Notes under the pieces: generated by a model
Database searches by the model: none
Seen by the model: the letters and a program-made list of their open reading frames with translations, nothing else
What the model was told of the DNA's origin: nothing
Translations under genes and position numbers: made by a program
In this document: piece by piece, positions 1 to 17,329 of the stretch
How positions within the stretch are numbered: position 1 is the stretch's first letter
Layout of the letters: every line of letters begins with the position of its first letter
Virus record (IMG/VR): IMGVR_UViG_2639763139_000009
Strand: one strand, 5' to 3'
Origin: a virus
Lineage: Duplodnaviria; Heunggongvirae; Uroviricota; Caudoviricetes
Length of the DNA: 17,329 bases

Positions 1-303
1 TTAACGCGTATTTTTCAGCGACTCCTGTGCAAAATACGCTGTTGCTTTTTTTAATATATCTCGCTCAAGGCGAGCTTCATTTAACGCCTTACGCAGTTGC
101 AGAATTTCAGATTCCAGTTCAGCCACCGTGCGGGAACCAGGAGTACCGAGCCCTTTTCTGGCGGCGGTAACCCATTGTCCTAAAGTGCCTTCAGGAAGGG
201 ATAATCGGGAAGCGCCTTCACTGATCGAAAGTTGATTTTCAAGAACCGTTCTGACAGCTTCGGCTTTGAACTCTTTAGAGTAACGTTGGGTTTTTCTGCT
301 CAT
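1..303 (-). CDS. IS600 orfA (transposase N-terminal HTH protein)
   Basis: 100-aa ORF (MSRKTQRYSKEFKAEAVR...) with an HTH and a leucine-zipper-like C-terminus typical of IS3-family OrfA. An A7G slippery motif lies at its 3' end (seen in copy 2 at 13492-13499). Confidence 0.85.
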   Translation of the reverse strand: MSRKTQRYSKEFKAEAVRTVLENQLSISEGASRLSLPEGTLGQWVTAARKGLGTPGSRTVAELESEILQLRKALNEARLERDILKKATAYFAQESLKNTR

Positions 304-367
304 TATTAGCTCCTTCTGATGCCATTCTATTTCAGGAAGGAGTGTCCGTTAAACTCAGGCTACCTCA
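1..367 (-). mobile_element. IS600 (IS3 family), partial copy running off the left window edge; left inverted repeat ends at about 367
   Basis: The ORF at 1..303 (-) is a typical IS3-family orfA. Reverse complement of 354-367 is tgaggtagcctgag, an IS3-type TG... terminus. Window 1..52 is the exact reverse complement of 13492..13543, which lies in the second IS600 copy. Confidence 0.85.
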
Positions 368-830
368 CTTATTCTAAGCAACCGGGTAGCATCATACGGG
401 GCAATTATGGCCGCATTACCATACATGCAACTGTACATAGCTGATTACCTGGCTGACACCATGCATTTGTCAGCAGAGGAGCACGGCGCGTATTTGTTGC
501 TGATGTTCAATTACTGGCAAACAGGAAAGCCAATACCCAAAAACAGGTTGGCAAAAATTGCCCGTCTGACTAACGAGCGATGGGTTGATGTTGAACCATC
601 CTTGCGGGAGTTTTTTTGTGATAACGGCGACGAATGGATGCATCTTCGGATTGAGGAAGATCTGGCATCTGTCAGAGAAAAATTAACCAAAAAATCAGCC
701 GCAGGAAAAGCATCTGTTCAGGCCAGAAGAAGCAGAAAGGAAGCAGATGTTCAAACAAAACAAGAGAGAAATTTAACAGGTGTTCAAACAGATGTTGGAG
801 TGGTGTTCGAACATGATGCTGGATTTGCCC

Positions 831-1736
831 CTATATTTCCAGACATCTGTTATCACTTAACCCATTACAAGCCCGCTGCCGCAGATATTCCCGTGGCGAG
901 CGATAACCCAGCGCACTATGCGGATGCCATTCGTTATAATGCTCGAACGCCTCTGCAAGGTTCTTTGCTGCCGTTAACCCGTCTGGTTTGGGCATGATAC
1001 TGATGTAGTCACGCTTTATCGTTTTCACGAAGCTCTCTGCTATTCCGTTACTCTCCGGACTCCGCACCGCCGTGTTCTTCGGTTCAAGTCCCAACATCCG
1101 GGCGAACTGGCGTGTTTCATTAGCCCGGTAGCATGAACCATTATCCGTCAGCCACTCCACTGGAGACGACGGAAGATCGTTGCCGAAGCGGCGTTCCACC
1201 GCTCCCAGCATGACGTCCTGTACTGTTTCACTGTTGAAGCCGCCGGTAGTCACCGCCCAGTGCAGTGCCTCACGATCACAGCAGTCCAGCGCGAACGTGA
1301 CACGCAGTCTCTCTCCGTTATCACAGCAGAACTCGAACCCGTCAGAGCACCATCGCTGATTGCTTTCTTTCACGGCCACTCTGCCTGTATGTGCCCGTTT
1401 CGATGGCGGTACAGCAGGTTTTCGCTCAAGCAACAGCGCATTCTGGCGCATGAGCCGGTAAACACGTTTGGCATTGATCGCAGGCATACCATCAAGTTCT
1501 GCCTGTCTGCGAAGCAGCGCCCATACCCGACGATAACCATACGTGGGCAGCTCTCCGATAACATGGTGTATACGGAGAAGCACATCCGTATCATCAGTGT
1601 GACGACTGCGGCGGCCATCCATCCAGTCATCGGTTCGTCTGAGAATGACGTGCAACTGCGCACGCGACACCCGGAGACAACGGCTGACTAAGCTTACTCC
1701 CCATCCCCGGGCAATAAGGGCGCGTGCGCTATCCAC
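831..1736 (-). CDS. insD: IS2 OrfB (InsD) transposase, DDE catalytic domain
   Basis: 301-aa [41 protein letters not shown]... recognised as IS2 InsD. Overlaps insC as expected for frameshift-coupled IS3-family transposases. Confidence 0.9.
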
Positions 1737-2059
1737 TTTTTTGCCCGTCCATATTCAACGGCTTCTTTGAGGAGTTCATTTTCCATCGTTTTCTTGCCGA
1801 GCAGGCGCTGGAGTTCTTTAATCTGCTTCATGGCGGCAGCAAGTTCAGAGGCAGGAACAACCTGTTCTCCGGCGGCCACAGCAGTAAGACTTCCTTCCTG
1901 GTATTGCTTACGCCAGAGAAATAACTGGCTGGCTGCTACACCATGTTGCCGGGCAACGAGGGAGACCGTCATCCCCGGTTCAAAGCTCTGCTGAACAATT
2001 GCGATCTTTTCCTGTGTGGTACGCCGTCTGCGTTTCTCCGGCCCTAAGACATCAATCAT
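1694..2059 (-). CDS. insC: IS2 OrfA (InsC)
   Basis: Protein [56 protein letters not shown]... is recognised as IS2 InsC. The ORF-track start at 2104 is an upstream extension. Confidence 0.9.
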
Positions 2060-2897
2060 CTGTTCTCCAATGACTAGTCTAAAAACTAGTATTAAGACTA
2101 TCACTTAAATAAGTGATACTGGTTGTCTGGAGATTCAGGGGGCCAGTCTAGATGCCAACACAAAGGCAACTAATAAAGATACAGATAAAGATCTAAAAAC
2201 AGATCTAACCCATCCCAAACCCTTCCCTTCCGGAAGGGAGTTTCGGGATTTTGTGGCTGGAGTGCTTGAGGGGAGATTATCTGGCGGTACTGCAGCGGAA
2301 TTTTGTAATTCTGCGGTGGTTGCGTTGCAGGCTGCTGGCCTGGATGTCTGTCGTGAGTATCCGGTGCCAGAGCGTGGTGACGGTTGCGGAGGGCGGATTG
2401 ATATCGTCGTGACTGACAGGAACGGTGTCCGGTGTGGGATCGAGCTTGACCGAAATTCTCCGCGACAGAAATCACTGCTCAAAATCGGTGCTGTTGAAAC
2501 CGGGATATGTGTCTTGCGGCGCAGTGATATCGCAAGGCACACCGAGCAGGGAATTCTGGTTATCGGTGGGGCTGTTCGCCAGAAAAAATTTGACCCGTTG
2601 TCAGTTGATCTGCCCGACTGGTTGCCAGAAACACTCTGGCATGAGTGGGTCCAGTTCAGGCAGGCATTGCGAAAACCGATTCGAACGGAGCTGGGCGCTA
2701 ACGGGGCGATACGGGAACTGGAAAAATTCCGTCAGCAGGGTTTTACACCTGAGCAGGTGATTCGACACAGCATCGCCAATGAATACCAGGGTCTGTTCGC
2801 GCCGAAAGGTGTTCGGCCTGAGACGTTGCTCCGACAGGTTAACACCGTCTCGTTGCCGGACAGTGCGATCCCGCCAGGCTTCAGGGGGTAACAGACC

Positions 2898-3644
2898 ATG
2901 AAAAATATTGCGACAGGAGGCGTTCTGGAGCGTATCCGCAGACTGACCCCACCACATGTAACCGCCCCATTCAGAACGGTTGCGGAGTGGCGCGAGTGGC
3001 AACTTGCTGAAGGCCAGAAACGTTGCGAGGAGATCAACCGCCTGAATCGTCAGTTGCGGGTGGAAAAAATCCTGAACCGCTCCGGCATCCAGCCGTTGCA
3101 CCGGAAGTGTTCGTTTGCGAATTACCGGGCGCAGAACGACGGTCAGCGACATGCACTGAGTCAGGCGAAATCCATAGCTGACGAACTGATGACAGGCTGT
3201 ACGAATTTTGTGTTCAGCGGTAAGCCCGGCACCGGAAAAAATCATCTTGCAGCCGCGATTGGCAACCGGCTGATGGCGAAGGGGCGTAGCGTGATTATCG
3301 TCACCGTGTCCGATGTCATGAGCGTGTTGCATGAGAGCTACGACAACGGCAAATCCGGTGAAAAATTTTTACAGGAGCTTTGTGGTGTTGACCTGCTGGT
3401 CCTGGATGAAATTGGCATGCAGCGGGATACGAAAAACGAGCAGGTGGTACTGAACCAGATTGTTGATCGCCGGACGGCATCGTTACGCGGTGTGGGGATG
3501 CTGACAAATATTAACCATGCAGCGATGAATACACTTCTCGGCGAGCGGGTGATGGATCGCATGGTCATGAACGGCGGGCGCTGGGTGAATTTTAACTGGG
3601 AGAGCTGGCGTCCGAATGTTAGCCATTCGAGGGTTGTTAAGTAG
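2898..3644 (+). CDS. DnaC-like replicative helicase loader (phage replication protein, AAA+ ATPase)
   Basis: Walker A GKPGTGKNHLAAAIG and Walker B DLLVLDEIG are present. Overall similarity to E. coli DnaC and Rac YdaV as recalled. RBS agggggtaa lies upstream of the ATG. Confidence 0.85.
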   Translation: MKNIATGGVLERIRRLTPPHVTAPFRTVAEWREWQLAEGQKRCEEINRLNRQLRVEKILNRSGIQPLHRKCSFANYRAQNDGQRHALSQAKSIADELMTGCTNFVFSGKPGTGKNHLAAAIGNRLMAKGRSVIIVTVSDVMSVLHESYDNGKSGEKFLQELCGVDLLVLDEIGMQRDTKNEQVVLNQIVDRRTASLRGVGMLTNINHAAMNTLLGERVMDRMVMNGGRWVNFNWESWRPNVSHSRVVK

Positions 3645-3658
3645 TTTCAGGAGGATTT

Positions 3659-4081
3659 ATGGCGAAACCTTTTACTCCCGAACAGCGGGAAGAACTGAAG
3701 ACGCGAATTGTGGAACTCGTGCATCAGGACGGTCGGGTCACGATTCGGCAGTTGTCCGATGAAACAGGTATCAGTCGTGCGTCTGTCGGTCGCTTATGCA
3801 TAGAACTGGTCGCAAGTGGTGATGTATATAATTCTGGCTACGGCTTATTCCCGTCTGAACAGGCTCGCAAGGACTGGCAAAGCGCCCGCAAAAAACTCTC
3901 GAGAGTAAAGGTGAGGAAACCGGTTGTTGTTGATCCGGACCTTATCTGGTCATTACCTGACGGAGAAATACGCCGCTACGACAGGCGCCTGAATATAATC
4001 TGTCGCGAGTGCCGGAAGAGCGAAGCTATGCAGCGTGTACTGGCTTTCTATCAGGGTAATTTTCAGGAGGCGATACTGTGA
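3659..4081 (+). CDS. hypothetical phage protein with predicted N-terminal helix-turn-helix
   Basis: 140-aa ORF with a strong RBS (aggagg) 6 nt upstream. The VTIRQLSDETGISRASVGR segment is HTH-like. Confidence 0.6.
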   Translation: MAKPFTPEQREELKTRIVELVHQDGRVTIRQLSDETGISRASVGRLCIELVASGDVYNSGYGLFPSEQARKDWQSARKKLSRVKVRKPVVVDPDLIWSLPDGEIRRYDRRLNIICRECRKSEAMQRVLAFYQGNFQEAIL

Positions 4082-4138
4082 ATGAAATTAGCTATCAGGC
4101 TTCAATTACCGCTGGCATTCGCATCAAAGGAGAGGAGC

Positions 4139-4495
4139 ATGGAAATAAAACCAGAAGATGAGTTAAGCAATATCGTTTTATTTCCGATAAAAGAGGATGA
4201 CCCTCGTAATCAGGTTAATTTTCTTTATAAGCCATCGGAAAGACCATATTGCCATCACGCCTCTGTACGGGTTGACGAAAAAGAGCGTCAGGTCCGCTGT
4301 AAAATCTGCGGTGCGGTTGTGGAGCCGTTTGACTGGATGCTCTCTGTGGCAAAAAGAGAAACCAGACTGGCAGATGATGTAAGGCTATTGCGCCAGGAGG
4401 AACAGGAAAGGCGGAGAAATATAGAAAAGCTGATACAGATTGAGCGTAACGCGAAAGCGCGGATACGCAGGGCGACAAAATCCAGAACTGAATAA
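4139..4495 (+). CDS. hypothetical phage protein, Cys/His-rich (possible zinc-binding), basic coiled-coil C-terminus
   Basis: ORF in the track at 4082..4495. A better start is the ATG at 4139, preceded by aaggagaggagc. Contains CHH...CKICG. Confidence 0.5.
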   Translation: MEIKPEDELSNIVLFPIKEDDPRNQVNFLYKPSERPYCHHASVRVDEKERQVRCKICGAVVEPFDWMLSVAKRETRLADDVRLLRQEEQERRRNIEKLIQIERNAKARIRRATKSRTE

Positions 4496-4587
4496 TTAAA
4501 TTTAGCACTGTTAAAAATTTAATCCTTAACCGGAGGGATTTCTGCACCCTCAAATCATCAGGAGACCGCCCGAAAGGGCGGTAATGA

Positions 4588-4806
4588 ATGGTTACATTAT
4601 TTAGAAAAAAATATCCGCGAAAGAGTAGAACAACAGAATTCCTGTTTCTCATTCTGTTTATCGTGTTGATGACACCGATATCCCCGCAAATTTTTGTCTG
4701 GATAATCGGAAAAATAATTGAGCCAGTTATTGAATTGTATAACGACGTGGTATGGGCGTCATTCAACACACTGCACAATAAAATTAATCCGTATAAGGAA
4801 AGCTGA
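4588..4806 (+). CDS. small hydrophobic (membrane) protein, hypothetical
   Basis: 72-aa ORF with a hydrophobic core FLFLILFIVLMTPISPQIFVWIIG. Its stop lies 1 nt before the HNH gene start (tight coupling). No obvious RBS, so the call is weak. Confidence 0.35.
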   Translation: MVTLFRKKYPRKSRTTEFLFLILFIVLMTPISPQIFVWIIGKIIEPVIELYNDVVWASFNTLHNKINPYKES

Positions 4807-4807
4807 T

Positions 4808-5173
4808 ATGGCACTGACGAAAAAACAACGTGCAGAACTGCGCATGAAGTTCGGTGGTCGCTGCGCTTATTGCGGCTGCGAACTTGGCGAAAAGTGGCAT
4901 GCAGACCATGTAAAACCGGTCATTCGTTTTGATGGAAATATGCTTCACCAGGAACGTGACGATATATCCAACATGGTACCAGAATGCCACCCATGCAATC
5001 TGCACAAGCATTGCAGTAGCCTGGAAGATTATCGACGAATTATCAGTGATGGTCGTCGTGAATTCCTTGCGTCCGGGAAAGGCAAAGCGCTGGTTCGTAT
5101 GGGATTGGTTGAAATGAAATCTGACCCGGTTGTGTTCTGGTTTGAAAAATATCAAGAAGGGGCTACGGCATGA
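4808..5173 (+). CDS. HNH endonuclease
   Basis: CAYCGCEL...HADHVKP...CHPCNLHKH motifs. RBS aaggaaa. ATGA overlap with the next gene. Confidence 0.8.
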   Translation: MALTKKQRAELRMKFGGRCAYCGCELGEKWHADHVKPVIRFDGNMLHQERDDISNMVPECHPCNLHKHCSSLEDYRRIISDGRREFLASGKGKALVRMGLVEMKSDPVVFWFEKYQEGATA

Positions 5174-5835
5174 CTACTATTACCAAAGAGCGACTGCAAT
5201 GGCTGGCTAACATTTCTGGCCGCGATGATATTGACGATATAGACGGCGGTGAAATTCGTGAACTGGCGCTTATCGCTCTGGCATCACTGGAAGCAGAGCC
5301 TGTAGCGGAATGCATTGTTGAAGATGGGGGCATGTGTATTGACGGGTTCGGTGAGTATGTGGGTCACTCGCTGCCTGATGGAATGCATGAGCTTTATGCT
5401 GCCCCGCGAATGCGACAACCTGATGGATGGAAAGCCGTAGCTGTAGCGTGGAAGGTGACGTTTACTCAAGTTGACCAGGAATCTAATACGTTCACTGCTA
5501 TATATTTTTACAAAGCGGAAGTTGAGCGTTGGGTACGACTGCATAAAGCATGTGATTTTCGGGCAGATATAACACCGCTTTACGCAGCGCCGGCAGTGCC
5601 GGTTGCAGTAAACGACGACATGGCTTACGCATTCCATCACGCACTGTCAGATTCATCGCTTGGCTCTGATGAAATCGAAGAAATTAAAACCGGTTTGCGT
5701 GCTGCCTTTGCCAACGTCACTATCCAACCAGAGCCGATAGTGCCGGATGAAATCGGGCCAAACGATAGTAATACGTTTGATTATGTTGATGGCTGGAACG
5801 CCTGCCGCGCTGCCATGCTTAAGGGAGATAAATAA
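5170..5835 (+). CDS. hypothetical phage protein
   Basis: 221-aa ORF, translationally coupled with its neighbours on both sides (ATGA and TAATG overlaps). Confidence 0.6.
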   Translation: MTTITKERLQWLANISGRDDIDDIDGGEIRELALIALASLEAEPVAECIVEDGGMCIDGFGEYVGHSLPDGMHELYAAPRMRQPDGWKAVAVAWKVTFTQVDQESNTFTAIYFYKAEVERWVRLHKACDFRADITPLYAAPAVPVAVNDDMAYAFHHALSDSSLGSDEIEEIKTGLRAAFANVTIQPEPIVPDEIGPNDSNTFDYVDGWNACRAAMLKGDK

Positions 5836-6200
5836 TGATTAATCGAACCAAACTGGAGCACATTCTCGAATATGCCAGGCAGCAGAAATGTATTGGGCAA
5901 CTTTGTAAAATTCCACCAGGAGATATGGTTGAAATCGTGGAAATGGCCATGCGTAAGGCTGGCAACTCTCCGGTAACTCTGGCTGGCTGGATAAGCTGTA
6001 GTGATGCAGTTCCTGCTGAATATTGCGATGTGATTCTTCTCGATGATCTCGGGAATGTATTCCCCGGTTCCTGGGATAAGGTTTTTTGCCCCACTCGTGG
6101 CGGGAATAAGATGGCTTTTGTGGACAAAGACGGCGTTGAAGTAGAGAGCTCAACTCACTGGATGCCGCTACCGGAACCACCGCAGGAGGTGAATCAATGA
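5835..6200 (+). CDS. DUF551-like phage protein
   Basis: C-terminal motif GWISCSDAVP...HWMPLPEPP resembles the DUF551 signature (WISV.D.LP...WMPLP.PP) as I recall it. Confidence 0.55.
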   Translation: MINRTKLEHILEYARQQKCIGQLCKIPPGDMVEIVEMAMRKAGNSPVTLAGWISCSDAVPAEYCDVILLDDLGNVFPGSWDKVFCPTRGGNKMAFVDKDGVEVESSTHWMPLPEPPQEVNQ

Positions 6201-6280
6201 CCTGGCCTGAGGCATTCACCACGGTAGGAATTGCGATGGCGGTGGCGCTGGTGGTGTATTCGATTTGCCGTTGGGGTTAA
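6197..6280 (+). CDS. small membrane peptide (27 aa), hypothetical
   Basis: ATG at 6197 overlaps the upstream stop (ATGA). A perfect aggagg sits 7 nt upstream. Encodes MTWPEAFTTVGIAMAVALVVYSICRWG. A terminator follows directly. Below the ORF-track size cutoff. Confidence 0.5.
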   Translation: MTWPEAFTTVGIAMAVALVVYSICRWG

Positions 6281-6285
6281 CAAAC

Positions 6286-6317
6286 AAAAACCCCGGATTG
6301 ATGGTCCGGGGTTTTTG
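6286..6317 (+). terminator. rho-independent terminator
   Basis: ccccgg-attgatggt-ccgggg hairpin followed by ttttt. Confidence 0.8.
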
Positions 6318-6597
6318 AAGGAAACAAAACAGAAACAGCAATTGCCGTTACCTGTTGTTACCATGGCAAGTAAACGTATCTCAGGCGAGCGCATTGCGCC
6401 GTTCTGACGCAGATAAATTAGCCTGGATAGAAGGTGCTGGCAATAAAAAATAGCGTTTTCTTATCGGTATCGGTAAGATTGCTGCGGGTGCTTGAGGCTG
6501 TCTGCCTCGGGCATGCCACTGTAAGGCAGACAGAGAAAAGCCCCAGTTAACATTACGCGTCCTGCAAGACGCTTAACATTAATCTGAGGCCCAATCT

Positions 6598-6810
6598 ATG
6601 TCTCACAAATGTAGGTTAGCCTCTTACGTGCCGAAAGGCAAGGAGAAGCAGGCTATGAAGCAGCAAAAGGCGATGTTAATCGCCCTGATCGTCATCTGTT
6701 TAACCGTCATAGTGACGGCACTGGTAACGAGGAAAGACCTCTGCGAGGTACGAATCCGAACCGGCCAGACGGAGGTCGCTGTCTTCACAGCTTACGAACC
6801 TGAGGAGTAA
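6598..6810 (+). CDS. mok-like in-frame upstream reading frame of the hok locus
   Basis: 70-aa ORF that extends hok by 19 codons at the N-terminus, as in chromosomal mok/hok pairs (recalled as ~69 vs ~50 aa). Confidence 0.45.
   Translation: MSHKCRLASYVPKGKEKQAMKQQKAMLIALIVICLTVIVTALVTRKDLCEVRIRTGQTEVAVFTAYEPEE
6655..6810 (+). CDS. hok: Hok/Gef-family type I toxin (51 aa)
   Basis: MKQQKAMLIALIVICLTVIVTALVTRKDLCEVRIRTGQTEVAVFTAYEPEE is a transmembrane helix plus the conserved Hok C-terminal domain. Recalled as near-identical to HokD/RelF. Confidence 0.9.
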   Translation: MKQQKAMLIALIVICLTVIVTALVTRKDLCEVRIRTGQTEVAVFTAYEPEE

Positions 6811-6877
6811 GAGACCAGGCGGGGGAGAAATCCCTCGCCACCTCTCATGTGTCAGGCATCCTCAACGCACCCGCACT

Positions 6878-6902
6878 AAACCCGCTTCGGCGGGTTTTTT
6901 GT
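6878..6902 (+). terminator. rho-independent terminator at the 3' end of the hok transcript
   Basis: aaacccgc-ttcg-gcgggttt hairpin plus T-tract. Confidence 0.8.
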
Positions 6903-7086
6903 TGCGTGCTGAATACGCAGGGTGAAAAATAACCATATATTTGATTATATACACAACAAAAAATAAAAGTCATTGTACTTGCACATTAAACAATCAAATA
7001 TACGGCGTGAAATAAATATTTATCAGATTAATATTTTTGTCTCTATGTGGATATAACCGTTTGTACTTATAAACCTGGAGGCATCG

Positions 7087-7298
7087 TGGAAAAAATAAAG
7101 AAACTATTTAGTAGCAAATACGCAGTCATACGTCGTGATGACCTGTCAGTTATAGTCGAAATGGATTACTTCCCTGAAACCCCAAAATCAATAATGTATC
7201 GTAATGGTCGAAAGGCAATTTTTTTACCGATGAGGGTAAGTGACATTATGGGAAATGATAAACTGCTGGATGAATTGCGAGTCAGAGCATCCTGTTAG
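7087..7298 (+). CDS. small hypothetical prophage protein (Rem-like by position and size)
   Basis: GTG start 5 nt after ggagg. The ORF-track alternative is 7047..7298 (83 aa). Position after hok parallels the hokD-rem order of the Qin prophage as recalled. The stop codon lies within the IS1 target duplication, so the gene is intact. Confidence 0.45.
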
Positions 7299-7315
7299 TA
7301 GGTAATGACTCCAAC

Positions 7316-7819
7316 TTACTGATAGTGTTTTATGTTCAGATAATGCCCGATGACCTTGTCATGCAGCTCCACCGATTTTGAGAACGACAGTGACTTCCGT
7401 CCCAGCCTTGCCAGATGTTGTCTCAGATTCAGATTATGTCGCTCAATGCGCTGAGTGTAACGCTTGCTGATAACGTGCAGCTTTCCCTTCAGGCGTGATT
7501 CATACAGCGGCCAGCCATCCGTCATCCATACCACGACCTCAAAGGCCGACAGCAGGCTCAGAAGACGCTCCAGTGTGGCCAGAGTGCGTTCACCGAAGAC
7601 GTGCGCCACAACCGTCCTCCGTATCCTGTCATACGCGTAAAACAGCCAGCGCTGACGTGATTTAGCACCGACGTAGCCCCAATGTTCGTCCATTTCAGCG
7701 CAGACAATCACATCACTGCCCGGTTGTATGCGCGAGGTTACCGACTGCGGCCTGAGTTTTTTAAGTGACGTAAAACCGTGTTGAGGCCAACGCCCATAAT
7801 GCGTGCACTGGCGCGACAT
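7316..7819 (-). CDS. insB: IS1 InsB (transposase expressed as InsAB fusion by frameshift)
   Basis: 167-aa ORF overlapping the insA 3' end, typical IS1 organisation. Confidence 0.93.
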
Positions 7820-8013
7820 CCGACGCCATTCATGGCCATATCAATGATTTTCTGGTGCGTACCGGGCTGAGAGGCGGTGTAAGTGAACTGTAGTTGCCAT
7901 GTTTTACGGCAATGAGAGCAGAGATAGCGCTGATGTCCGGCAGTGCTTTTGCCGTTACGCACCACGCCTTCAGTAGCGGAGCAGGAAGGACATCTGATGG
8001 AAATGGAAGCCAC
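7738..8013 (-). CDS. insA: IS1 InsA
   Basis: 91-aa zinc-finger protein [40 protein letters not shown]... Confidence 0.93.
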
Positions 8014-8146
8014 GCAAGCACCTTAAAATCACCATCATACACTAAATCAGTAAGTTGGCAGCATTACCCTGTTAGTATTGGCATTAATTCTGGTATACTA
8101 CATAACGGGCTGAACACCCATTCTACTGCGCCAGCGGAGAACTACG

Positions 8147-8746
8147 ATGGCGCATATACAACTGGTCAAACAAACCTCTTCCGGATTACTTCTCCCGGCG
8201 ACGCCGGAGAGTTGCGATTTTTTGCATCAAATCAAAATAGGTGAGTGGATACACGCAGACTTTAAGCGTGTGCGTAACTACGCATTCCACAAGCGTTTTT
8301 TCAAACTCCTGCAACTGGGATTTGATTACTGGACTCCGGTCGGTGGGGCGATCACGCCTCGCGAACGAAAACTGGTATCAGGCTTCGTTGATTACCTGTG
8401 CGAATCAGTAGGTCGGGAACACACTCCAGCCCTGAGTGATGCCGCAGAGCAATACCTTAATACAGTTGCGACATGCAGAACCCGGGATACGGCATTGCTA
8501 AAGTCGTTTGATGCTTTCCGCGAGTGGGTAACCATTCAGGCCGGATTTTACACCGAGCATATTTATCCTGATGGTAGTCGTGGGCGCAGGGCAAAATCTA
8601 TCGCATTTGCGAACATGGACGAAACCGAGTTTCAGCAGGTTTATAAATCTGTACTGAATGTGCTGTGGAACTGGATCCTGTTCCGTAAATTTTCCTCTCC
8701 GGAGCAAGTCGAAAATGTGGCCGCGCAGCTGCTGGAGTTTGCGTAA
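8147..8746 (+). CDS. nin-region hypothetical protein (possibly YbcN/YdfU-like)
   Basis: 199-aa ORF with RBS ggaga. Immediately upstream of the YbcO-like gene with TAATG coupling. Family assignment is by position only. Confidence 0.55.
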   Translation: MAHIQLVKQTSSGLLLPATPESCDFLHQIKIGEWIHADFKRVRNYAFHKRFFKLLQLGFDYWTPVGGAITPRERKLVSGFVDYLCESVGREHTPALSDAAEQYLNTVATCRTRDTALLKSFDAFREWVTIQAGFYTEHIYPDGSRGRRAKSIAFANMDETEFQQVYKSVLNVLWNWILFRKFSSPEQVENVAAQLLEFA

Positions 8747-9036
8747 TGGTGGATTTACGTAAAGCGGCGCGGGGGCAGATGTGCACCGTCAGAATTCCTG
8801 GCTACTGCAATCACAATCCCGAAACTTCTGTGCTGGCGCATTACAGGCTGGCGGGGACGTGCGGAACAGCGACAAAACCACACGATATGCAGGCAGCGAT
8901 TGCCTGTAGCTCATGCCACGATTTAATCGACGGGCGGGTAAAAACCAGCGATTACACCAAAGAAGAATTACGCCTGATGCATGCAGAAGGTGTTTTTCGC
9001 ACACAAGAAATCTGGAGAAAGGAAGGTTATTTATGA
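8746..9036 (+). CDS. YbcO-like (DUF1364) putative nuclease, Cys-rich
   Basis: MVDLRKAARGQMCTVRIPGYCNHNPETSVLAHYRLAGTCGTATKPHDMQAAIACSSCHD... closely resembles DLP12 YbcO (96 aa) as recalled. Confidence 0.7.
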   Translation: MVDLRKAARGQMCTVRIPGYCNHNPETSVLAHYRLAGTCGTATKPHDMQAAIACSSCHDLIDGRVKTSDYTKEELRLMHAEGVFRTQEIWRKEGYL

Positions 9037-9644
9037 TTTACCCAACAAATACAGGCAAAAGCGGGGAACACCTTCGTCTCACCACGCTGGAAAGTGTCTG
9101 GATTCAGGGAAAACTGCGCATGTGGGGGCGCTGGTCGTATATTGGCGGCGGTAAGACGGGAAATATGTTTAACCAGTTGCTGGCATCCAAAAAATTGACG
9201 AAAACAGCCGTCAATGAAGCCCTGCGCAGGATGAAAAAAGCGGGAATAGAGAAACCTGAGCTGGAAGCGTTTTTGCGAGAGATGATCAATGGCAAGCAAA
9301 AGACCTGGCTGGCGCATTGTACTGATGCAGAGGCGTTATGTATTGATAGAGTCATAAGTGAGGTGCTGGCAGAGCATCCTGGATTGATTAGTGTCCTCCG
9401 GCAACGGTATGAAGGGCGGGGGATGACTAAGCGTAAAATGGCTGAATTGCTGAATGACGCACACCCGAAATGGAGTTTAAGAACCTGTGAAAGACGCATT
9501 GAGCATTGGCTAAAGGTGGCAGAATTTATTTTGCACAAACCAATGGTTATGGCTTTTGGTATAGAGAAAAAAGTTCTTGCATTTTTGCACATAAACTGCT
9601 TCAATTCCGGTAAGCTTCGCAAAGCTGTATCGCGAGGCGAATAG
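9033..9644 (+). CDS. putative late-gene antiterminator (Q-like) by position; family uncertain
   Basis: 204-aa ORF with ATGA overlap onto the ybcO-like stop and RBS aggaagg. Last gene of the nin region, followed by a terminator and the tRNA cluster as in lambdoid Q regions. The ORF-track start at 8913 is an in-frame extension overlapping the previous gene. Confidence 0.4.
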   Translation: MIYPTNTGKSGEHLRLTTLESVWIQGKLRMWGRWSYIGGGKTGNMFNQLLASKKLTKTAVNEALRRMKKAGIEKPELEAFLREMINGKQKTWLAHCTDAEALCIDRVISEVLAEHPGLISVLRQRYEGRGMTKRKMAELLNDAHPKWSLRTCERRIEHWLKVAEFILHKPMVMAFGIEKKVLAFLHINCFNSGKLRKAVSRGE

Positions 9645-9663
9645 CAGACATGGACACTTGAAA

Positions 9664-9689
9664 GAACCCGCTTTATGCGGGTTTTTTTG
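9664..9689 (+). terminator. rho-independent terminator
   Basis: aacccgc-tttat-gcgggtt hairpin plus ttttttt. Confidence 0.75.
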
Positions 9690-9738
9690 TGCCTGAAAAA
9701 TGGCACAGGGCGTTAAACGCGCTGGTGGTCAGATGAGT

Positions 9739-9767
9739 TTGCAGATGTGATGACATATGGTTATTAT
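9739..9767 (+). promoter_or_regulatory. candidate sigma70-type promoter (TTGCAG-N17-TATTAT) directly upstream of the tRNA cluster; could equally be the late promoter
   Basis: Hexamers with 17-bp spacing end about 9 nt before the first tRNA. Confidence 0.3.
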
Positions 9768-9776
9768 TCTGCCTCC

Positions 9777-9853
9777 GGCCCTTTAGCTCAGTTGGTCAGA
9801 GCGAGCGACTCATAATCGCCAGGTCGCTGGTTCAAGTCCAGCAAGGGCCACCA
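9777..9853 (+). tRNA. tRNA with anticodon CAU, ileX/ileZ-like (tRNA-Ile2 if lysidine-modified, otherwise Met)
   Basis: Manual cloverleaf: acceptor ggccctt/aagggcc, D-arm gctc/gagc, anticodon loop ctCATaa, T-loop ttcaagt, encoded CCA. Confidence 0.85.
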
Positions 9854-9854
9854 A

Positions 9855-9931
9855 CCACCACTAGCTCATCCGGATAGAGCATCAACCTTCTAAGTTGACG
9901 GTGCGAGGTTCGAGTCCTCGGTGGTGGGCCA
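9855..9931 (+). tRNA. tRNA-Arg (anticodon UCU)
   Basis: Acceptor ccaccac/gtggtgg, anticodon stem tcaac/gttga with loop ctTCTaa, T-arm cgagg-ttcgagt-cctcg, encoded CCA. Confidence 0.85.
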
Positions 9932-9933
9932 GC

Positions 9934-10009
<76 letters not shown>

Positions 10010-10012
10010 TAT

Positions 10013-10087
<75 letters not shown>

Positions 10088-10201
10088 TGACCTTTCTTAA
10101 AGTACTCCAACCTACTGAATCCTAAGGGATACGGCTTTAAGCCTCCTTGCAGAGTTACTTACTGTAACCCACTGTGTAACCCTCTCAGGGCATACAGACA
10201 T

Positions 10202-11806
10202 ATGATTCAGCTATCCAGTAGTCACAAACTTCCAGCAGTCTACTATCTCTACCAGCGTAACGGCGTCTACTACTTCCGTCTTAGGGTCAGACAATCAAAC
10301 AATGATAGAATGACCTCAATATCATTACGGACCAAGGATAGACGCACCGCTATGGCTTACTCAAGGCACATAAAGGCAGCACTCAAGGCAATACACGCAG
10401 ACAGACCCAACGCTACCTATGAGGAAATGAGGGAACACCTTAAGGACATCGCTGAGTGTGAACTGTCTATGGGCCGTTCAGATCTCTTTGAGCCTGACAT
10501 GAGGGATATCTACCGGGACCAATACGGAGAACTTGGTGAGAGCCTTACCGATGCTCTGGCTAGTGAGCCGCTAAGCATTGACCAGCATCGTTACATCAAT
10601 GAGGCCCTGAAGGTGCTAAAAGCCTGTATGAGGCGTATCGAAGCGGGAGACAGTCAGCCTCTGATAGATTACGTCGATCTTTTTAATGATATTGATAGGC
10701 AAGATAACCAAGCAGACTCTGTGTCCCTATCTGTTAATGCTCCAGAAGTAAAACCAGAAGTTACGCCTAGCATTACCATAGCGAGCCTCTTTGAGCAATA
10801 CGAAGCGGAGAACTATCAGAACTGGAAGCCTGCAACCTTAAGGGAAAACAAGGCGTCACACGCTGCGTTAATCGAAATATTCGACCATCTGGGTCTCAAT
10901 GCAGACGCTAACAGGGCTGACATGCTTAGGGTCCGTGATGTGCTCCAGCAGTTACCTAGGAACCGTAAGCAGCGCTTCAAGGATGTCCCACTTGCTGACC
11001 TGTTGAGCCGTGAAGATAAGACAGATTGTCTGGATGTCGTTACCATCAACAACAAGTATCTTATTAAGATGGCTGCTGTCTTTAGGTGGGCTGTGCGCAA
11101 TGACTTGATTAAAAAGAACATGACTGAGGGTCTGGAGCTTAAAGTCCCTCAGCGTAAAGCCTCAGGGGCCCGTAACGCCTTCTCTACGGAGCAGGTGGGG
11201 CAACTACTGGTCGCAGCTAAGGCATACTCTCAGAAGACCTCTGGTAAGCCGTATCATTATTATGTTACCGCCTTGGCTGCTATCACTGGGGCGAGACTCA
11301 ATGAAATAGCCCAACTACAGGTCAAAGACGTCAGGACCACTGAGGCGGGAACCGTTTATATTCATATCAATGAAGACGATAGTAGTCTACCCGGTAAGAG
11401 CATCAAGAACGCTCATAGTGACCGCTGTGTGCCTCTGGTCGATGGGGCCTATGGTTTTATATTGGCTGACTTTATGGCGCTTGTAGAGACCCGTAGAGGC
11501 GCTGACGGTGATGACGCTATGGTGTTCGATGGTCTGCGTCTCATGAAGAACGGTTACGGTGAGCAGGTGAGTAAATGGTTTAATCGGACGTTGTTGCCTA
11601 AAGTCCTCGTAGACCGTAGCGGCTTAGCGTTTCACTCGTTTAGACATACAGTTGCGACCCAGTTAAAACAACATGGGGTCGAGTTGGCGTATGCACAGGC
11701 GATCATGGGGCATAGTTCAGGGTCTATTACTTACGACCGTTATGCTAAAGAGGTCGAGGTTGATAGGCTGGTCAATGTGATGGCTGATGTTTATAAGGAG
11801 ACCTAG
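10202..11806 (+). CDS. int: tyrosine site-specific integrase (534 aa, large form with extended central region)
   Basis: N-terminal arm-type motif VYYFRLRV. Catalytic-domain motifs TGARLNEIAQL, HSFRHTVATQL and the C-terminal ITYDRYAKE tyrosine. Starts 115 bp after the tRNA-Gly. Confidence 0.85.
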   Translation: MIQLSSSHKLPAVYYLYQRNGVYYFRLRVRQSNNDRMTSISLRTKDRRTAMAYSRHIKAALKAIHADRPNATYEEMREHLKDIAECELSMGRSDLFEPDMRDIYRDQYGELGESLTDALASEPLSIDQHRYINEALKVLKACMRRIEAGDSQPLIDYVDLFNDIDRQDNQADSVSLSVNAPEVKPEVTPSITIASLFEQYEAENYQNWKPATLRENKASHAALIEIFDHLGLNADANRADMLRVRDVLQQLPRNRKQRFKDVPLADLLSREDKTDCLDVVTINNKYLIKMAAVFRWAVRNDLIKKNMTEGLELKVPQRKASGARNAFSTEQVGQLLVAAKAYSQKTSGKPYHYYVTALAAITGARLNEIAQLQVKDVRTTEAGTVYIHINEDDSSLPGKSIKNAHSDRCVPLVDGAYGFILADFMALVETRRGADGDDAMVFDGLRLMKNGYGEQVSKWFNRTLLPKVLVDRSGLAFHSFRHTVATQLKQHGVELAYAQAIMGHSSGSITYDRYAKEVEVDRLVNVMADVYKET

Positions 11807-11893
11807 AGGAGACCATAGTCTAGGATGACACTTACTACAGACCTGTGTGGTCATGTTTTTGACTCATAGTTTTCTCTACTTGTCAAGGATAAT

Positions 11894-11916
11894 TAATACG
11901 ACTCACTATAGGGAGA
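11894..11916 (+). promoter_or_regulatory. bacteriophage T7 RNA polymerase promoter, exact 23/23 match to the class III consensus TAATACGACTCACTATAGGGAGA (+1 at G 11911)
   Basis: Direct read of the sequence at 11894-11916. Oriented toward the AT-rich tract, the repeats and the Rha-like gene. Confidence 0.8.
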
Positions 11917-12109
11917 AGGGACACAAAAAGTTTTCTCTTCTAGGACAACTAACCGTAACTTATCGCATCCTTTCAGGGGCGGGATGACCAATTACAGACA
12001 CCAAGCGTTCTACTTAAAGTGAATGCTTCCTGTGTGCTCTGGGTCAGTCGATAAGTGAATAGCAATAAGACACAATCATCTTAATTATGGTCTCTAGTCC
12101 CTACAGGGG

Positions 12110-12205
12110 CTTAACTTAAAGTTAACTTAAAGACACAATTAGAGATTAACTTTAAGTATTAAATAAAAGATTTAATTAAAGACCAATTAAAGATTAACTC
12201 TAAGG
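12110..12205. other. AT-rich tract with reiterated TTAAAG / AACTTAAAG motifs, about 200 bp downstream of the T7-type promoter
   Basis: cttaacttaaagttaacttaaagacacaattagagattaactttaagtattaaataaaagatttaattaaagaccaattaaagattaactctaaggg. Composition and motifs recall the region following T7 promoter phi1.1B, i.e. the primary replication origin (from memory, not aligned). Confidence 0.5.
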
Positions 12206-12250
12206 GAATACCTTAAGGGGTGATGATATTTATAATAATCAATCACCAAA

Positions 12251-12350
12251 CCTATAGGTCTTTTCTAGGGTCTCTCTATAGGTCTTCTCTATGGTCCTCT
12301 ATGGTCCTCTATGGTCCTCTATGGTCCTCTATGGTCCTCTATGGCCCTGT
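12251..12350. repeat. tandem direct repeats: 5 perfect copies of atggtcctct (12291-12340) flanked by degenerate copies
   Basis: Seen directly. Upstream degenerate units ctataggtctt(t/c)tct and downstream atggccctgt. Confidence 0.9.
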
Positions 12351-12567
12351 ACGTCATTCTTTAGGATGCCCTGTAGTTTCGTATAGCCTGATGCCTAGAG
12401 AGACCCTCCCAGTAGCTCCGCACAGCTACATCGTCATCATCATAGTATTCAATCTCAAAGTCATTCTGTTTGCATCCTGTTGTCCTGCTGGTCTCCCTTC
12501 GCTTGGGGACTTTGAGTAGGTCAGTGGGGGTGCGACTTCAGGGTGCAAACAAAAAGGAAATCAAGCG

Positions 12568-12723
12568 ATGTCTCAACAACCACAACAACCACAACAAGAA
12601 ATCAGCATCATTAACCTCGACCAGCTTGTGTCCATGACCTCAGTTGAAATTGCTGAGCTGACAGGCAAGGAGCACCGAAATGTCCTTCGTGATATTCGTA
12701 AGATGCTCGAAGAACTTAACGCG
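12568..12723 (+). pseudogene. Rha-like phage regulatory protein gene, N-terminal 52 codons only, truncated by IS1
   Basis: MSQQPQQPQQEISIINLDQLVSMTSVEIAELTGKEHRNVLRDIRKMLEEL resembles the Phage_pRha N-terminal motif (..EIAELTGK.H..V.RDIR..) as recalled. The reading frame runs into the IS1 end at 12724. RBS aaggaaa. Confidence 0.5.
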
Positions 12724-12778
12724 GGTAATGCTGCCAACTTACTGATTTAGTGTATGATGGTGATTTTAAGGTGCTTGC

Positions 12779-13054
12779 GTGGCTTCCATTTCCATCAGAT
12801 GTCCTTCCTGCTCCGCTACTGAAGGCGTGGTGCGTAACGGCAAAAGCACTGCCGGACATCAGCGCTATCTCTGCTCTCATTGCCGTAAAACATGGCAACT
12901 ACAGTTCACTTACACCGCCTCTCAGCCCGGTACGCACCAGAAAATCATTGATATGGCCATGAATGGCGTCGGATGTCGCGCCAGTGCACGCATTATGGGC
13001 GTTGGCCTCAACACGGTTTTACGTCACTTAAAAAACTCAGGCCGCAGTCGGTAA
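12779..13054 (+). CDS. insA: IS1 InsA
   Basis: Protein identical to the InsA of the first IS1 copy. Confidence 0.93.
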
Positions 13055-13476
13055 CCTCGCGCATACAACCGGGCAGTGATGTGATTGTCTGCGCTGAAAT
13101 GGACGAACATTGGGGCTACGTCGGTGCTAAATCACGTCAGCGCTGGCTGTTTTACGCGTATGACAGGATACGGAGGACGGTTGTGGCGCACGTCTTCGGT
13201 GAACGCACTCTGGCCACACTGGAGCGTCTTCTGAGCCTGCTGTCGGCCTTTGAGGTCGTGGTATGGATGACGGATGGCTGGCCGCTGTATGAATCACGCC
13301 TGAAGGGAAAGCTGCACGTTATCAGCAAGCGTTACACTCAGCGCATTGAGCGACATAATCTGAATCTGAGACAACATCTGGCAAGGCTGGGACGGAAGTC
13401 ACTGTCGTTCTCAAAATCGGTGGAGCTGCATGACAAGGTCATCGGGCATTATCTGAACATAAAACACTATCAGTAA
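12973..13476 (+). CDS. insB: IS1 InsB
   Basis: Protein identical to the InsB of the first IS1 copy. Confidence 0.93.
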
Positions 13477-13491
13477 GTTGGAGTCATTACC

Positions 13492-14440
13492 AAAAAAAGC
13501 AACAGCGTATTTTGCACAGGAGTCGCTGAAAAATACGCGTTAATCGAACAATGGCGACAACAATTTCCCATTGAAGCGATGTGTCAGGTATTTGGTGTAT
13601 CCAGGAGCGGTTATTACAACTGGGTACAGCATGAACCCTCAGACAGAAAACAAAGTGATGAGCGGCTAAAACTGGAGATTAAGGTGGCACATATCCGCAC
13701 TCGCGAAACATATGGAACCCGGCGGCTCCAGACGGAGCTGGCAGAGAATGGCATCATCGTTGGTCGTGACCGACTGGCACGTCTTCGTAAGGAGCTGAGG
13801 CTACGCTGTAAGCAGAAACGCAAGTTCAGAGCGACTACGAACCCGAACCACAATCTGCCAGTTGCGCCAAATCTGCTGAACCAGACGTTCGCTCCTACAG
13901 CACCAAATCAGGTCTGGGTGGCGGACCTGACGTATGTTGCCACACAGGAGGGATGGTTGTACCTCGCTGGCATCAAAGATGTTTATACGTGCGAAATTGT
14001 CGGCTACGCCATGGGAGAGCGCATGACAAAAGAGCTGACAGGTAAAGCCCTGTTTATGGCGCTCAGGAGCCAGCGCCCACCTGCCGGGCTAATCCACCAC
14101 TCTGATCGAGGTTCACAGTACTGCGCATACGATTACCGGGTCATACAGGAGCAGTCTGGTCTGAAAACATCAATGTCGCGTAAAGGTAACTGTTACGACA
14201 ACGCTCCGATGGAAAGCTTCTGGGGAACGCTGAAAAATGAGAGCCTGAGCCACTATCGTTTTAATAACCGGGATGAAGCCATCTCAGTAATACGGGAATA
14301 CATTGAGATTTTCTACAATCGTCAGCGTCGTCACTCTCGTCTGGGGAATATCTCCCCGGCAGCCTTCAGGGAAAAATATCATCAGATGGCTGCTTAAAAA
14401 AAGAACAAATGGTAGTGTCCGCTATTGCCAGTACACCTCA
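13492..14440 (+). mobile_element. IS600, 5'-truncated copy (lacks the left IR and most of orfA), right IR ending ...gtacacctca at 14440
   Basis: 13492..13543 equals the reverse complement of window 1..52. orfB follows. The terminus resembles the IS600 left IR in inverted form (tgaggt...cggacact). Confidence 0.9.
13579..14397 (+). CDS. IS600 OrfB transposase (DDE integrase core)
   Basis: 272-aa ORF with the IS3-family DDE region (WVADLTY...HSDRGSQY...ESFWGTLKNE). Normally expressed as an OrfAB fusion by -1 frameshift at the A7G motif at 13492-13499. Confidence 0.9.
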   Translation: MCQVFGVSRSGYYNWVQHEPSDRKQSDERLKLEIKVAHIRTRETYGTRRLQTELAENGIIVGRDRLARLRKELRLRCKQKRKFRATTNPNHNLPVAPNLLNQTFAPTAPNQVWVADLTYVATQEGWLYLAGIKDVYTCEIVGYAMGERMTKELTGKALFMALRSQRPPAGLIHHSDRGSQYCAYDYRVIQEQSGLKTSMSRKGNCYDNAPMESFWGTLKNESLSHYRFNNRDEAISVIREYIEIFYNRQRRHSRLGNISPAAFREKYHQMAA

Positions 14441-14543
14441 GTTAATCCAATATCTCCCCGGCAGCCTTCAGGGAAAAATATCATCAGATGGCTGCTTAAA
14501 AAAAGAACAAATGGTAGTGTCCGCTATTGCCAGTACACCTCAG
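14347..14543 (+). repeat. tandem duplication (two ~95-bp copies, offset 102 bp) of the IS600 3' end, including the orfB 3' codons and the right inverted repeat
   Basis: Identical 93-nt block atctccccggcagcc...gccagtacacctcagt at 14350-14442 and 14452-14544; each copy is followed by a near-identical short flank (gttaatcca vs gtaatcca). Confidence 0.9.
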
Positions 14544-14895
14544 TAATCCATCCAGGCCTGTTGTTGCAGAGCTTGGCGATGATTCAGGCTGGCATTTTTT
14601 CAGCCAGAGAAACCCGGATAACAGCATAGTGTTCACTGTTAACGGACAGGTAATTCCGTTAAATTACGGAAACTTCGATGCCCGCTATAAATATCGAACA
14701 GAGGGGGTACAGGATGTACGGTATGGCCATGAAATGTATTACAGCCCCGGCAGTAACACCGTTTCGTGGAGATTTTGCGCACCTTCGGGACACGGGCTGT
14801 CAGGGATGGCGATATCGGATACCGGCCGTAACTCAGCGGATAACGTTGACGGTGTGTATTACCGACCACTGCAAAAACTGATTAATGGCACCTAG
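14543..14895 (+). pseudogene. side tail fibre protein, C-terminal fragment only (N-terminus removed at the IS600 boundary)
   Basis: RPVVAELGDDSGWHFFSQRNPDNSIVFTVNGQ...YRPLQKLINGT matches the conserved C-terminus of P2 gpH / lambda Stf-type fibres as recalled. The reading frame is open back into the IS600 end with no native start. Confidence 0.7.
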
Positions 14896-14918
14896 TATAA
14901 CGTAGCGAGTATTTAACA

Positions 14919-15463
14919 ATGTTGCATTTAAAAAATATTACTACGGGTAATCCGAAAACAGCAGAACAATATCAGATGACAAAACGATATTCGGTCACCT
15001 GGCTTTTTTCAGAAGACGGAAAAAACTGGTATGAAGAGCTGAAGAATTTCGCCAGGACACAATTAAAATAACTTACACCGGAGACGGTCGCGTGGTGTGG
15101 GTCGGTAAGGATGTGACAGGCATTGAACCCCGTAACGCCAGTGTTATTGAAGTTCCTGATATTACCGCCAACCGCCGCATTACCGCGCCGGGTTACTGGT
15201 TTTACCGCAATGATGAATTTGTCTTTGACTACAGACTCAAAGCGGAAGATGAGCGTGATGCCCTTCTGGCTCAGGTCAGTGCCCGGACAGGGGAATGGGA
15301 AGAAGACCTGCTGCTGGGGTTAATCAGCGACGAAGATAAAGAAAAGCTGAAAGCCTGTCGTATTTACGCGAAATCGCTGCAGGCGATGGATTTCAGCACC
15401 ATCACTGATAAATCCTCATACAACGCCATTGAATGGCCCGCCTCTCCGGAAGGTTCTTCCTGA
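14919..15463 (+). pseudogene. tail fibre assembly protein (Tfa) gene with a frameshift near 15050
   Basis: N-terminal part [19 protein letters not shown]...WYEELKNF is in frame 0 and stops at 15069-15071. The remainder ([21 protein letters not shown]... to IEWPASPEGSS, Tfa-like C-terminus) is in frame 2. Both halves match a single Tfa protein as recalled. Confidence 0.65.
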
Positions 15464-15486
15464 TTTAATTTATCGCGAGAAAAACA

Positions 15487-16755
15487 ATGTCTGTAGTGAT
15501 ATCAGGTGCGCTGACTGATGGCGCAGGTATCCCCATGTCCGGATACCATATTATTCTGAAATCCCGGGTAAACACCCCGGAAGTGGTGATGAACACTGTT
15601 GCTGATGTGATGACAGGAAACGATGGTGAATACTGTTTCCATGCGCGGACTGGAAAATATGGTGTGTATCTGAAACAGGACTGGCGCAACGAGTACAACG
15701 TTGGCGACATTGCTGTATATGAGGACTCAAAGCCCGGCACGCTGAATGACTTTCTGATTGCTCCTGATGAGGGCGACCTGAAACCGGATGTCGTCAAACG
15801 CTTTGAGGAAATGGTGGCGCAGGCGCAGCAGAGCGCCGGGGCCGCAGCCGGAAACGCACAGCAGACGGCGCAGGATGTGGCGGCAGCCGCAGGTTATGCC
15901 CGCGCAGCAGAGCAGGCCAAAAATGACATTGATGCTGCGCTGACCGGCACTCTGAAAATGGCTAACCATCTGTCAGAAATCGCAGCAGCAGGCGAAAAGG
16001 CACAACAGAAGTCCCGGGATAATCTGGGGCTGAAAAGTGCGGCCACGATGGAAGCACAGAGCGACATTTACGACCGGACAAAAGGCCGTCTGGCGATACC
16101 CGGCGCATTCGGCTTTGGGTGTGCTTTTCTGCCTGAAGATGTTATCCGTTTTGACACTAAGAGTGATTTCCTGGCCTGGGTAAGGAATGCGCTGCCAGGT
16201 GAATATTCCGTTGCTGGCCCTTACGGCATCATCATACCCGACACACGGTTTGAAGGGGTGCTCAGCATCCGGTGGACTGATGCACGCCCTGAGACAACAG
16301 AACCGCGGTACAGAGCCAAATCCCTTACTTTTTACGGCATTAACGGCCCCATTTATCACACCCGCTACTGCTACTGGCCCATATCCAGACTGACTGGCTG
16401 GGTGAAAATAAATATAACCACAGAAGATATTATTTACAGAATCGTGGCGAGCTCTGTCCGCAACAGATGGGGAGACCCTGACATTGGCGGGCTGATTATT
16501 GCTGCGTACCAGGGAGAAGCTGACGGTGATAAAGTCATCAGACTTGTCAGGGGGCAGTCATACAGAGGCTCACGACTGGGACCGGTGGGGATTTCAGTGC
16601 CCAGTACTCCCACCGGAACGTATATAGTATCCCCACAATTTTTCATAACGGGATGTTCAGAGCATTCATTACCGGGGTCATATTGCGCCCTGTCCGGGGT
16701 GCCGGATGCACATGTCTCTGGCGCAATGCCCGGGCTTTTTATTCGCACATCGTGA
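15487..16755 (+). CDS. side tail fibre protein (Stf-like, 422 aa)
   Basis: N-terminus MSVVISGALTDGAGIP...VYEDSKPGTLNDFL closely parallels the lambda Stf N-terminus (MAVKISGVLKDGTGKP...VYEDSQPGTLNDFL) as recalled. An Ala/Gln-rich stalk follows, then a distinct C-terminal domain. Confidence 0.8.
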   Translation: MSVVISGALTDGAGIPMSGYHIILKSRVNTPEVVMNTVADVMTGNDGEYCFHARTGKYGVYLKQDWRNEYNVGDIAVYEDSKPGTLNDFLIAPDEGDLKPDVVKRFEEMVAQAQQSAGAAAGNAQQTAQDVAAAAGYARAAEQAKNDIDAALTGTLKMANHLSEIAAAGEKAQQKSRDNLGLKSAATMEAQSDIYDRTKGRLAIPGAFGFGCAFLPEDVIRFDTKSDFLAWVRNALPGEYSVAGPYGIIIPDTRFEGVLSIRWTDARPETTEPRYRAKSLTFYGINGPIYHTRYCYWPISRLTGWVKINITTEDIIYRIVASSVRNRWGDPDIGGLIIAAYQGEADGDKVIRLVRGQSYRGSRLGPVGISVPSTPTGTYIVSPQFFITGCSEHSLPGSYCALSGVPDAHVSGAMPGLFIRTS

Positions 16756-16765
16756 GGAATGCACC

Positions 16766-17329
16766 GTGGAAATTAAAAAAATCATTAATCCCCGTTATAC
16801 CGAAAGTGGCGCAGTAGACTGTGACGTTTTTTTTGACGACAGGGACCAGGCAGTTCCCTACACAGCCACCGCTGATGATGTCGCACCGACGGGTCAGCAA
16901 ATCTGGCAGGAACTGCAAAGTGGCAAATGGGGTGAGATAGCCCCATTCACTGTGACACCAGAAATGCTGGAAGCGGCCAGAGAGGCCAGACGTCAGGAAA
17001 TTGAAGCATGGCGCGCAGAACAGGAGGCGAAGCCGTTCACGTTTGAATGGAACGGTCGTATCTGGAATGCTGGCCCCGACTCACTGGGCCGCCTGTCCCC
17101 GGTAGTCATGCTGGCAAAATCTGTCACAGCACAAACACATATGGCGTGGAGCGATGCCGATAATCAGCAGGTGAAACTGTCGATGCCGGAACTGGAAGAA
17201 CTGGCGGCAGCAATGGTGCAGGCGCAGGTCGATCGCAACGATGAGATTTATCGCCGTCAGCGGGAGCTGAAGGAAGAGCTGAATAGTCTGAAGGATTTGA
17301 ATTCGGTTAGGAATTTTATCGTGGAATAA
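16766..17329 (+). CDS. putative tail fibre assembly / chaperone protein
   Basis: GTG start 7 nt after tgagga. Lies immediately downstream of the fibre gene. Acidic coiled-coil C-terminus. The stop codon is the last 3 nt of the window. Confidence 0.5.
   Translation: MEIKKIINPRYTESGAVDCDVFFDDRDQAVPYTATADDVAPTGQQIWQELQSGKWGEIAPFTVTPEMLEAAREARRQEIEAWRAEQEAKPFTFEWNGRIWNAGPDSLGRLSPVVMLAKSVTAQTHMAWSDADNQQVKLSMPELEELAAAMVQAQVDRNDEIYRRQRELKEELNSLKDLNSVRNFIVE

Follow-up and report, generated by a model that had tools for sequence, protein, structure and literature searches.

The hok/sok (parB) locus of plasmid R1 is the type I toxin-antitoxin system with which the locus studied here shares its set of elements and, by prediction, its mechanism; that mechanism has been described (PMC9841398, PMC1635323), and our definitions of the RNA elements are taken from the same two papers. 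Among prophages, hokW/mokW/sokW of 933W/Sp5 was annotated in the 933W genome (AF125520.1) and was the subject of experiments published in 2021 (Takada et al. 2021, PMC8621323). HokW, which is 44% identical to R1 Hok, is toxic, and sokW expressed from its own promoter neutralises it, with contributions from RNase III and Hfq; HokW is produced on prophage induction, and SokW disappears in a RecA- and induction-dependent manner for which no explanation was given (PMC8621323). Prophage loci of this kind are now catalogued by the thousands; a 2026 preprint lists 44,248 Hok homologues and finds them enriched in prophages (bioRxiv 10.1101/2025.08.07.668861).

The window, by which we mean the whole stretch of 17,329 nucleotides that was analysed, is a segment of a lambdoid, Rac-like prophage. 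We find that positions 6474-6902 very probably comprise a self-contained hok/mok/sok type I cassette of the prophage hokW/hokD type, with all of its elements intact in sequence and a predicted mechanism like that of R1. A type I toxin-antitoxin locus had been proposed in a preliminary description of this DNA, and the proposal is supported by the toxin family, the Rfam family, covariation of the tac/fbi helix and ~93% identity to hokW/mokW/sokW. Most of the features described there lie at, or within 3 nt of, the positions given; the exceptions are the leader length and the left boundary. The locus is already known, as an ordinary copy of a cassette common in the lambdoid prophages of E. coli and Shigella. 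By megablast, 4722 of the 5426 complete E. coli genomes contain related sequence (median of 2 places per positive genome, maximum of 9), the cassette matches 79 phage records, and the 1553-bp stretch around hok, including the IS1 junction, has 2 differences from Shigella flexneri SFBU1023 and ‘E. coli’ ECMA0423. Annotated ORFs that match in E. coli genomes are labelled hokD or ‘Hok/Gef family protein’; current automatic annotation marks the Hok ORF alone (‘hokD’), leaving out mok, Sok and the mRNA elements. The importance of the locus is small beyond its correct annotation, and it serves as a useful reference point rather than a discovery.

The gene order on the 5′ side of the cassette runs from a YdaU-like gene and a gene for an ATP-binding protein, both replication-side genes, through DUF977, HNH and DUF551 genes to a 27-aa sORF and hok/sok. 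The genes immediately 5′ of hok encode the HNH protein, a hypothetical protein, the DUF551 protein and the 27-aa sORF, in agreement with the earlier statement that no relBE genes precede hok. On the 3′ side are an 83-aa ORF, IS1, DUF1367, YbcO, a Q-like antiterminator gene and four tRNAs. The ORF that follows hok (7047-7298) was tested as rem, the gene expected from Qin and Rac, and was rejected, with no similarity to rem and no family match. Two IS1 copies are present in the window, both outside the cassette, and the nearer begins at 7301, 400 nt past the terminator; disruption of the hok locus by IS1 is therefore rejected. The two copies do suggest a decaying prophage, which counts against a functional cassette.

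The toxin is identified by two comparisons. First, the 51-aa ORF matches the Pfam family HOK_GEF (PF01848), whose cut-off is 22 bits, with a score of 82.9 (E = 1.2e-23); the NCBIfam Hok models also match it, below their cut-off (48.5 versus 73). Second, its product is identical to E. coli K-12 HokD at 51 of 51 residues (100%). The ORF had been called a Hok-family toxin from its translation, and both comparisons confirm this. The in-frame extension of 19 codons noted upstream of it is also real: the list of ORFs contains a 70-aa mok-like frame that includes hok, and a GAGG Shine-Dalgarno sequence (SD) lies 8 nt 5′ of its ATG. To compare the locus with its relatives, 53 Hok loci were fetched from contigs of one genome per species, and 31 full-length mRNA regions, from Escherichia, Kluyvera, Photorhabdus, Pantoea, Citrobacter and others, were aligned. 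The mok SD is invariant in the 31 relatives. An ATG is found at the aligned mok position in 29 of the 31; 21 of the 31, the window included, have it in frame 19 codons ahead of hok. The coordinates of all features are collected in Table 1.

Table 1. Elements of the hok/mok/sok cassette, in window coordinates, with the basis on which each was assigned
Feature	Positions	Strand	Basis and remarks
Putative hok promoter, -10 TAAGAT	6474-6479	+	6 nt before the predicted +1; placed by comparison with relatives; no convincing -35
Predicted full-length hok mRNA, ~415 nt	6486-6902	+	Predicted +1 to terminator T run; RF01794 start, homology start, fold
tac (translational activator element), GGGUGCUUGAGG	6486-6497	+	mRNA 5′ end; pairs with 6860-6872
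5′ hairpin	6498-6533	+	MFE fold and relatives; alternative, metastable pairing of its 5′ arm with tac (6488-6498 with 6504-6514)
Candidate Sok antisense RNA gene, ~71 nt	6606-6536	-	Colinear with annotated sokW of 933W; ends predicted
ucb / mok anti-SD, AAGCCCC	6538-6544	+	Predicted partner of mok SD before truncation and of tac after it; pairs invariant in 31 of 31 relatives
mok Shine-Dalgarno, GAGG	6586-6589	+	Invariant in 31 relatives
Putative Sok-target hairpin	6593-6617	+	Folds; holds mok AUG and loop CUCACAA (6602-6608), loop ~0.5-0.9 unpaired
mok-like leader ORF	6598-6810	+	70 codons, in frame with hok
Sok promoter	6613-6641	-	Predicted from comparison with Sp5; -35 TTGCCT (6641-6636), 17-nt spacer, -10 TAACCT (6618-6613)
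dcb, GCCUC	6619-6623	+	Putative partner of mok SD in truncated mRNA; predicted occupancy low, P up to 0.16
hok Shine-Dalgarno, AGGAG	6641-6645	+	9 nt 5′ of hok AUG; paired in full-length fold; K-12 hokD homology begins here
hok toxin ORF	6655-6810	+	51 aa; Pfam match and HokD identity
3′ UTR hairpin, 9-bp stem	6818-6839	+	Folds; 93-98% paired in relatives
fbi (fold-back inhibitory element), CCUCAAcGCACCC	6860-6872	+	Pairs with tac; covariation in relatives
Intrinsic terminator of hok mRNA	6878-6900	+	Stem 6878-6897, then T run; same terminator in K-12 hokD

The hok mRNA most likely starts at 6486, judging from comparison with known loci. A covariance-model search for the hok mRNA and Sok families, which the preliminary description had suggested as a check, gave a match to RF01794, the sole hok/sok family in Rfam, at 6486-6660 (118.1 bits versus a gathering score of 59, E = 7.9e-27). 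The alignment covers the full model (1-157) on the hok-sense strand, beginning at 6486 and ending at the hok AUG. The RF01794 model represents the hok leader, within which the complement of Sok lies; since the match is hok-sense and ends at the hok AUG, it certifies the leader and the locus, not the strand of Sok. A plus-strand Sok, as could be read from a plus-strand Rfam ‘sok’ match, is rejected on the same ground, as the model spans the whole hok leader to the hok AUG. Similarity to each of the phage hok loci sets in at 6478, and 28 of 30 relatives have a -10-like hexamer (TATAAT, TAGAAT or TATATT) at a spacing of exactly 6 nt from a near-invariant 5′ end, GGGYGCUUGAG. With the +1 at 6486, 169 nt of leader would precede the hok AUG, and 112 nt the mok AUG. 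A leader of ~330 bp and a left boundary at 6321, as first proposed, are not borne out: the start of the Rfam match, the start of phage homology and the conserved spacing of the -10 all argue against the longer leader and place the transcript start near 6486.

Both promoters of the cassette were located by comparison, with the relatives for hok and with Sp5 for Sok, and not by scanning. A consensus promoter scan of 6200-7050 flagged neither the hok nor the Sok promoter, which counts against a functional cassette. So does the hok -10 itself, which matches the consensus at 4 of 6 positions compared to 5-6 of 6 in most relatives.

The spacer that precedes the conserved region (6318-6477) is rare and unannotated; it is present in 30 of the 5426 E. 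coli genomes, and a search of 6281-6485 against phage records gave no match. A strong bidirectional terminator (6285-6317) lies 5′ of the spacer, between the upstream genes and hok. As a separate observation, a small RNA on the minus strand may end at this terminator (6317-6285), with a fold of z = −3.9 that comes mostly from the terminator itself and a promoter that matches at 8 of 12 positions by eye.

The MFE fold of the predicted mRNA has a free energy of −178.1 kcal/mol (z = −6.9 versus shuffles); with the Rfam score, this sets the locus well apart from chance. In this fold tac pairs with fbi with a probability of 1.0, and the helix is conserved by compensatory change. Across the 31 relatives, 90.3% of the tac/fbi cells are paired and both sides have changed at 3 pairs, with U-A replaced by C-G at 6489/6869 in eight sequences. 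A naive motif search likewise shows that relatives with GGGUGC carry GCACCC, while those with GGGCGC carry GCGCCC, ~55 nt 3′ of the stop codon. The projected structure as a whole is 82.6% paired in the 31 relatives, compared to 39-46% in the control in which the partners were slid. Thus, the folding of the transcript, which had been proposed as a way to look for tac/fbi pairing, finds the pairing, and the relatives show covariation in support of it. The long imperfect hairpin seen in the leader at 6501-6535 also exists, with its limits at 6498-6533; it is present in the predicted fold and is kept in the 31 relatives, where 88.7% of the cells are paired and both partners have changed at 4 pairs.

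The pairs expected to form after tac is freed are predicted less firmly. The mok SD pairs with ucb with P = 0.99 in the full-length RNA, and this falls to 0.53-0.8 when fbi is removed in silico; pairing of tac with ucb is 0 in the full-length RNA and rises to P = 0.19-0.44. Occupancy of the mok SD/dcb pair after truncation is at most 0.16 by ensemble prediction. We report ensemble probabilities here because the MFE structure of the truncated RNA varies with the chosen 3′ end. The conformer with tac/ucb paired and that with the alternative, metastable-type 5′ hairpin are nearly isoenergetic after removal of fbi (−142.6 versus −142.0 kcal/mol); the alternative hairpin appears in nascent and truncated folds and is similar to the metastable structure that nascent hok mRNA of R1 is described to form. 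Refolding upon truncation is thus predicted to be only partial and to vary with the end point, which counts against a functional cassette. The tac/ucb and mok SD/dcb pairs are invariant in 31 of 31 relatives, so covariation speaks neither for nor against them; this invariance fits a constraint imposed by multiple pairing partners.

At the 3′ end, the hairpin in the 3′ UTR is likely, by analogy with R1 (PMC1635323; PMC9841398), to be the road-block that defines the 3′ end of the processed mRNA. The strong terminator predicted at the end of the transcript is present, as a stem followed by a T run. Two other Rfam assignments for this region were rejected. The Hfq-binding sRNA IsrK (RF01394) scores 30.6 bits versus a threshold of 50 at 6819-6900 and aligns only to the hairpin, spacer and terminator, and a sub-threshold match of the 3′ UTR to rsmX is a generic resemblance to a hairpin plus terminator.

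On the minus strand, a candidate Sok gene encoded in cis has its own promoter and covers the mok translation initiation region, as far as can be read from the DNA. The candidate RNA is predicted to have a single-stranded 5′ tail of 14 nt, followed by a long hairpin and a U-rich tail (fold of −29.2 kcal/mol, z = −5.3). The 5′ tail is complementary to 6593-6606, a stretch that takes in the mok start codon and some of the loop in the putative target hairpin. We take the CUCA within the loop sequence CUCACAA to be a motif of the YUNR type. The preliminary description had placed Sok on the minus strand at around 6570-6660 and could not place its promoter. The strand is upheld and the span is not, as that interval covers the promoter and only the 5′ half of the RNA. 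The promoter is now located by the identity of a 30-mer across it, 6614-6643 (minus strand), with the Sp5 sequence; its boxes are conserved in relatives, and the consensus scan missed it because only 7 of 12 consensus positions match. In Sp5, a promoter-less sokW construct, in which this same -10 was mutated, lost protection against HokW (PMC8621323).

The way in which these elements would act together has been demonstrated for plasmid R1 and in part for hokW; for the window it is proposed from conserved sequence and predicted folding. The weak promoter would give rise to a stable mRNA of ~415 nt from 6486. In the full-length RNA, tac would be clamped to fbi and ucb would sequester the mok SD, such that neither translation nor binding of Sok could occur. 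Slow exonucleolytic trimming from the 3′ end to the hairpin in the 3′ UTR would then remove fbi, and the freed tac could pair with ucb, opening the mok SD and the Sok-target hairpin. Translation of hok would be coupled to that of mok. While Sok is made, this short-lived RNA would base-pair over the mok SD and start codon and block mok, and hence hok, with the duplex marked for RNase III. If synthesis of Sok stopped, because the element was lost, transcription was shut off or the prophage was induced, the pool of processed mRNA would be translated and the 51-aa Hok would damage the inner membrane. The cassette likely serves for addiction to the prophage, for assistance to lysis at induction (a role reported for hokW-sokW), or for both.

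A narrower version of this role, which we regard as tentative and rather unlikely, is that the cassette is wired to prophage induction by transcriptional interference and acts as a lysis helper timed by induction rather than as an addiction module. The gene orientations are observed, and the rest of the argument is inference. In the window, hok lies downstream of the early rightward genes (the replication-side genes through the Q-like gene) and has their orientation; in 933W/Sp5, after circularisation of the genome, hokW shares its direction with int and xis across attP. Given the co-orientation with the early genes, antiterminated early transcription would meet the convergent Sok promoter head-on and would add hok-sense RNA. 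If this were true, transcriptional interference could explain the RecA- and induction-dependent disappearance of SokW (PMC8621323).

It is also unlikely that the cassette is a silent relic, intact in appearance but without function, for example if the hok promoter were too weak or the host had no further need of it. Such an outcome has precedents. Several chromosomal hok loci are reported to be unable to mediate post-segregational killing, with no killing on loss or after rifampicin (bioRxiv 10.1101/2025.08.07.668861), which counts against a functional cassette here. A paralogue in a near-identical genome has visibly decayed in tac, ucb and the Sok -35, showing that loci of this type do decay. 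Within the window itself, the hok -10 is degraded relative to the TAGAAT or TATAAT of relatives, the consensus scan yields no promoter, and the prophage has taken two IS1 insertions. However, a weak promoter is normal for the hok family, as in R1 hok, and the IS1 copies leave the cassette untouched, the nearest lying well beyond the terminator. All of the needed elements are intact and match those of the functional hokW locus, and the ORF is identical to HokD.

Most improbable is that hok is mainly the distal part of a longer upstream transcript, with a ~330-nt leader or by read-through from the early operon like K-12 hokD after relBE, and that the tac/fbi clamp would then not work in the R1 manner. 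In its favour, the cassette, the upstream genes and the Q-like gene all point the same way, the hok promoter is weak, and K-12 hokD directly follows relBE without promoter-proximal hok elements. Against it, in the window a strong bidirectional terminator intervenes, the similarity to every other hok locus has a sharp start at 6478, the -10 stands at a fixed spacing before the invariant 5′ end in 28 of 30 relatives, and the spacer is absent from nearly all other hok loci.

The reading that we prefer, a self-contained hok/mok/sok cassette, can be set beside four described systems. It resembles hokW/mokW/sokW of 933W/Sp5 (AF125520.1; PMC8621323), with ~93% nucleotide identity over 6478-6877. The two loci have in common tac, ucb, the mok SD, dcb, fbi and the in-frame 19-codon mok, as well as a Sok (predicted, in the window) of 71 nt with an extended hairpin and the 27-aa hydrophobic sORF upstream. 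They differ most where the Sok 5′ tail meets its target, at 7 of 20 nt compared to 23 of 371 elsewhere. Four C-terminal residues of Hok also differ (T45V, A46D, P49S and E51K, as read from the alignment), the terminators are different, and in the window a 160-nt spacer and a terminator are inserted between the sORF and hok. In addition, hokW of 933W lies at the right end, next to attR, whereas hok in the window lies between the replication-side genes and the Q-like gene.

This latter position is found in Rac-type and other lambdoid phages (e.g. MN652886.1 ‘phage Rac’, phage HannyBb), in which hok likewise follows the replication-side genes and precedes the Q-like antiterminator, and hok/mok is 92-95% identical in nucleotide sequence to that of the window. 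In Rac, DUF1367 and YbcO are also 3′ of hok, as in the window. The Rac record differs in that its mok is offset by 58 nt from hok and out of frame, while mok in the window is in frame; moreover, the ORF after hok in the window is not rem, and the window has IS1 at 7301.

The likeness to hokD (relF) of the K-12 Qin prophage lies in the toxin and the 3′ part of the transcript. The Hok proteins are 100% identical, and the hok SD, 3′ UTR hairpin, fbi and terminator are near-identical. Homology extends only from ~13 nt before the hok AUG to the terminator, and K-12 therefore lacks both promoters (hok and Sok) as well as tac, ucb, mok, dcb and Sok itself. In Qin, relB-relE are immediately upstream of hokD; the window, with a full leader and no relBE, does not have the relBE-hokD arrangement. 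From its sequence, K-12 hokD is a truncated derivative that retains the hok SD, ORF and 3′ UTR, and the window contains the complete form of the hokD type.

Finally, hok/sok (parB) of R1 is carried on a plasmid, while the locus in the window is in a prophage, and its Hok is a distant one, with the 44% identity of HokW to R1 Hok (PMC8621323) as the measure. The Sok RNAs differ in size, as R1 Sok is 64 nt with an 11-nt tail (PMC1635323) and the candidate Sok of the window is ~71 nt with a 14-nt tail and an extended hairpin. The two loci belong to the same Rfam family, RF01794, and have the same set of elements and the same predicted switch, comprising tac/fbi, ucb, dcb, coupling to mok, and a Sok made of a tail and a hairpin.

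The region where Sok is predicted to pair with its hok target differs markedly from the annotated hokW/mokW/sokW locus of 933W. Positions 6590-6609, which comprise the Sok 5'-tail and its target region, are a divergence hot spot, with differences from 933W at 7 of the 20 positions compared to 23 of 371 across the remaining locus (Fisher P = 3e-4). Similarly, two paralogues in a near-identical genome, L006 and L013, diverge at the Sok 5'-tail and target. The two paralogues nevertheless have the Sok promoter and fbi (the 3' pairing element) in common with the window. These comparisons suggest that each Sok is addressed to its own hok mRNA.

One of these paralogues, L006 (CP178302.1, 1947610-1949162), was compared with window 6440-6910. 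It encodes an identical HokD protein, but its tac (the 5' element) is deleted or mutated, its ucb (the mok anti-SD) has a 1-nt deletion and its Sok -35 has an insertion. Judged from these lesions, L006 is evidently a decayed hok copy that sits beside an intact copy in a near-identical genome.

Positions 6486-6660 match Rfam RF01794 (‘sok antitoxin’) on the hok-sense strand, with the hok AUG as the 3' limit, and this match says nothing about the strand or extent of the real Sok RNA. A match to IsrK, an Hfq-binding sRNA, at 6819-6900 (+) covers the hairpin, fbi and terminator of the hok 3' UTR; we rejected it, as its 30.6 bits fall short of the family's gathering score of 50 and the alignment reflects nothing more than a generic hairpin-plus-terminator likeness.

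In the coding region, the Tyr47 codon UAC and the following G (UACG, 6793-6796) are invariant in all 31 aligned relatives. TadA A-to-I recoding of Tyr to Cys has been described for hokB, with similar sites in hokC, hokD and hokE (introduction of bioRxiv 10.1101/2025.08.07.668861), and the UACG motif of the window agrees in sequence with the hokB recoding site.

The spacer 5' of hok is rare: of 5426 E. coli genomes, just 30 carry it, and it had no match among phage records. It is conceivable that a minus-strand RNA has its 3' end at the bidirectional terminator; the candidate, which falls within 6285-6477, has a fold z of -3.9 and a weak promoter match, judged by eye, and all matches in an Rfam search of this interval were sub-threshold.

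Features flanking the hok locus
Feature	Window	Strand	Remarks
Hydrophobic sORF, 27 aa, MTWPEAFTTVGIAMAVALVVYSICRWG	6197-6280	+	L001 (compared DNA piece) 1384-1467
Strong bidirectional terminator	6285-6317		
Spacer, 160 nt	to 6477		directly 3' of terminator; unannotated
IS1, complete, 768 bp	7301-8068		
tRNA cluster (CAT, Arg-TCT, Thr-TGT, Gly-TCC)	9777-10087		downstream of Q-like gene
534-aa ORF, Phage_integrase and DUF6538 domains	10202-11806		after tRNA cluster
IS1, complete, 768 bp	12724-13491		

No complete E. coli genome spans more than 38% of the window at one place. Across 5955-7507, only 2 of 1553 positions differ from Shigella flexneri SFBU1023 and ‘E. coli’ ECMA0423, and this near-identity takes in the IS1 junction. 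A Shigella-type genome is the probable source of the window. Next after hok comes an 83-aa ORF, and the first IS1 begins 2 nt past its stop codon. The two copies are mutually inverted and enclose DUF1367, YbcO, the Q-like gene, the four tRNAs and the integrase-family ORF, an arrangement that has the apparent layout of a composite transposon or an inversion-prone segment. The CAT tRNA is called Met by ARAGORN but Ile in the annotation of a related genome. The location of an integrase-family gene downstream of a Q-like gene and tRNAs is unusual.

The start of the 27-aa sORF overlaps the stop of its upstream neighbour, the DUF551 gene, via ATGA. The sORF had no match in Pfam or NCBIfam, and is also found at further hok-bearing loci (L002, L005, L010, L023 and L057). 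In 933W, a homologue with 81% identity lies directly before hokW, although the gene upstream of it differs from that in the window.

Follow-up and report, generated by a model that had tools for sequence, protein, structure and literature searches.

T7-like-promoter islands of enterobacteria are the title subject of a paper published in 2006 (Chen & Schneider, NAR 34:1133-1147, doi 10.1093/nar/gkj511). The kind of element analyzed here is already known, and the satellite idea is not new. The work of Chen and Schneider was reportedly a computer analysis of small islands in which T7-like promoters occur in tandem and a polymerase gene is lacking, with a tyrosine integrase upstream, short terminal direct repeats and a few phage-related genes downstream. 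The islands are said to have been proposed as satellites of T7-like phages, with no structural proteins reported. The element described here and its relatives fit this description point by point.

Other satellites are more distant. Members of the cf-PICI group (e.g. EcCI2) carry a complete head and packaging module, with portal, protease, connectors and small terminase, and depend on temperate helpers for tails alone. In contrast, the islands studied here hold a capsid protein only, perhaps together with DUF6971, and carry phage-RNA-polymerase promoters and a T7-type junction signal; the other ORFs tested against Pfam and PHROGs gave no match to a structural or packaging family. PLE of Vibrio cholerae parasitizes the virulent phage ICP1 and is induced by infection only, while the PICMI minimalist satellites are very small and depend on their helper for nearly everything. 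Neither has a sequence or gene-content relationship to the islands, whose induction would be hard-wired through helper-polymerase promoters and not through a protein trigger. In 1990, Chung and Hinkle reportedly described laboratory plasmids carrying a T7 origin and concatemer junction. One or more promoters, an AT-rich tract and a junction form the minimal cis set for T7 replication and packaging of plasmids, and the islands contain natural sequences that resemble each of the three at the level of motifs.

The window, the whole 17,329-nt stretch of DNA that was analyzed, contains TAATACGACTCACTATAGGGAGA at positions 11894-11916 on the plus strand. This is an exact T7 class III promoter (23/23, 0 mismatches) and the sole T7-promoter match in the whole window, even when up to 3 mismatches are allowed; dinucleotide-shuffled windows gave no match (0/200). 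Together with its flanks it is identical over 26-27 nt to T7 phi13, phi6.5, phi10 and phiOR, and its predicted +1 is the G in ...TATAGGGAGA. The surrounding features are the following.

10013-10087, plus strand: tRNA-Gly(UCC) gene (ARAGORN), the integration target (attL)
10202-11806, plus strand: intact island integrase, a 534-aa tyrosine recombinase (Pfam PF00589, Phage_integrase, E=4e-18)
11819-11945, plus strand: one copy of a ~120-bp promoter unit; the segment matches three successive units of island L027
11894-11916, plus strand: T7 class III promoter, predicted +1 at G11911, reading rightwards
11950-12060, plus strand: block near-invariant between Shigella/E. coli and Klebsiella islands (alignment)
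12100-12215, plus strand: AT-rich tract of 'ACTTAAAG'-type units (TRF repeats, 24% GC), a putative replication-origin element
12219-12247, no strand assigned: inverted repeat GGTGATGAT...ATCAATCACC closing the AT-rich tract, kept in relatives (alignment)
12252-12348, plus strand: short tandem repeats (TRF), with TCTATGGTCC x 8.1 at 12264-12348 and related 12-bp units before
12454-12567, plus strand: conserved Rha leader and ribosome-binding region, ~85% identical to the K1F-type-promoter island L004
12568-12722, plus strand: 5' remnant (~52 codons) of a Rha-family first gene (Pfam PF09669, E=6e-10, profile positions 1-31 of 91)
12723-13491, plus strand: IS1 insertion truncating the island (InsA/InsB and IS1 transposase domains; 100% identical to another IS1 copy)
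13492-14440, plus strand: partial IS3-family (IS600-like) element (rve/HTH_21 domains; matches IS600 in L004)

The tRNA-Gly(UCC) gene is the last of a prophage-borne cluster, Met-Arg-Thr-Gly, at 9777-10087. BLAST homology to glyU-borne E. coli islands starts at ~10044, within the 3' part of this gene, and related prophages match the window only as far as 10087. The exact integrase sequence occurs on 193 contigs under the name 'MULTISPECIES site-specific integrase [Shigella]', and orthologues with 65-87% identity are present in 17 species; an N-terminal DUF6538 match is weak (E=1e-5, 25.1 bits, just under the 27-bit cut-off). A search of 5426 complete E. coli genomes found the promoter unit of the window in 58, chromosomal in every case. 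It is present once in the window and in L023 and as three tandem copies in the otherwise identical Shigella copies L024 and L027. A preliminary description had reported a perfect match to the T7 consensus 88 bp past the integrase stop, directed at the AT-rich tract, the 10-bp repeats and a Rha-like gene cut by IS1. Each of these observations holds: the integrase ORF ends at 11806, 88 nt before the promoter start, the three targets all lie downstream on the same strand, and the Rha ORF is broken by IS1 after 12722.

The same description suspected that this copy is decayed, and it is. The survivors in the window are the integrase, one promoter unit, the origin-like tract and 52 Rha codons; full-length Rha homologues of 226-242 aa are found in L003, L004, L011 and L026. 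The remainder of the island (small ORFs, DUF6971, capsid gene, junction-like signal and attR) is missing from the window, in which the best junction score of 22 equals background, and to the right of the partial IS3-family element lie unrelated prophage tail-fibre genes. Only the tRNA-side att core is present, with no second core repeat in the window, because the IS1 and IS3-family insertions removed the right end. Since the capsid gene, junction signal and attR are lost, the window copy is a dead, immobile, IS1-truncated remnant in a prophage-borne tRNA-Gly gene of a Shigella flexneri chromosome, and a T7-type polymerase acting on it would yield at most a dead-end transcript. The element is nonetheless a decayed member of the Chen-Schneider islands and not a non-member: it has a phage promoter in a bacterial chromosome (single here, tandem in most members) and phage-related DNA downstream of it (a Rha remnant here, a fuller set in relatives).

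Intact versions do exist, a point that the preliminary description had proposed to check, and they are att-bounded and carry the operon and a capsid gene. Among 5426 complete E. coli genomes, 210 carry a homologous island, each of them on the chromosome and at glyU; relatives also occur in 17 other Enterobacterales species. Intact islands are bounded by tRNA-Gly att direct repeats of 18-27 bp, with a 23-bp repeat used for sizing, and measure 4.2-6.5 kb (up to 7.3 kb where the largest includes IS5); they are integrative elements without a complete virion gene set. Their layout begins with attL in the tRNA-Gly 3' end, the tyrosine integrase and an optional RAZR/PD-T7-4 gene, continues with 1-4 T7-group phage RNA polymerase promoters and ~1 kb of non-coding DNA, and leads into a conserved operon encoding a DNA-binding protein (Rha, KilA-N or Bro-N), a ~65-aa protein, DUF6971 and an HK97-fold capsid protein. 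A terminator 3' of the capsid gene, a T7-group concatemer-junction mimic and attR close the element. Each island has 3-6 genes, at most one of them structural, and none encodes a recognizable excisionase, replication protein, portal or terminase. Neither the capsid family nor most of the cargo proteins tested could be assigned to a family by searches of Pfam, PHROGs, PADLOC and PDB sequences. The IMG/VR matches, contigs that take their names from IMG genome identifiers, sit in a prophage or chromosomal setting and are therefore no evidence of virion packaging.

The promoters are conserved in position and variable in their specificity region. In nearly every locus, phage-type promoters are found no more than about 1 kb from the integrase and on its strand, with 1-4 per relative, and in 21 of 21 loci the tyrosine integrase is directly upstream on the same strand. 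The specificity region varies between genera (T7, K11, K1F-like and others). All three of the variant types that were tested match multi-copy promoter sets of real phages. The K11-type promoter matched 173 records, 161 of which are Klebsiella phages; other variants match Kayfunavirus-type phages and Vibrio N4/ICP3. The proposal that the module would be expressed only in the presence of a T7-group RNA polymerase gains support from this conservation.

The intact islands carry an HK97-fold capsid gene downstream of the phage promoters, as judged from a predicted structure of moderate confidence (pLDDT 69, with the N-terminal ~150 residues poor). The neighboring DUF6971 has a solved but uncharacterized structure (5EUR), and our guess is that it is a scaffold protein. 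Near the right end, the motif AAAAAT[CG]TGAG-N6-ATCTxAxA-~22 nt-CCCCCAT is common to the islands and to the right ends of T7 and K11, at the start of the terminal repeat. This junction mimic (AAAAATCTGAG...ATCT) lies ~200-255 bp before attR in most intact islands examined, and its 11-mer has no other occurrence in 1.07 Mb of strand-bases. T7-promoter islands fit the T7 junction best, with 33/41 identities and a score of 47 against a background of 18.7 +/- 4.8; the likeness is at motif level only, as no terminal repeat homologous to that of T7 was found in the islands.

One lineage appears, from its assembled sequence, to exist as a circular or tandem ~6.5-kb form in metagenomes. The two ends of a 6,628-bp metagenome contig overlap by 141 bp and its genes run in capsid-to-integrase order, and identical permuted contigs are present in two further metagenome assemblies; the assemblies concerned are ERZ27247387, ERZ23216721 and ERZ23140466. 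This contig represents a single lineage without the tRNA-Gly att core, and it could instead reflect a tandem chromosomal duplication. Other candidates for circular forms were rejected: the Logan contigs L032 and L034, both of island size, break off at the att repeats with tRNA bases still attached, which makes them integrated copies, and contigs L038-L042 are integrated copies or fragments.

The non-coding DNA between promoter and operon contains the AT-rich tract, which starts ~190 bp downstream of the 11894 promoter, with a GC content of ~24% over 12100-12249. Once promoters are masked, the 8-mers shared with T7 are most numerous at T7 positions 5851-6100 (24 against a mean of 2.4, sd 2.7), with a second peak at 251-500, the phiOL region. 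Local alignment to the T7 origin (5926-6000 region) scored 37, compared with 19 +/- 2.8 and a maximum of 29 for shuffles. On these measures the tract resembles two parts of T7, the phiOL region and the AT-rich half of the primary origin. The similarity is short and composition-biased and replicates only partly among other islands: it recurs only in those with T7 or K11 promoters, and L009 and L016, which have other promoter types, show no origin-similarity peak. The short tandem repeats that follow vary in copy number and unit sequence among island variants, with different repeats in L003, and are possibly binding sites for the DNA-binding protein encoded by the first gene.

Taken together, the promoter probably belongs to an IS1-truncated T7-like-promoter island whose intact members are satellites exploiting T7-like phages. 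The preliminary description had anticipated either a defence module or such a satellite, and relatives with an origin-like tract, a capsid gene, a junction mimic and RAZR support that expectation. The island would remain silent until a T7-like phage infects the cell and makes its RNA polymerase, which would then transcribe the operon. The polymerase may also provide the phage replisome with a primer for replication, in the manner of the T7 primary origin, which combines a promoter with an AT-rich tract. The excised and replicated element would be cut by the phage terminase at the junction-like site and packaged into small capsids made of its own capsid protein, or into helper capsids in the case of the minimal 4.2-kb forms. 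It would thus spread as a satellite, probably interfering with its helper, with RAZR adding an abortive-infection defence. Because the islands lack excisionase, replication protein, portal and terminase, every step of this mechanism relies on assumed helper functions, and experimental evidence for transcription, excision, replication or transduction of the islands was not found in the searchable literature. The more specific reading is one we favor only slightly over its negation: that the islands are capsid-encoding satellites of virulent T7-group (Autographiviridae) phages, with helper promoters, a T7-type origin, a junction mimic, a small HK97-type capsid and often a helper-portal-sensing RAZR, and that the Shigella copy is a dead relic of them.

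Alternatively, the islands may be defence elements triggered by phage RNA polymerase and never transduced, in which the integrase alone provides mobility and either the promoters sense infection and drive toxic or interfering proteins or the origin-like DNA acts as a decoy for the phage replisome. RAZR/PD-T7-4 is a proven abortive-infection gene with published activity against T7 and T3 (PMC13017515, PMC9519451), and about half of the islands carry it. It adjoins the integrase in 11 of 21 loci, with a full-length match (E=1e-102) and an overlap with the integrase stop, and Vassallo et al. note that PD-T7-4 frequently overlaps an integrase gene (PMC9519451). The first operon genes are Ant/Rha/KilA-N-type regulators, sigma-70-like sites are sparse within the island, which is consistent with silence until infection, and the evidence for packaging is indirect. 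However, the position of RAZR upstream of the phage promoters puts it outside phage-polymerase control; it is cargo and not the promoter-driven module, and the window has no such ORF (zinc-finger plus DUF4145 (HEPN)) between the integrase stop at 11806 and the promoter. PADLOC matched none of the other cargo proteins tested. Also against this reading are an HK97-fold capsid protein among the conserved promoter-driven genes, a T7/K11 junction mimic at a fixed distance from attR, and the apparent circular or tandem unit-length form. We regard a purely defensive island as unlikely; satellite and defence roles are not mutually exclusive.

Less probable still, and in our view quite improbable, is a degraded integrated temperate T7-like phage that left the promoter, origin-like tract and junction-like site behind. 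All three are T7-group features, and integrase-carrying T7-like phages exist in other bacterial groups. However, genes for RNA polymerase, DNA polymerase, primase-helicase, portal, tail and terminase are present in 0 of >25 loci; the largest window ORF is the 534-aa integrase, and no att-bounded island has a polymerase-sized ORF. The same compact att-bounded gene order of 4.2-6.5 kb recurs across many genera. The capsid protein and DUF6971, considered as relatives of T7 gp10 and gp9, gave hhalign probabilities of <1% and show no sequence relation to them, and BLAST likeness of the non-coding DNA to phage genomes is confined to the promoter, with no extended homology. Contamination with a laboratory construct (pET-type vector or DE3 DNA) or a chance match, has a negligible probability, although the 23-mer is identical to the expression-vector promoter and the preliminary description had named a construct as a possible refutation. 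It and is already refuted by the conserved natural context, given the absence of matches in shuffles (0/200), flanks of natural island DNA conserved in 58-210 complete E. coli chromosomes and in Shigella but never on plasmids, sister islands with other phage promoter types at the equivalent position, and the lack of adjoining vector sequence, lac operator or gene-10 leader.

As a phage, T7 is the textbook example of virulence, and the expression system in widest use is built on it, yet no satellite of T7 is known to have been characterized experimentally. If the satellite reading is correct, T7-like phages of enterobacteria would have in these islands their first satellite system of this kind, with the helper's own RNA polymerase as the induction signal. 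It would explain perfect phage promoters in ~1-4% of E. coli and in many other Enterobacterales, and would show the mobile setting to which the RAZR defence gene natively belongs. Interference and island DNA transfer could affect the use of T7-like phages in therapy, and natural orthogonal promoter sets would become available. The capsid gene, junction mimic, circular form, RAZR link and wider host range may be additions to the 2006 description. Strains with intact islands are public, which makes the hypothesis open to direct test: E. coli 14EC001 and EcE.CRE.COL have the 4.2-kb T7-promoter type, E. coli 21AR0133 has the capsid-bearing type, and K. pneumoniae ATCC 13883 has K11 plus T7 promoters. 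The practical consequence for the window itself is small because this copy is truncated.

Some further signals were also considered. The near-invariant block at 11950-12060 contains a hairpin, CATCC-N11-GGATG, its RNA fold reaches only z = -2.3, and Rfam returned no match to a structured RNA. Arrays of T7 primase sites (TGGTC/GGGTC in the repeats) were rejected, with pooled counts of 129 (+) and 181 (-) and a similar result in the integrase gene control. T7 uses a class II pause signal, ATCTGTT, at its junction. This signal is missing downstream of the island promoters; a scan of whole elements located a single copy within the integrase gene, ~0.9 kb past the junction mimic, and its placement is not consistent. 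In L035, the distance from ATCTGTT to the junction mimic is 368 nt, compared with 337 nt in T7.

The T7 promoter lies at window positions 11894-11916 (+) and reads TAATACGACTCACTATAGGGAGA. The preliminary description had called it an exact match, and rightly so: it is the sole match in the window even with three mismatches allowed, and none of 200 dinucleotide shuffles of the window contained one. Together with its flanks it shares 26-27 nt of identity with T7 phi13, phi6.5, phi10 and phiOR. The surrounding features are also arranged as described there:

10202-11806: tyrosine integrase, 534 aa, stop 88 nt upstream of the promoter
11819-11945: promoter unit, 120 bp, single in the window
~12100-12249: AT-rich tract, 24% GC
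12264-12348: tandem repeat TCTATGGTCC x 8
from 12568: Rha-domain ORF, interrupted after 12722 by IS1
12723-13491: IS1, followed by a partial IS3-family element and then unrelated prophage tail genes

The suspicion that this copy is decayed, its Rha gene being cut by IS1, is borne out: all that remains is the integrase, a single promoter unit, the origin-like tract and 52 Rha codons. The 120-bp promoter unit occurs once in the window and in comparison locus L023, and three times in tandem in the otherwise near-identical Shigella copies L024 and L027, a difference due either to copy-number variation or to assembly collapse. The Rha N-terminus contains a CAACAACCA repeat (window 12574-12597; QQPQQPQQ) that is missing in the L004 homologue.

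The integrase is exactly the protein 'MULTISPECIES: site-specific integrase [Shigella]', found mainly in S. flexneri and on 193 contigs, one of them a 4.63-Mb chromosome. A Rac-like lambdoid prophage fills window 1-10087; it carries replication genes and the gene for a Q-like antiterminator, directly followed by a tRNA row (Met, Arg-UCU, Thr-UGU, Gly-UCC; 9777-10087). Similarity to the E. coli islands starts within the 3' part of tRNA-Gly, so the island is integrated into a prophage-borne tRNA gene, one mobile element nested in another. The E. coli relatives occupy chromosomal glyU, adjoining the ETT2 secretion island. In two loci (L004 1276-8441, L040 1-4962), a second small element sits beside the T7-promoter island. 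It comprises a capsid gene of the lambda gpE type, an ORF of ~615 aa and, on the opposite strand, a second integrase, which in L040 weakly matches DUF6538. Possibly the element represents a separate satellite family that also uses the glyU hotspot.

Of 5426 complete E. coli genomes, 210 have a homologue of the 761-bp non-coding segment, always on the chromosome; the T7-type promoter unit is present in 58 of the 5426 and never on a plasmid. Integrase orthologues (65-87% identity) occur in 17 other species, among them members of Klebsiella, Enterobacter, Citrobacter, Kluyvera, Proteus, Pectobacterium, Lonsdalea, Serratia and Buttiauxella. Nearly all loci carry one to four N9-CACTATAGGGAGA sequences on the integrase strand, within about 1 kb past the integrase, and their -17 to -8 region varies from locus to locus. 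E. coli and Shigella islands have the T7 type, K. pneumoniae ATCC 13883 has the exact K11 type plus one T7 type, and other loci have AACTAT (K1F-like), AACCCT (T3-like) or AACCCA types.

We compared three variant types (K11, AACTAT and that of the Proteus island) with phage genomes, and all match multi-copy promoter sets of real phages. The K11 type matches 161 Klebsiella phages out of 173 records, with ~10 sites per genome; AACTAT matches Kayfunavirus and other enterobacterial T7-like phages. The Proteus cibi island promoters (L017 8852-8877 and 9480-9505) share 27 identical nt with those of Vibrio phages N4/ICP3, so genus-level matching is good, not perfect; no Proteus phage with this promoter was present in the phage collection searched. 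The K. pneumoniae island (L006 7036-7615) has four promoters, two K11-type, one exact T7-type and one AATTAGGTAG variant, and these three kinds suggest that it can answer several helper phages. Sigma-70-like matches in L006 4500-11200 are rarer than in shuffles (2 versus 6.5 +/- 2.5), as would fit an island that stays silent until a phage polymerase is present.

Islands lie between direct copies of the tRNA-Gly 3' end, in most cases 23 bp long. Elements measure 4.2 kb (L001, L002), 4.45 kb (L005), 5.5 kb (L016) and 6.2-6.45 kb (L006, L009, L017); L003 reaches 7.3 kb, IS5 element included. ORF clustering over 21 loci found the integrase in all of them and, in 11, a DUF4145 gene overlapping its stop. 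The promoter array follows with ~1 kb of non-coding DNA. The first gene after it encodes a DNA-binding protein whose type varies (Rha, KilA-N, Bro-N or Ant-like), and further genes, each found in 10 loci, encode a ~65-aa protein, DUF6971 and a 300-400-aa protein. Nearly all island genes run in the promoter direction, and in L006 a strong terminator lies past the last gene.

Sequence searches of Pfam, PHROG and PDB gave no match for the 300-400-aa protein. Its AlphaFold model, with 20 homologues as input, reached pLDDT 69 and pTM 0.68; pLDDT is mostly above 80 over residues 150-375 and poor over the N-terminal ~150. In BFVD the model matched 130 entries at E<=1e-3, nearly all major capsid or head proteins, and by predicted fold this is the capsid protein of the intact islands. 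No sequence relationship to T7 gp10 was detectable. DUF6971, directly upstream, is charged and helical in its C-terminal half, and its crystal structure (5EUR) is uncharacterised; our guess is a scaffold protein.

The T7 primary origin comprises phi1.1A/B and an AT-rich tract, and phiOL can act as a secondary origin. BLAST of the island non-coding DNA against T7 returned nothing similar beyond the promoter. When 8-mers common to window 11917-12567 and T7 were counted with promoters masked, the primary origin (5851-6100) ranked top, with 24 shared 8-mers where the genome averages 2.4 (sd 2.7); the left-end region with phiOL was also among the highest. In alignment to T7 5929-5995 the AT tract scores 37 (dinucleotide shuffles 19 +/- 2.8, maximum 29). 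The signal recurs in the Klebsiella island and is absent from islands with other promoter types; in this subgroup with T7 and K11 promoters, sequence likeness makes the tract a likely replication origin. Six aligned islands share a fixed order of promoter, 110-bp block, AT tract of variable 'ACTTAAAG' units, inverted repeat and short tandem repeats. The block (window 11950-12060) is almost invariant between Shigella/E. coli and Klebsiella islands, with divergent flanks; it contains a CATCC...GGATG hairpin with a weak folding signal and has no Rfam match.

Intact islands and the T7 and K11 right ends share a motif, AAAAAT(C/G)TGAG - 6 nt - AT(C/G)T(A/C)A(T/C)A - ~22 nt - CCCCC(A/G)T, by which the islands mimic the concatemer junction of T7-group phages. 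It lies at 39754-39810 in T7, and in T7 and K11 exactly at the terminal-repeat start; the island copies are all on the + strand, 180-280 bp past the capsid gene and ~200-255 bp before attR, the right-end repeat. The 11-mer had no other occurrence in 1.07 Mb of strand-bases searched. Likeness is closest in minimal T7-promoter islands (L001 14114-14154, 33/41 identical across the terminal-repeat start), and within the 22-25-kb loci this site gives the top local alignment to the T7 junction, with scores of 47, 47 and 37 (background 18.7 +/- 4-5, next-best 25-27). The window has no match to the T7 junction above background, in agreement with loss of its island's right end. Lacking this signal, and unable to excise because attR is missing, the window copy is a relic.

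That copy aside, sequence comparison indicates that the island features together probably meet four needs of a satellite of T7-like phages. The helper's polymerase would induce the island, its replisome could fire the island origin, its terminase could cut the junction-like site, and the 6-kb forms would supply their own capsid protein. Packaging of the T7 type depends on cuts at specific junctions, so a 6.5-kb unit would leave a 40-kb capsid underfilled, and this could explain why a separate small-capsid protein was selected. The minimal islands L001, L002 and L005 have neither DUF6971 nor the capsid gene and keep the promoters, AT tract, best T7-junction mimic and both att repeats; they may instead be packaged into helper capsids.

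The preliminary description had proposed a defence module or a satellite, and comparative evidence supports that interpretation. The DUF4145 gene is PD-T7-4 (PADLOC E=1e-102), now named RAZR; its product is an RNase that the T7/T3 portal activates in abortive infection (PMC13017515), and the gene 'often overlaps an integrase gene' (Vassallo et al., PMC9519451). Native T7 promoters are mentioned in neither paper, and the one on RAZR says nothing of an integrase, island or satellite. A pure defence island fits the data less well than a satellite, and we consider it unlikely. A decayed temperate T7-like prophage also fits less well and is improbable. Contamination has a negligible probability: the promoter is conserved across the island family, its variants match real phage promoters, and the 0/200 shuffles together with this conservation exclude chance and a laboratory construct alike.

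The satellite idea is not new. Chen & Schneider (2006) reportedly presented 12 such islands from nine enteropathogens, 4-13 kb long, in which 2-3 promoters stand in tandem behind a tyrosine integrase gene, with direct repeats of 17-24 bases; they are said to have proposed them as T7-like-phage satellites, structural genes going unrecognised, so this kind of island was already known. Shigella flexneri genomes were probably among those scanned. As far as we can tell, the capsid fold, junction mimic, circular contig, RAZR link and wider taxonomic range go beyond that work. We found no experimental follow-up in the literature searched; the family is an experimentally untouched, readily testable candidate satellite system of the best-known virulent phage.

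One ENA metagenome contig (L035, 6,628 bp) carries neither tRNA nor chromosomal flank and has a 141-bp terminal overlap, equal to the assembler k-mer length. Its gene order (Rha, 60-aa protein, DUF6971, capsid, integrase) is that of attP. Two further assemblies contain 100% identical, equally permuted contigs; all three represent one lineage, without the tRNA-Gly core. Judged by its sequence, a free or tandem form of the island exists, and a tandem chromosomal duplication would give the same picture. Other island-sized contigs were rejected as free forms, being integrated copies. L035 (4959-5334) has the T7 class II pause heptamer, ATCTGTT, 368 nt past its junction-like motif, a distance of 337 nt in T7; elsewhere in the family the heptamer either falls within the integrase gene, ~0.9 kb off, or is missing.

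Follow-up and report, generated by a model that had tools for sequence, protein, structure and literature searches.

Bacteriophage T7 serves textbooks as the model of a virulent phage and has given rise to the expression system in widest use, and to our knowledge it has no natural parasite. Two described systems come close to the locus considered here. T7 replicates and packages plasmids endowed with a T7 origin, a pac site and a terminal repeat, and also transduces them (Chung & Hinkle 1990, cited by PMC13236587). The PICMI are minimalist islands of Vibrionaceae that insert beside fis and rely on int, AlpA and primase genes of their own; they are packaged as concatemers, and no mimicry of phage promoters, origins or terminal repeats is described for them (PMC10803314). 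Satellites of T7 or other Autographiviridae, and islands carrying phage promoters, found no description in the literature searched, in which subscription journals are thinly covered, and a chromosomal island with T7-type signals is apparently undescribed.

It is suggested here that the window (the whole stretch of 17,329 nt that was analysed) contains part of such an island. We consider it fairly likely that the segment 11894-12356 serves the replication of a small island, integrative and parasitic on T7-group phages, as its replication module, and the island is probably copied and packaged by an infecting T7-like phage. We infer every functional step from sequence homology, conservation and the host-matched swapping of promoters. 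The features of the locus are the following:

10013-10087, + strand: prophage-borne tRNA-Gly(TCC) found by ARAGORN, its 3' end being attL
10202-11806, + strand: tyrosine integrase of the island, 534 aa (PF00589 and PF20172)
10717-10736, + strand: exact copy (20-mer) of T7 nt 149-168, comprising the terminal-repeat end ...CTCTGTGTCCCT and ATCTGTTA, the concatemer junction
11844-11893, + strand: module upstream of the promoter (gtggtcatgtttttgactcatagttttctctacttgtcaagg...), which relatives carry in duplicate along with the promoter
11894-11916, + strand: perfect 23-nt T7 class III promoter consensus TAATACGACTCACTATAGGGAGA, start of transcription at 11911
11950-12075, + strand: leader (TAACCGTAACTTATCGCATCCTTTCAGGGGCGGGATGACC...GGTCAGTCGATAAGTGAATAGCAA), recognised by its conservation across genera
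12098-12109, + strand: TCCCTACAGGGG, a possible remnant of a promoter initiation region adjoining the tract, aligning with the CACTATAGG(A/G)GA ends of phi1.1B-type promoters
12110-12215, + strand: AT-rich tract with TTAAAG-type motifs every 11-13 bp, a putative unwinding and priming region by composition, periodicity and homology to Teseptimavirus origins
12219-12247, + strand: imperfect inverted repeat GGTGATGATATTTATAATAATCAATCACC (hairpin), kept in E. coli and Klebsiella relatives
12252-12356, + strand: hypervariable tandem repeats CTATAGGTCTT / CTAGGGTCTCT / (CTATGGTCCT)x5 / CTATGGCCCT, from TRF and cross-strain comparison
12357-12567, + strand: conserved untranslated region 5' of the first downstream gene, alignable with the related loci L002, L003 and L008, the last being that of K. 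pneumoniae ATCC 13883, up to the start codon
12568-12723, + strand: 5' fragment of a Rha-family gene (PF09669) truncated by IS1, 89% identical to L001 18076-18192

The island and its boundaries

Islands of this family are 4-6.5 kb in size and lie at tRNA-Gly across the Enterobacterales; the promoter and origin module occurs in about 1.7% of complete E. coli genomes. The sequence that follows ...GCCCGCTCCA in the window is that found after the chromosomal glyU tRNA-Gly(CCC) in E. coli and Klebsiella relatives. In relatives an 18-23 bp direct repeat of the tRNA-Gly 3' end closes the island, with 4.2-7.3 kb between the repeats. The integrase and, in these relatives, the flanking att repeats agree with the site-specific integration expected of a phage satellite. 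The window holds attL only, because IS1 (12724-13491) has removed the right part; the rest of the island, including the signal for the terminal-repeat start, is absent from the window, and no attR repeat was found there. Being cut by IS1, the window copy could therefore at most fire as an origin in place. Its integrase is 100% identical to a site-specific integrase of Shigella flexneri and has homologues of 65-100% identity across the Enterobacterales.

Both boundaries of the T7 terminal repeat have counterparts in the family, conserved at fixed distances from att. The first is the 20-mer identical to T7 149-168, for which 0 copies are expected by chance and which lies within the linker of the integrase, where it codes for SVSLSVN; one terminal-repeat boundary would be hidden in the integrase reading frame. 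Its core TC(C/T)CTATCTGT forms a local peak of conservation in an otherwise indel-rich linker, even in a subfamily of 73% identity; of the 19 metagenomic contigs spanning this part of the integrase gene, 17 have it. The second, a homologue of the T7/T3 terminal-repeat start, is found 266-284 bp before attR in intact relatives and is missing from the window, which keeps only the repeat-end and junction 20-mer. The virion ends would fall between N6 and T in CACAAAAATCTGAG-N6-T... and between ...GTGTCCCT and ATCTGTT. The terminal repeat implied by these positions is about 0.9 kb long and extends across attP, compared with 160 bp in T7 and 231 bp in T3.

The remaining gene content is small. Scans of all island ORFs with Pfam, PHROGs and PADLOC returned only the integrase, Rha/KilA-N, DUF6971 and DUF4145 (PD-T7-4) proteins and an unannotated HK97-fold protein. 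The last of these is a capsid-like protein of 375 aa in intact members, preceded by a charged, helical, scaffold-like DUF6971 protein; its family has no hit in Pfam and was identified by fold comparison only. No polymerase, primase or terminase gene was found in the ORF scans, nor any remains of genes for an RNA polymerase, a DNA polymerase or a terminase, and no excisionase was recognised in the island. All of the downstream genes are co-oriented with the promoters. In some islands the anti-T7 gene PD-T7-4 is located beside int, an arrangement noted by Vassallo et al.

Promoter, AT-rich tract and tandem repeats

The T7 promoter consensus did not occur in any of 200 shuffled sequences. Together with its initial transcribed sequence the promoter is closest to T7 phiOR (86% match over 42 nt, T7 39209-39250), and it is kept as a perfect match in L001, L002 and L003, relatives of only about 86% identity. 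L001 and L003 have two promoter units, each with the gtggtcatgtttttgactcatagttttctctacttgtcaagg module, and an extra insert upstream of the first downstream gene in L002 and L003 carries a degenerate T7-like promoter. Of the 19 genome loci that reach past int, 18 have phage-type promoters on the + strand downstream of this gene, 17 by the scan and L010 by a T7-like promoter that had escaped it; the same holds for 23 of 25 metagenome contigs. The type of promoter differs with the host: islands of K. pneumoniae have K11/KP32 promoters, matching at 26 of 26 nt, beside one of T7 type, whereas the promoters are of ICP3 type in a Proteus island and of Kayfunavirus type in a Citrobacter island. On these matches promoter specificity tracks the phages of the host, with relatives swapping the promoter for the type used by local phages, and a promoter matching the phages of the same host is a plausible helper-specific trigger.

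Between promoter and tract, the leader is almost invariant in Shigella, Klebsiella, Rouxiella, Morganella and Edaphovirga. Folding prediction gives its transcript a strong structure (z -4.4), and a search of 11700-12800, leader included, against Rfam at E<=1 gave no match. Scanning revealed no sigma-70 promoters above shuffle level and no intrinsic terminators. Small ORFs in the leader were dropped as candidates because their lengths are not conserved, and a class II pause site, considered for ATTCTGTT/ATCCTGTT at 12460-12485, was given up since the match is inexact and not conserved in Klebsiella.

The first-pass annotation had noticed an AT-rich block of TTAAAG motifs about 200 nt past the T7 promoter, and its coordinates, composition and distance were all confirmed. 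The stretch 12110-12205 is the lowest-GC 96-bp stretch of the whole 17.3 kb (20.8% GC, against 49.3% for the window). The interval 12105-12215 holds 8 of the window's 22 TTAAAG/TTTAAG/TTAGAG/TCTAAG/CTTAAG motifs, spaced by 11-13 bp, and four of its seven exact copies of TTAAAG; composition-matched shuffles gave 0.3 on average and never more than 3 as opposed to 7 observed, a value reached in 0 of 5000. TRF finds period-11 and period-25 arrays at 12111-12195. The unit of the tract, some 25-50 bp, varies in copy number, giving a total of about 95 bp in the window and about 190 bp in L001. The tract starts approximately 195 nt 3' of the promoter and 200 nt from the transcription start, in the same orientation. 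Most relatives have an equivalent AT-rich tract downstream of their promoters, and it is weak or absent (GC 0.29-0.38) in members of a distant subfamily (L015-L022). The CAGGGGC that precedes the tract is conserved in relatives; TCCCTACAGGGG is possibly what is left of an initiation region whose specificity region is unlike that of T7.

A likeness to T7-group origins, which the first-pass annotation had proposed, was borne out by significant alignments, the opposite of the outcome named there as refuting it. Searched blind by blastn against 2.3 Gb of phage DNA, the tract found its best significant matches, at E 9e-5, 1e-3 and 1e-2, in three Teseptimaviruses (IME15, Ebrios and Tarrare), each time in the intergenic region between gene 1 and gene 1.1, the place of the primary origin in T7; the alignment with IME15, at E 9e-5, is 84.6% over 51 nt. 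In T7 itself the best non-promoter match of the region is nt 5935-5995, the AT-rich part of the primary origin. Weaker matches of the tract fall in the first 0.6 kb or so of Kvp1, pO103 and 2050H2, where T7, compared by position alone, has phiOL and an AT-rich region. The similarity is short, about 50-60 nt at 68-85% in low-complexity DNA, and surfaced only with the tract alone as query and a relaxed threshold; a blastn search of phages with 11850-12560 at E<=1e-5 returned the promoter only (Salmonella phage Vi06). As far as these alignments reach, the tract and the AT-rich half of the origins of Teseptimaviruses are homologous.

In the T7 primary origin (phi1.1A/phi1.1B and the AT-rich region, nt ~5830-6000) a promoter is followed by an AT-rich tract in the same orientation, as in the island, and TTAAG, TTAAAG and AATTAGAG motifs are common to the island tract, this origin and other Teseptimavirus origins. 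Primase recognition pentamers downstream on the displaced strand are also shared. However, the T7 origin is borne by a phage and the island copy by a bacterial chromosome, the island promoter is a class III consensus nearest to phiOR, and beyond the island tract, unlike that of T7, come a conserved hairpin and the hypervariable repeats. The spacing between promoter and tract also differs, being about 10 nt from phi1.1B and 85 nt from phi1.1A, whereas a conserved leader of some 195 nt intervenes in the island. Computationally, the earlier proposal that promoter and tract constitute a T7-type origin holds in its main idea, with a tract that does not directly adjoin the promoter as it does in T7. 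If they do form such an origin, the island could be replicated by the replisome of an infecting T7-like phage.

The GGTGATGATATTTATAATAATCAATCACC hairpin has a weak similarity, in inverted orientation, to T7 39316-39365, a stretch that separates phiOR from gene 19.5 (E 0.027 with T7 as the sole target). In the repeats beyond it TRF delimits a 10-bp array at 12264-12348 (8.1 copies, 90% match). There are exactly five perfect copies of ATGGTCCTCT, flanked by degenerate ones from 12252 to about 12356, in agreement with what had first been described. The sequence, length (10-13 bp) and copy number of the unit differ even among Shigella copies that are about 99% identical. T7 has too few matches to units of the CTA(T/G)(A/G)GGTC type for a derivation of the repeats from its short-repeat regions to be claimed.

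Each GGTC unit of 12252-12356 includes, on the + strand, TGGTC or GGGTC, which we take to be recognition pentamers of the T7 primase. It is possible, if on balance doubtful, that the repeats are arrays of primase sites for lagging-strand priming on both sides of the origin, a role compatible with the island being a satellite. Counting TGGTC, GGGTC and GTGTC over the 761 nt of 11807-12567 gives 10 sites on the + strand, five of them inside the 10-bp repeats, and nine on the - strand, for shuffle means of 3.1 and 1.2; the pentamers are 3-7 times commoner than in dinucleotide shuffles on both strands of the intergenic region, a figure that overstates the enrichment, as all of the repeats copy a single unit. 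Enrichment is alike in L001 and L003 and confined to the - strand in L002. The units of L001 have GGGTC where the window has TGGTC, and arrays of GACCA, that is TGGTC on the - strand, lie upstream of the promoters in L001 and L003. In T7 the density of - strand primase sites is highest just right of the terminal repeat, and that of the + strand just left of it ties the highest of the genome. Against this, the downstream unit of L002 and L003 is mostly GTATGGCCCT, with GGCC and no GTC, so the idea is not general; the copy number of the repeats is unconstrained, and helpers with other primase specificities would leave these sites unused.

Satellite or defence locus

If the island is a satellite, the phage RNA polymerase made on infection would start at the perfect T7 promoter, and the transcript would run for about 200 nt through the conserved leader into the AT-rich tract, where the RNA would prime the phage DNA polymerase as at the T7 primary origin. 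The primase-helicase might then load on the displaced + strand and prime leftward at TGGTC/GGGTC sites, which the repeats would supply in bulk. The helper signals that appear to have been copied in cis comprise promoters, origin, the terminal-repeat end with the ATCTGTT junction and, in intact relatives, the terminal-repeat start, and the capsid and scaffold genes of full-length members may serve to build or to poison capsids. Given these signals and the capsid-like genes, island copies that had been excised and joined into concatemers could undergo cutting and packaging as miniature T7 genomes; concatemer packaging would be the likely route for members of 4.2 kb. T7 degrades host DNA, and this makes the timing of excision and amplification a problem for the model. 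We found no excised, circular or virion-derived copy: the IMG/VR hits are three Shigella prophage calls with a layout identical to the window, and the 25 contigs of the metagenome scan all appear integrated, with no circular overlaps. As both sets are mostly cellular assemblies, this is a weak negative.

Taken as a whole, the proposal is that the window copy is a remnant of an undescribed, Enterobacterales-wide group of 4-6.5 kb satellites of strictly virulent T7-group phages. They would have no replication or packaging enzymes of their own, depend purely on mimicry in cis (promoter arrays, origin and both terminal-repeat boundaries) and use their own HK97-fold protein and scaffold to build or poison capsids. 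For this whole combination we see the case as evenly balanced.

It is also conceivable, though unlikely, that the island is a defence locus triggered by infection, in which the phage promoter senses the RNA polymerase and switches on the Rha/KilA-N protein and a capsid-like assembly poison, the origin amplifies gene dosage or ties up the machinery with which the phage replicates and transcribes its DNA, and the terminal-repeat signals are decoys for terminase. This reading overlaps with a satellite, since satellites usually also defend. PD-T7-4 is present in many islands, all downstream genes are co-oriented with the promoters, the promoter arrays of multiple specificity resemble broad sensors, and neither IMG/VR nor the metagenome contigs yielded a particle-derived copy. 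However PD-T7-4 itself lies upstream of the promoters and hence is not driven by them. An integrase, intact att, spread over many genera and terminal-repeat boundaries at fixed distances would, moreover, be needed by a mobile, packaged element but not by a locus devoted purely to defence.

The first-pass annotation had called the repeats iteron-like, or alternatively att or regulatory sites. They are not att, because att is the 3' end of tRNA-Gly. That they are iterons or binding sites for the island-encoded Rha/KilA-N protein, controlling replication or expression, seems to us quite improbable, even though the unit approximates one helical turn, the gene that follows codes for a DNA-binding protein, Rha or KilA-N, and islands of Rha type tend to have GGTC units and those of KilA-N type GGCC. 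One Rha-type island, L030, mixes both kinds of unit. We know of no iterons in T7-type origins. No Rep or initiator gene was found among the scanned ORFs of the family, and the repeats are hypervariable, both of which argue against iterons: comparison across strains showed units and copy number to differ among L030, L001, L002 and L003 and, as described above, between nearly identical Shigella copies, and an IS is tolerated within the array of L028/L029.

Lastly, it is hardly credible that the locus has no function and is merely what remains of a decayed T7-like prophage with an integrase, or of old recombination with T7-like phages, its AT-rich DNA and slippage-prone microsatellites having no role. 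In favour of this, the window copy is a remnant cut by IS1, the repeats behave as neutral variable-number repeats, and AT-rich DNA of horizontal origin is widespread. Against it, many genera share one compact architecture of 4-6.5 kb in which the att repeats are intact, the promoters match current phage promoters perfectly and differ by host, the leader is nearly invariant, the terminal-repeat signals keep fixed distances from att, and genes for RNA polymerase, DNA polymerase or terminase have left no trace.

If the island is indeed a satellite, strictly lytic Autographiviridae, which are favoured for therapy because they are assumed to be non-transducing, could move chromosomal DNA among Enterobacterales including Shigella, E. 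coli and Klebsiella. It would also represent a new parasitic strategy, that of copying only the DNA signals of the helper and swapping promoter cassettes to follow local phages. In practical terms, such islands would provide naturally occurring devices that sense and amplify phage RNA polymerases, together with a minimal system for packaging that is ready for use, and PD-T7-4 would gain a genomic context. The occurrence of a perfect T7 promoter and origin in wild chromosomes also matters for the use of T7 RNA polymerase in natural isolates.

Comparison with known satellites and phagemids

The island shares with the PICI, cf-PICI, P4-like elements and PLE an integrase with site-specific att, a small size, a presumed dependence on a helper and the carriage of anti-phage genes, PD-T7-4 in this case; the possession of an HK97-fold capsid protein, seen in some members, is a further likeness to the cf-PICIs. 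In contrast to all of these it has no primase or replicase, AlpA, repressor, small terminase subunit, portal or head-tail genes. At 4-6.5 kb it is smaller, its helpers are presumed to be strictly virulent T7-group phages, and induction would come from the helper RNA polymerase acting on the copied promoters. The Pfam, PHROGs and PADLOC scans of all ORFs showed no Sid/Psu/delta, portal or connector genes in the island family, and no integration adjacent to fis was seen.

The PICMI resemble the island in their minimal gene set, in their presumed virulent helpers and in that the smallest forms are without capsid-remodelling genes; however, of int, AlpA and primase only int is present in the island. 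Both the PICMI and the small HK97 'twilight viruses' are elements different from those described here.

For T7 phagemids and transducing plasmids, the account available through PMC13236587 has the same set of cis elements as in the island (T7 origin, pac site or concatemer junction, and terminal repeat) sufficing with no T7 genes in cis. The island differs from them as a natural element that bears an integrase. Full-length islands add capsid-like and scaffold-like genes, and the window copy is without the terminal-repeat start. The terminal-repeat boundaries of the island, furthermore, stand about 0.9 kb apart across attP and not at 160 bp.

Promoter and AT-rich tract

It is suggested here, from sequence comparison, that the AT-rich tract downstream of the T7 promoter in the window probably serves a satellite of T7-group phages as its helper-dependent origin. 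Inspection of the sequence and repeat finding located the promoter, the AT-rich block and the 10-bp repeats as the first-pass annotation had described them.

Features around the tract
11894-11916, + strand: T7 class III promoter, perfect 23 nt, TAATACGACTCACTATAGGGAGA (0 expected by chance)
11950-12075: leader of ~110-125 nt, almost invariant in Shigella, Klebsiella, Rouxiella, Morganella and Edaphovirga
12098-12109: TCCCTACAGGGG, possibly the remnant of a promoter's initiation region, directly abutting the tract
12219-12247: conserved imperfect hairpin, GGTGATGATATTTATAATAATCAATCACC
12264-12348: 10-bp array, exactly five perfect ATGGTCCTCT units with degenerate units flanking

The block at 12110-12205 has a GC content of 20.8%, against 49.3% for the whole window, and is the lowest-GC 96 bp in 17.3 kb. 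Eight TTAAAG-type hexamers occur in 111 bp at a spacing of 11-13 bp, a count reached by 0 of 5000 composition-matched shuffles, and Tandem Repeats Finder and a repeat finder detected a period-11/25 structure. When 12095-12275 was searched blind with blastn through 2.3 Gb of phage genomes, significant matches to the tract were confined to non-coding DNA of T7-like phages. The best was Stenotrophomonas phage IME15 (84.6% over 51 nt, E 9e-5), followed by Escherichia phage Ebrios (E 1e-3) and Tarrare (E 1e-2). All three fall in the gap that separates the RNA polymerase gene from gene 1.1, the position of the primary origin in T7, and the alignment is colinear with T7 5925-6000. When the 761-nt intergenic region was compared with T7 alone, the top non-promoter match was T7 5935-5995. 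Both searches agree with the earlier proposal that the tract resembles the T7 primary origin, and alignment to T7-group origins, put forward as the check by which that proposal could fail, gave significant matches. Kvp1, pO103 and Serratia phage 2050H2 gave weaker matches within their first ~0.6 kb; in T7 that part of the genome holds phiOL and its AT-rich stretch.

The spacing between promoter and tract is unusual for a T7 origin. In T7 the AT-rich region lies within ~10 nt of the phi1.1B promoter, whereas the island tract begins ~200 nt past the transcription start and is separated from the promoter by the conserved leader. Neither an Rfam match nor a phage homologue was found for this leader, and the transcript from the T7 promoter has an unusually strong predicted structure (z -4.4). 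The hairpin is weakly similar, in inverted orientation, to T7 39316-39365, a hairpin between phiOR and gene 19.5.

The island and its integration site

The window is an S. flexneri lambdoid prophage remnant rich in IS elements, and the island integrase lies just past the prophage tRNA-Gly(TCC). This tRNA is the last of a prophage-borne Met/Arg/Thr/Gly cluster (9777-10087). The E. coli and Klebsiella islands sit at the chromosomal glyU tRNA-Gly(CCC), adjoining actS, and since the window copy is at a prophage tRNA instead, the island is nested inside the prophage. The bounds in E. coli and Klebsiella are 18-23 bp direct repeats of the tRNA 3' end, and it is these, not the 10-bp repeats as once thought possible, that form the att sites. 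Island sizes are 4.2 kb in two E. coli loci (L002, L003), 6.4 kb in K. pneumoniae ATCC 13883 and 7.3 kb, including IS5, in E. coli 21AR0133. In the last strain a second, unrelated integrase island follows in tandem (22370-32550) with the same tRNA-Gly att repeat, so that the att core occurs three times.

Order of island parts
1: integrase
2 (optional): DUF4145 protein matching PD-T7-4, a gene for defence against T7 (E 8e-99)
3: non-coding module
4: Rha or KilA-N protein
5: ORF of 67-76 aa
6: DUF6971 protein with a charged helical (coiled-coil) tail
7: protein of ~375 aa

Island and IS genes in the window
10202-11806: island integrase, 100% identical to an S. flexneri protein
12724-13491, + strand: IS1 copy, cutting the Rha gene after 156 nt
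~7301-8069, - strand: second IS1 copy
831-2104 and 13579-14397: IS3-family transposase genes flanking the IS1 copies

To the right of the Rha fragment the rest of the island is missing, attR included, and because this copy is cut short its putative origin could at best fire in place. A 102-bp unit in perfect tandem duplicate (14347-14550, 99% match) lies at the end of an IS3-family transposase ORF.

Of PD-T7-4 it has been reported that it "often overlaps an integrase gene", with nothing further on context (Vassallo et al.). In the K. pneumoniae island (8624-9256) and in many metagenome contigs it lies between integrase and promoter cassette; being upstream of the phage promoters, it is not driven by them. 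The DUF6971 and ~375-aa proteins follow one another at 11149-12837 in this island and at 20340-21962 in E. coli 21AR0133. The former looks scaffold-like from its charged coiled-coil tail. The latter has an HK97 fold in a moderate AlphaFold model (pLDDT 65.5); no Pfam family was matched, and every top Foldseek match in PDB and BFVD was a capsid protein or encapsulin (probability 1.0).

Promoters and terminal-repeat sequences across the family

At only ~86% overall identity, the E. coli relatives still retain the perfect T7 promoter, as a single copy or as two. Twenty integrase-anchored loci were taken from other genera, one of which stops inside the integrase gene. In 17 of the remaining 19, a pattern scan found between one and four promoters for single-subunit polymerases, lying past the integrase gene on the + strand, and an eighteenth, from Rouxiella, has a T7-like promoter outside the scan pattern. 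Promoter specificity varies with the host of the island. The K. pneumoniae ATCC 13883 island has two AATTAGGGCACACTATAGGGAG promoters and, besides these, one T7-type promoter and one of a fourth type; AATTAGGGCACACTATAGGGAG matches Klebsiella phages K11, KP32 and K5 at 26/26 nt, is labelled "promoter" in K11, and is found in Klebsiella phages in 176 of 214 matching records. The Citrobacter promoter matches Kayfunavirus-type phages (Dev2, SFPH2, EP1), the Proteus promoter is identical to Vibrio phage ICP3/N4 promoters, and 25 metagenomic contigs share the architecture with mixed promoter arrays. An AT-rich TTAAAG/CCTAAAG tract follows the promoters in most family members and is not clearly present in a distant subfamily (L015-L022). 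The leader/origin module occurs in ~1.7% of complete E. coli genomes (91/5426), always chromosomal and never annotated. In L002 (11540-11585) and L003 (11680-11725) three tandem copies of AATCAATACG run into CAATACGACTTACTAATAGGAGA, a degenerate T7-like promoter past the putative origin; in Klebsiella-type islands the corresponding position is occupied by a second promoter that is genuine.

When the Klebsiella island was compared with phages by blastn, the stretch from its last gene to attR yielded a 45-nt match (E 2e-4), corresponding to the terminal-repeat start of T3, T7M, phiYeO3-12, SH1 and others. The island block CACAAAAATCTGAG-N4-TATCTAATAGT...CCCCCGTA aligns with T7 ACCATAAAAATCTGAGTGACTA/TCTCACAG.... 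In E. coli, Klebsiella and metagenomic islands it precedes attR by 266-284 bp, and it also aligns in Pectobacterium and Proteus islands. Within the integrase ORF of the window, 10717-10736 (+ strand) is an exact copy of T7 nt 149-168, CTCTGTGTCCCT/ATCTGTTA, the final 12 nt of the terminal repeat and the next 8 nt. It codes for SVSLSVN in an indel-rich linker, and conservation peaks locally at its core, even in a 73%-identity subfamily; it is apparently a DNA signal embedded in a reading frame. At the T7 concatemer junction, ATCTGTT is the site where T7 RNA polymerase pauses. Once the island is excised as a circle or joined in a concatemer, the start and end signals would bracket a region spanning attP, and the implied terminal repeat is long (~0.9 kb). 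The order would then be that of a T7 concatemer: repeat, short repeats, promoter, AT-rich origin, genes, repeat. T7 replicates, packages and transduces plasmids that carry its origin, pac site and terminal repeat (PMC13236587, citing Chung & Hinkle 1990).

The 10-bp repeats, function and known satellites

Comparison of repeat number across strains, as had been proposed, showed that both unit and copy number differ among Shigella copies ~99% identical elsewhere, so that the iteron-like role first envisaged does not hold. The window has (CTATGGTCCT)x5, another Shigella copy (L030) a different mix, and two more (L028, L029) an IS inserted in the array; E. coli 21AR0133 has ~ten CTAGGGTCTCT units, and L002 and L003 have GTATGGCCCT units. 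Relatives carry more short tandem arrays upstream of promoters and further downstream. T7 primase recognises TGGTC and GGGTC, and the repeats could be arrays of such sites, which would account for part of the observations. In the intergenic region of the window, E. coli 21AR0133 and L003, primase-type sites occur at 3-7x shuffle frequency on each strand (in L002 on the - strand only), and GACCA arrays in inverted orientation lie across the promoters from the repeats in relatives. In T7 itself, - strand pentamer density is highest just right of the terminal repeat (187-390) and + strand density just to its left (39601-39775) ties the genome maximum, an arrangement that would help to prime the final Okazaki fragments close to the genome ends. 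However, the GGCC units of L002 and L003 cannot serve, and we therefore regard this explanation as rather doubtful. In other respects the array has the behaviour of a variable-number repeat prone to slippage.

If the tract is a satellite origin, the RNA polymerase of an infecting phage would fire the island promoter, the transcript would prime phage DNA polymerase within the AT-rich tract, and the phage primase-helicase would complete the fork. Cleavage at both repeat boundaries could then allow intact islands to be packaged, possibly in capsids that their own HK97 protein forms or modifies. No excisionase was recognised in the island, and no excised or virion copy was found in IMG/VR or the 25 metagenome contigs. 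The main rival, which overlaps with the satellite explanation, is that the locus is a non-transferable defence or decoy triggered by infection; we consider this unlikely. The compact architecture is conserved, the att sites are intact and the promoters perfectly match those of current phages, which makes it highly improbable that the locus is non-functional debris.

A literature search with thin coverage of subscription journals found no description of T7/Autographiviridae satellites or of chromosomal islands with phage-polymerase promoters. This family is distinct from PICMIs and from the small HK97 "twilight viruses". Pfam, PHROGs and PADLOC scans of the island found none of the hallmark genes of P4, PICI, cf-PICI, PLE or PICMI. 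The island may accordingly be filed as a phage-satellite type set apart from these known satellites, and the tract, for the same reason, as a putative T7-type origin in a new setting.

Follow-up and report, generated by a model that had tools for sequence, protein, structure and literature searches.

How a complete IS1 came to lie, without any target duplication, between pieces of two unrelated genes is the question raised by the cryptic, sitABCD-carrying prophage of Shigella flexneri analysed here. The stretch of DNA under study (the window, 17,329 nucleotides in its full length) is, from position 202 to 17329, an exact substring of a locus (L006) within the S. flexneri contig AMKF01000030.1, and the source names of the matching proteins are those of Shigella flexneri, with strain 5a M90T among them. 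What is known as the 'sit island' of S. flexneri is this cryptic prophage (PMC7545054). From left to right, the window carries phage replication and nin-region genes, a Q-like antiterminator gene, four tRNAs and a 534-aa integrase, followed by a 10-bp tandem repeat array, a Rha remnant, an IS1, an IS600 fragment and the 3' end of a tail-fibre gene. At its right end are found a tail-fibre assembly gene, a second tail-fibre gene and a DUF4376 gene, and sitDCBA comes next in the source contig. The IS1 in question (copy B) and the pieces joined by it are the following.

12724-13491, plus strand: IS1 copy B, complete, 768 bp
12724-12746 (IRL) and 13469-13491 (IRR): imperfect 23-bp terminal inverted repeats of copy B, 87% complementary
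12779-13054 and 12973-13476, plus strand: overlapping reading frames insA and insB' of copy B, both with strong Pfam matches
12568-12723, plus strand: 5' remnant of the Rha-family regulator gene of the island, 52 codons from the ATG at 12568
13492-14440, plus strand: IS600 fragment, IS600 nt 316-1264, with a right terminal repeat ending in ...CACCTCA
13492-13499, plus strand: A7G frameshift run of the IS600 fragment, 52 nt before the orfA stop
13541-13543, plus strand: stop codon of the orfA remnant, which consists of the last 52 nt (last 17 codons) of orfA
13579-14397, plus strand: orfB of the IS600 fragment, intact, Pfam rve and HTH_21

A first-pass annotation of this DNA had described copy B as an IS1 at 12724-13491, bordered on the left by a Rha-like gene cut at codon 52, on the right by an IS600 starting at its A7G motif, and devoid of flanking direct repeats. 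The element was located exactly to the base, as judged from its length, terminal repeats and reading frames, which together make copy B a full member of the IS1 family. Its left end is GGTAATGCTGCC and its right end ...GTTGGAGTCATTACC; its Pfam matches are Zn_ribbon_InsA (5.9e-20), HTH_Tnp_IS1 (4.9e-30) and DDE_Tnp_IS1 (1.1e-73), and its sequence is 100% identical to that of the inverted IS1 copy A (7301-8068). The borders agree with the annotation as well. On the left, ...GAACTTAACGCG is the end of codon 52 of the Rha-family ORF, and on the right AAAAAAAGCAAC... is IS600 from nt 316 onward, this nucleotide being the first A of the run. The 9-bp flanks, CTTAACGCG on the left and AAAAAAAGC on the right, have only 2 of 9 positions in common, so that no target duplication is present. 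Since the 8-9 bp duplication is lacking, the present flanks of copy B do not come from one insertion event, which leaves its identity as an IS1 unaffected; they derive from two unrelated genes, Rha and IS600, and not from one interrupted sequence.

The other IS1 of the window was used as an internal control.

7301-8068, minus strand: IS1 copy A, a simple insertion

As had been annotated, copy A is flanked on both sides by a perfect 9-bp duplication, CTGTTAGTA (7292-7300 and 8069-8077). Two ways of linking the copies were rejected. An inversion between the identical, inverted copies A and B is contradicted by the perfect duplication that copy A keeps as its own and by the collinearity of all relatives. 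For a composite transposon with the two copies as its ends, the outer flanks are CTGTTAGTA and AAAAAAAGC, without outer duplication, and the duplication of copy A is private to it.

The left flank of copy B belongs to a small module, of which two further features are needed here.

9777-10087, plus strand: phage-borne tRNA cluster (Met-CAT, Arg-TCT, Thr-TGT, Gly-TCC)
10202-11806, plus strand: tyrosine integrase of the island, 534 aa, Pfam Phage_integrase, at the left end of an island whose right part is lost

The 52-codon ORF matches Pfam Phage_pRha (E=5.8e-10) over profile positions 1-31 of 91, short of the full 91-position domain, and is a pseudogene remnant. Intact Rha homologues of 234 aa (L004) and about 238 aa (L042) run through the IS1 point as ...CTTAACGC(A/G)CTCAAAACTGAG. 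At this point the homologue sequence is ...GAGCTTAACGCG directly followed by CTCAAAACTGAG..., and the side corresponding to the remnant is CTTAACGCG, then CTCAAAACTGAG. Since intact Rha continues across this position, the sequence CTTAACGCG is native to Rha, of which about 190 codons have been lost. Short Rha variants were considered as other IS truncations near the same codon and set aside; most of them are more simply explained by frameshifts in a CTCAAAACTGAG repeat and one (P0009) by insertion of IS66, and the short variants are uninformative on the IS1 event. In E. coli, the integrase-plus-Rha module is found at a chromosomal tRNA-Gly gene (glyU islands), adjoining actS, and in one read-set assembly it lies beside a type III secretion (ETT2-like) gene cluster. 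This module forms the left end of an integrative island, which in the window begins directly after the fourth tRNA, the position occupied by a holin gene in the intact relative described below (RMDEC364). A second copy of the tRNA-Gly 3' end would be expected at the other limit of the island; the window contains none.

The right flank of copy B leads through IS600 into the tail-fibre region, where the following features were distinguished.

1-367, minus strand: separate IS600 copy (IS600 nt 1-367), cut by the window edge and inverted relative to the fragment
14441-14542, plus strand: 102-bp tandem duplication, made of 8 nt of flank (GTTAATCC) and a second copy of IS600 nt 1171-1264
14543-14895, plus strand: 3' fragment of the tail-fibre gene, the prophage gene into which IS600 had inserted

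IS600 positions were counted from the left end of the inverted copy, at window 367. The fragment beside copy B is 99.7-100% identical to other IS600 copies, and the homologous stretch is annotated as IS600 in RefSeq. Missing from it are the left terminal repeat, nt 1-315 and orfA codons 1 to about 83; a whole element has 1264 bp, TG...CA ends and both terminal repeats, and here the right end only is found. The piece is a fragment and not a functional member of the IS3 family, and because orfA is mostly gone no OrfAB fusion should be possible, despite the A7G run and the intact orfB. The stretch to the right of copy B, AAAAAAAGCAACAGCG..., is perfectly complementary to window 1-52, the end of orfA in the inverted IS600 of the left edge. 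This left-edge copy was examined as the missing half of the cut IS600 and rejected, as the two overlap by 52 nt (nt 316-367), which is not a duplication length. In enteroinvasive E. coli (EIEC) FDAARGOS_944, the tail-fibre gene is uninterrupted across the IS600 site and reads ...TTGTGGGGTAATCCATCC, which is consistent with a 3-bp GTA target (flank GTAATCC). Another IS600 of the locus, downstream of the Q gene in most strains, is bordered by a clean duplication of 3 bp (CAG). The junction between IS600 and the tail-fibre gene is conserved across 29 loci. Among the 47 loci fetched, the 102-bp duplication junction is seen only in the window's own contig, 28 other loci having the single-copy junction, and this tandem duplication of the IS600 end is strain-specific.

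The distribution of the two junctions of copy B was then established in loci fetched by exact-protein look-up with the island integrase, the 60-aa Rha'::IS1 fusion and the IS600/tail-fibre junction ORF, which come from 23 distinct assemblies of S. flexneri. With exact junction probes of 60 or 50 nt, both junctions were recovered, identical to the base, in 21 of the 23 assemblies, many of which are complete chromosomes, and in two contigs of IMG/VR. Among the accessions for the 122-aa ORF is AAN42962.1, which we take to be from the 2002 genome of S. flexneri 2a strain 301, so that the junction would have been public for two decades. Recurring as it does in 21 of 23 independent assemblies, the junction is neither a chance event nor an assembly error. 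The first-pass annotation had named relatives with the same junction between direct repeats, as left by a simple insertion, as the finding that would speak against a deletion; the relatives have the same junction and the repeats are equally absent from them. A simple IS1 insertion with a decayed duplication, or an assembly artefact at the repeats, draws on nothing beyond its general possibility and is given a negligible probability: the flanks come from the unrelated genes Rha and IS600 and not from one interrupted sequence, the junctions are identical in the 21 independent assemblies, and both the decayed duplication and the artefact are already refuted by these data.

The two assemblies without the junctions, CP182555 (L026) and L032, are secondary losses. 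In CP182555 one hybrid full-length IS600 is present, with the CAG site on its left flank and the GTA site of the tail-fibre gene on its right flank, and the segment comprising ORF6N, the tRNAs, the integrase, the Rha remnant and IS1 is gone; this hybrid is the signature of IS600-by-IS600 recombination. In L032, other IS elements replace the junction segment. As the junctions are identical in 21 of 23 assemblies, the event is old and essentially fixed, and the deletion probably predates the diversification of the S. flexneri strains sampled. These results are in agreement with the large IS expansion described in the common ancestor of S. flexneri, much of which predates the diversification of the species (PMC7373316).

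What was lost between Rha and the tail-fibre gene can be read from an uninterrupted, collinear prophage of EIEC strain RMDEC364, located at the Rac site (intR adjoining ttcA). The prophage is matched at 94.5% by window 8148-10085, which runs from the DUF1367 gene across the tRNAs, and at 97.1% by window 14638-17329, both in the same order and orientation; sitDCBA is present in both, and the spacing from DUF4376 to sitD is 201 bp in RMDEC364 and in the source contig alike. Between the matching blocks, that is from the tRNA cluster to the tail-fibre gene, RMDEC364 carries 22.3 kb with 28 complete genes and the first part of the tail-fibre gene. These genes code for holin, lysozyme, lysis protein, terminase subunits, portal, head, neck, sheath, tube, tape-measure-like, baseplate and spike proteins. 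In their place, the window has 4.5 kb made up of island remnant, IS1 and IS600 fragment. The comparator, about 94-97% identical, is mosaic: nothing in it matches the replication genes at window 407-3644, and for the 93 bp of tail-fibre gene beside IS600 the match lies in a different EIEC prophage, near ipaH and pgl. RMDEC364 is therefore to be taken as a relative and not as the ancestor.

Together with the lost Rha codons and the absent far end of the island, the 22.3 kb of RMDEC364 support the reading of the locus as a deletion, on the evidence of sequence comparison. Lost, on this reading, were about 190 Rha codons with the remainder of the island, some 22 kb of phage genes, the tail-fibre gene in its 5' part and IS600 nt 1-315; in all, this amounts to at least about 23 kb plus a further length of island, possibly removed in several steps. 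The claim of the first-pass annotation that island cargo and the lysis, head and tail genes had most likely disappeared between Rha and the tail fibre is borne out by this comparison with relatives of uninterrupted locus, the prophage being intact and collinear in RMDEC364 and Rha continuing in L004 and L042. It may be asked if the early region with the island, on one side, and the tail-fibre-sit segment, on the other, could have come from two prophages or loci joined by an IS1-mediated deletion, inversion or translocation. Shigella genomes are, as general background, heavily rearranged via IS elements, and the locus is itself mosaic, as seen with window 407-3644 and with the 93 bp from a different EIEC prophage. 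RMDEC364, however, has both parts within a single prophage, unchanged in order and orientation and accompanied by the same sit cargo, which makes an internal deletion the simplest reading and a joining of two loci improbable.

The hallmarks of an IS1-promoted adjacent deletion are present at the locus: IS1 is intact, the endpoint falls exactly at its terminus, no target duplication is seen, and DNA that is contiguous in relatives (the prophage of RMDEC364; Rha in L004 and L042) is missing between the flanks. IS1 is said to be the classical element for adjacent deletions, a reputation that reportedly goes back to Reif and Saedler in 1975. Missing duplications usually reflect adjacent deletion or IS-IS recombination, and in the long-term evolution experiment 14 of 14 duplication-less IS150 deletion events were adjacent deletions, often growing stepwise (PMC11708052). 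An IS1-promoted adjacent deletion in the cryptic sitABCD-carrying prophage of S. flexneri is the reading that we put first, with roughly even confidence. The events, in an order that we infer, could have been as follows. An integrative island with integrase, Rha and further genes would have settled beside the phage tRNA cluster, IS600 would have entered the phage tail-fibre gene, and IS1 would then have inserted into the A7G run of this IS600. By intramolecular transposition, the left end of IS1 would have attacked Rha at codon 52 and deleted all the DNA between, maybe in more than one step. IS1 would be left intact by this process, with one original flank and one new flank and hence no duplication, and the prophage and the island would be unable to excise or to form particles. 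The mirror order would be equally compatible, with IS1 first in Rha and a rightward deletion into the A7G run afterwards.

An identical product, namely an intact IS1 with flanks from two sites and no duplication, would be expected if two simple IS1 insertions of the same orientation, one at Rha codon 52 and the other in the A7G run of IS600, had been fused by RecA-dependent recombination into one hybrid IS1. As both processes give the same product, the present data cannot separate them; of the IS1-promoted adjacent deletion proposed in the first-pass annotation, the deletion bounded by IS1 is thus supported, whereas the single-IS1 mechanism is inseparable from recombination between two IS1. 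We regard this recombination as a serious possibility, somewhat short of even. S. flexneri carries very many near-identical IS1 copies, an event of the same kind has taken place at the locus itself (the hybrid IS600 of L026, which deletes ORF6N through IS1), and that the A7G site can receive a simple IS1 insertion is proven by the EIEC O121 strain presented below. On the other hand, two prior insertions of the same orientation are needed and not one, no genome was found in which this prophage has a simple insertion at one or the other of the two sites, the 60-aa Rha'::IS1 fusion is always followed by the same right-hand context among the places listed, and a hybrid would be unrecognisable since all IS1 copies seen are near-identical. 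As a single earlier insertion suffices for it, the adjacent deletion by one IS1 is weakly preferred, with recombination between two IS1 copies close behind.

The O121 case is that of EIEC strain 201805972 (NZ_CP119441.1, 1934191-1936123), the only one among 5,426 complete E. coli genomes with the IS1-IS600 junction. In this strain an IS1A splits IS600 at the same nucleotide and in the same orientation as in the window, with the same right-hand junction sequence. It differs from the window in that IS600 retains its two halves and an 8-bp duplication (AAAAAAAG), in that the IS1 is of the IS1A isoform and in that a different prophage gene is concerned. The O121 IS1A is about 91% identical to the IS1 of the window, a value derived from the 94.4% over IS1 plus IS600, so that the insertion is probably independent. 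A descent link between the O121 nested element and S. flexneri was sought in the IS600 SNP patterns and abandoned, the SNPs being too few. The strain demonstrates that the A7G run of IS600 accepts simple IS1 insertions; it is silent on which junction of the window is the original one, as an intramolecular attack gives the same right-hand junction. A smaller possibility is that the slippery A7G run of IS600 is a true IS1 hotspot, at which one IS would recurrently inactivate another.

States preceding the deletion should be recognisable by their junctions. With IS1 in Rha, a duplication and the rest of Rha, the right end of IS1, ...GTTGGAGTCATTACC, would be followed by CTTAACGCGCTCAAAACTGAG; with IS1 in the tail-fibre IS600, the reciprocal junction would run from the tail-fibre 5' part, ...TTGTGGGGTA, through IS600 nt 1-323, ...ATATATTAAAAAAAG, to the left end of IS1, GGTAATGCTGCC. 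No uninterrupted or intermediate state was found in the E. coli complete genomes with a 1.8-kb query and both 120-bp junction queries, in IMG/VR, or by exact-protein look-ups with the integrase, the Rha'::IS1 fusion and the IS600/tail-fibre ORF, and no intermediate of the IS1 event was seen among homologues of the 52-aa Rha remnant. The searches for intermediates returned only post-deletion S. flexneri loci, chromosomal glyU islands and short contigs ending before Rha (L012-L014), and wherever the Rha'::IS1 fusion protein or the IS600/tail-fibre ORF was located, the context was post-deletion. As no pre-deletion intermediate was found in the collections searched, the order of the events and the single-IS1 mechanism are to be taken as proposals.

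The scar accounts for the cryptic state of the sit-carrying prophage in S. flexneri and for the fact that its Rha and IS600 genes at this point are pseudogenes. That the deletion was selected, and not neutral, we consider unlikely although conceivable; the lysis and morphogenesis genes and the excision boundary of the island would have been removed in one IS1-bounded event, by which the prophage would have been 'grounded' and the sitABCD iron/manganese transporter fixed permanently in the ancestor of S. flexneri. Stable throughout the lineage, the junction is a possible PCR or k-mer marker. It also adds one more case to the IS-driven genome reduction of Shigella, which is already well described at the population scale.

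The scar is already known in kind, being the product of known elements and of a textbook process of ordinary IS-mediated decay. The classical adjacent deletions of IS1 in the gal operon, which proceed by intramolecular replicative transposition, likewise leave IS1 intact, start at an IS1 end and give one original and one new flank without target duplication; the present case differs from them in being read from its product, in its large size (at least 23 kb) and in its possibly multi-step course. Recombination between IS pairs is known in Shigella from the loss of the pINV pathogenicity island between pairs of ISSfl4, IS1294 or IS600 (PMC5629016). Its outcome, a single IS with flanks from two sites and no duplication, is similar to that of the window and is seen at this locus for IS600 (L026), but for IS1 both parental insertions would be required, and neither was found. 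At the level of the whole prophage, the comparison is with the sit island and with 'grounded' cryptic prophages in general: in these, the locus keeps sitABCD and has lost its lysis and morphogenesis genes via IS activity. Such elements, in which the cargo is kept and the genes for lysis and morphogenesis are lost, reportedly form a known class, from which the locus of the window does not differ in anything substantive.

The integrase-plus-Rha module of the window (10013-12723) lies directly behind a phage-borne tRNA-Gly, and its location was compared with those in the loci L004, L012-L014, L043, L044 and L047. The chromosomal tRNA-Gly of E. coli, adjoining actS, also harbours this module, and in L047, which comes from one read-set assembly, the module has a type III secretion (ETT2-like) cluster as its neighbour. 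In a different lambdoid phage (L012-L014), an integrase identical to that of the window comes after Q and an intergenic stretch of about 0.6 kb. The occurrence of the module or its integrase at phage and chromosomal tRNA-Gly genes and in another lambdoid phage suggests that the module is a mobile island targeting tRNA-Gly-like genes, phage-borne ones included. Two repeats are present in the island:

12277-12356, 10-bp tandem array of about 7 units (CTCTATGGTC), between the island integrase and Rha
12574-12597, CAACAACCA (QQP) repeat, at the 5' end of Rha

The copy number of both the 10-bp array and the CAACAACCA repeat differs among S. flexneri strains, and the 10-mers could serve the island as binding sites or iterons.

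In most S. flexneri strains, the region separating Q from the tRNAs is occupied by another segment, about 2.2 kb long (7167-9365 in L040, one of the fetched loci, versus 9467-9566 in the window). This segment encodes a different C-terminus of Q and holds an ORF6N antirepressor gene interrupted by an IS600 with CAG duplicated at its ends, whereas the window has the shorter arrangement similar to that of RMDEC364. In the protein collection, the 203-aa Q variant of the window was detected on 1 contig only. The two IS1 copies of the window (7301-8068 and 12724-13491) are 100% identical, inverted and 4.65 kb apart, so that recombination between them could flip the segment containing Q, the tRNAs and the integrase; this inverted arrangement was not seen among the fetched relatives.

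In the locus of CP182555.1 (L026, 8753-10016), a full-length hybrid IS600 has the ORF6N site as left flank and the tail-fibre site as right flank, indicating that IS600-by-IS600 recombination secondarily deleted about 7 kb and thereby took away the IS1 junction of that strain. Such an arrangement was found in at least one place among the matches listed. At the right end of the IS600 of the window, a 102-bp tandem duplication (14347-14550) covers the end of the element together with 8 nt of the tail-fibre flank, its two units differing by 1 nt (GTTAATCC versus GTAATCCA). The junction of this duplication is present in L006, the window's own contig, and absent from all other fetched loci; in 28 loci other than L006, the IS600/tail-fibre junction is single-copy.

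Two other features were identified in the prophage:

818-2151, minus strand, IS2 with 99.7% identity to that of RMDEC364, breaking the DUF1376 phage replication gene
6486-6810, hok/sok toxin-antitoxin module (Rfam sok, 118 bits) with a 70-aa ORF

The counterpart of this 70-aa ORF in the source contig (L006, 6397-6609) matches Pfam HOK_GEF. The tail-fibre assembly gene (14919-15463) is broken into ORFs of 50 and 123 aa in the window, while EIEC and one S. flexneri strain (L020) have it as one uninterrupted ORF of 181 aa, so that the window shows further pseudogene decay among the remaining tail genes.

In E. coli O121 (L003, 5700-7720; NZ_CP119441.1), IS1A interrupts an IS600; its orientation and the IS600 nucleotide at which it sits are those of the IS1 in the window, and AAAAAAAG is duplicated (8 bp) on its two sides. 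Among 5,426 complete E. coli genomes, no second IS600 of this kind occurs, and this case may reflect a preference of IS1 for the slippery run of IS600.

Follow-up and report, generated by a model that had tools for sequence, protein, structure and literature searches.

The window, i.e., the whole stretch of 17,329 nucleotides analyzed here (IMG/VR record IMGVR_UViG_2639763139_000009, assigned to Caudoviricetes), harbors an IS600 copy devoid of its 5' part, which lies between an IS1 copy and the 3' remnant of a prophage tail-fibre gene (Table 1). The element was identified as IS600 by its 99.3% identity to copies that RefSeq names "IS3-like element IS600 family transposase", with a programmed frameshift. 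All IS600 coordinates given below are those of the intact copy found at the same locus in another sequence, L005, which is 1,264 nt long and carries imperfect terminal inverted repeats of 27 nt (TGAGGTAGCC... and ...GTACACCTCA) that start with TG and end with CA; the window copy matches its nt 316-1264. The coding organization is also that of IS600, with a DDE (rve) transposase encoded by orfB, an orfA of 100 aa with an HTH_Tnp_1 domain that is seen in the other IS600 copy at window 1..303, and an A7G frameshift motif, AAAAAAAG, at 13492.

IS1 sits exactly at this programmed-frameshift motif (13491/13492), with removal of IS600 nt 1-315. Pfam domains Zn_ribbon_InsA and DDE_Tnp_IS1 were detected on the genes called in it. 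The IS1/IS600 junction is common to many S. flexneri strains, while L005 and others have an intact IS600. As for a target-site duplication, the window copy has lost its left end to the IS1 cut, and the intact copy of L005 is flanked by CAG and GTA, which indicates that the latter is a recombinant IS600 copy. On the other side, homologues of the target gene that carry a tail-fibre protein annotation are uninterrupted in E. coli, including enteroinvasive strains (EIEC), where they read TTTGTGGGGTAATCCATCCAGG. The chimeric ORF of 122 aa that reads from the IS600 end into the remnant was retrieved from about 350 contigs by exact look-up, nearly all of them of S. flexneri, and many genomes of this species list it as a hypothetical protein (e.g., AAN42962.1 and ADA73763.1). 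Neither the truncation by IS1 nor the tail-fibre identity of the flank had been recognized in the original prediction for this DNA, which had also missed that the left boundary of the repeat described below, IS600 nt 1171, recurs elsewhere.

Table 1. Features of the IS600 locus and of a related structure at another locus (window coordinates, unless another sequence is named).
Feature	Position	Strand	Remarks
IS1 truncating IS600 at its 5' side	12723..13491	+	769-nt inverted repeat, 100% identical, with the IS1 at 7301-8069
IS600 without its 5' end (nt 316-1264)	13492..14440	+	left inverted repeat and most of orfA gone; first right inverted repeat present
orfB	13579..14397	+	272 aa; HTH_21/rve/rve_3/rve_2
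Spurious ORF	14303..14629	+	108 aa; contains the 32-residue peptide ISPRQPSGKNIIRWLLKKRTNGSVRYCQYTSV twice
Repeat unit 1	14347..14448	+	IS600 nt 1171-1264 (14347-14440) and 8-nt spacer GTTAATCC (14441-14448)
Repeat unit 2	14449..14542	+	second copy of IS600 nt 1171-1264, with its right inverted repeat; followed by the native target
Chimeric ORF	14527..14895	+	122 aa; TTG start in the second IS600 right end; continues into the remnant of the tail-fibre gene
3' remnant of prophage tail-fibre gene, IS600 target	14543..14895	+	junction with unit 2, CCTCA|GTAATCCATCCAGG, is native
Full IS600 followed by IS600 nt 1171-1264	1884-3241 of L029 (CP182556.1); 1-486 of L030 (CP178302.1)		neighbour: E. coli RefSeq Mu transposase C-terminal domain protein

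Other features were noted in the surrounding prophage. A DUF1376 phage replication gene (407-2104), intact with 399 aa in two other sequences (L056 and L057), is reduced to 196 aa here and is broken by an IS3-family element on the minus strand, with orfB at 831..1736 and orfA at about 1694..2104; a further minus-strand IS600 copy starts at window 367 and runs past the left edge. Four phage-borne tRNA genes (Met-CAT, Arg-TCT, Thr-TGT, and Gly-TCC; region 9777-11806) follow a homologue of the Q antiterminator, and a gene for a tyrosine integrase of 534 aa (10202..11806) comes directly after this cluster, so that another element may have integrated into the tRNA genes of the prophage. Upstream of an ORF with a pRha domain lies a tandem array (12252-12348) of about 8 copies of the 10-nt unit TCTATGGTCC, with flanking repeats of 20-25 nt, which varies in length among strains (33-69 gap positions relative to L008, L010, L013, L027, and L058). 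The tail-fibre assembly gene at 14919-15463 is split into ORFs of 50 and 123 aa, in comparison with 181 aa for its intact homologues (L001, L002, and L042); the tail module of the prophage is decayed beyond the IS600 insertion.

The 3' end of IS600 is written twice, head to tail. Comparison of the whole window with itself yielded an exact direct repeat of 96 nt, at 14347-14442 and 14449-14544 (100% identity), and Tandem Repeats Finder reported an array at 14347-14550 (period 102, 2.0 copies, 99% matches, score 399), the only one in the window with a period above 25. A tandem duplication of the IS600 right terminus had been proposed at the outset; the head-to-tail repeat stands, and the length of 93 nt and the coordinates then given for it are to be replaced by those above. 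The block does span the last codons of orfB and the right inverted repeat, as had been stated: orfB terminates inside the first copy, and each unit comprises its final 16 codons with the stop codon, plus the right inverted repeat. Exactly two occurrences of the right tip, CTATTGCCAGTACACCTCA, are present in the window, with ends at 14440 and 14542, in keeping with the two adjacent right ends seen earlier; none was found in 200 shuffles. Similarly, the ORF at 14303..14629 does contain the repeated peptide attributed to it, which is a by-product of the duplication; neither this exact ORF nor one of 45 aa that crosses the junction is present in a collection of 15 billion proteins.

The two units are followed by near-identical short flanks, another point on which the first description was accurate. 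The proximal junction reads CCTCA|GTTAATCC and leads into copy 2, and the distal copy has the native junction between IS600 and the tail-fibre gene, CCTCA|GTAATCCATCC. Relative to the native flank, GTAATCC, the spacer has one additional T. In effect, about 101 nt are doubled, 94 of IS600 and 7 of flank, and a T is inserted 6 nt before the join. The novel junction can be written CCTCAGTTAATCC|AATATCTCC (full string ACCTCAGTTAATCCAATATCTCCCCGGCAGC; the corresponding string of the native junction is ACCTCAGTAATCCATCCAGGCC). Microhomology at the endpoints is limited to 1 nt, an A, as GGGG|AATATC on the left and AATCC|ATCCAG on the right do not match.

The two repeat copies are identical. Both have a G at 14389/14491, where most related strains have an A; this position does not discriminate between explanations, since some other strains share the G. 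For the SNPs internal to IS600 as well, the alleles of the window relative to a pooled IS600 consensus are found in other strains too. A hairpin and an unequal exchange were also considered and discarded. The predicted hairpin at the left boundary (-5 kcal/mol, z = -0.65) folds no better than shuffled sequence and was dropped as a breakpoint determinant. Unequal exchange between two similar 9-mers, AATCCATCC in the flank and AATATCTCC at IS600 nt 1171-1179, predicts a period of 96 nt and a hybrid 9-mer, and what is observed is TAATCC followed by AATATCTCC.

The duplication is carried by a single assembly. It is found in AMKF01000030.1, a contig of 197,687 nt from a draft whole-genome assembly of S. 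flexneri (GCA_000815805.1), to which the rare 422-aa tail-fibre allele led. This contig is the source of the window; the two are identical over 4,843 nt, and the repeat is at about positions 189,176-189,379 of the contig. In 17 independent sequences of the locus, a single right end is followed by the native junction, such that the duplication is present in one of 18. These 17 comprise all 13 loci reaching the junction that were retrieved through the 122-aa ORF (L005-L017), three IMG/VR proviruses (L025-L027), and CP000266.1 (L058), which shares the whole arrangement of the window with a single right end; 12 of them are complete chromosomes by our count.

Searches beyond the locus gave the same picture. 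Exact scans for the novel junction, with the T allowed to be present or absent, returned nothing from genome_contigs (species representatives), metagenome_contigs, and viral_contigs. By BLAST against 5,426 complete genomes of E. coli, the phage records of GenBank, and the plasmids of PLSDB, no unbroken match to it was obtained; all hits in these three sets were split into two pieces, which corresponded to single IS600 ends of the ordinary kind. In the metagenome and viral collections, no pair of IS600 right tips 70-100 nt apart was detected, and literature searches for duplications of IS600 ends and for the accessions of the assembly gave no result. Another IS600 copy or a paralogous tail-fibre gene was considered as the source of the spacer and rejected, as GTTAATCC after an IS600 tip has no occurrence outside of the source contig.

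One alternative is a genuine tandem duplication of 101/102 bp, private to this strain. Its origin might be template switching or illegitimate recombination while the DNA was replicated or repaired, with a T inserted near the junction, and it would be a neutral, unstable polymorphism located in a prophage gene that is already dead and in a truncated IS. In bacteria, small tandem duplications with inserted bases at their junctions are known. The sequence runs cleanly and continuously over the repeat, with no Ns, in a contig that is accurate elsewhere, and private events are to be expected in this strain, which represents a distinct lineage with private alleles, e.g., a unique allele of the 422-aa tail-fibre gene. 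However, with microhomology of 1 nt, such an event requires the T as an additional mutation; the boundary hairpin offers no help beyond that of shuffled sequences, and no relative carries the duplication. Its location also weighs against it: of 102-bp duplications placed at random in a Shigella genome, about 1-2% would be expected to straddle an IS boundary by a rough hand estimate (about 600 IS boundaries x 102 nt / 4.5 Mb), and fewer still to start exactly at nt 1171. Taken together, these points make a real private duplication possible, if on the unlikely side. The original prediction had named replication slippage among three potential causes without choosing one, and this part of it is disfavored by the single shared nucleotide and by the additional T, which would also have to be explained.

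The alleles of the strain deserve a comment of their own. Relative to the common S. flexneri alleles, 13 substitutions are found at 15574-17074, in the 422-aa tail-fibre gene and in a gene for a DUF4376 protein of 207 aa. The former allele was found in this assembly only, and the other occurrences of the latter are mostly in prophages of E. coli that adjoin the same ABC-transporter locus. These substitutions may represent a recombinant patch or a deep lineage.

How the source contig was put together bears directly on the status of the repeat. IS600 and IS1 are present in high copy numbers in Shigella, and draft contigs normally stop at their edges. In the 32.4 kb of AMKF01000030.1 that were retrieved (L035 and L031), the sequence passes through at least 6 IS copies with no Ns and terminates inside an IS1, which indicates that repeats were bridged by some gap-closing step. 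In the comparison of about 23 kb of the contig with several complete genomes, the additional T of the spacer is the only 1-nt indel, all others being in-frame polymorphisms of 3 or 6 nt. It follows that the T is part of the event that made the repeat, and not background noise. The doubled segment spans the IS600 tip, a boundary between repeated and unique sequence, and has a sequence anomaly 6 nt from its join.

Other assemblies break near the same place. Seven short-read S. flexneri drafts (L018-L024) all end at positions equivalent to window 14598-14610, 55-68 nt past the IS600 tip. The first 60 nt or so of the tail-fibre remnant may be repeated elsewhere in those genomes, in paralogous tail-fibre genes. 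If this is the case, the whole segment from 13492 to about 14600 would be repeat sequence that an assembler must bridge.

We favor the view that the repeat is an un-merged overlap between contigs, present in the assembly and not in the bacterium, because it lies at a repeat/unique boundary, has 1 nt of microhomology, and is accompanied by the sole 1-nt indel in about 23 kb. This explanation, in which the history of the assembly is deduced from the sequence, is in our estimate the probable one, with ample room for doubt. In this scheme, the region that separates the upstream sequence from the unique tail-fibre sequence would have been rebuilt from two sides. A first piece would have read through IS600 towards the right and continued for 8-9 nt of flank, with a one-base error at its very end that turned GTAATCC into GTTAATCC; a second would have started in the tail-fibre gene and read towards the left, reaching 94 nt into IS600, such that their true overlap would be about 101 nt. 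Because of the terminal error in the first piece, an end-anchored overlap would have gone unrecognized, and the two pieces might then have been abutted instead of merged, with the overlap written twice. False duplications caused by incorrect gap filling and by read errors are on record (PMC9516828), as are contig ends whose indels prevent closure, together with negative gap lengths (PMC2884544), which we read as overlapping contig ends. Among the causes first put forward, an assembly artefact is hence the one that fits best the occurrence in one of 18 locus sequences, in a draft contig, at a repeat/unique boundary and with an indel beside the join.

Two observations count against an artefact. 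The contig is otherwise very clean: in the 32.4 kb retrieved, with about a dozen IS boundaries by our count, there is no second tandem duplication or long-period repeat, at these boundaries or elsewhere. In addition, the left boundary of the repeat, nt 1171, is a genuine breakpoint elsewhere. A generic search for pairs of IS600 right tips at a distance of 70-100 nt identified two complete S. flexneri genomes, SFBU1023 (CP182556.1) and ECMA0423 (CP178302.1), in which, at another locus, a full IS600 is directly followed by IS600 nt 1171-1264 (L029 and L030 in Table 1). The sequence there reads ...CCTCA|AATATCTCC...CCTCA|AACATC, and the structure is real, as its two copies differ by one SNP. It is consistent with one IS600 having inserted into another at AAT (nt 1171-1173, with a target duplication of 3 bp) and the two copies having then recombined, and the recurrence of nt 1171 hints at a self-insertion site of IS600. 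When this abutted type of junction was searched for in plasmids, the hits were again single IS600 ends matched in two pieces, which do not discriminate. The coincidence at nt 1171 is not expected from a random join, unless a second locus creates a branch in the assembly graph of the strain; if the strain also had a locus of the SFBU1023 type, a branch of the graph exactly at nt 1171 would result and would account for the boundary being shared. It could equally be compatible with biology.

Two biological scenarios make use of this shared boundary. In the simpler one, the window would be the product of two separate IS600 insertions, one nested in the other, followed by recombination, as at the locus of SFBU1023 and ECMA0423, which this scheme explains well. 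It predicts that CCTCA is directly followed by AATATC, however, and in the window 8 nt intervene, 7 of which are those of the outer flank. Nested insertion is contradicted by this arrangement, because a 3-bp target duplication cannot make an 8-nt spacer that copies the flank, and we consider it very improbable.

In the second scenario, the IS600 transposase, supplied by other IS600 copies, would have cleaved the orphan right end at a CA located 8 nt outside the tip (GTAATCCA) and joined it to nt 1171/1172 of the sister copy, and replication of the branched product would have left a tandem repeat from nt 1171 through the flank. Several features are in line with such an event. The left boundary is that of L029 and L030, in which CCTCA abuts AAT ATCTCC as predicted from a 3-bp AAT target duplication; the duplicated flank terminates in CA; the tail-fibre target, TGTGGGG|TAATCC, resembles IS600 nt 1164-1176, TCTGGGG|AATATC; and an element without a left inverted repeat could undergo one-ended events only. 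If this reading were true, decapitated copies of IS3-family elements would still perform one-ended reactions that build local tandem repeats, and IS600 would have an internal insertion hot spot at nt 1171/1172. Nevertheless, the cleavage would have to be imprecise, 8 nt beyond the end, an activity that we do not know from any IS3-family element, and the additional T is still not accounted for. No pseudo-inverted-repeat was seen at the site by eye, the reciprocal junction was searched for and not found, the other IS600 flanks examined show no preference for TGGGG, and there is one instance in one draft assembly. Aberrant transposition, the remaining cause suggested initially, is disfavored because end cleavage and joining by an IS3-family element would not carry along flanking sequence, and 7 of the 8 spacer bases copy the target flank. 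We regard a transposase-mediated origin as improbable.

The doubled IS600 end is thus probably not a real feature of the bacterium; were it real, it would amount to a neutral duplication, private to one strain, in dead DNA. Should the un-merged overlap be the correct explanation, the actual sequence is the single-copy version of all other strains, and the repeat has no biological function. Either way it carries little biological weight, as it concerns a truncated, immobile IS600 inside a degraded prophage tail-fibre gene. Its practical bearing is that AMKF01000030.1 probably contains a 102-nt false duplication that makes a spurious repeated ORF, and it is unfit as evidence of unusual IS600 behavior.

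The transposition intermediates of IS3-family elements such as IS911, IS2, and IS3, i.e., figure-eight, circle, and tandem (IS)2 dimer forms, have junctions made of a right end, 3 bp, and a left end. They resemble the window in that an IS end is placed beside IS sequence. However, they join the right end to the left end over about 3 bp, whereas the junction here consists of the right tip, the 8 nt of flank in GTTAATCC, and an internal position, IS600 nt 1171, with no left end involved. The structure of SFBU1023 and ECMA0423 is alike in having two right ends in direct orientation and a partial copy that starts from exactly nt 1171 (AATATCTCC). It has no flank between the copies, a period of 94, one SNP and a presence in two complete genomes, in contrast with the flank copy of 8 nt, the identical units, the period of 102 and the single draft contig of the window. 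Duplications that arise spontaneously by slippage or template switching share with the window identical copies of about 100 bp arranged head to tail, but they usually have several nt of microhomology at their endpoints, where the window has a single shared A and an inserted T. Finally, false duplications caused by un-merged contig ends or misfilled gaps (PMC9516828; PMC2884544) differ from the present case in that no sibling artefacts accompany it within 32 kb, and they match it in their location at a boundary, their restriction to a single assembly, the identity of their copies, the presence of an error beside the join, and their formation with no need for microhomology.
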